In this document: positions 1 through 64,000 of the stretch, in pieces
Numbering within the stretch: the stretch's first letter is position 1
Layout of the letters: every line of letters begins with the position of its first letter
Source of the DNA: Candidatus Bathyarchaeota archaeon
Lineage (GTDB): Archaea; Thermoproteota; Bathyarchaeia; Bathyarchaeales; Bathycorpusculaceae
Reading direction: 5' to 3'
DNA: 64,000 bases
Assembly (NCBI GenBank): GCA_963702095.1
Contig: OY969706.1
Coordinates: 1,888,001 to 1,952,000 of the forward strand
Position numbers and translations under genes: made by a program
Notes under the pieces: generated by a model
What the model saw: the letters and a program-made list of their open reading frames with translations, nothing else
The model's database searches: none
What the model was told of the DNA's origin: nothing

Positions 1-938
1 CGATACATGCCCACAGCCAAAGCGCCAGTGACAATCGCGGGCAACGCCTCTGGAACAGCCGCAACAGCTAAGCTTACTGCCCAAAGCAACATGTCGATGG
101 GGTTTCGACCATCAATAATGCCTATTACCGCAACACCAACACAGACCGTGACGGCAAGGATAACAATCCATTTGCCCACGGACGCCATACGCCGCTCAAG
201 CGGAGTACTCTCTTCAGGGGCACTTTGGACTAGTTTAGCGATTTTACCAAATTCAGTGCTCATTCCAGTTTCGGTGACCGCTGCTTTTGCTCTGCCAGCA
301 GCAACGATTGTACCGGAGTAAAGCATGTTTTTGCGATCATTTAGCTGTGTATCGGCGGGGAGAACTTTGACGTCTTTTGTGCCAGGTGCGCTTTCGCCTG
401 TTAACGCAGCTTCATTGAGTTTTAGCTGAATGGCCTCGATTAAGCGTGCATCCGCTGGAATCTTATCGCCTGTATAAACCAGAATTATGTCACCGGGAAC
501 CAATTCGGAGGCGTGGATGCGTAGTTCTTTGCCGCCGCGCAAAACAGTAGCGGTCGGCGCAGCCATGCGTTTGAGGGCATCAACGGCTTTTTCGCTGCGA
601 TATTCTTCAAAGAAACCCAAAGACGCACTTGCAATAACAATTACAAAAATGATTAAGGCATCGATTGCTTCGCCAACCACCAGTGAGAGGACAGTGGCGA
701 TGATTAAGATGATCATGAGCACGTCTGTGAATTGTTCGAGGAACATGCGGATGGGTGAGACACCTTTTTCCTTTTTGAGTTCGTTTGTTCCATAGGTGCC
801 TATGCGGGTCTCGACTTCGCTTTGCGTTAAGCCCTTCTCGTCTGTTTTTAGTTCAGTCAGGGTTTGTTTGACGTCTAAGGAATGCCAGATTTTGGCGATT
901 TTTTGTTCTTCAAGTGATGTGTTGGTTTGCTGTGTCAT
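1..938 (-). CDS. Cation-transporting P-type ATPase (Ca2+-type, P2A-like), N-terminal part; runs off the window edge
   Basis: Hand translation from ATG at 938: MTQQTNTSLEEQKIAKIWHSL...LVPGDII...GDKIPADARL...NEAALTGES...AVAAVPEALPAIVT, containing the TGES and PEAL motifs. Not in the ORF track because it has no stop in the window. Confidence 0.93.
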   Translation of the reverse strand, partial: MTQQTNTSLEEQKIAKIWHSLDVKQTLTELKTDEKGLTQSEVETRIGTYGTNELKKEKGVSPIRMFLEQFTDVLMIILIIATVLSLVVGEAIDALIIFVIVIASASLGFFEEYRSEKAVDALKRMAAPTATVLRGGKELRIHASELVPGDIILVYTGDKIPADARLIEAIQLKLNEAALTGESAPGTKDVKVLPADTQLNDRKNMLYSGTIVAAGRAKAAVTETGMSTEFGKIAKLVQSAPEESTPLERRMASVGKWIVILAVTVCVGVAVIGIIDGRNPIDMLLWAVSLAVAAVPEALPAIVTGALAVGMY

Positions 939-939
939 G

Positions 940-2202
940 TTATCTCACCCAGAAAATCCATAGTAGCACGTTAGCTACTGCTACCGCCACAACGGAGAGG
1001 GGTAATCCAATTTTGATGTATTCTTTAGTGCTGACTAGACAGTTGTTTTTCTCCAAGAGGCCACAGGCGAACACGTTGGTTGCTGCACCCATGGGCAAGA
1101 TGTTGGCGCCGCTGCCTGTTCCGATGAGGGTGCCGAATAGCAAAGGCCAAGCACTCATGCCGCCATACGTTGCTAACTGTTGCCCCACCGGAATCATCAG
1201 TACAGTATAGGCGTTGGGGTCGATGAAAGACGATAAACCCACGGAAAGCCAAACCATGAACACCAGCAATATCGTGGGGTTGCTTATGCCTAAATCTATT
1301 ATAGCTTGAGAGAAAGCCGATAGTAAACCGGAAGTAGTCAAAGCATAGATTACTCCAAATATGCCTGCAAGGAAGATAAGGGAGTTCCAATCGAACTCAA
1401 CAATCATCCGCTTTGCATCTTTTCGTCCGATGACAATAGCAATTAACCCCACGATTACGCCGACTATACCCAAGCTTACGTTTAATTCTGGTGCTAAGGC
1501 TAGGGCTATAACACCTACAACGAAAAGAACACTGGGAAGCTTTGCTACTTTGATTTTTTCAGGCTCAATCTCAATAGTCTTCTTCATGTTTCGGAAGATT
1601 ATTAGAAGCGTTAAAAGCGCAGCGATAACGCCGACGGTAGTGATTGCGCCTAACCCTAATCTGCCTTGGAACCAGTAGAAGTCCAAAGGAGTTAGGCCGG
1701 TTTGGATTGCCAAAATCAACGCGGGAGGGTCAGCGATCATGGTGGTTGTTGTTACCATGTTGGCGCATACACCGACTGAAACGATGTAAGGGAATAGGGG
1801 GGAGCCAAGTTTTTTGGCCATTTGGATGGCAACTGGAGCCATCAGGAAGAGCACTGCGACGTTTGCCATGAAGGCGGAGAGGAAAGCGGCGACTGCACAG
1901 ATTGCAAGTAATGCATATTTTTCGGTTTTTATGTGTGTTAAGATTTTGTTGGCTATGAGTTCGGGCATTTTGCTCTCTGAGAATATGAAGGAGACCATCA
2001 TGAAGCCCCAGATAACGGCCAGTACGTCCCATTGTATGGCTGTAAAGATGGTGTCTTGCCAGGATACTATGCCGATGACTATGAGGGCTATTAGTGAGGC
2101 AACGGATACGTAAGCAAGTTTTACTCTTCGGCTTAGGGCTAACGCATAGCAAGCTATGAAGATGGGTAGGATTATTAGTTGTGCGTCTACTTGTAGCGTC
2201 AA
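940..2202 (-). CDS. ArsB/NhaD/SLC13 (IT superfamily) ion permease
   Basis: 420 aa polytopic membrane protein with LSAFMANV, TMIADPPAL, LSSFIDP and GANILPMGAATNV motifs; abuts the P-type ATPase. Confidence 0.85.
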   Translation of the reverse strand: MTLQVDAQLIILPIFIACYALALSRRVKLAYVSVASLIALIVIGIVSWQDTIFTAIQWDVLAVIWGFMMVSFIFSESKMPELIANKILTHIKTEKYALLAICAVAAFLSAFMANVAVLFLMAPVAIQMAKKLGSPLFPYIVSVGVCANMVTTTTMIADPPALILAIQTGLTPLDFYWFQGRLGLGAITTVGVIAALLTLLIIFRNMKKTIEIEPEKIKVAKLPSVLFVVGVIALALAPELNVSLGIVGVIVGLIAIVIGRKDAKRMIVEFDWNSLIFLAGIFGVIYALTTSGLLSAFSQAIIDLGISNPTILLVFMVWLSVGLSSFIDPNAYTVLMIPVGQQLATYGGMSAWPLLFGTLIGTGSGANILPMGAATNVFACGLLEKNNCLVSTKEYIKIGLPLSVVAVAVANVLLWIFWVR

Positions 2203-2245
2203 CCATCACTCTCTGTGGCTTTTTCCCATCTCACCGCTCGTTGCC

Positions 2246-2275
2246 ATATAAGGATAGTTATGATTTGTTCATAAC
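2246..2275 (-). promoter_or_regulatory. TATA-like box plus perfect palindrome GTTATGA-N5-TCATAAC
   Basis: atataaggatagttatgatttgttcataac upstream of the permease; near-identical copy at 3995-4024. Confidence 0.7.
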
Positions 2276-2397
2276 TTTTCAGAAAAAAAGAAATAACGTT
2301 AAGTTTAATCAGGGATAACTGGACAATTATCGATAGAGAAATGGGAACAATTTGCAAAAAAGAAAAGAAGGGAAGATTTTGTTTTTTTACGATTAAG

Positions 2398-3957
2398 CTA
2401 GTCCTTTCCTACTGCCTCACCCTTCTCTTTATCGAAGGGTTCTGGAGTAATCCATTCCTTAGCTTCGGGTTTCATCTCAACCTCTGGATAAGCTGTGAAG
2501 CCATGCTCTGTTATGTCCAAGCCTTTGATTTCTTCATGGTGCGGAGCTCTGAGTCCAATTGTGTACTTGATTACGCCGAATATGAGTAAGCCCATACCGA
2601 AAGCGAAGCCTGCAACGACTGCTATGTCAACGAGTTGTGCTGCTAACTGTCCTAAGCCTGCCGCCCCGTTTATGAATACACCTTGTACGCCGCCGTAAGT
2701 CCCGTTTGCAAATAGGCCGACTGCGAGTAGACCCCAAAGACCGTTAATGCCGTGAATGCCGAATGCGCCGACTGGATCGTCGATTTTCAGTTTGCGTTCA
2801 ATGAACATGTTGCCGTAGATTGCGAGCGGAGCTGCGATGGCACCGATGATTAGAGCTGCCCAGGGATCGACAAAAGCGCATCCTGCTGTGATAGCGACTA
2901 AGCCTGCTAAGGCACCTGAGCATACCACCTGAATGTCTGGTCCAGTGAAGTGTTTATGGTCGAGATAGCTAATTATTATGCCGATAACAGCGCCTACACC
3001 GCCTGCGAGGTATGTTGTGACTGCTACGTTTGCTGTTTGAAGGTCAAGTGTGCTAAGTGTACTGCCTGGGTTGAAGCCGAACCAGCCTAGGAACAGAATC
3101 ATCGTACCAATGACAATATACGGCACGTTTGTGTATCCGAAACTGCGAACCTCACCGTTCTTGCCGAATTTTCCGATACGTGGCCCAATAAGCCAGCATG
3201 CTGCTAAACCTGTAAAGCCACCGACTGCGTGCACGACTCCTGAACCTGCAAAATCTCTGACTCCTACACCCAATGGCAGTGTCGCGAGCCATCCTCCACC
3301 CCAAACCCAGTGACCATAAATTGGGTAAATTAGTATGTTAATGAGCACTGTGTACAGAAGGTATGCTTGGAATTTCATTCTTTCTGCAACCATACCTGCT
3401 ACAATTGTGACGGAGGTTGCTGCGAATACTGCTTGCCAGAAGAAGTACACCAATGTCAAGGGGCTTGCTGCAGCACCTAGTAATGCAAATCCGCTCCAGC
3501 CTATGAAAGAGTTGCCGGCATCTAATCCTGCGAGTGGCGTATAAACTAGTGCGCCTGCTGAGTCAAAGCCTGTGGGAAAAACCGCGCCTGAACCACCGAA
3601 CATTAAGCCAAACCCGACTAGAGCAAAGATTACTACACCTACGCTGAAGTCAAGATAGCTTTTTGTCCAGTAGTTGACTTGGTTTTTTTGTCGTATGTAG
3701 CCTGCGCCGAGGAATGCGAAGCCTAGCTGCATGAACCACACTAAGGCACCCATGGCCAGTGTCCAGGCGATGCTTACGCCCGTAGCCGTTTGTGTAAGAG
3801 CGTCAGTGGATTGAGCGAAGGATCTGCCAATGCTTAGGGCTAAGCATGTGATGAGAATGCCTGCTAGTATGTAGAATTTGCGTTTCATGAAGATTGCGGA
3901 GTGTTTTTCTAATGTTTTTTGTGCTAAGTTTGATGCTTTGCTTAGTATTTTTTTCAT
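2398..3957 (-). CDS. amt: Ammonium transporter (Amt family)
   Basis: FMQLGFA, DFAGSGVVH, GWFGFNPGS and DDPVGAFGIHG motifs; both pore histidines present. Confidence 0.96.
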   Translation of the reverse strand: MKKILSKASNLAQKTLEKHSAIFMKRKFYILAGILITCLALSIGRSFAQSTDALTQTATGVSIAWTLAMGALVWFMQLGFAFLGAGYIRQKNQVNYWTKSYLDFSVGVVIFALVGFGLMFGGSGAVFPTGFDSAGALVYTPLAGLDAGNSFIGWSGFALLGAAASPLTLVYFFWQAVFAATSVTIVAGMVAERMKFQAYLLYTVLINILIYPIYGHWVWGGGWLATLPLGVGVRDFAGSGVVHAVGGFTGLAACWLIGPRIGKFGKNGEVRSFGYTNVPYIVIGTMILFLGWFGFNPGSTLSTLDLQTANVAVTTYLAGGVGAVIGIIISYLDHKHFTGPDIQVVCSGALAGLVAITAGCAFVDPWAALIIGAIAAPLAIYGNMFIERKLKIDDPVGAFGIHGINGLWGLLAVGLFANGTYGGVQGVFINGAAGLGQLAAQLVDIAVVAGFAFGMGLLIFGVIKYTIGLRAPHHEEIKGLDITEHGFTAYPEVEMKPEAKEWITPEPFDKEKGEAVGKD

Positions 3958-3994
3958 GATTTCACCATTTTACAGAACGGTTGGGGCAAAGCCA

Positions 3995-4024
3995 ATATAA
4001 GGGTAGTTGTGATTTGTTCATAAC
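3995..4024 (-). promoter_or_regulatory. TATA-like box plus palindrome GTTGTGA-N5-TCATAAC
   Basis: atataagggtagttgtgatttgttcataac upstream of amt; differs from 2246-2275 at 2 of 30 positions. Confidence 0.7.
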
Positions 4025-4123
4025 ATTTATGAATAAATGGATAAATACACATGAAATCGACATAATTATGAATAAACGAATTACATTGAAGATGAATAAT
4101 CAAACAAATGTTAAAAGCGAAAC

Positions 4124-4600
4124 CTAAGGGGTCAGCTTAACCCTAAAATCCTCTTTCACCACATTAAGAGTAATATTAGTCATCGTCTTCCTGATATGCG
4201 GCGTAACCAACAAATCCTTAATCAAAGTATTCAAACTATCCCTATCCTTAAGCTTCACAATCGCAACAATATCAAAATCACCCGTAATCTCATAAACTGC
4301 GATAACATTAGACATCTGAGAAAGCTCATTCGCCAAATTCTTAAGATACCCACCCTCGGTTTGAATAAAAATTACCGCAGTCAAGTCATATCCCAGTTTT
4401 AGCGGATCCAAAACCGCAGTATACCCCTTCAGATAACCCCTGTCCTCTAAATGCTTAATCCGCGCCGATGCCATAACGCCAGACATGCTCAGTTTGGTAG
4501 CCAGTTTTCGGTAGCTTAGGTGGGAGTCTTCTTGCAGAGTGTTTAGTATCTGGATGTCAGTTTTATCTAGTCCGTTTTTTTGGGTTATTTTTTTTCGCAC
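4124..4600 (-). CDS. Lrp/AsnC family transcriptional regulator
   Basis: LDKTDIQILNTLQEDS HTH and YEITGDFD RAM-domain motif. Confidence 0.93.
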   Translation of the reverse strand: MRKKITQKNGLDKTDIQILNTLQEDSHLSYRKLATKLSMSGVMASARIKHLEDRGYLKGYTAVLDPLKLGYDLTAVIFIQTEGGYLKNLANELSQMSNVIAVYEITGDFDIVAIVKLKDRDSLNTLIKDLLVTPHIRKTMTNITLNVVKEDFRVKLTP

Positions 4601-4909
4601 AGTAGCCCTTCTTTGTGTTTTGGTTTCCTACTCGGTCGTAGAGTTGGCACATGCTAAAGGGGGTGTTCATGGGAGTTACGCTTCTGCGTTTTACGACTGT
4701 AAGATTAATTCTATCTTGACTGCACAAGTATTGCAATCTTGTATTTAAAACTACCCAATTGGACAGTAATATTCCAACAAAACATTCACTTGTAAAAGCA
4801 CCTATCAAAAAAGGTGGGGGCACCTCCAAAAACAAGAACCACAAAAACAGCATCCTCACAAAAACCTTATAACAACACAACGCTCCTTTGACCCCAATAG
4901 GCGAACGGC

Positions 4910-5821
4910 ATGAATTTCGGTTCATTCACATTCCAACCAGTAAAACCCCAAGGATTCGACTTCCATGTATTCCGCGTCAAACCAGAAACAGGACTACGAC
5001 TAAAACCCATGCCAGACATGGCAAGCAACATCGCAGTCTTCGCAGACACCCAAACTGGCCAAAACCACCCTGACTGGATTTCACAGTCACCTCTTGGACC
5101 CGCCAAATTTGGAAACAACAACTTTAACATTTACTGGAGCGTCCTTTGCCCCACCCAACCCGATTACCGCGAAGACCAACTGAAATATATCGCTGAAGTA
5201 GACAGGCAATCGCAGGGAATATGGTTAAACAGCCAATACTTCGCCGAGCATGGCCACTGCACCTGCCCAAGATGCCAAGAACTTTACCGGAAAAGCGGGT
5301 TGAGCTGGCTTGAGTGGCGACGCAAAGTAGTCACCGACTACATAGCCCAAATCCGTGATGTCGTCAAAAAAGAGCTTGTTTTAAGCCTTCAACCGGACCC
5401 CGTGAGTTCGCTGGAACGCTATGGCGTGGACTTTGAGGATTCCGCAAAATACGCCGACCGCTTCAACGTAGTTATGTTTAGCAAGAACTATGCGACGCCA
5501 TGGTACTGGGAGATGCTGACCAGAGCTTTCAAAAAAATCCTCAAAAAACCATTCTACATCAGCCTCTACGTTTATGGGCCAGGCGACAGCCCCCAAGATG
5601 TGCCGCCTCCCGCTGAACTGTTAACTGTCACCGCACGCTGCGCAAGGGTGGGTGGCATGGATGGTTTTCTGTATTTAACCGATGGAGAAAAAGAAATGAT
5701 GGATTTCCAGAAGGCGGCAATAGAAAAAACGGAGTTACGCCAGCGTCTGCGGTCTTATGGTGGAGAACCAGTGCAAGAGTTTCTCGACAGAGTTGCAAGC
5801 TGGGAAAAAATCTTTAGATAG
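4910..5821 (+). CDS. Hypothetical glycoside-hydrolase-like TIM-barrel protein with CxCxxC motif
   Basis: 303 aa; LCPTQPDYR, HCTCPRC and W..WRRKVVTDY patterns resemble GHL-type barrels. Confidence 0.55.
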   Translation: MNFGSFTFQPVKPQGFDFHVFRVKPETGLRLKPMPDMASNIAVFADTQTGQNHPDWISQSPLGPAKFGNNNFNIYWSVLCPTQPDYREDQLKYIAEVDRQSQGIWLNSQYFAEHGHCTCPRCQELYRKSGLSWLEWRRKVVTDYIAQIRDVVKKELVLSLQPDPVSSLERYGVDFEDSAKYADRFNVVMFSKNYATPWYWEMLTRAFKKILKKPFYISLYVYGPGDSPQDVPPPAELLTVTARCARVGGMDGFLYLTDGEKEMMDFQKAAIEKTELRQRLRSYGGEPVQEFLDRVASWEKIFR

Positions 5822-5887
5822 AGGGGCAGATGTGCCTCCGCCATATTTTTATTAGTAACCCTAAACTACAGAATACTTAGATACGTT

Positions 5888-6493
5888 TTGGTTGATTTTA
5901 TCTCCGACTTAGTTAAAGCCATCATAGCGCTCTTTATAATCGTTGATCCGTTAGGCAACATCCCCATCTTCATTGGTTTAACCGAGAAAATAGAACCCTC
6001 TCAGCGAAAGAAAATCTACAACGTCGCAGTCCTAGTCGGGGTCATATTGCTGTTGGTTTTTGCGTTTCTCGGACAAGAGATTCTAAACATTTTTGGCTTG
6101 TCAATTTATAGTTTTGAGATTGCAGGTGGCATACTGCTGCTCATCATATCAATCAGGATTTTGGTATCAGGCACAATGCGTGAAAACGTAGAGTCGCCTG
6201 AGAGTTTAGGCGCAGTTCCCATAGCCATGCCGTTGCTGGTTGGTCCAGGAGCCATCACAACAACCATCTTCAACCTTCAAGCCTACGGAACAGCAATAGC
6301 AATCGCAGCCGTCGTGGTTGTGCTGGCAATAACATGGATTATCCTGCGTTTCATTAATGGCGTATACAGGATTTTAGGTAAAACTGGTTCGCTTGTCATT
6401 GCGAGGGTTATGGCTCTTTTGATTGCAGCAATTGCGATACAGTATATTTTGACTGGCGCTACTCATTTTATAACCTTAAGTCACTTTGAATAA
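5888..6493 (+). CDS. MarC family membrane protein
   Basis: IIVDPLGNIPIF and VPIAMPLLVGPGAI motifs. Confidence 0.93.
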   Translation: MVDFISDLVKAIIALFIIVDPLGNIPIFIGLTEKIEPSQRKKIYNVAVLVGVILLLVFAFLGQEILNIFGLSIYSFEIAGGILLLIISIRILVSGTMRENVESPESLGAVPIAMPLLVGPGAITTTIFNLQAYGTAIAIAAVVVVLAITWIILRFINGVYRILGKTGSLVIARVMALLIAAIAIQYILTGATHFITLSHFE

Positions 6494-6727
6494 GATGCTG
6501 ATGTTGAGTTTTTGTGTCCATTAGAGTTCTCAAAGCAACAGAGAAGTGCTTACAAATCGATCAGCGCCTATGTCTTCAATGCAATTGTAGCCTTCTGGAG
6601 TGGCATAGTAGACAGATAAATCACTTAAGCAAGACATCACCTGACAGGACTGTGAAGCCTTTTCAGAAAACTTCAAATATTGACAAGCAACTCCAATGGG
6701 TCGTAATTCCCCAAAAGGCACGCTCGT

Positions 6728-6806
6728 GGGGCCGTCGTCTAGCATGGATTAGGATACTTGCCTGGGGCGCAAGCGATCCTGGGTTCAAATCCCAGCGGCC
6801 CCACCA
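6728..6806 (+). tRNA. tRNA-Pro(GGG)
   Basis: GGGGCCG/CGGCCCC acceptor stem, CTTGC-CTGGGGC-GCAAG anticodon arm, GGTTCAAATCC T-loop, encoded ACCA end. Confidence 0.96.
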
Positions 6807-6863
6807 CAACAATCTATGCCCCTGCTTAAATAGGGTCTACTACACCAAAACAGCAGTAGAATA

Positions 6864-7247
6864 CTAATGCAGAGCTAAACTAACAGTTAATACAATGAGG
6901 ACAAACAACGTTATCAAAACGTACTTCCAATTTCGCTCCCAAGTGAAGTAGAAGAATGAAGTTATGGCTCGTATATAGGGCGTCAAAATCAAAATGACGA
7001 TGCCTAAAGTTATGAAGAGCAGGGCGTTTTCGGCGGCAAAGAGGTTCTGAGCGGTCTGGATGATGAAAGCAAAAAAGTTTTCGCCAGTTATGTGAACATC
7101 GGGGCTACTGGAAACCGCCAGGTTGCCATAGGTGGTATAGTAGAGGAATAGGCCGATTGAAATCAGTGAAACGCTAACGACGACGCCGACTATGAGGAGG
7201 ATGCTAATGATGGCTTCAAGCTTGTTTTCTTCGTCCCTGGCGGTCAT
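6864..7247 (-). CDS. DUF1634-like membrane protein
   Basis: GIVILILTPYIR motif; overlaps the upstream TauE/SafE gene, its usual partner. Confidence 0.8.
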   Translation of the reverse strand: MTARDEENKLEAIISILLIVGVVVSVSLISIGLFLYYTTYGNLAVSSSPDVHITGENFFAFIIQTAQNLFAAENALLFITLGIVILILTPYIRAITSFFYFTWERNWKYVLITLFVLIVLTVSLALH

Positions 7248-8074
7248 AGCACGGTGACTCCTTTGTAGAGCATCTGAATAATTAGCATGATAACGATGGC
7301 GAAGAAGAGAATCCGAAGGTACCTGTCACGGATGCGGTGCAGAAACCTGCCGCCGACGACTGCGCCGACGGTGACGCCCATCGCCATCGGAGCCATCAAA
7401 GTCAAATTCAAAAACCCAGAAAACAAATACACACTCACTCCAGCCAAAGCGGTCATGCCGATGACAAAGCTGCTGGTTGCCGTGGATATCTTTGGGGGCA
7501 CCTTAAGGACTTTTTCGTGGACGATGACTTTGAATGCGCCTGCCCCAATGCCCAGCATGCCCGCAGCGATTCCCGCCACGAACATGCCGGCTCCTCCCAG
7601 CAAGGAATTAGTGGCTTTGTACTCGACGACTTTGTTTTTGGATGCGTCGAAGTAGCTTCCATGGAGCCCAAGCCATTTGGAGAGCCTATCTTGCTTTGCT
7701 GGGGGCGTGTATTCTTCTTGGAAGGACTTGCGGAAGTTGATAAATGAGGTTAGTAGGAAAGCGGCGAAGAGAAAGTAGAGGAAAACCGGTGCAATCAGGA
7801 CGGTGATCGTTGCGCCGACTATGGCTCCGATTATGGTGAACATTTCAAGGTACATTGCCAATCGAAGGTTGGTGATGCGGTGGCGTACAAAAGAGGCTGC
7901 GGCTCCGCTGGAGGTGGCAATTATGGCGACCATGCCTGAGGCGATAGCTTCCTGGATAGGAACCCCCAGCAGAACCAAGAGGGGGGTGAGAATGCTGGCG
8001 CCGCCTAAACCTGTAAGCGACCCTAAGAGGCCTACAAGGATTGATATCAGTAGCAGCGTAATCATATCTATCAA
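7244..8074 (-). CDS. Sulfite exporter TauE/SafE (TSUP) family protein
   Basis: GSLTGLGGASI and AGMLGIGAG repeats. Confidence 0.9.
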   Translation of the reverse strand: MIDMITLLLISILVGLLGSLTGLGGASILTPLLVLLGVPIQEAIASGMVAIIATSSGAAASFVRHRITNLRLAMYLEMFTIIGAIVGATITVLIAPVFLYFLFAAFLLTSFINFRKSFQEEYTPPAKQDRLSKWLGLHGSYFDASKNKVVEYKATNSLLGGAGMFVAGIAAGMLGIGAGAFKVIVHEKVLKVPPKISTATSSFVIGMTALAGVSVYLFSGFLNLTLMAPMAMGVTVGAVVGGRFLHRIRDRYLRILFFAIVIMLIIQMLYKGVTVL

Positions 8075-8179
8075 GGATGCTTCTCCAAGGTGTGAATTAA
8101 AGAGACAGCATTATTTAACCGCTTACTTTAAAGAAAAAATATTAATCCTTAACCCAATGATGTTTTGCACTGAAGAAGT

Positions 8180-8587
8180 ATGAAAAAAGTGTTTATCGGA
8201 GGACCCATTCTGGGCATTGAGAAACATCAGGACTACCGAAAAACAGTTACCCAAATCACGGACAAACTGGGCTTAGAAATCATCGACCCCTGGAAACGTG
8301 AACGCGTCCTCTACAACGGCACCGAAGAGTGCTGGTGGGATAAAGTTCCGACCTTCGATTTTGTCCAGCGGGACCTCGACGACGCCGATCGATGCGACAT
8401 TATGGTGGTGTACCTGCCTGTTCTCTCTGCGGGTGCCTGTATGGAGATGTTCTATGCTAAACGTAGGGGCAAAAAAGTCATCGTTGTCTCGCCGATTAAG
8501 TGCCTCAGCCCATGGATAGTCTACCATTCAGACATGATAATCAAGGGCTTCGACGAGTTGGAAGATATACTGCGTAAATTACTATAA
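8180..8587 (+). CDS. Nucleoside 2-deoxyribosyltransferase-like protein
   Basis: KVFIGGP, RDLDDADRCD and SAGACMEMFYA motifs. Confidence 0.75.
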   Translation: MKKVFIGGPILGIEKHQDYRKTVTQITDKLGLEIIDPWKRERVLYNGTEECWWDKVPTFDFVQRDLDDADRCDIMVVYLPVLSAGACMEMFYAKRRGKKVIVVSPIKCLSPWIVYHSDMIIKGFDELEDILRKLL

Positions 8588-8643
8588 TTCCTCCAATAGC
8601 CTATATTCCCAAAAAACAGCAAGAACAGCATTCGGTGTAGCCA

Positions 8644-9204
8644 GTGGACGCGTTAACCATCCTCTTAATCGCAGTCGGCTTAGCCATGGACGCCTTCGCG
8701 GTTTCGATAGCAAGCGGCATGACCATTACGGGCAACAGGCACAGAGCTGGCTTGTTGACGGCGGCTGCTTTCGGCGGCTTCCAGATGATTATGCCGGTGA
8801 TAGGCTGGGCAATTGGCTTAAGCTTGGCAGATTTTATTTCAAGCATTGACCACTGGATCGCGTTTGGTCTCTTGGCGTTTATCGGCGCAAAAATGATCTA
8901 CGAGGGAACAAAAAAAGAGGAAAAACACAACAGCTCAACTGAATTAAAAATGCATTCGCTGCTGATTTTGGCAGTAGCAACCAGCATTGACGCCTTGATG
9001 GTTGGCTTAAGCTTTGCTTTCCTACAAACCTCAATTGCACTGCCAATCGCGGTTATCGGCGCAGTCACGTTTGGGCTGTCTCTTGTCGGCTTCTACTTTG
9101 GCTGTGGCTTAGGCAAAGTTTTCGGGCACAGAATAGAGATCGTCGGCGGGATTGTGTTGATTCTTATTGGCTTAAAGATTTTGCTTGAGCACCTGCTTGC
9201 TTAG
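8644..9204 (+). CDS. mntP: Manganese efflux pump MntP
   Basis: GLAMDAFAVS and ATSIDAL motifs. Confidence 0.92.
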   Translation: MDALTILLIAVGLAMDAFAVSIASGMTITGNRHRAGLLTAAAFGGFQMIMPVIGWAIGLSLADFISSIDHWIAFGLLAFIGAKMIYEGTKKEEKHNSSTELKMHSLLILAVATSIDALMVGLSFAFLQTSIALPIAVIGAVTFGLSLVGFYFGCGLGKVFGHRIEIVGGIVLILIGLKILLEHLLA

Positions 9205-10816
9205 TGCGCCTGCTTTTAGGCTTGAATTCTTCTCTGACTTTCATTTCACGGCGTTTTTGGTTGTAGCCTAAGGCGAAGTCGTGGGTTGCGTCTCGGATTT
9301 TTCGTAGCAGAAGCATCATGCGGCTGTTTTTTTCAAACACTTTGGGTGAGGGGTCGTCTGGCCTGTAGATTTCCTCGTGTTCCTTCGCCAATCCAATCAG
9401 GGGAACCATAAGCCCCAGCTTGTCCAACGCAGCTTTAGCTGCGCTGACCTGTCCGGGTCCACCGTCGATCATCACCAAATCTGGCAAGGGATTTTTTTCT
9501 TCAACTTGCCGCGTATAACGCCGGGCCACCACCTCGTTCATAGCTGCGAAGTCGTCTTGCCCCGCAAACGACTTGATTTTGAATTTGCGGTAGTTTTTTT
9601 TGTCAGGCTTCGCATCCTTAAACGCCACCATGCCTGAAACCACGTGTTCAGTGCCCAAGTTGGAGATGTCAAAGCACTCGATTAGGCGCGGCAACACAGG
9701 CAGATTGAGGTTGTTCTGCAAATCCACCAGTGCACTGTCCACTTCAAGGCTGGATTCCAGGTTTTTTTCTGCCAGTTTCAGCAGAGCCAGCTTATCCGCC
9801 TTTCTGGGGATGGTCAATGAGACGGGTGCAAGCCGCTTCGCCGCCAGAAACTCTTCAAGCGCCTTCTTTTCCTGCGGTTCCATCCAAACTGGCTTGTTGA
9901 CCAAGATTTCCCGTGGGATCTGGTTGCTGGTGTAGAAGGCTTTGAGGAATTCCTGCTCGATTTGGGGTTGGACATCTACGGTGAATTCTTTTTTACCCAA
10001 TAGTACGCCTTTGCGGATGCCCATCTGTACTGCATGCAGTTTCTCGCCGACCAATTTGAAAACCATGACGTCTTGGTCAAAGCGGCGTTCGTTATCGACG
10101 ATTTGGCGTTGGGTCAACAGCCGTATGGAATTGATCTGTTTACGCAGCTCCAAGGCTTCCTCAAACCGCTCGTTGGCTGAAGCGTCCTGCATCTGGTCAG
10201 TCAAACTGTCGATGGTCTGTTCGTAGTTGCCGCCTAGAAAAGACCGTGCCTGCTTAACCTGCTGCTCATACTGTTCGGCGGAGACGTTGCCGACGCATGG
10301 TGCGGTGCACATGTGGATGTGGTAGTTGAGGCAGGCGCGTTTGTGCAGGGTTTTGCAGGTGCGGAGTTTGAAGACGCGGACGACTGCGCGTTGGAGGTCT
10401 TGGCGTGTGAAGCCTTCGGTGTAGGGTCCGAAGGATTCGAGTTTGCGGCTAACTTTGCGGCTGGTCAAAACCCTTGGAAACTGTTCCCTTGTAAGCGAGA
10501 TGTAGGCGTAGCTTTTGGCGTCTTTTAAGTCGATGTTGTATTTAGGCGTGTGCCGCTTGATGAGTTTGTTCTCAAGTAGCAGCGCCTCAACCTCATGGTT
10601 AAGGATAATCCAGTCGATGCTCCGAATATGCAAGACAAGTTGGCGGGTTTTGGCAGGTTGATCGCCGCCTGAGAAGTAGCTTTTGACGCGGCTGCGAAGG
10701 TTCTTGGCTTTGCCCACATAGAGGATCTCCCCTGCTTCGTCACGGTAGATGTAGACGCCGGGCTCAGTTGGGATATCGCTGCTTTTGAATTCCGAGGGGT
10801 CGTTTAGGGGAATCAT
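9164..10816 (-). CDS. uvrC: Excinuclease ABC subunit C
   Basis: GIY-YIG domain (PGVYIY...YVGKAKNLRSRV), ECFDISN and IDGGPGQ motifs; C-terminal HhH domain not evident. Confidence 0.96.
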   Translation of the reverse strand: MIPLNDPSEFKSSDIPTEPGVYIYRDEAGEILYVGKAKNLRSRVKSYFSGGDQPAKTRQLVLHIRSIDWIILNHEVEALLLENKLIKRHTPKYNIDLKDAKSYAYISLTREQFPRVLTSRKVSRKLESFGPYTEGFTRQDLQRAVVRVFKLRTCKTLHKRACLNYHIHMCTAPCVGNVSAEQYEQQVKQARSFLGGNYEQTIDSLTDQMQDASANERFEEALELRKQINSIRLLTQRQIVDNERRFDQDVMVFKLVGEKLHAVQMGIRKGVLLGKKEFTVDVQPQIEQEFLKAFYTSNQIPREILVNKPVWMEPQEKKALEEFLAAKRLAPVSLTIPRKADKLALLKLAEKNLESSLEVDSALVDLQNNLNLPVLPRLIECFDISNLGTEHVVSGMVAFKDAKPDKKNYRKFKIKSFAGQDDFAAMNEVVARRYTRQVEEKNPLPDLVMIDGGPGQVSAAKAALDKLGLMVPLIGLAKEHEEIYRPDDPSPKVFEKNSRMMLLLRKIRDATHDFALGYNQKRREMKVREEFKPKSRRTKQAGAQAKSLSQ

Positions 10817-10889
10817 CTGTGTCGCTGAATACTTGACTCATCGTTGGATGCATTAAGCATTTCCCAAAGCCACATAAAATTTGGGGCGT

Positions 10890-11021
10890 GCTTGTTTTTT
10901 CTATAGTTGTTGTTGGCGAAAACCGCCTATACACTACAACAACCAACAGGCGGCTTAGGCGGGTGTGTTATGGCGTCAGGTTGCGTTTTGGGTTGCAGGC
11001 TGGTTGTGGCGGATTCTACAA
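10890..11021 (-). repeat. Dispersed intergenic element, copy A
   Basis: Reverse complement reads GTAGAATCCGCCACAACCAGCCTGCAACCCAAAACGCAA...GTTGTTG-TAGTGTATA-GGCG..CGCC-AA-CAACAAC-TATAGAAAAAA. Confidence 0.6.
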
Positions 11022-11271
11022 AGTTCAATTTGAGGAAGTTGATGCTCCCGTGAGCTTCCCCTCTTGTATGATAGGGCAAACTGTTTTTTTGTCTCTTTTA
11101 TGTCGATTCGGCGATTTTTAGGGTTCCACAAGGCTGCAGCTGGGCGGTTGTTTTTTTGTTTTACAAACGTTTGTTCGGAGAATTTTCCGTTTAATATTAC
11201 TGTATTCGCTAGTGTAGCCACATATTGTTATATTGTCGGAACTCATGGGGTCATGATGGGGTTAAGCAAAG

Positions 11272-13105
11272 ATGGGGTATTCTATTCAATCAAAAGCGGC
11301 TCCAGTGTCTGATTGGGCAAAAGCTGAACCGCTCCCGAAAATCGAGGACCATGCGCTGATTGGAGACATGCACTCCGCGACGCTCATAACCAAAGGAGGC
11401 ACTATCGATTGGCTCTGCCTACCGGCCTTTCGACTCCGACGCATGCTTCGCTGCGCTCTTGGGAACGGCTGAAAATGGGTACTGGCGGATTGCCCCCAGC
11501 GACGTCGCGGCTAAGACTTTGCGCCGGTATCGGAAGGACACGCTGATTTTAGAGACGGATTTCACCACTGAGGCTGGTACCGTCCGCTTGGTCGATTTTA
11601 TGCCACCTTGGGGAGGACGCGATCATTCGGAGATCTGCCGTAGTGTCGAGTGCCTTAATGGAGAAGTCCCGATGCGCTCCGAGTTCACCCCGCGATTTGC
11701 CTTCGGACGCGCAATTCCACGGTTTGATCAACTCGAAGAGGCTACACAGGCTCTGGCTGGACCTGACGCGCTCTACCTATTTGGCGGCCCAACCTCAGGT
11801 GCCCCGGCTGTAGCGACGGACTTTGTACTGTCCAAAGGAGACTTTGTGTCATACGTGCTTGCCGATTCGCGTTCATGGGAGGCTCCTCCACACCCTTCAA
11901 ACTACGCCAGGGCAGAGCGCGAAACAGAAGAGTACTGGAGGTGTTGGTGCTCAAAAATCCAGGCACCCGCCCGATGGCGCGACGAGGTCTATCGATCGCT
12001 AATCACACTCAAGGCGTGTTCCTACGAGCCGACAGGGGGCATTGTTGCTGCCCCGACAACGTCGCTGCCTGAAACTCCTGGTGGCGAACGCAACTGGGAC
12101 TACCGTTTCTGCTGGCTCCGTGACGCGGTACTTACGGTTAACGCGCTTACGCGCTCTGGACTTGGGGATGAGGCACTTTCTTTCGTCCGTTGGGTCCTGC
12201 GCGCCGTTGCCGGTGACCCTTCTCAGGTACAGATAATGTATGGCATCCGTGGCGAGCGTCGGCTCTCAGAGGTCGAGCTTGGGTGGCTTCCTGGTTACGG
12301 CGACGCAAAGCCCGTGCGGATTGGCAATGCTGCTTACGAGCAATTTCAGCTCGATGTTCTTGGGGAAGTCTCCGCCGTAGTCTATGAGGTAAGCAAGCGG
12401 CGTGGCATTCTCGGCCCCGATGCGGAGCGTGCGCTTTTTAATATTGCTCGCTACGTTTCAAACGCTTGGCGGCGACCAGACCGCGGCATCTGGGAGATGC
12501 GTGGACCTGAGCGAGCATTCACCGCGTCCAAGGTGTCAGCTTGGACATCGCTCGATAGGGCAATCCGGTACGTCGAGGAACATGGGCTACCCCAGCCTAT
12601 AGATGATCTTCGCGCCGCACGAAAAGAAATATTCGAAGAGGTTTGCCGCGAAGGATTCGATAAGGAGCGCAATACCTTCACACAGTACTATGGAGGTAAG
12701 GGGCTTGACGCCAGCCTTTTGTTCATCCCTATTTCCGGCTTCCTGCCGCCTAATGACCCACGGGTTCTGGGAACGGTCGCTGCAATCGAGCGCGAACTCC
12801 TCCAGGACGGGTTGGTATTGCGATTCAAGCCCGAGGGGGAGGTTGATGGACTCTCCGGCGACGAAGGGGTCTTCCTTGCCTGCTCGTTCTGGCTGGCGGA
12901 TGTTTACCATATGCAGGGGAGGGAGGAGGACGCCCATAGGCTGTTTGAACGGGTTCTTTCGCTGGCCAATGACGTTGGGCTACTCGCTGAGGAATATGAC
13001 CCAAAGGAAAAGCGGCAGCTTGGCAACTTCCCGCAGGCGTTCAGCCACTTCCCGCTGATCAACACGGCTTACCTGCTCTCGCAGGAGAAGCCAGCACCCC
13101 CCTGA
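11272..13105 (+). pseudogene. Glycoside hydrolase family 15 (glucoamylase/trehalase-like), split by a single frameshift near 11425-11430 (may be an assembly error)
   Basis: The N-terminal ORF (IEDHALIGDMHSATL...IDWLCLP) continues in another frame as FDSDACFAALLG into the 548-aa ORF carrying AAPTTSLPE, NWDYRFCWLRD, GIWEMRG and GNFPQAFSH. Confidence 0.88.
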
Positions 13106-13232
13106 AAGCGCCCAATGTAGGGCTTGAGAAGAAAATGCGAGGGCTCTGACGGTCGCGCGGTCAGTGTTCATTGATAGATATCGGGTTAAATGGAGATATT
13201 GCAGCTTAGTTCTTCTGGACCATTGATTGGGA

Positions 13233-16136
13233 TCATGATGGCTGTGTCACTGTCAAGGGTGCTTCTTGGGCTTTGCCTTTAAGTATCTTCTCCAAAAAAT
13301 GCCCAGTATAGCTGTGCCCAACTTTTGCGACTTCCTCAGGTGTACCCTGTGCTAGGAGTTCGCCGCCTGCTGCGCCGCCTTCAGGTCCTAAGTCGATGAG
13401 GTAGTCGCAGCTTTTGATGACGTCGAGGTTGTGTTCGATGATGTAGACTGTGTTGCCGTTGTCTACGAGGCGGTTGAGGACGCGGATGAGGCGTTTGGTG
13501 TCGTCGAAGTGCAGCCCGGTTGTGGGTTCGTCGAGCATGTAGATGACGTGCCCGGTTTTGTGTTTGCTGAGTTCTCGGGTGATTTTGATGCGTTGGCTTT
13601 CACCGCCTGAGAGCTGAGTGGAGCTCTGCCCCAGTTTGATGTAACCCAAGCCCACGTCGAGCAGAGTCTGCAGTTTACGGAAAACCCTCGGCGTGTTCTC
13701 GAAGAATTTGGCTGCCTCCTCCACAGTCATATCCAGCACCTCCGCGATGTTTTTGCTCTTGTACTGGATGTCGAGGGTTTCTTTGTTGTAGCGTTTGCCC
13801 TTGCATTCGCTGCATTGGACGTAGACGTCGGGGAGGAAGTTCATTTCTATGCGGATGACGCCGTCGCCTTGGCAGTTTTCGCATCTGCCGCCTTTGACGT
13901 TGAAGCTGAAGCGGCCTTCTTTGTAGCCTCGGGCTTTGGCTTCTTTGGTGGAAGCAAAAATCCTGCGGATTTTATCGAAGAGTTTGGTGTATGTGGCGGG
14001 GTTGCTGCGGGGTGTTCTGCCGATGGGGTCTTGGTCGATGACTATGACATTGCGGACGACTTCTGGTACGTCTAAGCCTTCGTGTTTGCCGACTTTGTCT
14101 ACTTGTTCGCCGAACATTTGGCACAATGCGGGGATGACTGTGAGGTTCATAAGTGTGCTTTTGCCTGAGCCTGAGACGCCTGTGACTCCGCAGAGGACGC
14201 CTAGGGGCAACTGTAGGCTGAGGTTTTTGAGGTTGTTCTCCTTGGCACCCTTAACGGTGATGTAATCGACGGGTTTTCGTCTCTCTGTAGGCACCTCGAT
14301 TTTGAGGTCGCCTGAAAGGTACTTGCCCGTGAGGCTTCGCTGGTTCGCCATGACTTCTTGGGGTGTTCCTTCGGCGACTATGTGGCCGCCATGCACTCCT
14401 GCGCCGGGTCCCATGTCCACAATGTAGTCGGCATGGCGCATCGTGTCCTCGTCGTGTTCCACCACGATTAGGGTGTTGCCTAAGTCGCGGAGTCGTTGCA
14501 GGGTGCTCAGCAGCTTGGCGTTGTCGCGTTGGTGCAAGCCGATGCTGGGTTCGTCGAGGATGTAGAGGACGCCCATGAGGTTGCTGCCTATCTGCGTGGC
14601 TAAACGGATGCGTTGGGCTTCTCCGCCAGAGAGCGTCTTTGCCGCGCGGGACAGGGAAAGGTAGCCTAACCCCACGTTTTTGAGGAAGCCCAATCTTTCG
14701 TTGATTTCTTTTAGCACCTGCTTAGCGATGGAGAGGTCTTTTTCATTGAGTTTGGGCGGCAGGTCATGGAAGAAATCTACTGACTCCTCAATCGACAAAT
14801 CCGTCACATCAATGATGCTTTTATCGAGAATCTCCACTGCCAACACCACGGGCTGGAGTTTTTTGCCGTTGCAGCCGTTGCAGGGGCGGGCAGTCATGAA
14901 TTTTTCTATGTCTTCTTTGCGCCATTCGCTCTCCGTTTGGCGGTAGAGCCGCATGGTTTGGTGGATGACGCCTTCCCAGCCGTCACGCATCCACATGTTT
15001 GCGCCGTTGGACCAGTTACCCACGATGGGTTCGCGGTCGCCGTAGAGCAGCACCTGCAACTGCGCCTCAGTAAAGTCCTTGAGGGGGGTAAACACGTCGA
15101 AACCATGCTTCTTGCCCACTATCGCCAACTGCTGGGCTCGCCAACTGAGGTCCATGGTGCCCTTGTAAACTGCCAACCCCCCATCCATAATGGAGAGGTT
15201 TTTGTCGGGGATGACTTTGTCAGGGGTGACTTCGGTGATTTCTCCCAAACCGTGGCAGACTGGGCATGCGCCAAACGGAGAGTTAAAGCTAAACATGCGG
15301 GGTTCAAGGCTTTCGAAGACGATTTCGGGGTGGTTTGGGCAAGCGCCAAAAGTGCTGTACATGGTTTCGCCTTCGAAGCGTTCCAGCTCTTTTTTCTTGC
15401 TTGCATCATCATCCGATGCATCAATAACAATCATCGTTCCCTTGCCAGTTTTTAGGGCCCCTTCGACGGCTTCGGCGACGCGGGAGCGTTCCTCATCTAC
15501 GATGGCGACTGTGTCTATGACAGCTTCAATCCAGTGCTTCTCATAGCGAACCAGCTTAACCTCTTCTTTGATGTTGTCGGCTTCGTAGATTTTTTGGTCA
15601 ACACGGATTTTTGTGTAGCCCTCTTTTTTGAGGTCATCGAAAACCTGTTCATGGGTGCCTTTCATGCCTCGGATAATCGGAGCTAAGAACACGAGGACTT
15701 TGTCTTTCTCTGCCATGATGAGGCTGGTGATGTTTTCGGGGCTTTGGGGGTGGATGCTGCTGCCGCATTTGGGGCAGTGGTGGGTGCCGATGCGGGCATA
15801 AAGCAGGCGGAGGTAATCGTAGATTTCGGTGACTGTGCCTACGGTGCTGCGGGGGTTTTTGCTGGTGCTCTTCTGCTCGATGCTAATGGCGGGGGATAAG
15901 CCGTCGATGCTGTCAACGTCGGGTTTGTCCATTAACCCCAGAAATTGGCGGGCATAGGCGGATAAGCTTTCGACATAGCGGCGTTGTCCCTCGGCGTAGA
16001 TTGTGTCAAACGCCAACGTGGATTTGCCTGAGCCTGAGAGCCCAGTTATAACTATCAATTTGTTGCGGGGCAACTCTAAATCTATGTTTTTTAAGTTGTG
16101 CTCCCGTGCACCCTTAATGGAAATGTTATCACGCAT
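13233..16136 (-). CDS. uvrA: Excinuclease ABC subunit A
   Basis: Two ABC modules (GLSGSGKS, GVSGSGKS, LSGGE) and zinc fingers; 967 aa. Confidence 0.98.
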   Translation of the reverse strand: MRDNISIKGAREHNLKNIDLELPRNKLIVITGLSGSGKSTLAFDTIYAEGQRRYVESLSAYARQFLGLMDKPDVDSIDGLSPAISIEQKSTSKNPRSTVGTVTEIYDYLRLLYARIGTHHCPKCGSSIHPQSPENITSLIMAEKDKVLVFLAPIIRGMKGTHEQVFDDLKKEGYTKIRVDQKIYEADNIKEEVKLVRYEKHWIEAVIDTVAIVDEERSRVAEAVEGALKTGKGTMIVIDASDDDASKKKELERFEGETMYSTFGACPNHPEIVFESLEPRMFSFNSPFGACPVCHGLGEITEVTPDKVIPDKNLSIMDGGLAVYKGTMDLSWRAQQLAIVGKKHGFDVFTPLKDFTEAQLQVLLYGDREPIVGNWSNGANMWMRDGWEGVIHQTMRLYRQTESEWRKEDIEKFMTARPCNGCNGKKLQPVVLAVEILDKSIIDVTDLSIEESVDFFHDLPPKLNEKDLSIAKQVLKEINERLGFLKNVGLGYLSLSRAAKTLSGGEAQRIRLATQIGSNLMGVLYILDEPSIGLHQRDNAKLLSTLQRLRDLGNTLIVVEHDEDTMRHADYIVDMGPGAGVHGGHIVAEGTPQEVMANQRSLTGKYLSGDLKIEVPTERRKPVDYITVKGAKENNLKNLSLQLPLGVLCGVTGVSGSGKSTLMNLTVIPALCQMFGEQVDKVGKHEGLDVPEVVRNVIVIDQDPIGRTPRSNPATYTKLFDKIRRIFASTKEAKARGYKEGRFSFNVKGGRCENCQGDGVIRIEMNFLPDVYVQCSECKGKRYNKETLDIQYKSKNIAEVLDMTVEEAAKFFENTPRVFRKLQTLLDVGLGYIKLGQSSTQLSGGESQRIKITRELSKHKTGHVIYMLDEPTTGLHFDDTKRLIRVLNRLVDNGNTVYIIEHNLDVIKSCDYLIDLGPEGGAAGGELLAQGTPEEVAKVGHSYTGHFLEKILKGKAQEAPLTVTQPS

Positions 16137-16221
16137 TACTCTAACCAGTTCCCTTCTCAGTTATGTGGCAGGTTCTAGCTTCTTTTAACCCCTAAGATTA
16201 GAACCTTATTGCATCAAACCC

Positions 16222-18180
16222 CTAAATTTCGGGTTTAACCGCCGCGTTTTCCATCTTGTGAGCCAACGCCTTGCGCAACTCAGCAATCGCATCGCGGATT
16301 TCAATGGCTTTCTCGAACTCCAATTTCTCCGCTGCCTCACGCATCTTCGCGTCTAACTCGACAATTTGGCGTTGGATGTCGGATTTGGCGAGGTGTTTGG
16401 TGCCTTTGATGGTGCTTTCTTTTATGGTGACGGCTTTGACGATTGTTGCCGGCGTTATTCCATGTTGCTGGTTGTAGCGTTTCTGTACGTTTCGGCGGTA
16501 ATAGGTAAGTTCCATGGCGCGTTTGATGCTTTGGGTTTGGACGTCGGCGTATAGGTGGACTTTGCCGTTGACGTTGCGGGCTGCTCTGCCGATGGTTTGG
16601 ATGAGACTGCGTTCGTCGCGGAGAAAGCCTTCTTTGTCGGCGTCTAAGATGAATATGGTGGCAACTTCAGGAATGTCTAAGCCTTCGCGGAGTAGGTTGA
16701 TGCCGACGAGGATGTCGTATTCGCCTACACGGAGCTGCCGCACCAGTTCAATGCGGTCGAGGCTCTCTATGTCGCTGTGCAGGTATCGGACGCGGAAGCC
16801 CTCTTTAACAAGGTAATCGGTCAAATCCTCAGCCATCCGCTTGGTTAAGGTGGTGACGAGTACGCGGTCGCCCCGCTCAATCGTCTTCTTCGCCTCACCC
16901 ATGAGATGCCGCATCTGCCCCTCGATAGGGTGCATCTCCACTTCAGGATCCAAAAGTCCCGTTGGTCGCGTAATCAATTCGACGGGGGGCCCGCTCTTTT
17001 CCAGTTCATACTCAGCGGGGGTTGCTGAGGTAAAAAGGACTCGCCCCATTTTCCTTTCAAATTCCTCGAATTTTAAGGGGCGATTGTCGAGTGCACTGGG
17101 AAGGCGGAAACCGAAGTCGACTAGGTTTTTTTTGCGGCTGTAGTCGCCGTTGTACATGCCTCTTGCTTGGGGGATGGTTTGGTGGCTTTCATCGATTATG
17201 AGTAAGTAGTCTTTGGGGAAGTAGTCGATGAGTGTAAAGGGGGGTGCGCCGGGTCGGCGTCCGTCGAAGTGGCGGCTGTAGTTTTCCATGCCTGCGCAGA
17301 AGCCGATTTCACGGATCATCTCTAAATCGTAGTTTGTGCGTTGTTTCAGCCGCTGTGCTTCAAGGGGCGGAAGCACTTTTAGGCGTTGTTCAAGCTCCTG
17401 CTCGATATGCTCCAGTGCCAATGCATGTTTCTCTTCGGGGACGACGTATTGGCGGGCGGGGTAAAGGGTAAGTTGGTCGAGGCTGTTCTGCACGTTACCA
17501 GTGATGCGGTGCACCTCCTTAATTTTGGAGACGATGTTGCCCGTTATTTCGACTCGGAGGATGTCATTCTCGTAAGATGGCACTACGTCGACTGTGTCGC
17601 CTCGGACGCGGAACCTGCCGGGTTCCAACACCTGGTCGTTGCGTTCATACTGCATGTCCACCAAGGAGTGGATAAGCTGTGTTCGGCTCATGTGGCCGCC
17701 CACTTCGAGTTTGATGGCCATTGTGCGGAAGTCGTCAGGGTTTCCTAAGCTGTAAATGCAGCTAATCGAAGCTACGATGATGGTGTCGTTGCGGCTCACG
17801 ATGCTCGACACGGCGTGCATGCGCATCTTTTCGATTTCGTCGTTGACTGTGCTGTCTTTTTCGATGTACATGTCCTGTGCTGGCAGGTAGGATTCGGGTT
17901 GGTAGTAATCGTAAAATGATATGAAGAATTCAACTCGGTTATGGGGGAAAAGCTCTTTGAGTTCACCGTAGAGTTGGGCTGCGAGTGTTTTGTTGTGTGC
18001 CAAAATCAACGTGGGCTTCTGCAGTTTGCTGATCACGTTTGCCATTACATAGGTTTTGCCGCTGCCCGTTATGCCTAAAAGCGTCTGCTTGTCTTTGCCC
18101 CCATAATTGTGGACTAGCTGCTCAACGGCGGCTTCTTGTCCAGGCGAAATTTTGTATGGCGAAACAAGCTCGAACTGCAC
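16222..18180 (-). CDS. uvrB: Excinuclease ABC subunit B
   Basis: GITGSGKT, YDYYQPE, DESH, LREGLDIPEV and C-terminal UVR domain. Confidence 0.98.
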   Translation of the reverse strand: MQFELVSPYKISPGQEAAVEQLVHNYGGKDKQTLLGITGSGKTYVMANVISKLQKPTLILAHNKTLAAQLYGELKELFPHNRVEFFISFYDYYQPESYLPAQDMYIEKDSTVNDEIEKMRMHAVSSIVSRNDTIIVASISCIYSLGNPDDFRTMAIKLEVGGHMSRTQLIHSLVDMQYERNDQVLEPGRFRVRGDTVDVVPSYENDILRVEITGNIVSKIKEVHRITGNVQNSLDQLTLYPARQYVVPEEKHALALEHIEQELEQRLKVLPPLEAQRLKQRTNYDLEMIREIGFCAGMENYSRHFDGRRPGAPPFTLIDYFPKDYLLIIDESHQTIPQARGMYNGDYSRKKNLVDFGFRLPSALDNRPLKFEEFERKMGRVLFTSATPAEYELEKSGPPVELITRPTGLLDPEVEMHPIEGQMRHLMGEAKKTIERGDRVLVTTLTKRMAEDLTDYLVKEGFRVRYLHSDIESLDRIELVRQLRVGEYDILVGINLLREGLDIPEVATIFILDADKEGFLRDERSLIQTIGRAARNVNGKVHLYADVQTQSIKRAMELTYYRRNVQKRYNQQHGITPATIVKAVTIKESTIKGTKHLAKSDIQRQIVELDAKMREAAEKLEFEKAIEIRDAIAELRKALAHKMENAAVKPEI

Positions 18181-18345
18181 TCTACTCTACTTCCCACAAA
18201 CGACAGATTCACCCAATCAATTGGATTAATAAGTTTTTGCACCAAACAACGCAAATTCAGGCGCAGTTGATATTGTGCAGAAAAGGTTCGCAGAAACATA
18301 GCAAGTGACGGGTAAGTTACGCCTTTATTTAAATCCATGGTTATG

Positions 18346-18374
18346 TGAAACGCTCGTTCCAAAATAGTCCTTAA
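18346..18374 (+). promoter_or_regulatory. Palindromic operator TGAAACG-CT-CGTTCCA followed 8 nt later by CTTAA (TATA-like)
   Basis: Same motif and spacing recur at 20485-20513. Confidence 0.65.
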
Positions 18375-18406
18375 CTACCAGTAAGCCCCTACTACAGTGA
18401 TGACCG

Positions 18407-19456
18407 ATGATTAACACTAAAACTGCCGCTTTAGCATTGATTCTCTTAGCGATAATTGCGTTTCCGGTAGTTTTGACTTTTGCAAATGCTCAAACAAACC
18501 AAAGCGTAGAAGAAAACCTTGTTGCAATGGCTCAAGGGGCAGGTAACCAAGTTCAAACGTTAATAACAAAAATTTATACCGACCCAAATGCAACCCAAAA
18601 AATAGAAAACGCCAACCTTATGGACCAATTTGAGGGCAACGCCACACTATATCAAGCGGAAGGTTTAGCTAAACTTTCAAATGCTCAAGAAGCCCTCGCA
18701 AACTCACAATACAATTCTGCTTCAGATTCGGCGCTGCAAGCCCTTGATATTTTTAGAAGCTCCTACAGTTCCATAGAGGTTATTCTTGAAGCAGCAGGCA
18801 TACCTATTGACACTTCAATAAGTAACCAAGAACTAATTGATGCTATAGAAAGGGAGCTACAACGGGTCGAAACCCTCAAAGAAATCCTGCCCTCAAACAC
18901 CTCCAAAGATACTTTTGACTTATTAGATAATGCCAAGGAAAAACTGCTCGAAGCCAAAACATCGACGCTCAAAGGAGAAACCGACACTGCCCAAGCACAG
19001 TTTGTTGAAGCCAAACAATTCATAACACAAATCTACCAGTACCTCAAAACAGAAGCACAGCAATCAAACACTTGGCGCCTCAACGAGTACTGCCAAAAAC
19101 TCCAACAGCAAATTCAAGAACGCTTCTCGTACGGAAAACAAAACGGCATCGACTTCACAGCAGCCTTAGCCGCTAAAGGATACCAAAGTGAAACCCAATT
19201 CATGCAAGCGATACAAGCCAAAATACAGAACGCGCAAAGTCAGGGGGGCATCCAAAATGCAATTCAAGAGTGCGAATTGATCAACCAAATGGTTCAGCAG
19301 ATGCAGCAGTCACTTAATCAGGAAATCAACAGCCAACAGCAAAACCAAGGCGGCACCAGCGGAGGCGGAGTTGGCGGAGACGGAAACAGCAGCAACAGCA
19401 CAGCTCTAGGCGGTAACAATAGCAACGGTAACGGAACCAAAGGCGGAAACAGATAA
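18407..19456 (+). CDS. Secreted helical, Gln-rich hypothetical protein with Gly/Asn-rich tail
   Basis: 349 aa, N-terminal signal peptide, low-complexity C-terminus. Confidence 0.75.
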   Translation: MINTKTAALALILLAIIAFPVVLTFANAQTNQSVEENLVAMAQGAGNQVQTLITKIYTDPNATQKIENANLMDQFEGNATLYQAEGLAKLSNAQEALANSQYNSASDSALQALDIFRSSYSSIEVILEAAGIPIDTSISNQELIDAIERELQRVETLKEILPSNTSKDTFDLLDNAKEKLLEAKTSTLKGETDTAQAQFVEAKQFITQIYQYLKTEAQQSNTWRLNEYCQKLQQQIQERFSYGKQNGIDFTAALAAKGYQSETQFMQAIQAKIQNAQSQGGIQNAIQECELINQMVQQMQQSLNQEINSQQQNQGGTSGGGVGGDGNSSNSTALGGNNSNGNGTKGGNR

Positions 19457-19464
19457 CAACTTTG

Positions 19465-20355
19465 CTACTTCTTTAATATGACTTGGTTTTCAAGGCCAAC
19501 TTTCTTTACTTCAACTAGCTCAAGTTTTTCAAGTCGCTTTACTAGTCGCCAAAGGCTCGTGCGGGGCATGTCTGGGAATCTTTGCCTGATCTCCGCCTCG
19601 AATGCACGGCCTTCTTTTTCATCGAGGAATTGAAGCACCTCTTTGTCTTCCTTCATTAACTGGGGGTTTTCGTTGAAGGCTTTCTTTATGTTAAAACGCC
19701 GTTTTCTTTTAACAACAAACAATGAAACGCTAAGAACAACGGCAAGTAACGCACAGCCCAAAGTGATTATCAGGTACTCTAAAGGTACTGTAGAGCTGCT
19801 TTGTATTGGCGTTTGGTTGTTTTGGTCCTGAGTTACCAATTGCAGTAGATAGCTGATTTCCCATTGACCAGAATTTAGATGCAGATTTACCTCGTTGTTG
19901 ATTGTTTCGATGGCGGCTGGTGCATCGCTCAGGTAGATGACTGATGAGTTCACGGGGAAAACAACTGTAAGGTCATAGGGGTTGTCCACACAGAGGGTCC
20001 AGACTTCGTTTGCTTTACTCGTTAAAGTGTTAGTGTCATATTCTACTTGGGCTTTGGAGGCGCCAAACGAGTAAATTAGTAAAGTTTCGGCGTTGACTTC
20101 ATAATCTACCGCTAACTGCTCCTCATCAAGAATAACCAAGTTTTCAACGTCAGAAGAAAGCAAGGTGCACTGAGCTTGCGGTGCATTGCTGTCTAAGGTT
20201 AAGGTTTGTTCTACGTGAACTAAGCCGTCTCGGTAAACTCTAACATATGTTGAGTCTACACTGGTTACTGATTGCGCGGCTGCAGCAAATAGTACAATTA
20301 CTGCCAATGAAACGGCAACCAGTGTTAGCCACCAGCTTGCGCTGTGTTGTCTCAT
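19465..20355 (-). CDS. Membrane-anchored transcriptional regulator (signal peptide, extracellular beta domain, TM helix, cytoplasmic winged HTH)
   Basis: Hydrophobic N-terminus; TM ending in KRKRR; C-terminal EDKEVLQFLDEKEGRAFEAEIRQRFPDMPRTSLWRLVKRLEKLELVEVKK wHTH. Confidence 0.8.
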   Translation of the reverse strand: MRQHSASWWLTLVAVSLAVIVLFAAAAQSVTSVDSTYVRVYRDGLVHVEQTLTLDSNAPQAQCTLLSSDVENLVILDEEQLAVDYEVNAETLLIYSFGASKAQVEYDTNTLTSKANEVWTLCVDNPYDLTVVFPVNSSVIYLSDAPAAIETINNEVNLHLNSGQWEISYLLQLVTQDQNNQTPIQSSSTVPLEYLIITLGCALLAVVLSVSLFVVKRKRRFNIKKAFNENPQLMKEDKEVLQFLDEKEGRAFEAEIRQRFPDMPRTSLWRLVKRLEKLELVEVKKVGLENQVILKK

Positions 20356-20484
20356 CAGATATCACTATAGAGTCTATGTTTCCTAAAATAAGTTTTATGT
20401 ATACAAAATTAACCCTGAACAGCCTGCCATGGCTCTAAACCGGTACTTGAAGCTAACTGTCGGCGATTTTTTGCGTTTCAAGTT

Positions 20485-20513
20485 TGGAACGTTCGTTTCA
20501 CGGTGTCCCTTAA
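20485..20513 (+). promoter_or_regulatory. Palindromic operator TGGAACG-TT-CGTTTCA followed 8 nt later by CTTAA (TATA-like)
   Basis: Inverted near-copy of 18346-18361; an extra half-site CGTTTCA lies at 20474-20480. Confidence 0.65.
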
Positions 20514-20547
20514 GTCAGGCTCTGCTAATCGGGTTAGCGGTGAAAAA

Positions 20548-21378
20548 ATGAGCAGAAATCAAGGAACAAAACAACGCAAACTAAGCGCATTGCTTTTCGC
20601 GCTGCTATTAGTTAGTGCCTTTGCGTCTGTGACAATTGTTGCAGCAAGTAACGGAAACGGTGGGGGTTCTGAACAGGGACAGCAAGCACAAACAGGAAAC
20701 GATGGTTCTCCAACTGCACTGATGAACCAGAATCAGACCTCTGGAGGCAACCAGACTAATGTTTCCAACGGCACTGTTGCAACTGAAAAGTTACAAATTC
20801 AAGCCAGACAACAGACCCAATTACAAGTCCGAAACATGACCATGCTTATGAACTGCACAAACAACTGCGAAGTAGTCCTTTCATCGGAAGAAAATGTTGC
20901 ACCACAAGATTTCCAAATATCACTGGATGCGAACCAGACAATGAAGCTCGAAATGAACCTTTCCAAGTCTCCTCTGAATGGTGCAATGGTTAACGAGCGA
21001 ACCCTCAATTTCTACTTAGGCATAGAACCAAACGCAACTACCCAGCTCCATGCCCAAATTAGACTACGCATTAACCAAACCGAACTAAGCCAAAACTTAA
21101 ACTGGGAAGTTAACGCTTCAAGACTTACTTGGATGTACTGGAACCAAACAACAGCCCAATGGGAAAAAGTTGAAAGCCACATGGACCAGAACGGCTACTT
21201 AGTATGTAACACAGATCACTTTTCCACGTGGGCAGTCGCCGATGTTGAACCCATCCAAGAACCAACTACACCATCAACACAAAGCATCAGCCTTCCGATG
21301 GAATACCTTGTAATCGGGGCAGTCGTTGCCTTGGTGGTTGTAGCGGTTGGAGTAATTGCTTACAAGAAGCGCAAATAG
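20548..21378 (+). CDS. Cell-surface protein with signal peptide and C-terminal TM anchor
   Basis: ATG at 20548 after GGTGA is preferred to the track start at 20503; C-terminal NTDHFSTW motif, then TM and YKKRK. Confidence 0.75.
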   Translation: MSRNQGTKQRKLSALLFALLLVSAFASVTIVAASNGNGGGSEQGQQAQTGNDGSPTALMNQNQTSGGNQTNVSNGTVATEKLQIQARQQTQLQVRNMTMLMNCTNNCEVVLSSEENVAPQDFQISLDANQTMKLEMNLSKSPLNGAMVNERTLNFYLGIEPNATTQLHAQIRLRINQTELSQNLNWEVNASRLTWMYWNQTTAQWEKVESHMDQNGYLVCNTDHFSTWAVADVEPIQEPTTPSTQSISLPMEYLVIGAVVALVVVAVGVIAYKKRK

Positions 21379-21458
21379 GCAAAAATTACCCTTTTTATTT
21401 TTTTTTGCAATACTTCGCTGGAAAAGAATTCTATCACAATAGACCAAAAATATTCGAA

Positions 21459-21593
21459 TCTGCTTGAGGATTTGTCCACAACCCGCCAGCAACCCCTCTC
21501 CGATGCAGAACGCAAAACACAGCCGCCCTCCAAGCCCGCTGGAAAACGATGAGTAAGGGCGACGCTGCCTTCATCTTAGAAAAACAAAAAGCC
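21459..21593 (+). repeat. Dispersed intergenic element, copy B
   Basis: TCTGCTTGAGGATTTGTCCACAACC...GCAAAACACAGCCGCC...GATGAGTAAGGGCGACGCTGCCTTCATCTTAGAAAAA. Confidence 0.7.
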
Positions 21594-21669
21594 AAAATTC
21601 TAAGCTATCGAAGAGTCCTTCGTAGAGCAACAGAATTTTAAAAAGAAAATTGTTGCGAGGAGACGCCGC

Positions 21670-21963
21670 TTAGTTAACGGTCATTTTGCCGAATTTGCCG
21701 ACGTTGAGCTGGATTTCGCCTTTGAAGCTCGTAACATAGCCGTTTTCGATTTTTACGTTGTCGCCTATGTTAACCTGCTCGATCTGCTCGTTCCACAGGG
21801 TTAGTTTTATGCTGCCGGTTTCGTCGGCGACGACTGCGTCGACGATTCGGTAGGTTTCGTCTTTATATTTGGATCTGACTTCCCGCGGGTCTCCTTTATC
21901 TACGACTTTGGCTTCTATGCTAACCCGTTTCATACCATCAGCTAAATCTTTAATATCCGTCAA
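21670..21963 (-). CDS. ssb: Single-stranded DNA-binding protein (single OB fold, TACK-type)
   Basis: VADETGSIKLTLWNEQ and IENGYVTSFKGEIQLNVGKFG motifs. Confidence 0.9.
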   Translation of the reverse strand: MTDIKDLADGMKRVSIEAKVVDKGDPREVRSKYKDETYRIVDAVVADETGSIKLTLWNEQIEQVNIGDNVKIENGYVTSFKGEIQLNVGKFGKMTVN

Positions 21964-22075
21964 GTTGCTTCCCTTCTTGATTGTTAGCTACGTTTTCCTT
22001 TTTCATTCATATAAATCTTGCTAACTAAGCGCGGGTCAAAGAAAAAATTAAATGGACAAAAAGGGTTGGCGTGTG

Positions 22076-23359
22076 TTAAACTACGCCGATTAGGAGCCAC
22101 AGCGCCAGCAAGGTTACTGCGACGCTTACTGCGGCGATGGCTATGCATTTGACTGTTGTGAACTCTGGTTTGAGTGTCTTTATGATTATTGCTCCAAGTC
22201 CTCCCAGCCACACATAGGATACTGCGAACATGGCGGCTACGATGCCTCGGAAAATCGCGGTTGAAGCGGTGATGGCGGCTATACTGCTCTGTGCCTGCAT
22301 GGTGAGGGTATTTAATGCTTCTGTTGGATAGTAGAGTGTCACAAATGGGTCGAAGAGTGTGCCGAATGATACGTCATAGGGGTAATAGGTTACTGGCAAC
22401 GCCAACGTTGCAGCTAAATTTACGATTGCACGGATAACCATCACGATCATTGCAAAGCCGAAGGCGACGAAGATGGGTTTCCAGGTTACTGCGCTCTTAA
22501 AGGCATAGCGGCAGAGTATGTAGATTAATGCTGCTCCCAGCAACCATGTGAAGAGGAACTGTAGCGAGTAAACCTGTAGGAACCGAAGCAGTAAGCCAGT
22601 GGTGTCAAATTGAAGGGGGGTAACGTAGAGTCCCCGGAAGAATAGGGCGCCGACGCGGATGGTTATGTCGGTGTTGCTGCCGTAGGTGAAAGTTAACGCT
22701 AAAGATGTTATGTTTTGCCACTGGGGAGTGCCTGATTCACTCCAGCCTGTGGCGTCTGGTCCCAGCGGAACCGTTATGTTGCCCCACTGTCCCACTGCAT
22801 CTGCGTCTGCTACTGCAGAAGTTAAATCGTATGTGTAGTAGCTGGTGTCGCTTAGGGAGTAGAGGGTTAGGGTGGTGTTTTGGGGTGCATTTTGGGGCTG
22901 CACAAGTTTGAGCGTGATGGAGAGGTTTTGGAAGCCGCTTGGGCTGCAATCAACGTTGGAAGTGTTGTATAAGACGGCTGTGAGTGTGTTGGTGTTTTGG
23001 GCTTGCATCTGCATGCTGAAGTTGCCGAACAGGGGGTAGTAGCCTAAGGGGTCGGTGGGTGGACGCTGCAGGTTGGCTATGTAGACGGTGTTGTTGAAAT
23101 AATCGTCAAAGTTGTTGGTGAAGTTTACGTCGGATGAACCAACCCAGTTGGTGGCGTTGTTGAAGGCCTGCATTTCCCCGGCAAGCGGGTAAGTGGTTTC
23201 CAACTCGGTTTTGTTGAACTGGGCAAATGCAAAGCCAATCTGTAATGCGATGAAGATGAGTAAAATCAGGATTGCGCCAAGATACTTGGGTTTTTCAATG
23301 ATACTCTTGAATGCCCGCTTAGGCGCATAGATGACCTGTGCAATATCGGTAAGAATCAA
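22076..23359 (-). CDS. Yip1-like membrane protein with a large extracellular insertion
   Basis: N-terminal VIYAPKRAFKSI followed by a TM helix, a soluble domain and several C-terminal TM helices. Confidence 0.65.
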   Translation of the reverse strand: MILTDIAQVIYAPKRAFKSIIEKPKYLGAILILLIFIALQIGFAFAQFNKTELETTYPLAGEMQAFNNATNWVGSSDVNFTNNFDDYFNNTVYIANLQRPPTDPLGYYPLFGNFSMQMQAQNTNTLTAVLYNTSNVDCSPSGFQNLSITLKLVQPQNAPQNTTLTLYSLSDTSYYTYDLTSAVADADAVGQWGNITVPLGPDATGWSESGTPQWQNITSLALTFTYGSNTDITIRVGALFFRGLYVTPLQFDTTGLLLRFLQVYSLQFLFTWLLGAALIYILCRYAFKSAVTWKPIFVAFGFAMIVMVIRAIVNLAATLALPVTYYPYDVSFGTLFDPFVTLYYPTEALNTLTMQAQSSIAAITASTAIFRGIVAAMFAVSYVWLGGLGAIIIKTLKPEFTTVKCIAIAAVSVAVTLLALWLLIGVV

Positions 23360-24154
23360 TCTCTGTCTTCTCCTTGCTATTTCAAAAATACACGGACTAT
23401 TAAGTGTTATTCAAATCTCCAAACCAGACATCTGCAAGCTACCTGTATAGGCTGCGTTTGCAGGTTTGAAGTTTGTTTGTATTCTCTCTTTGTGTGGATG
23501 TGGTGGTTTGTAGGGTGCCACACGATGCCAAAAGGTGGCGGTTGCTTTTTGCAGAAGCATTGTGTTTAGGCGTCTGTTTCGGTGTGGCATCAGAGATTTC
23601 TACCACATGCGGTGCATGGGTCCATGCAGACGCTGGCGGGATGTGTGCGTGAATCCATGTATCGTTTAGTATTTTTCTTCACAAGAATTCAGTGAACAGC
23701 AATGAATAGCGCAATGCAAGCAGACAATAGCATGTCCCATACGGAACAGACTCCATCCGTCACCAACACCCGCCCCCAACCAACCCTATAAGCAATTTCG
23801 CCAAAATAAAAACATGAAAAATAAGTACAATTCTCGTAATCAATGATTTTTTCTGCTCTCAGACGACCTCTATCCCCCTATAAAGAGGCAGAAATATCCG
23901 GATTTCCAACCTACTAATGCACCTGTTTTTAGCCCAACTAACTAACTCTTCTAAAGAAAAAGAAACCTCAAAATGGCGCCAACGCACTCAAAAGTGCTGA
24001 TTAAGTGGCGTCGATTGCGTTTCCAGCACCCAATCCAGCCTACATCAACTACATAGAGAAGCCACCAGCCACCAAAAACAACCCTCCATCCGCCCCTACA
24101 ACTGTTTTGTGAATAAAATTGAAAGGTCGTTTCGAAAATTTGTTCTTAACCTAT

Positions 24155-26449
24155 CTAAACAAATTGCTCCAAGAAGGTGCTCTGTTGACAACCAACAGCA
24201 TCTTTTACAATTTTTGCTGTATATCCCTTAAAGCTCAACAAGGTGGCAGCTGAACAATACAAAAGGTTCAGGTACTGCTTTATGTCTGGGTTAACGTTTT
24301 TTTCCAGCAACTGCTCAGCTTTTACCCTTCGATTATAACGCTTACTATCTGAATTTGTAAAAACAAAGCTTATGTCATTGCCTCCATTAATGTCCACGCC
24401 AGCTCGCTGCAGTTCCTGGGCTGCTATAAGCTGGCTTACATGATGCCTGTAATGAGTGGGATTCTTAGACAAATGCTTCGTTATAACTAAATCCGAGACG
24501 GGAATTTCACCATTAATTAGCCGCTGGCGATAATTCTTCACTACACTTAACGCTTCGGGGATTTTTCTCATAAAGTCTTCCGAGTTTCTAGCTTGCGATA
24601 AAACCCCAATCATTTCCATCTGGGCATTATAGACAAACTTGGGTGTATCACTTTTCCTCGCATCTAAGCCTCTGATCTTTACTTTACCCGTATTCATGAC
24701 GCCAAAATACCGATTTAGCACACTAACGTTAGAATGCAGCCGAGACGGAGAAAAAACGATCCACTTATAGAACCCTTCAAAATTAATCGGTACCCCAATT
24801 TCTTTAGTTATCTTTTCGCAGAGCGACTGGTATTGTTCTATTGTCGAGTTCTTTTTTTTAAGCCATAACGAATCCACGATGCCATGAATAACCTCAAAGC
24901 CCTCCTCTTCTGCAATATGTGTTGCCCTGAGAAACTCTTCTCTAGCAAAAGCACAGACGCCGATATGCCCATCAACAGTCCCAAATTTAGAATTGCTAAA
25001 ACCCAAATAGCCAAAACAGGTAACCAATATCCACTTCAGTGCTGATTGGCGTCTGTCATAAATCTGCTTTAACTCATTGTCGTCTGTTTGGTCCCGCATT
25101 TGCTTATATGTTAAGCGTTTAGTTAGCGCTAGATGCACCGTTTTTGGAACCATGCCTCTACGTTTAGTGCAGATGTGATAGTTCAGGTCTGGAATTCTAA
25201 GCGGTGAGTCCGGACAGCATTTACAGAGCACTGTTTCAGCTGAAATGTTGTATTTCTCCATTAAAGAGGGATACATAGATGAGAAGTCTAATTCGGCTAC
25301 TGAATCGTGAATGCCGAGGCGCGGTTCATAGATAAAGCCTCCGCGGTCGCCGATCAGTAGGTCCATGGCTGACTTGAATGTTTCAGGGATTTTCTTGTTC
25401 CTAGGCAACAAAATGTCGTCTTTGAGGGCTTGATAGAACTGTATAGAAGACATACTTGACCCAATAGAGAATCGCGCAGCCGTATGCAGTGGGACACGGC
25501 AGGTTCTTGCTACTTCAATGAGGCCATCTAAGCCAGTTTCGCGTACTACGAACGTGTTGTTGTCATCAACGTGGATTCTGCCATGTAGGCGAACGGTTCC
25601 TGCACGGTAAAACGTGTGCCCATAGGCGAAATAGGTTTTGCCAGTTTTGGGCGTCTGCTCAAGGGGTATATTGTCTCTGCTTAGGTTGAATTCTTTTAGG
25701 ACATTGTTACTTTTTGCTCTCCCTAATAGATAGGGAAAAAGGAAAGAGTCTCCTAGGCTGGTTAAGATTATGTCTGGATCCATCGCCTGTATAGCATAAA
25801 CCAGTTGCAGCAGTTTTGTGGCTTCGTCGCCATAATCGATGACTATGTCTTTTTTGCCTTCCTGCGTTAACCTGATAATTTCTATCTGGTCATCAAAGCT
25901 TGGAAGAGCACCCGTCTTTGCTACATCCACTTCCAGCCTAACAACCCGCAACTCAGGAACCACATAATTGGTGCTCTCCACCGAATCCAGTAGAGTGTAC
26001 ACTAAGCCCTCTTTGGATACTTTGATTTCTATATGGGCAAGCGGAAACAGGTCATGCTCAAAAATGTAGGCGCGGTCGCTTTGTATATCACAGTTATGCA
26101 GTTCATACCTTAAGTAATCGCCCAGCCGCAGAATCTCAAGCTGTAACGCTCTGGTTTGTCTGCAATCTTTAACCGTTATCTCTAGTACCCTTGATTTTTC
26201 ACTATCTACGGGGCTTGCATATTTGTAAACAACGCGTATGGATTCTATTTTTTGATGGTTGCATAATTTGGTGATTACCCCTTCAAGTTCCTCTTGCTTG
26301 GCTGACACGTAAATGTGAGGTTGAAACTTGTCTGTTAATTTAATTCGTTCGCCCTGTTCTGTTATTATCCAGACAGCTATTTTGCCGAAGTCAGAGGGGT
26401 AAACATCTAGCAGCCAGCCTTTAACTGCCTTTGCAGTATTTTGTGGCAT
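24155..26449 (-). CDS. Family B DNA polymerase, PolB2 subgroup (degenerate motifs)
   Basis: DFSSMYPS (motif A), RQSALKWILVTCFGY (motif B), HGIVDSLW in place of YGDTDS (motif C); no recognisable DIE exonuclease motif. Confidence 0.9.
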   Translation of the reverse strand: MPQNTAKAVKGWLLDVYPSDFGKIAVWIITEQGERIKLTDKFQPHIYVSAKQEELEGVITKLCNHQKIESIRVVYKYASPVDSEKSRVLEITVKDCRQTRALQLEILRLGDYLRYELHNCDIQSDRAYIFEHDLFPLAHIEIKVSKEGLVYTLLDSVESTNYVVPELRVVRLEVDVAKTGALPSFDDQIEIIRLTQEGKKDIVIDYGDEATKLLQLVYAIQAMDPDIILTSLGDSFLFPYLLGRAKSNNVLKEFNLSRDNIPLEQTPKTGKTYFAYGHTFYRAGTVRLHGRIHVDDNNTFVVRETGLDGLIEVARTCRVPLHTAARFSIGSSMSSIQFYQALKDDILLPRNKKIPETFKSAMDLLIGDRGGFIYEPRLGIHDSVAELDFSSMYPSLMEKYNISAETVLCKCCPDSPLRIPDLNYHICTKRRGMVPKTVHLALTKRLTYKQMRDQTDDNELKQIYDRRQSALKWILVTCFGYLGFSNSKFGTVDGHIGVCAFAREEFLRATHIAEEEGFEVIHGIVDSLWLKKKNSTIEQYQSLCEKITKEIGVPINFEGFYKWIVFSPSRLHSNVSVLNRYFGVMNTGKVKIRGLDARKSDTPKFVYNAQMEMIGVLSQARNSEDFMRKIPEALSVVKNYRQRLINGEIPVSDLVITKHLSKNPTHYRHHVSQLIAAQELQRAGVDINGGNDISFVFTNSDSKRYNRRVKAEQLLEKNVNPDIKQYLNLLYCSAATLLSFKGYTAKIVKDAVGCQQSTFLEQFV

Positions 26450-26687
26450 CTAAAGCCTTCTCTAAACGCATAATCTTCTTTTGTTGTGCAAGGAGAATCG
26501 AAATAACCATGGGCTCGAAAAGGATCGGCTGAGTTGCGTTGCTTCCGGCAGATGCATAGCTTCGGCAAGCATCCATTAGGGATTCAAAGGCTTCCCTGTC
26601 TTCAGTTCTTAATGCTTTGGCGAAGCTGCTCCAGCGGTTTATCTCGTCTTCTATAGCCATGCGGTAGGATTCAACTGTTTTTCCCAT
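26421..26687 (-). CDS. Small PolB2-associated helical protein (arCOG07300-like)
   Basis: MGKTVESYRMAIEDEINRWSSFAKALR...; sits between the RadA-like gene and polB2 with overlapping ends. Confidence 0.8.
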   Translation of the reverse strand: MGKTVESYRMAIEDEINRWSSFAKALRTEDREAFESLMDACRSYASAGSNATQPILFEPMVISILLAQQKKIMRLEKALDATKYCKGS

Positions 26688-27406
26688 TATGCCTTCTCTC
26701 CCATGAAATCAGTTAAAGTTGGATTTTCTGAATACAATTCGGCAGAGCCCAAGTTGAGGTATGGATGCTTGTCAAGGCTGATGGTTTTACCGTAGTTTGT
26801 ATGCTTGAAAGATAATATGACGTTTGCTTTTGCATGGGCTAGTCCTTGAAGGGAAGTGTTCCTTTTTGATTTTTCGTGAGGATGGTATGTTGCGATTAGG
26901 ATGAGGCGGTTTTCTTTGGCAAAGTTTGAAAGGTAACCCATTAGTTGACTGAAGACACGCTGTGCCTCCTCTTCGGCGATATTGTCTAAAAATAAACCCG
27001 CAATGTCTGAAATTATGACCAGTTTAGCGCTATACTTTTTGGTGGCTTGTTGTAGTTGTTGCATGATTAAGAAGATTTCTTGGTAGGCTGTGAATGCTCT
27101 TGAAATGTAGATGTTATCTAGTACTCGCTTGGGGTTGAGCTGGTATATTTGAGCGGTTTTTGCTATTTTATAGAGCCTGAAAGTTATTCCGCCTCCATCG
27201 ATAAAAATAACGTTGGATTCTAAGCCGCCAAGCTGTTTGGGTAACTGTGCTCTTACACATAGCAATGAAGTTAGTGATGAGGATGCGCCATATATGAGGG
27301 CAAAGTCTCCTTCGGCGAAGCCTGGGAAAAGTGTATCGGCCTTTTTTATGCTCAAGGGAAAAATTGGTTGGTAAAGCATGGGCTTGGCTACTTGATTTCG
27401 ACTCAT
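26687..27406 (-). CDS. Inactivated RadA/RecA-fold protein
   Basis: VRAQLPKQLGGLESNVIFIDGG and IYISRAFTAYQ RadA-like motifs; Walker A degenerate (IYGASSSLT). Confidence 0.85.
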   Translation of the reverse strand: MSRNQVAKPMLYQPIFPLSIKKADTLFPGFAEGDFALIYGASSSLTSLLCVRAQLPKQLGGLESNVIFIDGGGITFRLYKIAKTAQIYQLNPKRVLDNIYISRAFTAYQEIFLIMQQLQQATKKYSAKLVIISDIAGLFLDNIAEEEAQRVFSQLMGYLSNFAKENRLILIATYHPHEKSKRNTSLQGLAHAKANVILSFKHTNYGKTISLDKHPYLNLGSAELYSENPTLTDFMGEKA

Positions 27407-27655
27407 TTTCTTCTCACTCTCTACGTAAAAGAGATCAAAACGCTGTTTTTCCTTTTAAAAGATGACATTAAAAGACCGTTCAGTGTAGTGGAGGGGTAGC
27501 TGAAAGTGATGGACAAAAAATAGGTGAGATTCAAACAGTAAACCCATAACTCCTGTTATTTTTCGTAGTTCTGCGTTGAGTTCTGAGCAGAACAGCGATT
27601 TGTCTACCGATAAGGCGGGATTTCTAATCGGGACGTTAGAAGAGCAAGTTTGTTC

Positions 27656-29164
27656 TTACATGCCTTGTTTTAGTCTTCGGTAGGTTGTGTAGTCTACGTA
27701 TTCTATGAATGGGTTTTCTGCTAGGAATTTGACGGTGATTTTTTGGCGGCTGCGTTTTTCTGGTAGTTGGCTGGTGGTGTGGAGTAAGTATGCGTCGCTG
27801 CCTGCGCCTGAACCGTAACTGGTAACCAAGATTCGCTCGTCTGGCTTAGCAATATCCAAAATTGCCGCTAACCCAATCAACGAGGCGCCGCTGTAGGTGT
27901 TGCCGAACTTTGTCATCTGAATCGCAGGCATGAACTGTTCGTCTTTGAAGCCTAAGTCTCTTGCAACCCGCACGGGGAACGTTGGGTTGGGTTGGTGGGG
28001 CACGAAGTAATTGATGTCGGCTGCTTTGAGGTTGCATTTTTCCATGAGTTTGGCGGCTGCTTTTCGCACGTGTTTGTGGTAGGCGGGGTCGCCTGTGAAT
28101 CTGCCGCCGTGCATGGGGTAGGGTTCGCCGTCACGCCGCCAAAAGTCCGGGGTGTCGCTGGTGCAACTGTACCATCCTTCAACTTCGGCGATTACGTCTT
28201 TTTTGCCGAAAATGTAGGCTGCTCCGCCGTAACCGACGAATGCGTCGAGTTCGCCTCCGGGGCAACCGCGTGGCGCGGCTTGAGAGTTGTCTGCGCCTAT
28301 GACCATGGCGTAGTTTATGTCTGATTTGGGGTAGCTGACCAGTGCGCAGGCGTCTTTGAACACGCTTGAAGCGGCTTTGCATGCGAATTCCGTGTCGACT
28401 GCGTCTACGTCTTGGACGTCGCCGTCTTCTTTGCCGAGTTGGAGAACCTGCGCGACTTTAGCTGCTATCGGCTTAACGGCATAGGGGTTGGATTCGCTGC
28501 CAGCGTAGACTTTTCCAATCAACGCGCTGTCAAGGCCCGAGTGAATTAACGCCAATTTCCCAGCTTCAACTGCGGCGGTCACCGAGTCTTCGTCGATGAA
28601 GGGAACTGCGCGTTCCAAGCTATCCTCTTTGATTCGGAACCGCGAGGAATATGCGCCGTAGCCGACGATGCCTGGCAAATCGTAGTCTTTGGCGGGTTGG
28701 ATTACTTTGTATTCTTGGTGGGGGTAGTATTCGTCTGCCAATGTGAAGGCTAGGGAAATAGTGGGGACAACATCGCCTTTTCCCACGGAGTAGCGTCGTC
28801 GGAAGCGGGGCACAACTTCTCTGCCCTCTAAGCTTGCGAGGTCGATTTTGCCGCCGTCGCATACCAGTTGGTCGGTTATTCTGGCGGGGACACGTATTTT
28901 GCCGTCGTGGAAAGAAACGATGCCGTAGACGAAGCTGTTGAGTTTGGCGAATTTGTTGGTGGGTTCGTTTATGTAGGTGCAGAGTTCAAGGGTGCCTTTG
29001 TCGTAGAAGAGGTCGATGCTGTCCATTTTGCCGTAGCTTTTACGACCGCAGTTGCTGCAGTAATCGCGGACTTCAAAGTATTCTTTGCCGCAGCATTGGC
29101 ACCGACAAGCCTTCAACCGGTCGCCCAAATACGATACGCGTCTCTCGATTGGTTCACTGCTCAT
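27656..29164 (-). CDS. HMG-CoA synthase with fused N-terminal DUF35 (Zn-ribbon/OB-fold) domain
   Basis: N-terminal CQCCGKEYF..RDYCSNCG and OB-fold; C-terminal GSESNPYAVKP, DTEFACKA, PHQPN, GNTYSG and SYGSGAGSDA. Confidence 0.92.
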   Translation of the reverse strand: MSSEPIERRVSYLGDRLKACRCQCCGKEYFEVRDYCSNCGRKSYGKMDSIDLFYDKGTLELCTYINEPTNKFAKLNSFVYGIVSFHDGKIRVPARITDQLVCDGGKIDLASLEGREVVPRFRRRYSVGKGDVVPTISLAFTLADEYYPHQEYKVIQPAKDYDLPGIVGYGAYSSRFRIKEDSLERAVPFIDEDSVTAAVEAGKLALIHSGLDSALIGKVYAGSESNPYAVKPIAAKVAQVLQLGKEDGDVQDVDAVDTEFACKAASSVFKDACALVSYPKSDINYAMVIGADNSQAAPRGCPGGELDAFVGYGGAAYIFGKKDVIAEVEGWYSCTSDTPDFWRRDGEPYPMHGGRFTGDPAYHKHVRKAAAKLMEKCNLKAADINYFVPHQPNPTFPVRVARDLGFKDEQFMPAIQMTKFGNTYSGASLIGLAAILDIAKPDERILVTSYGSGAGSDAYLLHTTSQLPEKRSRQKITVKFLAENPFIEYVDYTTYRRLKQGM

Positions 29165-30363
29165 TGCTTCTTCTCCCCAAAAATAGTAACATAAGCCTTA
29201 GTTCCAAAACCCTCAAACTCCACAACTCCCCCATGCCGCAATCCATTGGGCACAGTGATTTGGCGTTCAGCTGCTTCTCCGCGGAGCTGACGGAAAACCT
29301 CAAACACCTGCGCTCCACCCGTGGCGCCCAAGGGGTTGCCGTCTGCTTTTAAGCCGCCGTCCGTGTTAACATACACCTCTTTGCCGCCCAACTCGTAGCA
29401 TAGTTCCCCATTTTGGCTGCTTTCATAGATGCTTTTCCAAGCGGTTCCGGATGCTGCCAAGCCGAGGTCTTCAAGCGAAACCATCTCCATAACGGTAGAT
29501 TGGTCGTTTAATTCAATAAGCTGCAGATCTGAAGGTGCAACTCCAGCGGTTATGGAGGCTTTTTTCATGGCTAACTGGGCAGCAACGAAGCTTGAGAGGT
29601 CTTCTCTTGCGGGGTAATTGAGGTAGTCGGTTGCTGCACCGCAGGCTAACACGTAGATAGGGCGGTTAGTCATTTTGTTAGCGACTGTTTCACTGGTTAA
29701 CACAAGTGCTGTGGCTCCGTCTGAGATGGGTGCGAAGTCGTAGAGCCCAAGCGGTTTATGGGCTGCTTTACGTGCGTTGAGCACTTGGTCGATGGTGATT
29801 TTTCTTTGGAACTGGGCATACTTGTTTTTGGCGCCGTTAGCATGGTTCTTAACTGAAACCTGCGCCAAGGCAACGTCGAGTTTTTCCTGGTCCTGTCCTG
29901 TTATGCCGTGTTTTTTGATGTAGGCGCGGAGCATTAGTTCATGGTTGGATTCGGGGGTTCCGCCTGCGTAGTAGCTCCAGGGGTCGTCGAGGAGCATGAG
30001 GTCGTCGCGGATTTTGTCCCAGCGGTCTGTCATCTTTTCTATGCCTCCGACTAGCACTGTGTTGTAGACGCCTGCTTCGATTGCGTGGCAAGCGGTCATT
30101 AATGCGGCGCTAAAAGATCGGGTGACCTCCATGGGTACGTGTAACTCGGTTAATTCTGAGAGGAAGCCTTCTTCGAGGCCAAGTTTGTTGGTGATTGGTA
30201 AGAAACAGTCGGACATGTAACAGGCTTCCAAATTTTTGCGTTCCATGTTACATTCTCTGGAGGCGGCTAACCAGGCTTCCTCGATGAGTTTCTCGGGTTC
30301 TTTGCCGTAGTGCTCACCGAACTTGGTTCTGCCAACAGCAACTATGGCTGGGCGTTTCTGCAT
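29161..30363 (-). CDS. Archaeal thiolase-fold protein with substituted catalytic residues
   Basis: VGRTKFGE, GGIEKMTD, APISDGATA and NTDGGLKADGNPLGATG motifs; the usual nucleophilic Cys, HDCF and GHP motifs are altered. Confidence 0.88.
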   Translation of the reverse strand: MQKRPAIVAVGRTKFGEHYGKEPEKLIEEAWLAASRECNMERKNLEACYMSDCFLPITNKLGLEEGFLSELTELHVPMEVTRSFSAALMTACHAIEAGVYNTVLVGGIEKMTDRWDKIRDDLMLLDDPWSYYAGGTPESNHELMLRAYIKKHGITGQDQEKLDVALAQVSVKNHANGAKNKYAQFQRKITIDQVLNARKAAHKPLGLYDFAPISDGATALVLTSETVANKMTNRPIYVLACGAATDYLNYPAREDLSSFVAAQLAMKKASITAGVAPSDLQLIELNDQSTVMEMVSLEDLGLAASGTAWKSIYESSQNGELCYELGGKEVYVNTDGGLKADGNPLGATGGAQVFEVFRQLRGEAAERQITVPNGLRHGGVVEFEGFGTKAYVTIFGEKKQ

Positions 30364-30540
30364 ACTGTTTGCTCCCCTGTTATGGCTGTAAAAATCCTCT
30401 CAAACGACTATTAAGTGTTTGCCATAAACGACGTGAATAGGGGGCTTGTTTTTTTGGGTGTTCTTGGAGGTTTTTGGTTTGGGGTGGTGGTGGTGGCTTC
30501 TACGCTGTTTTTTAGGTTTTTTGTCTTGACGGGTTCTGGT

Positions 30541-30670
30541 TAGTTTTTTCATTATTTGTTGCTGCCGGATGCCCTCTATACACAACAACAACCAGCGGCC
30601 CGTGCAGGCGACCCTGTTTTTGGTTCAGCACCCCCTGTGACTGCAGACTGGTTGTGGCTGAATCTACCCA
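30541..30670 (-). repeat. Dispersed intergenic element, copy C
   Basis: Shares ctatacac..caacaacc and ctggttgtggc..a.tctac with copy A (10890-11021). Confidence 0.55.
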
Positions 30671-30688
30671 TAGAAAGGACCAATGGAC

Positions 30689-32080
30689 TTATCGGCGTCT
30701 CTTAAAGAAAACAACCACGCCAACAACCACACCCACCACAGCAGCCACTAAGGCGCCGATGATGATAAACGCCAAGGGAAAAAGCTCAACGCTAAACGTC
30801 AAGGCTTCAGAAGCACCCATATTGCCATAGGTATCGTTAACGTAGACAGTGACGCTGTGGGAGCCACCGGAAAGCCCCGTCAAAGTAAAGTTACCAGATA
30901 TGGTAACGTTTTGTTGCCCATCGAGGCTATAACCAACCCAATCCACCACCTTATCTACACAAAAAACCAAAGGCACGGTCGAGTTAGTAATAGCCGTCCC
31001 ATTAAGCGACGACTCAAGCACAACATTTGGAGGAGAATGCTCTAAGACATACACAGGATCAGACGAACCATAACCAAACGGTGTATACACTTCATTATAC
31101 CTATCTTGGACGGCTCCATAAATAGGGTCAGGAAAAAGAAAAGGCGTCCCTGCAAAAGCATATAACCTATCTTTTAAAACCGCAACCGTGAGGTAGCATC
31201 TAGCTGTAGGCATCGGTTTGCCAAAGGTCCAATTATTGTTTTTCATATCATACACTTGCACGAGATTTTCAGCCGCATAATCGCCTAAGTGTGATCTGTA
31301 ACCGCCAAAAAGGTAAATTCTTCGGGGCGCCATCTCCCCTGACACAGCAGCCGCACCCGTTCCCATCACCGTAACAGGCACTGAAGCACCTAAGCTCCAC
31401 GAATTATTTGAAGGATCGTAAATCTGAACAAAATTGGTATTTATTTCTCCTATAAGAAAATCATCTTGCCCTCCTATCGCGTAAATTTTGCCTTCACTCA
31501 CTGCCGAACTACAACTAGCAACTGGATAGAGCATTGGCGCTTTAGTAGTCCATGAGTCGTTGGCAACATCGTATACTTCATTCAAAGCACTAGCATGAGG
31601 ATCTGGACTACCTCTTCCCCCGATCAAATAAATCTGACCCCCTATTGCGGCGGCTTCTAGCTGTTCTCTTTTTTCTGGTAACGGCTGTTTAGACTGCCAT
31701 GTATCAGTTGAGGGATCATATACCTCATTTACATCAAGGCTAACTGGGTTTCCATGGTTCCAATCATATCCTCCAATAGCATAAATCTTACCTTGGCAAA
31801 CTGCCATAGCAAACCACATCCTTGATGTAGGCATGGGTGCCTTGGCAGTCCACTTATCCATCTCTGGATCATATTGATAATTGCTCGACCCGCCTATAAC
31901 GTAGATTTTCCCATCCACAACACCCGCTCTACCCCCAACAACAGCGTCTGGCACCGGCGCCGCTGCCCGCCAAGTATTCTCACTATCGGTACCGGCTGAA
32001 GCAGGATCAACATAAACCAGCAAAGATGACGATAGAAGAGCAACTGACAAAATGACAGACAGGACACAATCAGCTTTCAT
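30689..32080 (-). CDS. Secreted Kelch-repeat protein with C-terminal Ig-like domain and TM anchor
   Basis: Six GKIYxIGG...EVYDP..W repeats, signal peptide, TM plus KRRR. Confidence 0.9.
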   Translation of the reverse strand: MKADCVLSVILSVALLSSSLLVYVDPASAGTDSENTWRAAAPVPDAVVGGRAGVVDGKIYVIGGSSNYQYDPEMDKWTAKAPMPTSRMWFAMAVCQGKIYAIGGYDWNHGNPVSLDVNEVYDPSTDTWQSKQPLPEKREQLEAAAIGGQIYLIGGRGSPDPHASALNEVYDVANDSWTTKAPMLYPVASCSSAVSEGKIYAIGGQDDFLIGEINTNFVQIYDPSNNSWSLGASVPVTVMGTGAAAVSGEMAPRRIYLFGGYRSHLGDYAAENLVQVYDMKNNNWTFGKPMPTARCYLTVAVLKDRLYAFAGTPFLFPDPIYGAVQDRYNEVYTPFGYGSSDPVYVLEHSPPNVVLESSLNGTAITNSTVPLVFCVDKVVDWVGYSLDGQQNVTISGNFTLTGLSGGSHSVTVYVNDTYGNMGASEALTFSVELFPLAFIIIGALVAAVVGVVVGVVVFFKRRR

Positions 32081-32292
32081 GCGGTCGTAATCCCTTAACT
32101 GTTATTATTTATGTAAACGATAAATAGTTTGCTAAATTCCATGAGATAAATAAAAAATGGAAAAGGAATTCTTGATCGACTGGAAAAAACAATTATGACT
32201 AAGAAATTAGGTACATAGTTGAAATAGGGGATGTTATATATACCAATAAAAAAGTTAAGGTACGGAAGAGAGGATAGGGGTAAAAGAAGGGT

Positions 32293-32436
32293 ATGTTGAG
32301 TAATTTAAAGAAGCGGTTTGATGGGTTCTTCTACAAGTGCGAATACATAAAAGAATGCGGCAAAGTAACCCCGCAATGCAGTGAAGGCGGCAACAGCTAC
32401 TGCGGCGAATACAGAAAACGCCTCCGCAACAGCTAA
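32293..32436 (+). CDS. 47-aa Cys-rich microprotein
   Basis: MLSNLKKRFDGFFYKCEYIKECGKVTPQCSEGGNSYCGEYRKRLRNS*, preceded by GAAGGG; below the ORF-track size cutoff. Confidence 0.55.
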   Translation: MLSNLKKRFDGFFYKCEYIKECGKVTPQCSEGGNSYCGEYRKRLRNS

Positions 32437-33827
32437 GCCGTATGGTTGATTTCTTTTTCAGTTATCTTCAGCTTTAGCTCTTCGACCAAATTCTGAAGTT
32501 TTTCACTAAGCTCCACTGGATAGGATGGCGCATTTGTGAGGGCTTTGAATTTTTGAGGTAACTGGGCTAGGTTTTCCGCTGCAAAAACGCGAATCTCCTC
32601 CAAAGAAGGCAGTTTATCAGTTAATTTTCCCTGTTCCATGACTTTTTTTAGCATTGGTTCACCCTCTGCGGGTTCGTCAGCCAACGCAATCACGTCCTTT
32701 AGGAATGCACCCTCGCCATTTCGGAAACGATAAACCTGTTTTCGCCCCGGCAAAGTAATTTTATTTTTACTGAGCTTCATGATAGGCGCGAATTCGCCAT
32801 CGACGGTTTGGGTTTCACAAAGCTTGTAGATGCCGTCGAGGTAGGGGCGGTCGGCGCTGGTTCCCATTTTTGTGCCCACGCCAAACGCGTCAATCGGCGC
32901 GTCCAAAGAGAGCAACTCGCTGATTCTGTACTCGTCTAAGTCGCCGCTGGCAAAGATTTTGGCGTAACCAAGGTTTTGGCTGTCGAGGATTTTGCGTACT
33001 TTTTTGCTGGTTTGCGCCAAGTCGCCGCTGTCCAACCGCACCCCGCCCAAGCGCATGCCCTTTGCCTCCAACTCTTTGGCGACGACTGCGGCTTTTTCCG
33101 CTCCCGCTATGTCGTCGTAGGTGTCTATGAGTAGGGTGGATTTGTCTGGGAAGGTTTTGGCGAAGGCTCGAAACGCATCGATTTCTTTGGGGTAGGACAT
33201 GATGAAGCTGTGCGCCATGGTGCCGAAGACTGGGATCCCGTACGCTAACCCAGCGAGCACGTTGCTTGTGCCCTGGCAACCGGCGATGTAGCTGCTTCGG
33301 GCCACTTTCATGCCTGCGTCTATGCCGGGTTCACGGCGCAAACCGAATTCGATGACTGCTTTGCCGTCGGCGGCTTGGACTACGCGACTGGCTTTGGTTG
33401 CGATCATGGTTTGCAGGTTAATGCTGTTGAGGAGGAAGGTTTCGACGAGTTGTGCCTCTATGATGGGGGCGGTTATGCGAAGGAGCGGTTCGTTGGGGAA
33501 AACCAAGGTGCCCTCGGGAACTGCCCAAACCTCACCTGTAAACTTGAAGTCCCGAAGGTAATTGAGGAAGTCTTCTTTGAAACCCTGCACTTTGAGGTAA
33601 GCAAGATGCTCCTCGGTGAATTTGATACTCTGCAAATAACCCAAGGCTTCTTCTAGGCCTGCAAAGAGGAAGTAGCTGCGGTTCTCCGGCAAGCGGCGGA
33701 TGAAGAGGTCAAACGTGGCGGTTTCAAAGTTTTTGTTGTCAAAGTAGGCGGCGCACATGGTTAACTCGTAGAAGTCGGTGAAGAGGCTCATGTTTTCCTC
33801 TTTTAAGTAGCCCAGAAACGGTTTCAT
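32433..33827 (-). CDS. pncB: Nicotinate phosphoribosyltransferase
   Basis: LFTDFYELTM, EFGLRR, GTMAHS, LIDTYD, VRLDSGD and FGVGT motifs. Confidence 0.95.
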   Translation of the reverse strand: MKPFLGYLKEENMSLFTDFYELTMCAAYFDNKNFETATFDLFIRRLPENRSYFLFAGLEEALGYLQSIKFTEEHLAYLKVQGFKEDFLNYLRDFKFTGEVWAVPEGTLVFPNEPLLRITAPIIEAQLVETFLLNSINLQTMIATKASRVVQAADGKAVIEFGLRREPGIDAGMKVARSSYIAGCQGTSNVLAGLAYGIPVFGTMAHSFIMSYPKEIDAFRAFAKTFPDKSTLLIDTYDDIAGAEKAAVVAKELEAKGMRLGGVRLDSGDLAQTSKKVRKILDSQNLGYAKIFASGDLDEYRISELLSLDAPIDAFGVGTKMGTSADRPYLDGIYKLCETQTVDGEFAPIMKLSKNKITLPGRKQVYRFRNGEGAFLKDVIALADEPAEGEPMLKKVMEQGKLTDKLPSLEEIRVFAAENLAQLPQKFKALTNAPSYPVELSEKLQNLVEELKLKITEKEINHTA

Positions 33828-33948
33828 AGGTATAAGGAAAATCTAACGGCATTTAATCTTTTCTTAACCATTTCTTGCGTAATGGCCGTTGTATTCTACG
33901 TCAAAAACCTAAATGTTGATTAAAAAAAGAAAAGAGAGTTATATTTCT

Positions 33949-35658
33949 CTAGAAGGGTGGAGGTGGGTTAATTATTCTAACACAATCGAAATCAATACTT
34001 GCTCCGGTACTACCTGTTGTGGTAGCTGCAATCGCTACGCATGAATATTGACCATAATAGGTGCCGCAATTGAGCCATTGAGGACCGTCTGAATGGTATA
34101 GATTTACATCCACTACCGGATTCCCCCAAGGACCATAATAGCTTGGCCCTACATATACTCGAACATGCGTGAGAGTGTTATCAACGGGTGTATTGTATTT
34201 TATTTGAAGAGTACCGAAGAAATTAACGCCACCACCAGTTATACCTCCATACAGGTACCCGCCGTTTTCGACGGCATAAGTCATTGCCTCTATGTGTGCA
34301 TAGTTTCCGTCTTCCTGACCCAGTATCAACGATGGGTTTTGTACAACACCCACTCCGTAAGTATCGCTAAACACTGTCACCATTGACTTGGGCGCCTGAA
34401 CTCCAGAGTCAGGCCAAGCGCTCGAATGTTCGCTCCCAAAATTTAAATTCCAAGTAGGGTAAAAAACCCAATTACCCAGATAGGACATGCAGTATCTGTT
34501 AGTACGGAATCCTTCTTCACCATCGATTGGTGTAGTTGTAATCAAATACCAATTCCATGTATCATAATCGAACCACCAGTGTTCTTCATATATAGATATG
34601 TAATAACTATACATAACTCCGTTTGTTGCACTGTAAACCGCTGGAATAGCAACTTCGGTGATTATAGTGATTATATCCAAGATTATTCCGACTGGTTCCA
34701 AACTCATTAGAACTGCATAAATTTCTAAGATATCCATAATTGTATCAATATGAACTGTTTCATAATCGTACCACCAAACGTAGCTTCCATGGAGGTGCGC
34801 AACATACATATCTTGCCCGTTATCAGCAATTAATCTAACGTCATCGGCCATGTTCTCATAGTAAGGGTCTATAACCGTTCCATTTGGAAGGGTTACCAGA
34901 GCTTTTAGTCCGGTTGCGTTGTCCCTTGGCAGAAAACAAATATTATATTGTCCGGCGGGGTCTTTGAAATTCTGATTAATAGTTGCATTGGCATACAGGA
35001 GTGAGGACTCGTTTTTGTTCCAAACGCTGTCTCCTTGAAACGTGATATCAATACTTTTAGAGTTATTGGCAAAATGAATGCTAGCAGTGTTTTGTTTTGT
35101 TACCGTATCACCGACAATTTTTCGCTCAACTAACGTCATTGAGGAATTGACTGCCCCTCTGATACTTTGCTCGACAGTCGTCAAAATCTCGTTTCCCTTT
35201 TCAGCTCTCGTTCGGGATTCAGAGACATAACTTGAAGAGCCGCCGCTTGAAATTTGTGCCGAATAAGTATACCCACCACTTGTCTTTCCTGCAGACATGC
35301 TCAGATGATTTTCCACAGCTACCGTTTTCGGTCCGTCAACGGCATCAACGATATATGTAGAGCTTTTACTGATTGTTTCTTGCGAACTCAAAATTCCCTT
35401 TTCTACATCAACACGCTCGTCCGTTTTATTTAGCGGCTTTAGTCCAAGAACGTTAAGGTACTTATTGGTAAATGCTTCTGATATGTTCATGGTACTCCAG
35501 TTATCGGAGTCTGTTTTCGGTGTGATGTTTTCATATGGCAAACTAGGTTTCTCAAGTTTTTGTGCCTCAACAGTCATTAAAGGGCTTGTTATCAGCAATG
35601 AGGACAAAATCGCTAATAAAACTGAGCCCGAAATTACTCTTTTAATTGCTTTTTTCAT
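33949..35658 (-). CDS. Secreted hypothetical protein (AT-richer codon usage)
   Basis: 569 aa with signal peptide and Tyr/Trp-rich central region; no family recognised. Confidence 0.65.
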   Translation of the reverse strand: MKKAIKRVISGSVLLAILSSLLITSPLMTVEAQKLEKPSLPYENITPKTDSDNWSTMNISEAFTNKYLNVLGLKPLNKTDERVDVEKGILSSQETISKSSTYIVDAVDGPKTVAVENHLSMSAGKTSGGYTYSAQISSGGSSSYVSESRTRAEKGNEILTTVEQSIRGAVNSSMTLVERKIVGDTVTKQNTASIHFANNSKSIDITFQGDSVWNKNESSLLYANATINQNFKDPAGQYNICFLPRDNATGLKALVTLPNGTVIDPYYENMADDVRLIADNGQDMYVAHLHGSYVWWYDYETVHIDTIMDILEIYAVLMSLEPVGIILDIITIITEVAIPAVYSATNGVMYSYYISIYEEHWWFDYDTWNWYLITTTPIDGEEGFRTNRYCMSYLGNWVFYPTWNLNFGSEHSSAWPDSGVQAPKSMVTVFSDTYGVGVVQNPSLILGQEDGNYAHIEAMTYAVENGGYLYGGITGGGVNFFGTLQIKYNTPVDNTLTHVRVYVGPSYYGPWGNPVVDVNLYHSDGPQWLNCGTYYGQYSCVAIAATTTGSTGASIDFDCVRIINPPPPF

Positions 35659-35849
35659 TTATTTTTACTCCTATATTACACGTCATTCGAACTCGTTAAT
35701 GTTCGCCCGTCAGATTGTCTTTGTTATAATTAATTTATAAGCTTTATTCATATTCTGAATAAACTTTAAATTTCGATGACCTTATATGATTCGGATCTAA
35801 CGTTAATTGAGGTTAAGTGTAATCCTTCTAGCAGGCGAGAAAGAATGGT

Positions 35850-37307
35850 TTGTTGACAAAATTATATAGCCAAACAGCCACTATTACCCCACACCCACGG
35901 GTAACCAACCAAATGACCCCCCAAACGCAGCGATTTAGCCTCAAAGGTGCAATATGTAGCAATTACGCAATCATAGGCATCCTCATAGGCGTCGCCCTGA
36001 TATCGCTCTCCATTGGCCCCTTTCAGAACCCCGACACAACATGGGAATACAAAGCCGCCTCAGGCGTGCTGGAATGGGGTATGCCTTTCACCGAAGTACG
36101 GGGCAGCATGATTAACCAGCCGCCGCTTGGCTTCTACGCGGAGGGGCTTTTTCTACGGGTCTTCGGCGCCTCGATCCAGACAGGCACCATCCTCATTACC
36201 TTGTTTGGCCTCGGCTGCACCCTGCTAATGTACCTCATTGGCACCGCCTTGTATGGCAAAAAAACCGGGTTGATCGCGGCGGCGCTGTTTGCCTTGACAC
36301 CTTGGCAGCTGGTTCTGTCGAACAGTTTCTTGATAGACACGCAGTGCCTCTTTTTTAGTCTCAGCGCCCTCTACGTTGGCATCTTGGCTTTCCGCGGTGA
36401 CTCCACCAAACTGCTCGCCTTGTCCGGTGGGCTGTTTGCGTTGGCTTTCTACACTAAACTCTTCGCGGTCTTCACCCTGATTCCCCTCTTCCTATTCTAT
36501 CTCTATTATCAACGCAGAAACCTCCGAAGCCTCCCCCTCAAAATCGCCGTTTTTTTTGTACCCCTAATTGCTGCCACATTGATATGGTACACAGCTGACT
36601 TTTACATGATGCCCAGCTGGCTCCCAAGCGGCCTAAGCTACATGTTTACCCACTCCGACTTCAGCGACACAAACCCAGCAGGCGCGGCTCCCACTTACAG
36701 TTTCGTCACCACTTTCCTGCTAAACTATGGATTAGGCTACTTTTTTGTGGCAGCCGCTGCCCTTTCCTTGCTTGTGGGGTTCGCTTTTAGAAAACAGTTG
36801 GCTAAACAATTCGCATCTTATGATGCCATCGTTTTGGTGCCTATACTCTTCATCGTCGGCTTAACCGCCTTCCTAGGCGTAACGCTTGACCTAAAGGTGC
36901 CTTACACCAGCGCCATCAAATACCTCTACCAAGCCCTCCCCTTCTTCTGCTTAGCCGCGGCATCCCTGGCAGTCAAATCTGCCTCGATAATTAAATCAAC
37001 GCAATCAAACGCAACTAGAAAAACAGCTTTCGTGTCCATCGGAGCCCTTGGGTTTGTGCTGGTTTTGGCATCTTTGCTTGCGAACTTTTACGCGGCAAAT
37101 CAGCTGTCGACAAGTTCCTTTGTACTCTTTAGGGTCCAACTGGGCCAACATTTAGGCTACTCCTTCGATAACTCCGCCATCGCTGTGGACAGCCCGCTGC
37201 TGGTTCTACAGTACTTGGGCTTCGGGTTAATTCTGCTATCTCTAGTCTACCCCAACAGGCACCTCATAGTCGCCTCCATACAGCGGTTGGTGTACAGAAA
37301 AAAGTGA
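35850..37307 (+). CDS. GT-C (PMT/ArnT, GT39/83-like) membrane glycosyltransferase
   Basis: NQPPLGFY, AALFALTPW and ALAFYTK motifs; many TM helices. Start may be the ATG at 35913. Confidence 0.8.
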   Translation: MLTKLYSQTATITPHPRVTNQMTPQTQRFSLKGAICSNYAIIGILIGVALISLSIGPFQNPDTTWEYKAASGVLEWGMPFTEVRGSMINQPPLGFYAEGLFLRVFGASIQTGTILITLFGLGCTLLMYLIGTALYGKKTGLIAAALFALTPWQLVLSNSFLIDTQCLFFSLSALYVGILAFRGDSTKLLALSGGLFALAFYTKLFAVFTLIPLFLFYLYYQRRNLRSLPLKIAVFFVPLIAATLIWYTADFYMMPSWLPSGLSYMFTHSDFSDTNPAGAAPTYSFVTTFLLNYGLGYFFVAAAALSLLVGFAFRKQLAKQFASYDAIVLVPILFIVGLTAFLGVTLDLKVPYTSAIKYLYQALPFFCLAAASLAVKSASIIKSTQSNATRKTAFVSIGALGFVLVLASLLANFYAANQLSTSSFVLFRVQLGQHLGYSFDNSAIAVDSPLLVLQYLGFGLILLSLVYPNRHLIVASIQRLVYRKK

Positions 37308-37397
37308 GCGCCAGACCCCCATATAGGTGTAATTTGTTGCCTTATCAACCGTTCTAATACTTAGATTTAATAGTATTAACCGCTAAAGACAGAGACG

Positions 37398-40313
37398 ATG
37401 GCTATGCCGTTAATGTACCCGCTAAAACATGTGTTTCGCAACTGGAAACTGTTCACAGCCCTCCTTATCGGTGTCACTTTGGCGGCAACCTTCTGCGCAG
37501 CCATCGGAGTAAAAGCCAACGTATCCGCCGAGCAAGCCCTCGACAAACAAATCAGCAACATAATAACCGACATGACCTTAAGCGCAAGCCTAAACCGGAC
37601 GAACCTTCCTTTAGCCTACCGCGACCTAACCACTGTTGAGGGCGTAAAAAGTGTAGATACGCTTGCATCCTTCCAATATTCAGTGCGAACATCGAGCGAT
37701 AACTATAGCACCTCATATTGGACGACGATGTATAGCTTTCCAAATTCTTCCCGCATTAACGGTGAATGGTTAAATAAACCCGTAGACGGCATCCCCCTGA
37801 ACTACACTTACATCGTCGCCGGCAGCAACTTAGCCCAAAAATTGCAGGTCGGCGACAACATAACCATGATGGTTAATTTTTACACTACCAAATACTCGAA
37901 CACCACCAGCTTTTACGTTAACTTAACCGTCGCCGGCTTCGCAGAGTTAACTGACACCGGTTATTCGCTTCTTTCCAATGGCGGCGGAAGCATCGTTTAT
38001 GCCGATGATCTTAGGGGATTCTCAAGTGCTTTGCCCACCTCAGGTTACGGCGGATACTACGGTGGCTATAGGAGCGACGGGATGCTCGTTGGCTGGGACA
38101 GCACTCTGGAGCAACTCTGGAGCAAAGCCTTAGAGGGTAGCATTGCACAGATAACCTTCTCTATTAATGTCGACCGCCAGAGCCTCATCAGTCCCTGGAA
38201 CATAGATGCCTCAATTGACAGTCTCAATATAGTCGAGCAGAGAATTCACAACATAGTGCTCGGAACCTCCTTGGAAAATGGTTATGTCTATAATTATTTA
38301 GGTAGCCAGCTTTCTTATTACCAGTACAGTTTCTCATCTATGCTTTATAGTTTCATTGTCGTATCAATCCCTGTTTTCTTCGTGGCTTGGTACTTGGGTT
38401 CTACCGTGTCGGACGTTTCCTTTAACATTCGCCGTAGAGAAATCGGCTTATTATCGACCAAAGGCTTATCGAGCGGTCAAATCCAGCGAATGTTCCTAAC
38501 TGAAGCAGTGGTGATCGGCGCCGTCGGCGGCGCACTGGGTGTGGTCGGTGGATTAATCTTAAACCAATACTACGCTGGCACCGTGGACCTAAATAGTCTC
38601 TTTGCAGGTAGAATGTTTGACCCAACCCTCGCATTGATCACAATCATATTCGGCATCGTTTTAGCCTTAGCTTCAGTGTTTTGGTCTAGCCGAAAAGCTT
38701 CCCGCATACCCGCCGTTGAAGCCCTCAGAGAATACATGCCTATCGAAACCAAATCACGCTTCCGATGGGTCGCTTGGGTAGCGCTCATCTTGGGCAGCTT
38801 CCAAATAGCTGTGTTACTTTCAGGCGTAAACGTACAACAGGCTATTGATCTATGGCGATATGGCGGCGGGGACACCATTATTGGACCCATACTTTCCGAT
38901 GTATGGCGTTACTTTAACGCTATAATGACTTTCCTTGCACCTTTCCTGTTCTTCTGGGGATTCACCAAAGTCGTTATCCGCGATTCCAGCAAATTCCAAG
39001 CGGTTGCATCCAAAATCTCCTCTGTCATGGGCGATTTAGGTGCCTTAGCAGCCAAGAATGTACGGCGAAATGCCGCTCGAATGGCAGCAATAGCATTCCT
39101 AATAGCATTAATCATAGGCTTTAGCGTTCAAGTCACTGGGCAAATCGCAAGCCAAGAAGACTACATCGTCCGAGAGGTACGCAATACTGTAGGCGCGGAT
39201 ATTTCTGTAAGTGAAGCTAACGCTACAAAGGGTCAAATCGTATTCAACGATATTTTAGGTAACGTCACAGGCATTAGCAACGCGACTATAGAGCGGTCGC
39301 TTTGGGTTCCAGTCCATGGCAGCTATAACACCGTCCAGATAAGAACAATTGACCCGAACACTTGGGCAAAATCCGCATATTACGAGCCTGAATGGTTCAC
39401 AGGAAACTCTGTGGACGAGATGATTCGGCAGATGAAGGGAAACAACGGCACCATCATACTTGACCGAAGCATCGCTAAACAGTTAGACAAAAAACTTTGG
39501 GACACAATAACCATCGACTTCAACTCGTGTCCACGTGAGCTCAAAATAGTCGGGTTCTTCGGACCCGAACCCAGTGATAGTGGCAACGGCTACTCGCCAG
39601 TACCCATCTACAACGGCGGTGGAATTAAAGACTCAACAAACTACCTCAACCCAATGTTCTACTCCTATGTCCCCACAGACATATTCAACATGACCTACTA
39701 CAGCCCCATCTACCACCTCGAATCCTTCAGCACAACCTACCTAATCAAACTTGAACCCGGAGCAAACGGCACACAAGTAACAAACCAAATACGCCAAGTT
39801 GCCCCCACCGAAATCTCCAGCGTCGACTCCTTCGACTACCAATGGCGCCAATCCCAAGCAAACAACAACCTCTACACGTACAGTAGCCTCCAAGTCCTCG
39901 ACATCCAAAACTTAGGCCTCGTCTTCGCAGTCCTCTCAGCATCCGTGGGCATGGCGTTGATTGCTGTGGTCAGCTTGAAAGAACGTAGCCGAGAAGCCAC
40001 CTTGATGAGTGTACGAGGCTTATCTTATCGGCAACTGGTTTGGATGTTCCTCACCGAGAACATGGCTATAATAACGTTCTCAGTTATCTTAGGTGCCGTC
40101 GTGGGCACAATACTGGTGTATGGCAGCGTGGTCTCAGCCAACAACACCCTCTACGTTAACCAACTGGTGACGCAACGCCTCGTATTCCCGCCGGATGTGG
40201 TGGGAACCATAGGCGTCTACATCGCCTTAATCTACGCTGCAACAATCGGCGCAATCCTGGTCATGTCACGTCAATACGTAACTAAACTCGAAAAGATGGT
40301 TAGAGCAAGATGA
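37398..40313 (+). CDS. ABC transporter permease, FtsX/MacB-like, duplicated
   Basis: RRREIGLLSTKGLS and ERSREATLMSVRGLS motifs; 971 aa. Confidence 0.9.
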   Translation: MAMPLMYPLKHVFRNWKLFTALLIGVTLAATFCAAIGVKANVSAEQALDKQISNIITDMTLSASLNRTNLPLAYRDLTTVEGVKSVDTLASFQYSVRTSSDNYSTSYWTTMYSFPNSSRINGEWLNKPVDGIPLNYTYIVAGSNLAQKLQVGDNITMMVNFYTTKYSNTTSFYVNLTVAGFAELTDTGYSLLSNGGGSIVYADDLRGFSSALPTSGYGGYYGGYRSDGMLVGWDSTLEQLWSKALEGSIAQITFSINVDRQSLISPWNIDASIDSLNIVEQRIHNIVLGTSLENGYVYNYLGSQLSYYQYSFSSMLYSFIVVSIPVFFVAWYLGSTVSDVSFNIRRREIGLLSTKGLSSGQIQRMFLTEAVVIGAVGGALGVVGGLILNQYYAGTVDLNSLFAGRMFDPTLALITIIFGIVLALASVFWSSRKASRIPAVEALREYMPIETKSRFRWVAWVALILGSFQIAVLLSGVNVQQAIDLWRYGGGDTIIGPILSDVWRYFNAIMTFLAPFLFFWGFTKVVIRDSSKFQAVASKISSVMGDLGALAAKNVRRNAARMAAIAFLIALIIGFSVQVTGQIASQEDYIVREVRNTVGADISVSEANATKGQIVFNDILGNVTGISNATIERSLWVPVHGSYNTVQIRTIDPNTWAKSAYYEPEWFTGNSVDEMIRQMKGNNGTIILDRSIAKQLDKKLWDTITIDFNSCPRELKIVGFFGPEPSDSGNGYSPVPIYNGGGIKDSTNYLNPMFYSYVPTDIFNMTYYSPIYHLESFSTTYLIKLEPGANGTQVTNQIRQVAPTEISSVDSFDYQWRQSQANNNLYTYSSLQVLDIQNLGLVFAVLSASVGMALIAVVSLKERSREATLMSVRGLSYRQLVWMFLTENMAIITFSVILGAVVGTILVYGSVVSANNTLYVNQLVTQRLVFPPDVVGTIGVYIALIYAATIGAILVMSRQYVTKLEKMVRAR

Positions 40314-41209
40314 GCGGACAAAACGTAAAAATCAGAGACTTAGTTAAGGTGCATCGCACTGGCAAAATAGAAGTCCAAGCATTAAGAGGCTTAAACCTCG
40401 ACATATCTTCAGGCGAACTCGTCTCCATCATCGGCCCCAGCGGCAGCGGCAAATCCACATTGCTAAACATCATAGGCGGCCTAGACAAAGCCACCGCAGG
40501 TACCGTAACCGTCGGCGACAAAACCGTAACCGACCTCTCTGTGCGTCAACTCGTCGATTACCGCAGAAGAATGGTTGGCCACATATTCCAAAACCTCAAC
40601 CTAATCCCAACGCTGTCGGCTCAGGAAAACATAGAGTTCTCCATGGTGGCTTCAGGCGTCAACCGAGGCAAACGCAAACAACGCGTACAGGAACTCCTAA
40701 AAACCGTCGGTTTAGAAGGCCGCGCCCAACATAGACCTGAAGAACTCAGCGGCGGCGAGCAACAACGCATCGCCATCGCCTCTGCATTAGCCAACGACGC
40801 ACCCGTCTTGCTGGCGGATGAACCCACCGGCGAATTGGACACTGCAAACGCACGGATAATCGCCGAGTACCTTGTGAAAATCAATCAGGACTTAGGCAAA
40901 ACCATCGTCATGGTTACCCACGACCCCAGCGTCGCCCGCGTCTCCACCCGCATATTGCGCATAGAAGACGGCATAATCAAAACCGCGTTGGCTCCATCGG
41001 AGGTTATTGGGCAGGAGAAAGCGCATTCTTACGTCGACCAGATTAAAGCGCGCATCGTTGAGATCAACGCTCAGATACAGCAGTTGGACAGTGAATTCCG
41101 CATGGAAAAGATAGATGGCGACGAATATGTGTTTAAACGCCAAAACCTAAAGCATGTTAAAGATAGTCTCAAAGAAGAATGCAGTCGCATGGGTGTCATC
41201 CCGCCGTAA
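40310..41209 (+). CDS. ABC transporter ATP-binding protein (LolD/MacB-like) with C-terminal coiled-coil extension
   Basis: GPSGSGKS, LSGGEQQR, LADEPTG and VTHD motifs. Confidence 0.95.
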   Translation: MSGQNVKIRDLVKVHRTGKIEVQALRGLNLDISSGELVSIIGPSGSGKSTLLNIIGGLDKATAGTVTVGDKTVTDLSVRQLVDYRRRMVGHIFQNLNLIPTLSAQENIEFSMVASGVNRGKRKQRVQELLKTVGLEGRAQHRPEELSGGEQQRIAIASALANDAPVLLADEPTGELDTANARIIAEYLVKINQDLGKTIVMVTHDPSVARVSTRILRIEDGIIKTALAPSEVIGQEKAHSYVDQIKARIVEINAQIQQLDSEFRMEKIDGDEYVFKRQNLKHVKDSLKEECSRMGVIPP

Positions 41210-41391
41210 CAGCAAAAAACCAACATCTAACGGCTGTTTTTTAGCCGGTTTTTCCTTCTATCGTTTGCTTGTTCTCTGTTAAGTTTTAAACAGAAGGGTT
41301 TTTTGAAAAAGTATTTCCCAATAGCTTAAGTATTACTACACAATACATAAAAGGTGGTTGCCAGAAGAAGTAGTCGGGGGATACCGTAGAC

Positions 41392-43356
41392 ATGGCTGAA
41401 CAGCTAGATAACTATGGCAGTGCAATTATAGTTGATGCATCCACCAAAGAGCCTCTCGATAAAGGTGCGCTTCTTCAACTTTTAAAAACTCACCATGTCA
41501 ACACTAGACCCGTAGAAGAAGATGAAATTTCCCTCAAAGAGGTTATCCCTACTCTGCGGAAGGCTAAGGTTGCGCTGCCGGAAGCCTTCTTCAAAGACCT
41601 CTCTAAGATTCTGGGCATGGACTTTGTAAGCGATTCTGAAATCACCCAACTCTACAAACACGAGCAACAAAGCAAACTTGTCACAGTCCTACCCTACCCC
41701 ATAATCAGCAAATACAAAATTATACCTCTAGACATACAGGGCGCCATCGTACATTTAGCCGTCGACAACCCCTTAGACCAACGCGTTCTGGTCACCCTCC
41801 AGTACCTGTTTGCTCAATGGAGAATCAACCTCCACGTGGTGTCATCCAAATCAATCGAGTGGGCAATCGATAACATATACAGCGAAATCCACAAGAAAAA
41901 AGCAATGCTAGACCTCTACAACCGCACACCTAACCAATCCGCCTACCGAGTGCTCTACCCAAACCAGAAATACTTCCTCATAGCCCTAACCGCAGCAGTA
42001 GTTGTCTCTGCGATTATCAGCTCTGCCCTAACTTTCATGGTGTTATTCGCAGCCGTAAGCATAGCTTACTTCATTGCTAACCCCATCAGAATCTATATTT
42101 CAATCCGAGGCTTCAAAGGAGGCCGAGCGCCAACCAAAATCACACGAGGTGAAATGCTCTGGACCTCTGACGAAGACCTCCCAGTATACACTGTCCTAAT
42201 CCCTGTTTTCCATGAAGCCGGTGTTTTAGCCCAAAACCTCTACAACATGTACCGGCTAAACTACCCCAAAGACAAACTGGACATAAAAGTCCTCATGGAA
42301 GAAAGCGACGAAGAAACAATCAACGAAGCCAAAGCATTGGGCTTGTTCGGCCTACCCCAGAAAAAGATCGAAGGTATTCCAAGCGAGAAATACTCTGAGT
42401 TCCTCAAACTCTTTGACCCCATCATTATTCCAAAAGCAGCAGTGACAACGAAACCGCGTGCCTGCAACTATGGGCTGCTACGTGCAAAAGGCGAGTTATG
42501 TGTCATCTACGATGCAGAAGACAACCCCGACCCTGATCAACTCAAAAAAGCCGCGATCGTTTTTCTACGGTTGCCTAAAGATGTTGTTTGCTTGCAGTCC
42601 AAACTAAACTTCTACAATGCAGACGAAAACATCCTAACTAAATGGTTCAGCATTGAATATGCCAATTGGTACGAGTTCTATTTGCAAGGGCTAGATTGGA
42701 TAGACGCCCCTATTCCCTTGGGCGGTACCAGTAACCATTTCCGCAAACAAGGACTCGATGATTTGGGCAGATGGGACCCCTATAACGTAACAGAAGACGC
42801 TGACATAGGCATCCGATTGGCTAGGCAGAACCTCAAGACTGAAATGCTTGATTCCTACACTTACGAAGAGGCGCCTATTGCCGTTAAAAGCTGGATTGTC
42901 CAGCGGTCACGATGGTTTAAGGGTCATTTGCAAACCTACCTTGTGCATATGCGGCAACCCCATAAATTGTATAAGGATTTGGGCACCGCAAAATTCCTTA
43001 AACTCCAATTAACCTTTGGAACCAGCATATACGTGCCCCTTGTAAACCCCTTCCTGTGGGCTCTTATGGCACTGACATTGGTTATGCCAACCTCCTTTGC
43101 CTGGTTGGTTCCCAGTTACCTGCAGCCGATTTGCCTCTTCAACCTAGTCGTGGGCAACCTCTCATTCCTTTCAATTTACGTGATAGCCTGCGTGAAACTC
43201 AAGAAAAACCGCTACATCCCCTATGCGCTTCTTATGCCCTGTTACTGGGCACTTCTAAGTTTCGCAAGTTGGAGAGGCTTAATACAGTTAATCAGAAAAC
43301 CCTTCCAATGGGACAAAACAAGCCACGGCGTCTCAAAGCAACAAAAAAATAGCTAA
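41392..43356 (+). CDS. GT2 processive glycosyltransferase with N-terminal T2SSE_N/MshEN-like domain
   Basis: TKPRACNYGL, IYDAED, GGTSNHF, NVTEDAD and QRSRW motifs; N-terminal LP..IISKYKIIPL...LAVDNPLD. Confidence 0.88.
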   Translation: MAEQLDNYGSAIIVDASTKEPLDKGALLQLLKTHHVNTRPVEEDEISLKEVIPTLRKAKVALPEAFFKDLSKILGMDFVSDSEITQLYKHEQQSKLVTVLPYPIISKYKIIPLDIQGAIVHLAVDNPLDQRVLVTLQYLFAQWRINLHVVSSKSIEWAIDNIYSEIHKKKAMLDLYNRTPNQSAYRVLYPNQKYFLIALTAAVVVSAIISSALTFMVLFAAVSIAYFIANPIRIYISIRGFKGGRAPTKITRGEMLWTSDEDLPVYTVLIPVFHEAGVLAQNLYNMYRLNYPKDKLDIKVLMEESDEETINEAKALGLFGLPQKKIEGIPSEKYSEFLKLFDPIIIPKAAVTTKPRACNYGLLRAKGELCVIYDAEDNPDPDQLKKAAIVFLRLPKDVVCLQSKLNFYNADENILTKWFSIEYANWYEFYLQGLDWIDAPIPLGGTSNHFRKQGLDDLGRWDPYNVTEDADIGIRLARQNLKTEMLDSYTYEEAPIAVKSWIVQRSRWFKGHLQTYLVHMRQPHKLYKDLGTAKFLKLQLTFGTSIYVPLVNPFLWALMALTLVMPTSFAWLVPSYLQPICLFNLVVGNLSFLSIYVIACVKLKKNRYIPYALLMPCYWALLSFASWRGLIQLIRKPFQWDKTSHGVSKQQKNS

Positions 43357-44045
43357 TGCGTGCCACCCTGATTGTCCATGATTTTGCTCCAAAATCTTCT
43401 TTTGGCAAAGATAAAAGAGGTAACACCCGTAATCAGCGTTGTAAACACTAGTATGACGTTGGCGGCTGTAACCCAACTGGGAACTTGTGTCATGGCAGCT
43501 AAAACTGCAAAAGACAGATACACAGAGAAGGCTCCGGTTACAATTTCCGCTGCAAAAATGGCTTTCCGCATACGATATGCCCCGGCTTTCATCCAGTTTA
43601 GAGTTGACTCAACCTTTTTGGAGGAATCAGGCAAATCGTCAAGTAACAAAGTCAAACCGCCTAGCATAAAAAACCTGCCCAAGTTTACCACCATGCTGGT
43701 GTCGTTGACAAAAAAAATCATAGTCAAGGGAGCAGGGGAAAAAACCAGCACAAAGGCGACAGCGCAGAGGATGACTAGGATTCCGTAGAAGTAGTGGTGA
43801 AAGAGAAACCTGCCTGTGTGGAGTTTTCTTCCGAGCAATGCGCTTGGGAATATGTTTATGACGGCTGCGATTATGGCGAGCCAGAATATGTTGCCGCTGA
43901 CCAAGTAAGGGTTGAAGGGCTGCCAATTTTGGTAGTACCAGTAGAACCCTGCCAAAACGCCCACGGAACATGCGATGGTGAGGAGCGCATTAAAAATTAG
44001 TGAAACACTGAATATTTTTTTACAAAGTATCCGCGCTCGAACCAT
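43353..44045 (-). CDS. Hypothetical membrane protein
   Basis: 230 aa with about 6 TM helices; FHHYFYG and LLLDDLPD motifs. Confidence 0.7.
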   Translation of the reverse strand: MVRARILCKKIFSVSLIFNALLTIACSVGVLAGFYWYYQNWQPFNPYLVSGNIFWLAIIAAVINIFPSALLGRKLHTGRFLFHHYFYGILVILCAVAFVLVFSPAPLTMIFFVNDTSMVVNLGRFFMLGGLTLLLDDLPDSSKKVESTLNWMKAGAYRMRKAIFAAEIVTGAFSVYLSFAVLAAMTQVPSWVTAANVILVFTTLITGVTSFIFAKRRFWSKIMDNQGGTH

Positions 44046-44192
44046 GCTGTGTCCTCGTTACTGGGATTCAAGAAAGCCAGAAGATTCACCTGCTCAAATA
44101 AAGTTTATGCCTGAATGATGCTGGAAACTGCAAAAAAATAAATGCAACTTTTAAAAAAACGGAGATAGAAATATTATCATGCGGTTTACTGA

Positions 44193-44912
44193 TTACATCT
44201 TAGGCGGAATGTAGGTTGTTGTACCATTCAATAGCATCGTTCCAACGACTTCTATCGGTGCAGAACCCAGCCACATGGGAATTGAGACACGCACCCATGA
44301 GGGCACATCAATATGCGACAAAGTAATTGTCCAGTTTGAACTTGGAATTACTGTTGTTTCGTTATGGGCAAAACCAGTAGCTATGGGGATAAACATCAAT
44401 GACATTGGCGGGATTGTAAAGTTACCTCCTAACGAATCTGGCAAAGTAACGTTAAAAGAGGCAGTCAAGTTAGCAAATAATGTTTGATCTTTCATCGAAA
44501 CCTGCAATTGACTCGCGTTAGCAGTGAAGAGATTCATCATAACTGGAGGCGTCCAAATGGGAGTACCATTGACTATACTTTTGACTGTAGACATAACAGT
44601 CTGATTAGTACCAGTCGAAACGATTGCAACCGGCAAATAAGAGTTCATTGTAGGCACCCAAAGATAAAATTCCATCACATTCGCGCCTTCAGTAGTCGAA
44701 GTGTTGTCGACCGCCATTATTGAAACCCTGAGGTTAACAGGATGACTTGGAACTCCTGGGGGTAACTGCATAGAAACAACAGCTCCGTTGCCGGTGTTTA
44801 CCAAGTTGTTTGATGGTATGGCTGTGGGTTGTGCTTGAGCAAAAATCGTAAGTGCAATTATTGTTACCATTGTTGATGCGAGAACAACCGCAATCGGAAT
44901 TCGTTTTCTCAA
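44193..44912 (-). CDS. Secreted hypothetical protein
   Basis: Signal peptide and many N-X-S/T sequons. Confidence 0.65.
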   Translation of the reverse strand: MRKRIPIAVVLASTMVTIIALTIFAQAQPTAIPSNNLVNTGNGAVVSMQLPPGVPSHPVNLRVSIMAVDNTSTTEGANVMEFYLWVPTMNSYLPVAIVSTGTNQTVMSTVKSIVNGTPIWTPPVMMNLFTANASQLQVSMKDQTLFANLTASFNVTLPDSLGGNFTIPPMSLMFIPIATGFAHNETTVIPSSNWTITLSHIDVPSWVRVSIPMWLGSAPIEVVGTMLLNGTTTYIPPKM

Positions 44913-45151
44913 CTAAAATCACCTCCAAAAAATCGTTGACTTGGGAAAATAGTTGAAGAAACCCGCCGCCTTTTTTGCGGTTTGGCGACGCACAATTTTC
45001 CATTTCCTTAAAGTCGCGGAATTATTAAAGGGTATTTTCAACCGTTAAACGTTCAAAGTGAGGGTACTCCAATCGCAAGAAAGACTGTCTTACGCTTCAA
45101 TGTTCTTTATGAAGAATAGCAATAAATTGGCTGCTTAATCAACAAAAATAC

Positions 45152-45571
45152 TCATGCGAGTAATAATTTGAAAATACCCAAAGCGAATCCAAGAAACGCT
45201 GTTGCAACAATAAATGTTCCACCCAAAAGCGCGGGGTAGAGTCTACTCGGTTTTAGCCCCAACAATCTACCCACTACCGCTAATTGTATTGGCGACAGGA
45301 CCAAAACACCCATTAGTATGCCAAAGGACCCGTACTTATCGATAATTTTTTGTCCTCTTCTGAGTCTTCTCTCGACCCAATTCCTGATGCCGACCCTCCA
45401 ATTCAGCAACTTATCCATAACAAGAACAACAATGATAATGGAAATAAAATTCAGTAGTATTGCAGCGGGAAAAACAACCACCGGATTGTACCCTACCCCC
45501 ACACCATAGATGATTCCCATGCCGCATTCAAGGAAAATGGACAACAATATGAAAAAGGCTATTTCGTACAC
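45152..45571 (-). CDS. Small multi-drug export family-like membrane protein
   Basis: 139 aa; IIDKYGSFGILMG motif. Confidence 0.65.
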   Translation of the reverse strand: MYEIAFFILLSIFLECGMGIIYGVGVGYNPVVVFPAAILLNFISIIIVVLVMDKLLNWRVGIRNWVERRLRRGQKIIDKYGSFGILMGVLVLSPIQLAVVGRLLGLKPSRLYPALLGGTFIVATAFLGFALGIFKLLLA

Positions 45572-45851
45572 CGTTGTTCCATCAGGTTAGGGATTGCTCA
45601 GGAACTGAATATTAATTTTTTGGAAAATCAGGGAAAAACGTCAAGTTGGCTATGGAGTCTTTGAAGTTTCGACTCCGCGGGTTGGATTGTCACAGAGAGC
45701 CTGTTTTGGTGGGGGATAAGTGTTTTTCTCCACATGCCCTGCATAGTCCATGTTGAAACGGCAACGGTGTGTATGTGGCACAACGTACCCAACACTTTTT
45801 CCCCGCAAACGGAAGAAAAAGCCTCAAAACAGATCTCAATGCGCCATTAAG

Positions 45852-46748
45852 TTAAGGATGAACACGCAGCCAATTCTTAACAACCTCAGAAACTGTCCGC
45901 TTCTGCTCAACACTGTACTTGGCGCTCATCTTTGGAATGATACTCTGGTAGAACCAGTGGTCAGCGTCACCGAACACATGAAGGTTTTTGTCGGTGGAAG
46001 CAAATTTCTCCAAAATCAACGTTGAACTACTGGGCAACGCAATGACATCTGACTCGCCATGCATTATCTGCACTGGCTTGTTGATTTTTGCGGCAGTTTC
46101 AGGCATCTTATCCACCAGTTTAGTTTGCACATTGAATAGGTAGCCTAAACCGAATTCTCTGGTGCAGAGCGGGTCTTCGGTGATGAGTGCGTATTCTTCG
46201 CTTCTGCGGAATGCTTCTGGCCACTTGTCAATTAAATCAAACATTTTGTGGTGTTGGATAGCTGGGGCAGCGGCCAGTTGGAGGGTGTCTGAGGTGGATA
46301 ATTTGAAGCCTGTCTCCAGGGGTGGCGAAGCAAGGATTAAACCGTCCAGTTGGTCAGGGTAGTAGGCGGCGTACCAAAGCGTGTAAGCGCAGCCTATGCT
46401 GTGCCCAAAAACATACAGTTTTTTGCCGGGGTTCCTGTTGTGAATGACGCTAACTACTTCATCGATGTCTTGTAGATGACGGTCAAACCCATGGGTGTCG
46501 CCTCTTGGTAGGTCAGGTTCTTTTGAGTTGCCAAAGCCTCGACGGTCAAAAGCGTACACTTCGGTGGAGAAGTTTGCTAGTTCAGGTCCCATGAATTGGA
46601 AAGCGCCTGAATGAACTTCGATGCCATGCATAAACAACACGACTCGTTCAGCCGCGCTTGTGGAGGGCCATCTTCTACAGAACAAATCGAAGTCATCGCT
46701 CATTCTGAGGCGTTCTTGCACTTGACCAAAAGCTTGAGGTGATTGCAT
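45852..46748 (-). CDS. Alpha/beta hydrolase (lysophospholipase-like)
   Basis: HGIEVHSG, DRRGFGNS, GHSIG nucleophile motif, HGESD and DH motifs. Confidence 0.9.
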   Translation of the reverse strand: MQSPQAFGQVQERLRMSDDFDLFCRRWPSTSAAERVVLFMHGIEVHSGAFQFMGPELANFSTEVYAFDRRGFGNSKEPDLPRGDTHGFDRHLQDIDEVVSVIHNRNPGKKLYVFGHSIGCAYTLWYAAYYPDQLDGLILASPPLETGFKLSTSDTLQLAAAPAIQHHKMFDLIDKWPEAFRRSEEYALITEDPLCTREFGLGYLFNVQTKLVDKMPETAAKINKPVQIMHGESDVIALPSSSTLILEKFASTDKNLHVFGDADHWFYQSIIPKMSAKYSVEQKRTVSEVVKNWLRVHP

Positions 46749-46883
46749 AATTTTAAAAACTCCACTCAGAAAAGGAGACTAGTGTATTTAGGGGTTTGTG
46801 ACTCTGGATGAGAACCACAAAACTACAGGACCCTCGCGTCCTAGGACACCAATGCAGATTTATTAGTTGATTACAAGTCTTAA

Positions 46884-47783
46884 ATGCCAACACCCAACCA
46901 CGGATTGTTAGTTATGTCCAAAGTTAATTCCATGCAGGAAAAAGCAAACGCCTTCGACCAAAACAACGCAGTAAAACGGGAAACTGAACTTGCATTCGGC
47001 TCACTTAAGCAGTTTAGACAGAAATATCCCTTCACTGAAAACCTCCGAGAAATCGAGTGGCTCAACCCTGACAAACTCTTCAAACTCAGCCCAGACGAAG
47101 TCGGCGAATTCTTCAAAAGCATCGAAGGCTTCCTAAAAAACCTCGGCTACACCCCACCCAACAGCTCCAACGTTTACCGCAACGCCCGACTCCAAATCAG
47201 CGACTTCAAAAACCTCCTACGCGCCGCCGTCGATGACCGCAAATCTTTGGCGCAGAAGGTGGATGCGCCATGGGAGCGAATCGGCGGCATAAGTCAAGAC
47301 AAAGCTCTGCCCAAAAAAATCATCTACTGCTTCAACTACGAAAAGGGCACCGTTTTGCCCATCTTTAGTAACCAGCATCTGCGGCACTTCACCAACCGCG
47401 TCGTGGATTACCCGACTGGGCAAACGAAGTATTTTTCGCATGGACAAGAATACGAATACTACACCACCGAGTTGCTGAAAACCAAAAACAGCCTTGCCAC
47501 CACTAAAGGCTGGAGTACACTTTACTTTGCCCGTTTTCTCTACGCAAGCTATCCACCGCCAGACAGCGAACCCATAGGCGATAATGCAGCTTCGGAGCGG
47601 AGACTCGGCGGCTTAGCAACCAACGAGCAGCTGGACCTGCAGGGTTTCATGAGGCTGCTTGGTGAACTACAGAAGCAGGGAAAAATCAATGGGGAACAAT
47701 TCAGGGAAAACAGGGCTTTATGGACCGCTCAGCCCAGTGAACGCGAAGCCCTAACAGAGCGGCTAAAGCGACTGCTTGCGTAG
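46884..47783 (+). CDS. Hypothetical protein
   Basis: 299-aa ORF with coding-like composition; no family recognised. Confidence 0.65.
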   Translation: MPTPNHGLLVMSKVNSMQEKANAFDQNNAVKRETELAFGSLKQFRQKYPFTENLREIEWLNPDKLFKLSPDEVGEFFKSIEGFLKNLGYTPPNSSNVYRNARLQISDFKNLLRAAVDDRKSLAQKVDAPWERIGGISQDKALPKKIIYCFNYEKGTVLPIFSNQHLRHFTNRVVDYPTGQTKYFSHGQEYEYYTTELLKTKNSLATTKGWSTLYFARFLYASYPPPDSEPIGDNAASERRLGGLATNEQLDLQGFMRLLGELQKQGKINGEQFRENRALWTAQPSEREALTERLKRLLA

Positions 47784-49307
47784 TCACTGCGGGGTTGTGG
47801 TTAAGAATTGCTTGTTGTCCACTTTGCATAGGGTTCGGATGAAGTCTCGCCCCATCAGGGATACTGTGCTGAGCCCGATGATGCCGCCTGCCCACTGCCC
47901 CACCATGTAAAAGTTCCGTAGACCCGGCAATGTTTTGCTGACGCCGTTTTTAGTGACTTCTTTCTGGTATTCTTTGGGAGCTCCAAACGCTTGGCCTCCA
48001 TGGAAAGCGCCTGTCCAATGCACCGTTGAAATGGGCGTGACTACATCGCTTGCTTCGACGTTGCCTTGGAAGCCGGGGAAACGTTTCTCGAGTTGCTGCG
48101 CAATCAAATCCGCGACCCTCTGTTTCTCCACACGGTAACTCTCCGGGTTTTCTGAAAGGGCTTTCCAGTAATCGTAGTTGGATTCCATGACAACTTTGAC
48201 GACGGTTTTGCCTTTCGGCGCCATTGTGGGGTCAAAGTTGAAGATTTCAATGTCCAAGCGGTCTCTGGCGACGTCTTCGACTGTTATGGGTTCGTCGAGG
48301 AAACGTACAATCGCATGTGGTTCGCCTGAGAGTGCCATGTTGACGCCGTACCAGACTTCGAGCCCAAACGGTAGCGTCTTGGGGTAAGCTTTGTAGTAGG
48401 CGTTGATTAAGTCGTTGACGTATTTGCCGTCCAACATGCCAAAAATGGTTTGGTAGCCGTCGGCGTTAGAAACCACGCGATCCGCAAAGTGCTCGGAGTC
48501 ATCCTCCAACTGCACTCCCACGGCGGCGTTGTCTTTTACTATTATCTTCTTGACTCTCGCGCGATAGGTAATTTCTCCGCCCAACTCCAGATACCGCTTC
48601 TCGATATTTCTTGACAGCGCCATGGAGCCGCCGATGGGCCATCCGCCGTCGCCCTTGCTCTGCACTGAGAGGAAAATCAGCGGAACCAAGGTGGGCACTT
48701 CTCCAATGTCGTATTGTATAGTGGGGAAGGCTTTGCGCAAGAAAGGGTCGCTGAATTGTTCTGCGTAGGCCTTGAGCAGGAGTTTGCTGTACTTCATCAA
48801 CGAACCCATCAAAGGCAGCATCTTGAGTTTGGCTCCTGCACCACCGGTCATAGCAGCAAACAGGTCCTGCCCACCGAACTGCTTGATAGTTTTGACGAAT
48901 TCATCGATGAGTTTATGGTCTTGTGGCGAGAGTTCTTTTAGGTGGGCTCTGAGTTTTTCAGGGTCAGTATAGAGGCTGAGTACTTTGCCGTCTGCTTCTA
49001 CTTGAACGAACTCTTGGAAGCTGTAGGTCTCCAACCCACGGAGAGCGCCGAGTTCCTGCCATACCTGCGTGTAGACGGAGTGGACGGAGGGGTTGGTGGT
49101 TACGCCGAAGACGTTGTGGACGGCGTAGTCGAAGTTGTAGCCTTTGCGTTTCCAAGATACGCAGACGCCGCCGGGTTTATCCTGCATCTCGAAAATCTTT
49201 GTTTTGTAACCGTTCATTTGGGCATAGCAGCCCGTGGCTAAACCGCCTAAGCCAGCCCCGATCACGATTAATGAATTATTTGTCAATTGAATACTGCTCC
49301 ACGCCAA
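47784..49307 (-). CDS. Phytoene desaturase-like NAD(P)/FAD oxidoreductase
   Basis: IVIGAGLGGL, KPGG, PIGGSMALS and YMVGQW motifs. Confidence 0.88.
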   Translation of the reverse strand: MAWSSIQLTNNSLIVIGAGLGGLATGCYAQMNGYKTKIFEMQDKPGGVCVSWKRKGYNFDYAVHNVFGVTTNPSVHSVYTQVWQELGALRGLETYSFQEFVQVEADGKVLSLYTDPEKLRAHLKELSPQDHKLIDEFVKTIKQFGGQDLFAAMTGGAGAKLKMLPLMGSLMKYSKLLLKAYAEQFSDPFLRKAFPTIQYDIGEVPTLVPLIFLSVQSKGDGGWPIGGSMALSRNIEKRYLELGGEITYRARVKKIIVKDNAAVGVQLEDDSEHFADRVVSNADGYQTIFGMLDGKYVNDLINAYYKAYPKTLPFGLEVWYGVNMALSGEPHAIVRFLDEPITVEDVARDRLDIEIFNFDPTMAPKGKTVVKVVMESNYDYWKALSENPESYRVEKQRVADLIAQQLEKRFPGFQGNVEASDVVTPISTVHWTGAFHGGQAFGAPKEYQKEVTKNGVSKTLPGLRNFYMVGQWAGGIIGLSTVSLMGRDFIRTLCKVDNKQFLTTTPQ

Positions 49308-49360
49308 TTTTTGGGCGTTAACTGTTAATAATATTTTCTACAACGGAAAACATCAATTTG

Positions 49361-50341
49361 TCAAGCCACCAAAAGGCTTACCACCAAGAACAACGCATAG
49401 AGAAAAACAAAGACCCAGCCCTCAAGGCGACCAATTTTTCGTCTCGCCAAAAAATACCAAAGCAACAGATTAGCTATCAAAGAGAAAAGAACAATCCTTG
49501 AAAAAGCGTTAACGTCGATGGTTGTGGGTGAAGACAGCAGAGTTACTCCAAGAATGGCGGTTATGTTTATGAAGCAACTGCCGATAATATTGCCCAGTGC
49601 AAGGTTGACCTGCCCCTTTCTAATCGACGCCAGACTCGTGGATAACTCGGGGACGCTTGTTCCAAACGCAACTATAGTTGCTCCTATAACGACGTTTGGA
49701 ATACCGACGCTGGCAGCCAAAAAAGTCGATGACTCAACAATCAGAAAAGAACAAAAAACAACGCCTAAAGTTCCCCCAATAGCCAAGGCGGTATACTTCC
49801 GAGCCGCCGTCTTCGAAGCAAGAGGCGACGTATTTGGCTCTAAGGGTGTCCTGACTTTGACCAGGCGATACATGTAATAGGCAAAAATTGCAAGCAACAC
49901 AACCCCTATTAGCCTGCTGGCATAGCCGATGTAGAGTAGGACCAAGGGAACCATTGAAGCAACCAACAAGCCAAAGTTGAGGCTGCCCCATTCTTCTTCA
50001 GCCATCTCAGAAACGGTCTTTAGGTTTTTGCGGTAGACTGAGGCAATAATGATAAAGCAGATTCCAAGCACCAAACAAATGTTGACGATGTTGGAGCCTA
50101 ACACGTTACCGATGGATACGCCGACGCTGCCCGGCGAAAGAACCGCGAAAACGGCGATAAGCAACTCTGGCAGCGAAGTCGAAAAAGCCACCAAAATGAA
50201 CCCGACACTGGTTTTTGACATTCCAGTCGTTTCCGCCACTCTTATGGAGTTGGAAACAGTAACGTTACTTGCCCAACTCAGAACAATGAGGGCACCTGCT
50301 AAAACAGCGATGTTCCCAAAAATGCCCAACTGCTCGAACAA
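49361..50341 (-). CDS. Na+/Ca2+ antiporter (CaCA, YrbG-like)
   Basis: Alpha repeats STSLPEL...GNVLGSNI and GTSVPEL...GNIIGS. Confidence 0.92.
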   Translation of the reverse strand: MFEQLGIFGNIAVLAGALIVLSWASNVTVSNSIRVAETTGMSKTSVGFILVAFSTSLPELLIAVFAVLSPGSVGVSIGNVLGSNIVNICLVLGICFIIIASVYRKNLKTVSEMAEEEWGSLNFGLLVASMVPLVLLYIGYASRLIGVVLLAIFAYYMYRLVKVRTPLEPNTSPLASKTAARKYTALAIGGTLGVVFCSFLIVESSTFLAASVGIPNVVIGATIVAFGTSVPELSTSLASIRKGQVNLALGNIIGSCFINITAILGVTLLSSPTTIDVNAFSRIVLFSLIANLLLWYFLARRKIGRLEGWVFVFLYALFLVVSLLVA

Positions 50342-50514
50342 CCAAAAAACTCCAAAAATACTACCTCTTTTATCTTATTAAAATGGTCGTGTCACACAGG
50401 GATAGAGCAAAAAGCGAGAAAAGCGGGATTGACTGATAAACGCCGTGAACTACGTGTTTGTTTCTTCAACCGAAAAGGTGGAGGTAGAGCTTGTTATGGT
50501 GGCTTTCGAGCTTC

Positions 50515-50817
50515 TCAGGGTTGGTACTCGGTTATTTCTTTGCTTGCACCCAAATCTTTGAGTGGAGGCGTCATAGTCACAACGTCGCCGACAGCCTGAA
50601 CCATCTTTGTTGGGATACAAACGGTTGAGCTCCGAAACCGTTTCTTAAAGCCCAGTTCTGTAGCAGCGGTATCGGATAGTTTAACGTACAACTGTGGAAC
50701 TTGCCATGTTGTGGTGTCTAAGATAGCACCTTTTACTTCGCCTACGATGAAGCCGCCAGTTCCAATAACTTGTTTACCAATAATTGTTTCAAAACTTATC
50801 ATATTATTCACCAACAA
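50515..50817 (-). CDS. PRC-barrel domain protein
   Basis: IIGKQVIGTGGFIVGEV...VQAVGDVV pattern. Confidence 0.8.
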   Translation of the reverse strand: MLVNNMISFETIIGKQVIGTGGFIVGEVKGAILDTTTWQVPQLYVKLSDTAATELGFKKRFRSSTVCIPTKMVQAVGDVVTMTPPLKDLGASKEITEYQP

Positions 50818-50947
50818 ATCACTAACCCTTTAAACTTGGGTTTACCTGCATACTCCAATTTCAATTAATTTCCTGAGAATATAAAGCTTGTTACTCAAAG
50901 TTAGAGCAGTTAGCTAAACTGAGGAAACAGCGTAAAACAGAGCAAAT

Positions 50948-51025
50948 TGGCGGGCCCGACGGGAATTGAACCCGCGACCTAAGGATTAAGAGTCCTCCGC
51001 TCTAGCCTGACTGAGCCACGGGCCC
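50948..51025 (-). tRNA. tRNA-Lys(CTT)
   Basis: Reverse complement GGGCCCGTGGCTCAG...GAGGA-CTCTTAA-TCCTT...GGTTCAATTCC...CGGGCCCGCCA. Confidence 0.96.
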
Positions 51026-51153
51026 ACACGCACTCTAAGAACAGCAGGGAATATTTATGCCCATTGATTTGCTCATAGAGTGTTTTTCATAGTTTCTGTT
51101 GATAAATAAAAACCCTTTGCAGCACCGTCAGCCCTTGCTTGCAGCAACGTCAA

Positions 51154-51293
51154 TTCTGCTTGAGAAAAACGCCTCAACCAAACCGCAACCCAAAACACAA
51201 CCCCCCAGCAAAACACAAACCATCCCGCAGTCCACAGGAAGAAGATGAGTAAGGGCGGCGCTGCCTTCTTCTTTAATACTAGAAACAAGAGCC
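51154..51293 (+). repeat. Dispersed intergenic element, copy D
   Basis: TTCTGCTTGAGAAAAACGCCTCAACC...GAAGAAGATGAGTAAGGGCGGCGCTGCCTTCTTC...CTAGAAACAAGAGCC. Confidence 0.7.
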
Positions 51294-51351
51294 GTTTGTT
51301 ACTGCAGCCTGATGCAGACAAGACTAATAGCATCGAGGCACCACTCTTATT

Positions 51352-52290
51352 TTGGCGATAAATTTGACCAATTCTTCTAGCGAAGTTTTCATCCTAAAAA
51401 CCACTGACCGCGCCTCAGGCATCCCCAAACTCCTCGAACAATTCAACCTAAACGATTACTCAGGCAAACAGGTGGCGTTGAAAGCGAATTTTAACAGTGC
51501 CGACCCCTTCCCCGCGTCAACCCACCTTGATACCCTGCGAGCCGTAGTGGAGGCGCTCAAGAACGCAGGTGCAGGGAAGGTTTCGATGGCGGAACGCAGC
51601 GGCATGGGAGACACCCGTGAAGTGCTTGAGCAAATGGGCGTTTTTAGGTTGGCAGAGGAGTTGGGGTTTGAAGCGATCGTTTTAGACGATGTAGGCAAGG
51701 AGGATTGGGTAAAGTTTGACCGTGATGAAACCCATTGGCTAAGGGGCTTCTACCTTGCCAGAGTGTTCCATGACGCCGACAAGGTAGTGCAGACCTGCTG
51801 CCTCAAAACCCACCGTTACGGCGGCCACTTCACATTGTCCATGAAAAACTCTGTAGGCATGGTTGCTAAGAGGGTGCCGGGCGGCATGTACGATTACATG
51901 TGGGAGCTACATGGGTCACCTTTTCAGCGGCAAATGATCGCGGAAATCAACAGCCACTACAACCTAGACTGGGTAGTTATGGACGGTATCAAAGCGTTTG
52001 TGGCGGGTGGTCCCGAAAGCGGCGATTTGGCGGAGCCGGGGTTACTGTTGGCAAGTCGGGATAGGGTGGCGATTGATGTGGTGGGAGTTGCGGTTCTCAA
52101 ATTGTATGGTGCAAGGGGAAAAGTGGGTTCAGAAAACGTTTTTGCCCAAGACCAAATCCGAAGAGCTGCCGAACTTGGCTTTGGCGCACAGTCGCCTAGA
52201 GACATAAAGTTGACTGCGCTAAACAGTGAAGCAGAAGTAGAAGTTGAGCGAATTGACAGAGTGTTGAATGCACAGATACTTACACATTAA
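51352..52290 (+). CDS. DUF362 domain protein
   Basis: VALKANFN, LKTHRYGGHFTLSMKN and ASRDRVAID motifs. Confidence 0.88.
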   Translation: MAINLTNSSSEVFILKTTDRASGIPKLLEQFNLNDYSGKQVALKANFNSADPFPASTHLDTLRAVVEALKNAGAGKVSMAERSGMGDTREVLEQMGVFRLAEELGFEAIVLDDVGKEDWVKFDRDETHWLRGFYLARVFHDADKVVQTCCLKTHRYGGHFTLSMKNSVGMVAKRVPGGMYDYMWELHGSPFQRQMIAEINSHYNLDWVVMDGIKAFVAGGPESGDLAEPGLLLASRDRVAIDVVGVAVLKLYGARGKVGSENVFAQDQIRRAAELGFGAQSPRDIKLTALNSEAEVEVERIDRVLNAQILTH

Positions 52291-52313
52291 GCTGCATCCG
52301 AAAAAAGGGGAGT

Positions 52314-53390
52314 TTAGAGGGTTTTGCTGGCGTTTAAGCGTGGTTTGAGTTTTGAGAGGATTTTGGGGCTTGTAATCAACGCAAAAACAAGAGAAATCGC
52401 AGTTAAGGTACCTGTGGCGTAGCCAAGCACAACAGGGTCAGCCAGGGTAATCGTCGACTCTTTGGGACCCACATACTCCGTTGAAGCCACCGCACTCGCA
52501 CAGTACCATGCAACAGGCTGATCAGCAGTGATTCCGCCCCCGACTGAAACGTGATCTATGCCTGCGTTGTGGTTGTTGGTTAAGTTTTGTGCAGCTAAGA
52601 TTTCGACGTCGTTTAGGTAAAAGTGGACTTCTCCGTTCCCAGCGCTCTGTGTGCCCTTGAGTTCAACGAGGTACCAGGTGTTGGCTGCCACGGTCTCTGT
52701 GGAGTTTAGGCTTAGCACTTTGTCGCCGTCAACGTATGCGAGGCTCCAGTGGCAGGCGCCGTTTATGCGGACAACGTTTAGGGCGCAGACGCCGTTTGCA
52801 GGGGTAAAGTTGCCTTCTATGGCAGAATTGTATATGCCTCCGGCGCCGATTATGTTGCCGTCGGTTGTGGGCAAGTTGCCGAAGAATAGGTACCATCGCC
52901 AATTCAGGCTGTCGTAAGTTTGGTTGAGCCACTTGTAGACGTAGCCCCATTGGTTGGTTGTGGCATAGGTGGTGGAGCATTTCAGCATTGAATTAACCAC
53001 GCCCAAGTTGACCCCGCTTATGTCCGCGTTTGTCCATGCGCTTGTGTTGCCTGATGCAAAGTCGTCGCTGAACACGATGGAAGCTGGGTCAGGTGTAGGG
53101 TAGGGATGTGGAGTTGGAATAGGTGTTGGAACGGGGGTGGCGGTTGGCGCTTGTGTCGGATTTGTGGTGGGTGAGGGGGTTGCAGATGGGGATTGTGTGG
53201 GTTTTGCGGTTGTGTCTGGTGTCGGTGTGGTTGTTGGGGTGGGTGGTGTAGGCGTCGGTTTGGGAGTGGCGGTTGGTTGAGTATTGTTGCTATCTGATGC
53301 CGAGGGGGAGTACACCATTGCGGTGATTCCTACGGCAATTAACAAAACAGCGATGACGCCAATGGAGAGAAAAACAGTTTTATTATTCAT
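52314..53390 (-). CDS. Surface protein with Pro/Thr linker and beta-sandwich (lectin-like) domain
   Basis: N-terminal TM, long PT-rich stalk, [10 protein letters not shown] domain, C-terminal hydrophobic segment. Confidence 0.7.
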
Positions 53391-53538
53391 TTAAAATTCT
53401 CCTAAACCAGAAGAAGCCAATAGCAAGGAATTCCTTGCCTTCAGAAAATAATATGCGGCGATTAATTATTAATGCATGTGACTGTGCGTTGCCTCTAGCA
53501 AATCAGCGCCAAACACAGCTAGTTTGGGATAAGAACCG

Positions 53539-53856
53539 CTATTCTTCTTGCCTCTGGAACAGTTCAGTAGAAAAAACCTTAAAGTTCTCGCTGGTCGGAG
53601 GTTTCTCCAGTAAATTCTGGATTTTTTTCTTAGATTCGGCAAATGCTTCCTTTGCAGATGAATTCAGTGCTTCTTCATCTTGCCAAACTGTCAAAATCAC
53701 CGCAGTGTTCGGCGCCTCGGTGGAGAACATCGACAAGTAGCCTCGGAACCCCTTGATTAATCTGACCGAAGAGTTGAGTGCGTTGTCGAGTTCTAAAAAG
53801 CCCTCTTCTGCTTTACCTTTCTTAAAAGTCCAAGTTGACATCCTAGCCGAAACCAT
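53539..53856 (-). CDS. Antibiotic biosynthesis monooxygenase (ABM)-like protein
   Basis: IKGFRGY...ILTVWQDEEA pattern. Confidence 0.75.
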   Translation of the reverse strand: MVSARMSTWTFKKGKAEEGFLELDNALNSSVRLIKGFRGYLSMFSTEAPNTAVILTVWQDEEALNSSAKEAFAESKKKIQNLLEKPPTSENFKVFSTELFQRQEE

Positions 53857-53898
53857 ACATGTACACCAATTACTGATTGGCTCTTTGACCTTAAATAT

Positions 53899-54417
53899 TT
53901 AGAGGAGGTCGCCGATGCCATAGCGTTGGTCAAGGGCTTTTAGGAGTGCTTTGCGGAGGTCTTCGCCGTAGATTCCTGATGCTTTGAAGCCGCCTACTTC
54001 ATCGGCTAATTCTTTGTCGCCGATTACTTGGTCAAGCCAGCCTTCGAAGTCGCCGCGGTACAAATGGAAATCCAGTGAGTCAGAACACACCTGCTTTATC
54101 TGCCGATAGAACTCTTCGAGTGAATTAGCATTAAACCCCAGTGGTCTATCAACGCCTATGTGGAAGTGGAACGCTTTTTCTGGGGGAACAACGATCGGCA
54201 TTTTTAGGGCGTTTTTGCCTTTTTCAGTTAAGCCGTATCCAGCGCCGACTTTATGCAGAAAGCCTTTTTTCGCCAGTTCCTGCACATCCGCAATTGCCTC
54301 GTCGGGTGTGAGGTGAACTGCTTCTGCGAACACGTGTAGATCCATGCGGTTGGTGGCTTCATGCATGGTTCTTAAAATTCTTAGCTGCTCGTCCTTCAAG
54401 AATTGTCGCCTCGACAC
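53899..54417 (-). CDS. wHTH plus DUF5752-like domain protein
   Basis: N-terminal wHTH (YGLTEKG); C-terminal AFHFH...ANSLEEF...SLDFHLYRGDFEGWL...GDKELA. Confidence 0.75.
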   Translation of the reverse strand: MSRRQFLKDEQLRILRTMHEATNRMDLHVFAEAVHLTPDEAIADVQELAKKGFLHKVGAGYGLTEKGKNALKMPIVVPPEKAFHFHIGVDRPLGFNANSLEEFYRQIKQVCSDSLDFHLYRGDFEGWLDQVIGDKELADEVGGFKASGIYGEDLRKALLKALDQRYGIGDLL

Positions 54418-54495
54418 TAACTATAGTGGGGAGGGGCAATTTAAATGTGTCAATACTTAAAGGTGACTTGAATGTTTAGCTATTCGGCTACTCGT

Positions 54496-55224
54496 TTAGT
54501 TGGTTGAAGATGCCTCTTTAATGTAGCCTGCAACCGTTTCATCCGCTAACATATCCATCTTCTTTGTCGCAGTGGGGATAACGGCGATTTTGATTCTTAT
54601 GGGTAATTGCCTTGCATCCAAAGCTTTAACCAAACATTTTACCACAAGTTGGGTGCTTTCTTGTAAAGTTAAGCCTTCGCGGTAGGCGTCCTTGAGTATT
54701 GACAGGGCTGTTTCTTTTCCTGCGCCTATGGCGGTGGCTTTGAATCCGCGGTAGGTTCCGCCTGGGTGAGTGGCAAATAAATGTGCACCTGTTTTGTCGA
54801 CGCCACCTACGAGTATGGCAACGCCGAAGGGTCGTCCGCCGCCATGCTGCGTGTACACTTGCTGGACATCACATATCTTCGCGGTTAAGGCTTCTACATC
54901 GATGGGTTCATCGTAGGTTAGTTTGTTGCTTTGAGCGTCTATGCGGGCTTGGTTGACTAGGACTCGGGCATCAGAGCTCAAACCCACAATCGCCGTGCCG
55001 ATATGGGTGTCTAACTGGAAGATTTTCCATGAGTTGCCTGCTTCTTCTAGCACCTCGGGGTTTTCTTCTGAGCCTAAGACAACGCCTTCTTTGCATTGGA
55101 TGCCCAGTACGGTTGCACCGCGGTTAACTAGTTCCATGGCGTATTCTACTTGAAAGAGTCGCCCCTCAGGCGAAAAAACCGTATTATTATAATCGTAAGC
55201 TCCTGGCCTAGCAAACAGAGACAT
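54496..55224 (-). CDS. psmA: Proteasome alpha subunit
   Basis: FSPEGRLFQVEYA and RPFGVAIL motifs; ATG at 55224 (MSLFARPG) is preferred to the track start at 55254. Confidence 0.93.
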   Translation of the reverse strand: MSLFARPGAYDYNNTVFSPEGRLFQVEYAMELVNRGATVLGIQCKEGVVLGSEENPEVLEEAGNSWKIFQLDTHIGTAIVGLSSDARVLVNQARIDAQSNKLTYDEPIDVEALTAKICDVQQVYTQHGGGRPFGVAILVGGVDKTGAHLFATHPGGTYRGFKATAIGAGKETALSILKDAYREGLTLQESTQLVVKCLVKALDARQLPIRIKIAVIPTATKKMDMLADETVAGYIKEASSTN

Positions 55225-55348
55225 ACAGTGGACACCAGATTTGACACCACTCAAGTATCCGATGGTTCATATAAGGCTACGCTATCTAAATGGTCCAAAC
55301 TAAAGGCGGCGGCAAGTATTTCTGCAGCAGAAACTAAACAGTACCTGA

Positions 55349-55681
55349 GTGTTAGCTTTGGCAACCGATTTTATCATTGTTTTAGTCACAACCAAAGACA
55401 AAGCAGAAGCAGAAAAAATCAGCTTAGCGCTGCTGGAGGAAAGGCTGATTGCATGCGCCAACGTCGTAAGCCCGGTGGCGTCGTGTTTTTTGTGGCAGGG
55501 TAAAATCGACCGTGCAGAAGAATGCCTTGTCGTGATGAAGTCACATAAAGACCTGTTTGCCCAGTTGGAGGCGCGGGTTAGGTTGCTGCATAGCTATGAA
55601 GTGCCCGAGATAGTAGCTCTGCCGATTGTGGATGGTTCGGCTGATTATTTAGGGTGGATGAGGCAGGTTCTCAAACAGTAA
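55349..55681 (+). CDS. cutA: Divalent-cation tolerance protein CutA
   Basis: LLEERLIACAN, WQGKI and HSYEVPEI motifs. Confidence 0.93.
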   Translation: MLALATDFIIVLVTTKDKAEAEKISLALLEERLIACANVVSPVASCFLWQGKIDRAEECLVVMKSHKDLFAQLEARVRLLHSYEVPEIVALPIVDGSADYLGWMRQVLKQ

Positions 55682-55792
55682 AGCCCTATTCGGCAAGCGT
55701 TTTTTCTGCAATCTTTTTTGGAACTGCAAAAAATTATTTGGTCACAGATTGGCTTGTTTTTTAGTTACCGATAAATACAAGCGCAAAAATAT

Positions 55793-56782
55793 TTGACTAA
55801 GATGCAGGCAATTAAACGCCACAAACTTGCGGCAGTATTCTCCATACTACTCATCGTTGTATTGGCTATTTCAATAATGGCAATCCTCGAAAACACACCC
55901 AAACCCCAGCCTAGGCCATCCCCCACACCGACACCCTCACCAGCTCCAACACCAACCTTGTCCCCGACAGCAACCACAACCGTCGCCCCGACTGAAATCA
56001 CAACCCCAAAAACCCCCGCCACGCAACCGCCCACACATGGAGTCTCACTTTTGCCCGGCGAAGTAAGCGAATATGAAGGCCAAGCCTTAACACCCATCAA
56101 TGCTTACTTAGCTCAAACTAGTGAGCACCCCGATGTTGCCATAGCGGGGGTTCAATACATTGATACTGACACTTACCATTTAGCCATCACTGGAATGGTA
56201 AATAACCCAGTAGATTACACCTACGACCAAGTTGTCAACAACTTTAATTATACTTTGCAAGTTGTAACTTTGCCCTGTGTAGAGGGTTGGGGCGTAACTA
56301 TGCTCTGGCAAGGAGTAACTCTAACTGATCTGCTCAATCAAACCGGTGTGGGTTCGGATGCGAATACGCTTATTTTCTTGGCTTCGGATGGTTACTCTAC
56401 CTCGCTGCCTCTGGACTACGTTAGAGAAAACAACATTATGATTGCCTACAAAATGAACAACCTTACTCTTACGCCGCAGACGGGGTGGCCTTTCTTTTTA
56501 GTCGCCAAAAGCCTCTATGGTTACAAGTGGATAGAGTGGGTAACTGAGATTAACGTGTCAAATGATTCTAACTATTTGGGTTACTGGGAGAGTCGCGGTT
56601 ACCCTAACTTGGCGACTGTGCAAAACGTTGGTGGCAGTGCAGAGTTGCCGAATGGGTTTACGGTTGTTTTCTTGGTTGGTGTTACTGCGGTTGTGTGTGT
56701 TGCTGTGGCGGCGGGGGTTGTTTTGTTGCGGGTGAGGAGAAGACAAACACACACTGTACAGTTTTGTACAGATAAGCCTTAA
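55793..56782 (+). CDS. Membrane-anchored sulfite-oxidase-family molybdopterin protein
   Basis: LPCVEGW, DGYSTSLPL, YGYKWIEW and GYWESRGY motifs; N- and C-terminal TM helices. Confidence 0.88.
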   Translation: MTKMQAIKRHKLAAVFSILLIVVLAISIMAILENTPKPQPRPSPTPTPSPAPTPTLSPTATTTVAPTEITTPKTPATQPPTHGVSLLPGEVSEYEGQALTPINAYLAQTSEHPDVAIAGVQYIDTDTYHLAITGMVNNPVDYTYDQVVNNFNYTLQVVTLPCVEGWGVTMLWQGVTLTDLLNQTGVGSDANTLIFLASDGYSTSLPLDYVRENNIMIAYKMNNLTLTPQTGWPFFLVAKSLYGYKWIEWVTEINVSNDSNYLGYWESRGYPNLATVQNVGGSAELPNGFTVVFLVGVTAVVCVAVAAGVVLLRVRRRQTHTVQFCTDKP

Positions 56783-56825
56783 ATAACACATTGCTGTATT
56801 GATGTGAACCATACCTGGAGCATGA

Positions 56826-58247
56826 TTACAATGGGGAATCGCCTTTGGCACACAAACCACAACGGCCACCAAGCCGCTAAACTACGTTAAACACAACTAC
56901 CACCAAAACCCACCCATAGAAATCTTTTCAAAACTCCACCAACACTACCAAACCGCCTACCTCCTCGAATCCATCGAAGGCCCCCAAAAACTCGCACAGT
57001 ACAGCTTCTTAGGCTTCGACCCAAAAATCACCATAACCGCCAAAAACGGCGCCGTAACCACAACCAACACCCAAACCGGCGAAACCTCAACCCAACACAC
57101 CAACGACCCCTTCAAAATCATACAGCAGCAGCTTGCACCCTACGCAAACGACATGGTGGACTTCCGCTTCGTCGGCGGCGCCTTGGGTTACATTGGCTAT
57201 GATGCGGTGCGCTACATCGAGAAGCTGCCCGATCAGAAACCTGACACTTTGGGCTTTCCCGATGTTGATATGGGTATTTTTGAGGATGGGTTAGTGTTTG
57301 ACCACACACAAAAGCAAGCTTACTATTATTTCAGGGGCGAAAACCGCCTGGATGAAATCAAGGCGTTGCTACAGGAGGCGCCTGCAAAAGAGGAACCCTT
57401 CACCTACACCCAGCCTAAAGTAGACACTGCGAAACCGGATTTTGAGCAGGCAGTTACTAAAGCCAAACAGTACATTACCGCAGGAGACATCTTTCAAGTT
57501 GTACTCTCCAAACGCTTCGGCTTCCAATACAGCGGCAGCTTACTCTCCTTCTACAAGAGCCTCCGCCAAATCAACCCCTCCCCCTACATGTACTACTACA
57601 AGTCAGGCAACCGCCAAATCGTCGGCGCAAGCCCTGAGATGCTTGTGCGCGTGGACAAACGCAAAGTCATGACTTTCCCCATCGCCGGCACCGTCCCGCA
57701 CACGCTTGACCCAGAGGAGAACTCCCGCTTGGGCAAACAGATGCTCGACGACCCCAAGGAGCGGGCGGAGCACGTGATGCTTGTGGATTTAGCACGCAAC
57801 GACATAGGCAGAATCAGCCGCTACGGCAGCGTGTCAGTTCCTGAGTTTATGCAGATTCACCAGTTCAGCCACGTCCAACACATTGTCTCGCAGGTGGTCG
57901 GTGATTTGAAGGAGGGATTGGAGAGTTTTGATTCATTCAAAGCCGTCTTCCCCGCGGGCACTGTTTCGGGGGCGCCGAAGGTGCGGGCGATGGAAATCAT
58001 CGAGGAACTTGAGCTCACAAGGCGCGGTCCATACGCGGGGGCAGTGGGCTATTTTAGCTGCAACGGCAATGCTGACTTCGCCATAACCATCCGCACCCTC
58101 TTCGCCGAAGGCAACACCGCCTACATCCAAGCTGGCGCGGGTATAGTGGCTGATTCGGACCCTGAGAAAGAGTGGTTTGAAACCGACCATAAAGCCAAGG
58201 CGCTGATGCAAGCGCTGGAACATGCACAGGGAGGCAAGGGGCAATGA
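56826..58247 (+). CDS. trpE: Anthranilate synthase component I (5' start unresolved)
   Basis: The frame is open from 56826 through AYLLESIEGPQKLAQYSFLGFDP into the tracked ORF (GDIFQVVLS, NPSPYM, EHVMLVDLARND, PAGTVSGAPK); no in-frame ATG/GTG/TTG occurs before 57153. Confidence 0.9.
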   Translation, partial: LQWGIAFGTQTTTATKPLNYVKHNYHQNPPIEIFSKLHQHYQTAYLLESIEGPQKLAQYSFLGFDPKITITAKNGAVTTTNTQTGETSTQHTNDPFKIIQQQLAPYANDMVDFRFVGGALGYIGYDAVRYIEKLPDQKPDTLGFPDVDMGIFEDGLVFDHTQKQAYYYFRGENRLDEIKALLQEAPAKEEPFTYTQPKVDTAKPDFEQAVTKAKQYITAGDIFQVVLSKRFGFQYSGSLLSFYKSLRQINPSPYMYYYKSGNRQIVGASPEMLVRVDKRKVMTFPIAGTVPHTLDPEENSRLGKQMLDDPKERAEHVMLVDLARNDIGRISRYGSVSVPEFMQIHQFSHVQHIVSQVVGDLKEGLESFDSFKAVFPAGTVSGAPKVRAMEIIEELELTRRGPYAGAVGYFSCNGNADFAITIRTLFAEGNTAYIQAGAGIVADSDPEKEWFETDHKAKALMQALEHAQGGKGQ

Positions 58248-58828
58248 AGGTGCTGGTAATAGACAACTATGACAGCTTCGTCTACAACTTGGTGCAGTAC
58301 ATTGGCGAGCAGGGCGCGGAAACAGCCGTGTACAGAAACGACCAAATCACACTACAAGAGGCTGTGGCGCTTAAGCCTGACCGCATCGTCATCTCACCGG
58401 GCCCAGGCAACCCCGAAGACGACAAATATTTCGGCGTCTGCAAAGCCATCCTCCGAACGCTGAGCCCAACCGTGCCCACCTTAGGCGTATGCCTAGGCCA
58501 CCAAGGCATCATCCACACATACGGCGGCAAAGTCGTCCACGCCAAAAAACTCATGCATGGCAAAACCTGCACCATACGCCACAACACAGAAGGCATCTTC
58601 GAGGGCGTCCGCAACCCCTTCAACGCCACCCGCTACCACTCACTCGCAGGCGAACGCACCAGCATCCCCAGCTGCCTCGAAATCACCGCTGAAGCCATCG
58701 ACGACGGCGAAATCATGGGCGTCCGACACCGCAAATTCCCCATTTATGGCGTCCAATTCCACCCCGAGAGCATTCTGTGTGAAGACGGCAAACTCATTAT
58801 CAGGAACTTTTTGGAGACAAAACTATGA
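58244..58828 (+). CDS. trpG: Anthranilate synthase component II
   Basis: IDNYDSF, SPGPG, GVCLGHQ and QFHPES motifs. Confidence 0.96.
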   Translation: MKVLVIDNYDSFVYNLVQYIGEQGAETAVYRNDQITLQEAVALKPDRIVISPGPGNPEDDKYFGVCKAILRTLSPTVPTLGVCLGHQGIIHTYGGKVVHAKKLMHGKTCTIRHNTEGIFEGVRNPFNATRYHSLAGERTSIPSCLEITAEAIDDGEIMGVRHRKFPIYGVQFHPESILCEDGKLIIRNFLETKL

Positions 58829-59877
58829 TACGCGAAGGAATAGCCAAACTCATCGAGGGCACCGACTTAACCTACGAAGAATCAGGCGCCATCATGACGG
58901 AAATCATGTCGGGCAAAGCCACAAGTCCGCAGACCGCCGCGTTTCTAACAGCACTGCGGATGAAGGGCGAATCGGTGGAGGAACTCATCGCTTTTGCTTC
59001 GGTTATGAGGAGTCATTGCCGCCAAATCCACCCCAAAGTGCAGGGGCGACTGGTTGACACATGCGGTACGGGCGGAGATAGAATCAAAACTTTTAACGTC
59101 AGCACCGCCGCTGCATTCGTCATCGCAGGCGCAGGCGTCTCGGTGGCGAAGCATGGCAACCGCGCAGTCACAAGCAAAAGCGGAAGCGCCGACGTGCTAG
59201 AGAAACTCGGGGTCAACCTCACCGTGGAACCTCAGACAGTCGAAGTTGTCATCGAGCGGGTCGGCGTAGGCTTCATGTTCGCCCCAGCTTTTCACCCGGC
59301 CATGAAGCATGTGGCGCCGGTGAGGCGTGAAATCGGCATTCGAACAGTCTTCAATGTACTCGGTCCCTTAACGAACCCCGCTAATGCTTCGGCGCAGCTG
59401 CTGGGCGTCTATGACCCAAAGCTGGTGGCTCTGCTGGCATCAGCGTTGGGGCGGCTGGGCTGCCAAGAAGCCATCGTGGTACATGGACTCGACGGGCTAG
59501 ACGAAATCTCCACGGTTGGAACGACTGCTGTTGCGCACTTAAAAGACGGCAAAGTAACCGAAACCGAGATGTTGCCCAGTGATTTCGGAGTAAAAAAAGC
59601 TGACATCGCAGAGCTAAAGTGTGGCTCAGCGGAGGAAAGCGCGCAGGTAACCATCAAAATCTTGTCTGGAGAGTTGCTGGGTACCGCGAAAGCCGACATC
59701 GTGCTCGTCAACGCTGCTGCAGGCATCGTGGCTGGTGGAAAAGCTTCCTCGTTTGTACTGGGCATGGAGTTAGCCCAAAAATCTATCACCAGCGGTGCAG
59801 CCTACAGTAAATTAAAGAGTCTGGTTAAAATGTCAGGTGGAAACTTGCAGAAAATTGAGGAGCTTGAGCGTGCATGA
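58825..59877 (+). CDS. trpD: Anthranilate phosphoribosyltransferase
   Basis: DTCGTGGD, KHGNR and SGSADVLE motifs. Confidence 0.97.
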   Translation: MIREGIAKLIEGTDLTYEESGAIMTEIMSGKATSPQTAAFLTALRMKGESVEELIAFASVMRSHCRQIHPKVQGRLVDTCGTGGDRIKTFNVSTAAAFVIAGAGVSVAKHGNRAVTSKSGSADVLEKLGVNLTVEPQTVEVVIERVGVGFMFAPAFHPAMKHVAPVRREIGIRTVFNVLGPLTNPANASAQLLGVYDPKLVALLASALGRLGCQEAIVVHGLDGLDEISTVGTTAVAHLKDGKVTETEMLPSDFGVKKADIAELKCGSAEESAQVTIKILSGELLGTAKADIVLVNAAAGIVAGGKASSFVLGMELAQKSITSGAAYSKLKSLVKMSGGNLQKIEELERA

Positions 59878-60653
59878 CTGATTTCCTCGACACATTAGCC
59901 AAGGATGCTTTGGACAGTATTGATAGCGGATACTATAAGCACTACAGAACCGTTAAGCCCGTCCGCGCGAGCCTAAAAGCGGCGGTCTTAACATCCAAAG
60001 CTAACGCGGTAATAGCTGAAATAAAAGCGGCTTCCCCCTCCGTTGGAACCATCCGTAGCACTGTGGACGCGGCAGCCACAGCACAGGCGATGCAGAGGGG
60101 CGGTGCAGCAGGCTTATCGGTGCTAACAGAGCCCAAACACTTCAACGGCTCACTACAGGCGCTTAGCCAAGCTCGAGCAGCCGTGAAATTACCCATCCTT
60201 ATGAAGGATATTGTTCTGGTGCAAAAGCAAATTGAGGTGGCCTCCAAGCTGGGTGCCAATGCGATACTATTGATTGAGGCGCTTTTTGATAGGGGCTACT
60301 GCGACGTTGATGACGTAGAGCAAGCCATCGCTAATGCACATGGTTACGGGTTAGAGGTGCTGCTTGAAGCGCATACCGAGGCAGAATATCTTAAAGCGGT
60401 TCAGACCAAAGCGGACATAGTCGGCATCAACAACCGCAACCTAGCCACGCTACAAATCGACTTAGGCACCACCAAAACCATCCTACAGCGGCATGGCAAA
60501 CACGACAAAACCGTGATATCCGAAAGCGGCATCAAAACCGCCGACGACCTCAGATACCTGCGTAGCTGCGGCGCCGACGCTTTCCTAGTCGGCTCCAGCA
60601 TCATGTTAACAGAAGACATTGAATCGAAAGTCAGGGAGTTTGTAGAAACATGA
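59874..60653 (+). CDS. trpC: Indole-3-glycerol-phosphate synthase
   Basis: [23 protein letters not shown] and SESGI motifs. Confidence 0.96.
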
Positions 60654-61845
60654 AGTTAAGTGACAACCCAATAAATGGCAAATATGGCAAGTTCGGCGGA
60701 CGCTTCGTCCCCGAAGTCCTCATGGAAGCTATCACCGAACTCGAAAAAGCGTATGCGCAAGCAAAAGCTGACCCAGCGTTCCAGCGGCAACTGGACTATT
60801 ACCTCGCCGATTTCGTCGGCAGGCCCACACTGCTCTACTACGCCGAAAACCTCACCCGCAAACTCGGCGGCGCAAAAATCTACCTCAAACGCGAAGACCT
60901 CGCCCATGGAGGCGCCCACAAAATCAACAACACCCTCGGACAGGCATTACTCGCCAAGCGGATGGGTAAAACCCGCATCATCGCCGAAACTGGAGCGGGA
61001 CAACACGGCGTGGCAACAGCCATCGCATGCGCCGCGCTCGGCCTCAAAGGCATCGTGTACATGGGCACCGAGGACTGCGAACGCCAACGCCTAAACGTCT
61101 TCCGCATGAAACTGCTCAACACCGAAGTGTACCCCGTCGAATCCGGCTCAAAAACCCTCAAAGACAGCATCAACGAAGCCTTTCGCGACTGGGTAACCAA
61201 CCTCGAATCCACATACTACCTCATCGGCTCCACCATGGGGCCTCATCCTTACCCGATGATTGTGCGGGACTTCCAAAGCGTGATTGGCAAAGAAATAAAG
61301 CAGCAGTTCAAACAGAAAACCGGCGGTTTACCCGACGCTTTGGTGGCTTGTGTTGGCGGCGGCAGCAATGCGATGGGCACCTTCTACCCCTTCGAAGACG
61401 ACAAAGAAGTCAAGCTGTATGGTGTGGAAGCTGCGGGGGAAGGCATCGAAACGGGCAGGCACGCGGCAACGTTGGCGGCGGGGGAAGAGGGCGTGTTCCA
61501 TGGTATGTACACCTACATCCTTCAAGATAAAAATGGCCAAATCCAAAACACCACCAGCATCTCCGCGGGCTTAGATTACCCCGGAGTCGGCCCGAACATT
61601 CCTACCTCAAGACGATAAAGAGGGCGGAATACGGTTACGCAGATGACAAAGAAGCGGTCGACGCATTCCTCACGCTATGCAGAGAAGAAGGCATTCTGCC
61701 CGCTTTGGAGTCCTCGCATGCCTTGGCGTATGCCATGAAGTTGGCGCCCCAAATGCGCAGTGACCAATCCATAGTCGTTACGCTTTCAGGCAGGGGCGAC
61801 AAAGACGTGGAAACCATAGCAAACTACATAGGTGCAAAGATATGA
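60650..61845 (+). CDS. trpB: Tryptophan synthase beta chain with a 1-nt frameshift at about 61591-61593
   Basis: LKREDL..GAHK and [11 protein letters not shown] motifs. Adding one C restores PEHSYLK...[14 protein letters not shown]...LSGRGDKD, ending at TGA 61843-61845, which overlaps the trpA ATG. Confidence 0.93.
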
Positions 61846-62642
61846 CCAGCATAAAAGGAGCCTTCCAGAAAGCCGACGGCGGCTGCCTCATCGGCTACAT
61901 CACCGCAGGCGACCCCTCACCCGAGCAGACGCCCAAAATTGCGGATGCACTCATCAGGGGCGGCGTGGACATTTTGGAGTTGGGGCTGCCGTTTTCTGAT
62001 CCTATTGCGGATGGGCGTACCATTCAAGACGCCAGCCTACGCGCTTTGAACGCAGGCACAACTCCTATGCGGGTGCTTGAGATAGCGGCGGAAATCAAGA
62101 GCCAACATGACATCCCACTGGTGATAATGACTTACTATAACCCCGTGTTCCACTTTGGAGTCGACAAGTACCTTGCAGCAGCCAAAGAGCATGGCGTAGA
62201 CGGCTTCATCGTGCCAGACCTGCCAGTGGAAGAAGCAGACGACTACCGCAAAGCCGCCAAAGCACAGGGCTTAGACACGATTTTTCTTGCGTCCCCAGCC
62301 ACCTCCAAAGAGCGCTTGGTCAAAATCGTGGATGCCTCCTCAGGTTTCCTCTATTTGGTTTCGCGGTTCGGCGTCACCGGCGCACAGAGCAACGTAGAAG
62401 ACTCGACAGTGCAGCTGATAAAAAAGGTGCATCCGTTCACTGAGGGCAAAGTGCCTTTGGCGGTCGGTTTTGGCATTTCCAAGCCTGAGCATGTCAAACG
62501 GGTTATCGCAGCTGGAGCGGACGCAGCCATCGTTGGCAGCGCATTCATTAACATCACCCAAAAACACCAGCGCAACACAGAAGCTGTGCTCAGAGAACTG
62601 CAAATGACTGCCCAAGCGCTTAAGGCAGCCACAAAAATTTAG
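61842..62642 (+). CDS. trpA: Tryptophan synthase alpha chain
   Basis: [20 protein letters not shown] and VGFGIS motifs. Confidence 0.97.
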
Positions 62643-62668
62643 TCCCCTTTTTTAGTAGACTAAAAACT

Positions 62669-62805
62669 GTTCTGCTTGTAGAATTTGCCTCAACCAGCAA
62701 GCAACCCGCTTCCGTTGCAAAACGCAAAACACAGCCGCCAACACAACCCCCGAGAAGAAGATGAGCAAGGGCGGGCCTCTCTTCTTCTAAAACTAGAAAA
62801 AAATG
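62669..62805 (+). repeat. Dispersed intergenic element, copy E
   Basis: TTCTGCTTGTAGAATTTGCCTCAACCAGCAAGCAACC...GCAAAACACAGCCGCC...GAAGAAGATGAGCAAGGGCGGGCCTCTCTTCTTC...CTAGAAAAA. Confidence 0.7.
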
Positions 62806-62829
62806 ATCTGGGTATACTGCGCTTTGGAG

Positions 62830-62940
62830 TTAGCTGTCGTCGTCCCAGCATTCAAGGCACATGCCATCGCAGTTGTCATGGTCCTGTTGAGTTATTTGTC
62901 GGCCACAGGTTTTGCATCTAAGTTTGTTGTTTGTGCTCAT
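62830..62940 (-). CDS. 36-aa zinc-finger-like microprotein
   Basis: MSTNNKLRCKTCGRQITQQDHDNCDGMCLECWDDDS* with two CxxC pairs. Confidence 0.55.
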   Translation of the reverse strand: MSTNNKLRCKTCGRQITQQDHDNCDGMCLECWDDDS

Positions 62941-63083
62941 TGCCGTTCATCTGCAACCATGCTACATTTTCTTGCTTAATTAGAATTTTCATCGCCGAAT
63001 GCCAAAAAACCATGATTCAAGCCCAACTCCCGCCCTCCTTTTTTGGCATAAGTTTTATAATTGGACTAATCACTCTATTTGCG

Positions 63084-63401
63084 GCGATGGATCTTAGGCG
63101 GTGGGTTAGGGGTCCATTACTTCCGTAAATCCTCTACATGACGGGCTGACATCGGCAGCTGAGGCGTCAAAGGCCGCTTGGAGTTTCATTTCCGAACCAG
63201 TGACTATCCGTCCTTTGGGGCTGGCGGTCAACGGGCAGTTTCCGTAGGGAAACTGTTTCGTTGTTTAGCAGGCGAACCCGGCTAGGCTCGGGAGAGAGCA
63301 ACCTAAGTTTGGACGTTATGCGCTCAAGGGGGTGCGGGTAAGAGCGTAGGGTTTGAGGTTTCCAGGCGGAGTCTAGGCGTCGAACTGCCGCGGTCCATCG
63401 C
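63084..63401 (+). ncRNA. ffs: Archaeal signal recognition particle (7S) RNA
   Basis: Ends pair (GCGATGGATC / GGTCCATCGC); helix 6 GCAGTTTCC-GTAG-GGAAACTGT; helix 8 GGCTAGGCTC-GGGA-GAGAGCAACC; about 318 nt; upstream TTTATAA. Confidence 0.92.
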
Positions 63402-63455
63402 TACTTCTTTATCTTAACGCCTTATCGAAGTCGGAAAAAAGAGTTAAATTTACAG

Positions 63456-63740
63456 TTGGTAATTACATATCAGGCGATTAATGTGCCTTTAGAAAGCGTC
63501 GTTGAGGACTTTCCGTTATTTAATGAAAAAGAGGAAAAAGAACGTTTTCTTCTTGTTTTAGGTCTTCTTGCATCTCGGACTGTCACGTTTGGTAAAGCTG
63601 CCGAAATTTTGGGCATGTCTCGTTCAGAATTTTCAGCGTTGCTTAAAACTATCGGTTTTAAATACAGTTACTTAGATGAAAAAGAGTTAAGGGAAGAAGT
63701 AAAGGCTAGCAAAGGCTTACTTAAGAAGCGATGCAGTTGA
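63456..63740 (+). CDS. UPF0175 family putative antitoxin
   Basis: VTFGKAAEILGMSRSEF HTH motif. Confidence 0.85.
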   Translation: MVITYQAINVPLESVVEDFPLFNEKEEKERFLLVLGLLASRTVTFGKAAEILGMSRSEFSALLKTIGFKYSYLDEKELREEVKASKGLLKKRCS

Positions 63741-63916
63741 AGGTTACAGCAGACAGTTCAGTTTTGCTGGCGCTGGGTAAACTTGGTTACCCTAAACTTG
63801 TTAATGAGTTGTTTGACAAGGTTTTCGTGGCTCAATCTGTTTTTGAAGAGATAAGCGGAGGCTTCTGGATTGACACAGAATTATGCCTTAAAATACTCAA
63901 AACAAAACAGAATTAA
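63731..63916 (+). pseudogene. Internally deleted PIN-domain (DUF3368-like) toxin
   Basis: PIN N-terminus VTADSSVLLAL...QSVFEEI is joined directly to a DUF3368-like tail GFWIDTELC..IL; only 61 aa. Confidence 0.7.
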
Positions 63917-64000
63917 CCGTTCAATTCTACCATCGCCGCAGTTGAAATTTCAGGAATCACCTAAATACTGAAATCTAACCCATCACACTACTTGGCTGTG

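Follow-up and report, generated by a model that had tools for sequence, protein, structure and literature searches.

[quoted passage not shown] A pair of genes within a 64,000-nucleotide stretch of bathyarchaeal DNA (the window) raises the question of what a thiolase that lacks its catalytic residues is doing beside an HMGS that retains them. A literature search covering the main texts of openly accessible articles turned up no description of a dead thiolase next to a live archaeal HMGS.

Results

A thiolase-fold protein without thiolase catalytic residues

Both open reading frames, their overlap and three altered motifs in the thiolase-like protein were found exactly as a first-pass annotation of this DNA had described them (Table 1). 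The 400-residue protein matched both Pfam thiolase domains, and fell under every NCBIfam cut-off, archaeal SCP2-type acetoacetyl-CoA thiolase models included (230.5 against a cut-off of 600 for NF053570; 279.5 against 420 for NF004720). In the Protein Atlas we found only generic thiolase clusters for it. Public sources label these proteins acetyl-CoA C-acetyltransferase.

Table 1. Features of the thiolase/HMGS locus (positions in the window)
Feature	Position	Strand	Basis
Cys-less thiolase-fold protein ("dead" thiolase partner), 400 aa	29161..30363	-	ORF, Pfam Thiolase_C_1 and Thiolase_N, AF2, Foldseek
VTRSFSAA, residues 80-87, former nucleophile loop with 4-residue deletion and no Cys	30103..30126	-	alignments and AF2 model
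ELNDQST, residues 284-290, replacing EVHDCFT	29494..29514	-	alignments
GNPLGATG, residues 342-349, replacing GHPxGATG (His to Asn)	29317..29340	-	alignments
ATGA stop/start overlap of both genes; GGGGAG 9 nt upstream of ATG	29161..29164	-	sequence
DUF35-HMG-CoA synthase fusion ORF, 502 aa	27656..29164	-	ORF
DUF35 domain, ~residues 1-140: probable zinc ribbon C22/C25/C36/C39 and OB fold; predicted docking surface for the Cys-less thiolase	28745..29164	-	6esq_E match, invariant Cys, complex model
Archaeal-type HMG-CoA synthase domain, ~residues 160-502, E224, C262, H390, N422	27656..28687	-	HMM, 6esq_I match, alignment

When aligned with the solved archaeal thiolase 6esq_A, the protein's VTRSFSAA, ELNDQS and GNPLGATG paired with ACASGS, VHDCF and GHALGATG, respectively. 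MAFFT alignments showed that the nucleophilic Cys had been removed by the four-residue deletion, and the nucleophile column was a gap in all 26 members of the Cys-less clade. Within the HDxF motif of the window's protein, His is replaced by Asn, Cys by Gln and Phe by Ser; the His position is a Tyr in most relatives, 21 of 26 orthologues reading YDQS (alignment A1), while 121 database representatives carry N (63), Y (53), C (2), S (1) or P (1) there. GNP takes the place of GHP in every one of these 121, and R82 is invariant at a position where relatives carry Glu. As described in PMC12960953, a single substitution at the HDxF His, H284A in the archaeal complex or H294Y in PfACAT, leaves little or no activity. 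Since no canonical thiolase motif was present in any of the 121 cluster representatives (66-95% identical), and Cys-less orthologues were found in 136 of the 151 genomes of the order, the loss of these motifs is no chance lesion; the catalytic residues were likewise absent from 28/28 genomic orthologues.

The changes are confined and constrained. Of 62 columns conserved in canonical relatives, the Cys-less protein keeps 50 and is fixed to another residue in 8, all of which lie within or adjoin the catalytic motifs. The replacement residues (R82, D-Q-S, GNP, E382 and E384) are themselves nearly invariant, a constraint that goes beyond the evident needs of a passive scaffold. In pairs with unsaturated dS, dN/dS was 0.028-0.096 for the Cys-less thiolase versus 0.036-0.095 for HMGS; purifying selection on it is thus strong and equal to that on its neighbour.

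The fold is predicted to be intact, with no surrogate cysteine

An AlphaFold 2 (AF2) model of the Cys-less thiolase (pLDDT 93.9, pTM 0.94) found its best Foldseek match in 6esq_A (TM 0.91/0.93, rmsd 2.2 Å), with lower similarity to Ltp2 (TM 0.79, rmsd 4.5 Å) and Sal (TM 0.81), indicating that the modelled protein retains the full thiolase fold. The first-pass annotation had asked whether another Cys, for example in TACH or SDCF, might occupy the active site. As read from the model's secondary-structure string, strand 78-81 and helix 84-96 put the nucleophile elbow at R82/S83, and Cys92 (TACH) lies about nine residues into that helix, away from the elbow. Conservation of Cys92 across the clade reaches 96%; nevertheless, because C92 and C48 are both inherited, being present in intact sister thiolases besides the real nucleophile, and C53 (SDCF) is not conserved, we rejected C92 and C53 as substitute nucleophiles, and no such replacement was found.

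An HMGS with its catalytic residues carries a probable DUF35 domain

In the downstream protein, residues 184-496 matched the HMGS chain 6esq_I (267 bits) and residues 17-132 the DUF35 chain 6esq_E (37 bits, E 1.4e-8); for the DUF35 families (PF01796/PF12172), the Pfam zf-ChsH2 score of 16.9 bits lay under its cut-off of 23.2. The archaeal HMG-CoA synthase model NF003274 scored 369 bits, above its cut-off of 244. The four catalytic residues and the four zinc-ribbon cysteines were invariant in 24/24 orthologues, which bears out the earlier description of an HMGS that keeps its Glu, Cys and His motifs and has DUF35 fused at its N terminus. A genome search identified it as the sole HMGS of the genome. 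A promoter and terminator scan, whose coverage does not extend to archaeal promoters, found nothing above shuffled sequences.

When the Cys-less thiolase and the fusion were modelled together, the complex reached an ipSAE of 0.81 (runs 0.82, 0.79 and 0.81) versus 0.00 for the best control, a mark reached by 116/157 solved complexes and 2/215 mismatched pairs, although the score may reflect memory of the solved 6ESQ/6ET9 and does not separate real binding from resemblance to 6ESQ. The runs agreed in at least 97% of contacts, with partner pLDDT of at least 92. All listed contacts on the fusion fell inside the DUF35 domain (residues 10-139), and the 1:1 pair model listed no contact with the HMGS domain. 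The Cys-less thiolase is therefore predicted by this model to dock on DUF35.

The fusion is older than the catalytic loss

Phylogenetically, the Cys-less thiolases have a single origin (100/100) and a long stem (0.84), and their sister group (99/97) consists of catalytically intact thiolases adjoining DUF35-HMGS fusions. Indeed, at least four other Bathyarchaeia (loci L055-L058) have the thiolase to DUF35-HMGS operon with an intact CxS/HDCF/GHP thiolase, and a fifth locus (L061) has its CxS region masked. These thiolases share the operon architecture of the Cys-less pair and are its closest catalytic relatives (41% identity), but they keep EAACAS, HDCF and GHP (with the masked CxS region in L061), which the Cys-less protein lacks. 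Since the latter arose from intact thiolases already adjoining the fusion, the fusion predates the catalytic loss. A joint origin of the two is ruled out by the intact thiolases found beside fusions, and the link between fusion and substitutions that the first-pass annotation had implied fails for the same operons.

The pair is ancient and constrained. In all 27 relatives inspected, the Cys-less thiolase lies directly upstream of the fusion. Among the 15 genomes of the order without it, nine have a long stand-alone HMGS of the bacterial/eukaryote-like kind, one has a classical unfused HMGS-thiolase pair, in one the contig breaks off at the fusion, one has a fusion-length HMGS, and in three we did not find an HMGS. 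Loss of the Cys-less thiolase goes hand in hand with that of the archaeal-type HMGS. Cys-less partners also occur in some Thermoplasmatota operons: in a small and biased sample of 11 full-length loci labelled Thermoplasmatota, three lack the Cys and eight keep it. As the Cys is likewise lacking from 18 of the 49 closest representatives of 50% clusters, Cys-less HMGS-linked thiolases may be widespread.

Most carriers have another thiolase

Another thiolase was present in 130 of the 136 carriers: a stand-alone archaeal enzyme in 119, a bacterial-type one in nine and another archaeal paralogue in two. None was found in the remaining six, among them G075 and G190, the two genomes sampled from genus g5. 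In the source genome, the search for a second intact thiolase suggested by the first-pass annotation did yield a second thiolase+DUF35 pair, 0.74 Mb away, but its thiolase gene is split by a 1-nt insertion (in the region G000:C1:1181339-1181391) that could be genuine or stem from misassembly; apart from this split gene and the Cys-less copy, no thiolase was found in that genome. In all relatives inspected, the live thiolase is accompanied by a DUF35 of its own; the dead and live thiolases are only 33% identical. 3-Hydroxyacyl-CoA dehydrogenase was considered as an alternative source of acetoacetyl-CoA and set aside: PF02737 had no match in the genomes G000 or G026, and elsewhere there were weak Rossmann hits only. 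We infer that the second thiolase supplies acetoacetyl-CoA. The proposal that acetoacetyl-CoA must come from elsewhere thus stands as regards a separate source, whereas the variant pathway deduced from it does not, since 130/136 carriers have another thiolase, mostly an ordinary one; the mevalonate pathway is probably not entered by new chemistry.

Discussion

We think it likely that the 400-residue protein is a pseudo-enzyme, kept as a thiolase-shaped partner of HMGS, and that acetoacetyl-CoA comes from a separate, normal thiolase. The first-pass annotation had left a choice between a pseudo-enzyme scaffold and different chemistry. The absence of catalytic residues, strong purifying selection, the unchanged fold, the predicted docking on DUF35 and the co-loss with archaeal-type HMGS favour the scaffold; different chemistry is disfavoured, as a rival. 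On this account, the protein would derive from the thiolase of the archaeal thiolase/HMGS/DUF35 complex and have lost acetyl-CoA condensation. It would have been retained because the short archaeal-type HMGS needs, via DUF35, a thiolase-shaped partner that lends it stability and completes its CoA-binding site, a need suggested by analogy with the literature on the M. thermolithotrophicus complex. For the archaeal complex, HMGS on its own is reported to lack activity, and ACAT on its own to be insoluble. The two share the CoA site, and archaeal HMGCS are 50-100 residues shorter than stand-alone types (PMC11522927). The two genes would be translated as a coupled pair, the Cys-less thiolase would dock on the DUF35 now fused to the HMGS N terminus, and HMGS would condense acetyl-CoA with free acetoacetyl-CoA. 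Because this acetoacetyl-CoA would come from another thiolase with normal catalysis (in the source genome, that of the distant thiolase+DUF35 pair), direct channelling between the two active sites would have been given up. Several points count against this explanation: the loss of channelling exposes the endergonic thiolase step, the second thiolase is split in the source genome and was not found in the six carriers, the replacement residues are unexpectedly constrained for a passive scaffold, and the modelled 1:1 pair shows no listed contact with the HMGS domain.

Comparison with known systems helps to place the pair. The M. thermolithotrophicus complex (6ESQ/6ET9), as described in PMC12960953, PMC11522927 and PMC6996347, has the same three modules. 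Its chains A, I and E are the best sequence and structure matches of the three parts, and the contact predicted here likewise runs via DUF35. Unlike that complex, however, the thiolase here has neither the Cys nor either catalytic His, DUF35 is fused to the HMGS N terminus, and a second, live thiolase+DUF35 pair lies elsewhere; with no thiolase catalytic residues, channelling of acetoacetyl-CoA through this active site would be impossible. As described in PMC12960953, PhlABC, MucABC (SmaATase) and P. fluorescens ACAT/HMGS-DUF35 are tripartite and retain one dead thiolase-fold subunit, as here, and their HMGS-like subunit may carry a fused DUF35, although C-terminally rather than N-terminally. 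The bathyarchaeal pair is their mirror image: in the bacterial complexes it is the HMGS-like subunit that has lost catalysis and the ACAT-like one that keeps its Cys, whereas here the ACAT-like protein is dead and HMGS alive, and the Cys-less thiolase has no Cys at the position acetylated in PhlC/MucB (Cys88/Cys87). Ltp2-ChsH2(DUF35), Sal-Shy(DUF35) and trypanosomal TbSLP are also thiolase-fold proteins that lack the nucleophilic Cys; Ltp2 and Sal have a DUF35 partner, like the one predicted here, and the HDCF His is a Tyr in many members. These proteins are less similar in structure (TM 0.79-0.83 versus 0.91 for the HMGS-complex thiolase), and their context is steroid catabolism, that of the Cys-less thiolase the mevalonate pathway.

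This resemblance nonetheless lends some substance to the idea that the protein performs new CoA-thioester chemistry, for instance as an Ltp2/Sal-like aldolase joining acetoacetate and acetyl-CoA to HMG-CoA, in which case the mevalonate pathway would indeed be entered by a variant route. Aldolases that have a thiolase fold and a DUF35 partner are known, and they use the Tyr of a YDxF/Y motif (PMC12329534); most orthologues read YDQS, the replacement residues are nearly invariant and a few carriers have no other thiolase. Yet the Tyr is not conserved, being Asn in the source genome and in about as many representatives as carry Tyr (63 versus 53), the model resembles the HMGS-complex thiolase far more than Ltp2 or Sal, and the adjacent HMGS has the full catalytic tetrad, so that HMG-CoA formation is already covered; we regard this chemistry as quite improbable. 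That the protein is still an acetoacetyl-CoA thiolase with an unconventional nucleophile, such as Ser83/Ser85 or Cys92, is very hard to credit: Ser and Thr sit on either side of the former nucleophile position and Cys92 is well conserved, but Cys92 sits off the elbow and, like Cys48, accompanies the real nucleophile in intact sisters, and both catalytic His are gone when losing one alone nearly abolishes activity in relatives.

Nor do we think it likely that the Cys-less thiolase is an adaptor that recruits the live thiolase/DUF35 as a mixed dimer or supercomplex, keeping channelling to HMGS. Thiolases of the solved complex act as dimers at the assembly core (PMC11522927), the live thiolase keeps its own DUF35, and kept channelling would lift the thermodynamic objection; against this, the nine bacterial-type thiolases are unlikely to fit the same interface, and the dead and live copies share only a third of their residues. 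There is a similarly small chance that the protein is a functional acyl-CoA-handling subunit, whether as a receiving site for acetoacetyl-CoA, a docking site to any live thiolase or a new R82/E382/E384 catalyst; if the last were true, lineages in which no other thiolase was found, such as genus g5, could begin mevalonate synthesis with no classical thiolase.

If the Cys-less thiolase is instead a retained, thiolase-shaped partner, a whole order of abundant Bathyarchaeia keeps the architecture of the complex with a dead thiolase in it, separating structural from catalytic roles, and channelling would be dispensable where a second thiolase is present. Because of their public label, metabolic reconstructions will count these non-thiolases as thiolases. 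In this bathyarchaeon, acetoacetyl-CoA from a separate, ordinary thiolase would serve the membrane lipids.

A thiolase-fold protein without its nucleophile is paired with a DUF35-HMG-CoA synthase fusion

The two genes overlap by ATGA, with GGGGAG 9 nt 5' of the fusion start. The Cys-less protein, here called the dead thiolase, belongs to the thiolase family (Pfam Thiolase_C_1, 84 bits; Thiolase_N, 38 bits) and reaches no NCBIfam cut-off (best NF004720, 279.5 bits vs 420). Among solved structures its best relative is 6esq_A (165 bits), the thiolase chain in the complex from M. thermolithotrophicus; opposite ACASGS, EVHDCF and GHALGATG of that chain it reads VTRSFS, ELNDQS and GNPLGATG, respectively. 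The fusion matches DUF35 chain 6esq_E over residues 17-132 (37 bits) and HMG-CoA synthase (HMGS) chain 6esq_I over residues 184-496 (267 bits), and clears the NF003274 cut-off (369 vs 244 bits). Its E224, C262, H390 and N422, together with four zinc-ribbon Cys, are invariant in 24/24 orthologues. These alignments bear out the first-pass annotation, which had described replaced catalytic motifs beside a fused DUF35-HMGS.

Features of the window and related loci (window positions unless a contig or locus is named)
Feature	Position	Strand	Length	Remarks
Dead thiolase ORF	29161-30363	minus	400 aa	
Fusion ORF	27656-29164	minus	502 aa	
Second thiolase	C1:1180783-1181935	minus		EAACGSSG, EVHDCF, GHPVGATG present
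Live thiolase+DUF35 pair (L002, outside window)	G000:C1:1180377-1181935			
Fusion-adjacent thiolase of G004	L054 4900-6084			
TrpB ORF	60650-61618			Frameshift in 61555-61630, apparently one G lost in CCGGAA between DYPGVGP and EHSYLK; C-terminal ~75 residues run on in another frame to about 61840
GH15-like ORF	11459-13105			Frameshift in 11380-11470, extra T in T-run shifting into FDSDACFAALLG; N-terminal ~60 residues (IEDHALIGD...DWLCLPAF) in another frame
TrpE ORF	57153-58247			
Open frame upstream of TrpE	56825-57153		~110 codons	Conserved TrpE N-terminal sequence
uvrC, uvrA, uvrB cluster	9164-18180			Bacterial-type, in an archaeal genome
Family-B DNA polymerase, 88-aa ORF, 239-aa Rad51/RadB-like protein	24155-27406	as fusion		Directly downstream of fusion
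Kelch-repeat beta-propeller protein	30689-32080			Just upstream of dead thiolase; N-terminal signal-like segment, C-terminal hydrophobic anchor with KRRR end

The dead thiolase shares 77-95% identity with more than 120 database clusters, which carry the label Bathyarchaeia or Bathyarchaeota and in many cases the name 'acetyl-CoA C-acetyltransferase'. Canonical thiolase motifs are absent from 121/121 representatives and GNP is present in 121/121, while the former HDxF His position holds N in 63, Y in 53, C in 2, S in 1 and P in 1. Searches at E <= 1e-90 found the protein in 28/121 genomes of the class, 27 of the 28 from the window's own order, and in 136/151 genomes of that order (sampled at 90% completeness or more). 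The next gene is a ~500-aa fusion in 27/27 relatives of the class sample, a contig end cutting the pair in two of them. The dead thiolase has a dN/dS of 0.028-0.096, the fusion one of 0.036-0.095. Within the dead-thiolase clade 102/400 positions are invariant. Canonical relatives conserve 62 columns, of which the clade retains 50 and varies in 4; the remaining 8 are each fixed for a different residue (E82R, G84F, A142E, C210F, H286Y/N, F289S, H343N and G384E), and these replacements are tightly conserved. Also retained is the S-D-G loop, which in thiolases lines the pantetheine tunnel.

Predicted structure and assembly

An AF2 model (pLDDT 93.9, pTM 0.94) places R82/S83 at the former nucleophile elbow, flanked by strand 78-81 and helix 84-96. 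The top Foldseek hit was 6esq_A (TM 0.91/0.93, rmsd 2.2 A); TbSLP (TM 0.82-0.83, rmsd 3.0-3.3 A), Sal (TM 0.81, 4.3 A) and Ltp2 (TM 0.79, 4.5 A) were also compared. The motifs of thiolase-fold aldolases are described in PMC12329534. C92 (in TACH) was rejected as a substitute nucleophile: it and C48 are inherited from live sister proteins, which also retain the real nucleophile.

Modelled together, dead thiolase and fusion scored 0.81 (runs 0.82, 0.79, 0.81; best control 0.00), a mark attained by 116/157 solved complexes and 2/215 mismatched pairs, with at least 97% of contacts in agreement between runs and partner pLDDT of at least 92. The contacts listed for the fusion are confined to residues 10-139, its DUF35 domain, and those listed for the dead thiolase to residues 116-150, 201-204 and 249-256, the first stretch holding the clade-specific S130, E138, E142 and L145. 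Since a similar complex has already been solved, this predicted interface is a sign of likeness to that complex, not proof of binding.

Origin of the pair

The first-pass annotation had also raised co-occurrence of the substitutions with the fusion across Bathyarchaeia, which does not hold: the N-terminal DUF35-HMGS fusion also follows thiolases with intact EAACAS/HDCF/GHP, in G006, G056, G095 and G003. G052 has the operon too, its thiolase N-terminus being masked, and the fusion-adjacent thiolase of G004 shows independent, partial degeneration (a nucleophile loop without Cys, HDAT, GHP retained). In a maximum-likelihood tree of 50 rows (ultrafast bootstrap/SH-aLRT), the dead thiolases are monophyletic (100/100, stem length 0.84) and form a clade with fusion-adjacent live thiolases (99/97), and stand-alone thiolases with DUF35 form a separate one (95/89). 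Judged from these clades and from the intact thiolases beside fusions elsewhere, the fusion is older than the loss of catalysis, which occurred once, on a lineage also owning a stand-alone thiolase.

Further afield, full-length loci of Thermoplasmatota HMGS-thiolase-DUF35 operons have Cys at the nucleophile position in 8/11 and Ser or Asp in 3/11, and lack the HDCF Cys in 11/11. The nucleophile Cys is missing from 18/49 nearest 50%-cluster representatives, where both His are mostly retained.

A second thiolase in the same genome

The window occupies C1:1888001-1952000 of genome G000, a single 2.94-Mb contig in which a genome search found the fusion as sole HMGS, together with an HMG-CoA reductase. 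The first-pass annotation had proposed looking there for a second intact thiolase. A motif-complete one exists, followed by a stand-alone 133-aa DUF35, but its ORF is split across two frames by a 1-nt insertion, an extra C in a Trp codon (TGG to TGCG) within YVAWPLKLYDCS, as judged against three congeners. A PF00108 search of G000 found no further thiolase, and a 3-hydroxyacyl-CoA dehydrogenase was sought there and not found.

Both halves have a dN/dS of ~0.05 vs the closest congener with unsaturated dS. The split may be either an assembly error or real decay, since two more genes of the window, those of TrpB and a GH15 hydrolase, are broken by single-base frameshifts but otherwise intact, and the assembly is 90% complete vs 95-100% for five congeners in the class sample. 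The remaining trp operon appears intact. The open frame upstream of TrpE contains no ATG, GTG or TTG start (56825-57153), which points to either an unusual start or another lesion.

Distribution across the order

In the order sample, with other thiolases counted by presence, the 136 genomes with the dead thiolase divide as follows: 119 have a stand-alone archaeal thiolase (the split copy of G000 included), 9 a bacterial-type thiolase (PF00108, 193-279 bits) and 2 another archaeal paralogue. No other thiolase was found in 6, which are 91-97% complete. Among these 6 are both sampled genomes of genus g5 (G075, 95% complete; G190, 93%), in which the dead thiolase is the only thiolase-family gene found.

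Nine of the 15 non-carriers have a 454-468-aa HMGS of bacterial/haloarchaeal/eukaryote type (by NCBIfam typing for 2, by score and length for 7), and the thiolase+DUF35 pair is retained in the three of these inspected. The others comprise one with a classical unfused HMGS adjoining a thiolase, one with a fusion at a contig start, one with an HMGS of fusion length (judged by length) and three in which no HMGS was found. The dead thiolase is thus lost together with the short archaeal HMGS, which ties its role to that enzyme.

The long-HMGS genomes (G048, G014 and G043 at L100-L102; G144, G150, G168, G171, G180, G191) represent several genera of one family, where the 454-468-aa type replaces the fused archaeal HMGS and dead thiolase. 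Seven loci of other Bathyarchaeia (L052, L053, L059, L060, L062, L063, L065) encode 500-560-aa proteins with HMGS N-terminal and a ~170-aa C-terminal extension, with no thiolase adjoining; at L064 a thiolase-like gene adjoins and the extension matches DUF35, a C-terminal fusion.

A probable non-catalytic subunit of HMG-CoA synthase

The archaeal complex combines four DUF35 with two dimers each of HMGCS and thiolase and has a shared CoA site, and archaeal HMGCS are 50-100 residues shorter than stand-alone types (PMC11522927); the DUF35 cleft contacts the thiolase (PMC6996347). PMC12960953 reports that H284A in archaeal ACAT abolishes HMG-CoA formation, that PfACAT H294Y is almost inactive, and that HMGS is inactive and ACAT insoluble when alone. 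The same paper describes bacterial complexes in which, conversely, HMGS is dead and ACAT live; our literature searches found no account of an inactive thiolase paired with a catalytically intact archaeal HMGS. The most likely role of the dead thiolase is that of a non-catalytic HMG-CoA synthase subunit. Of the variant entry into the mevalonate pathway proposed in the first-pass annotation, what stands is probably a change of organisation, with an uncoupled thiolase and no channelling, rather than new chemistry.
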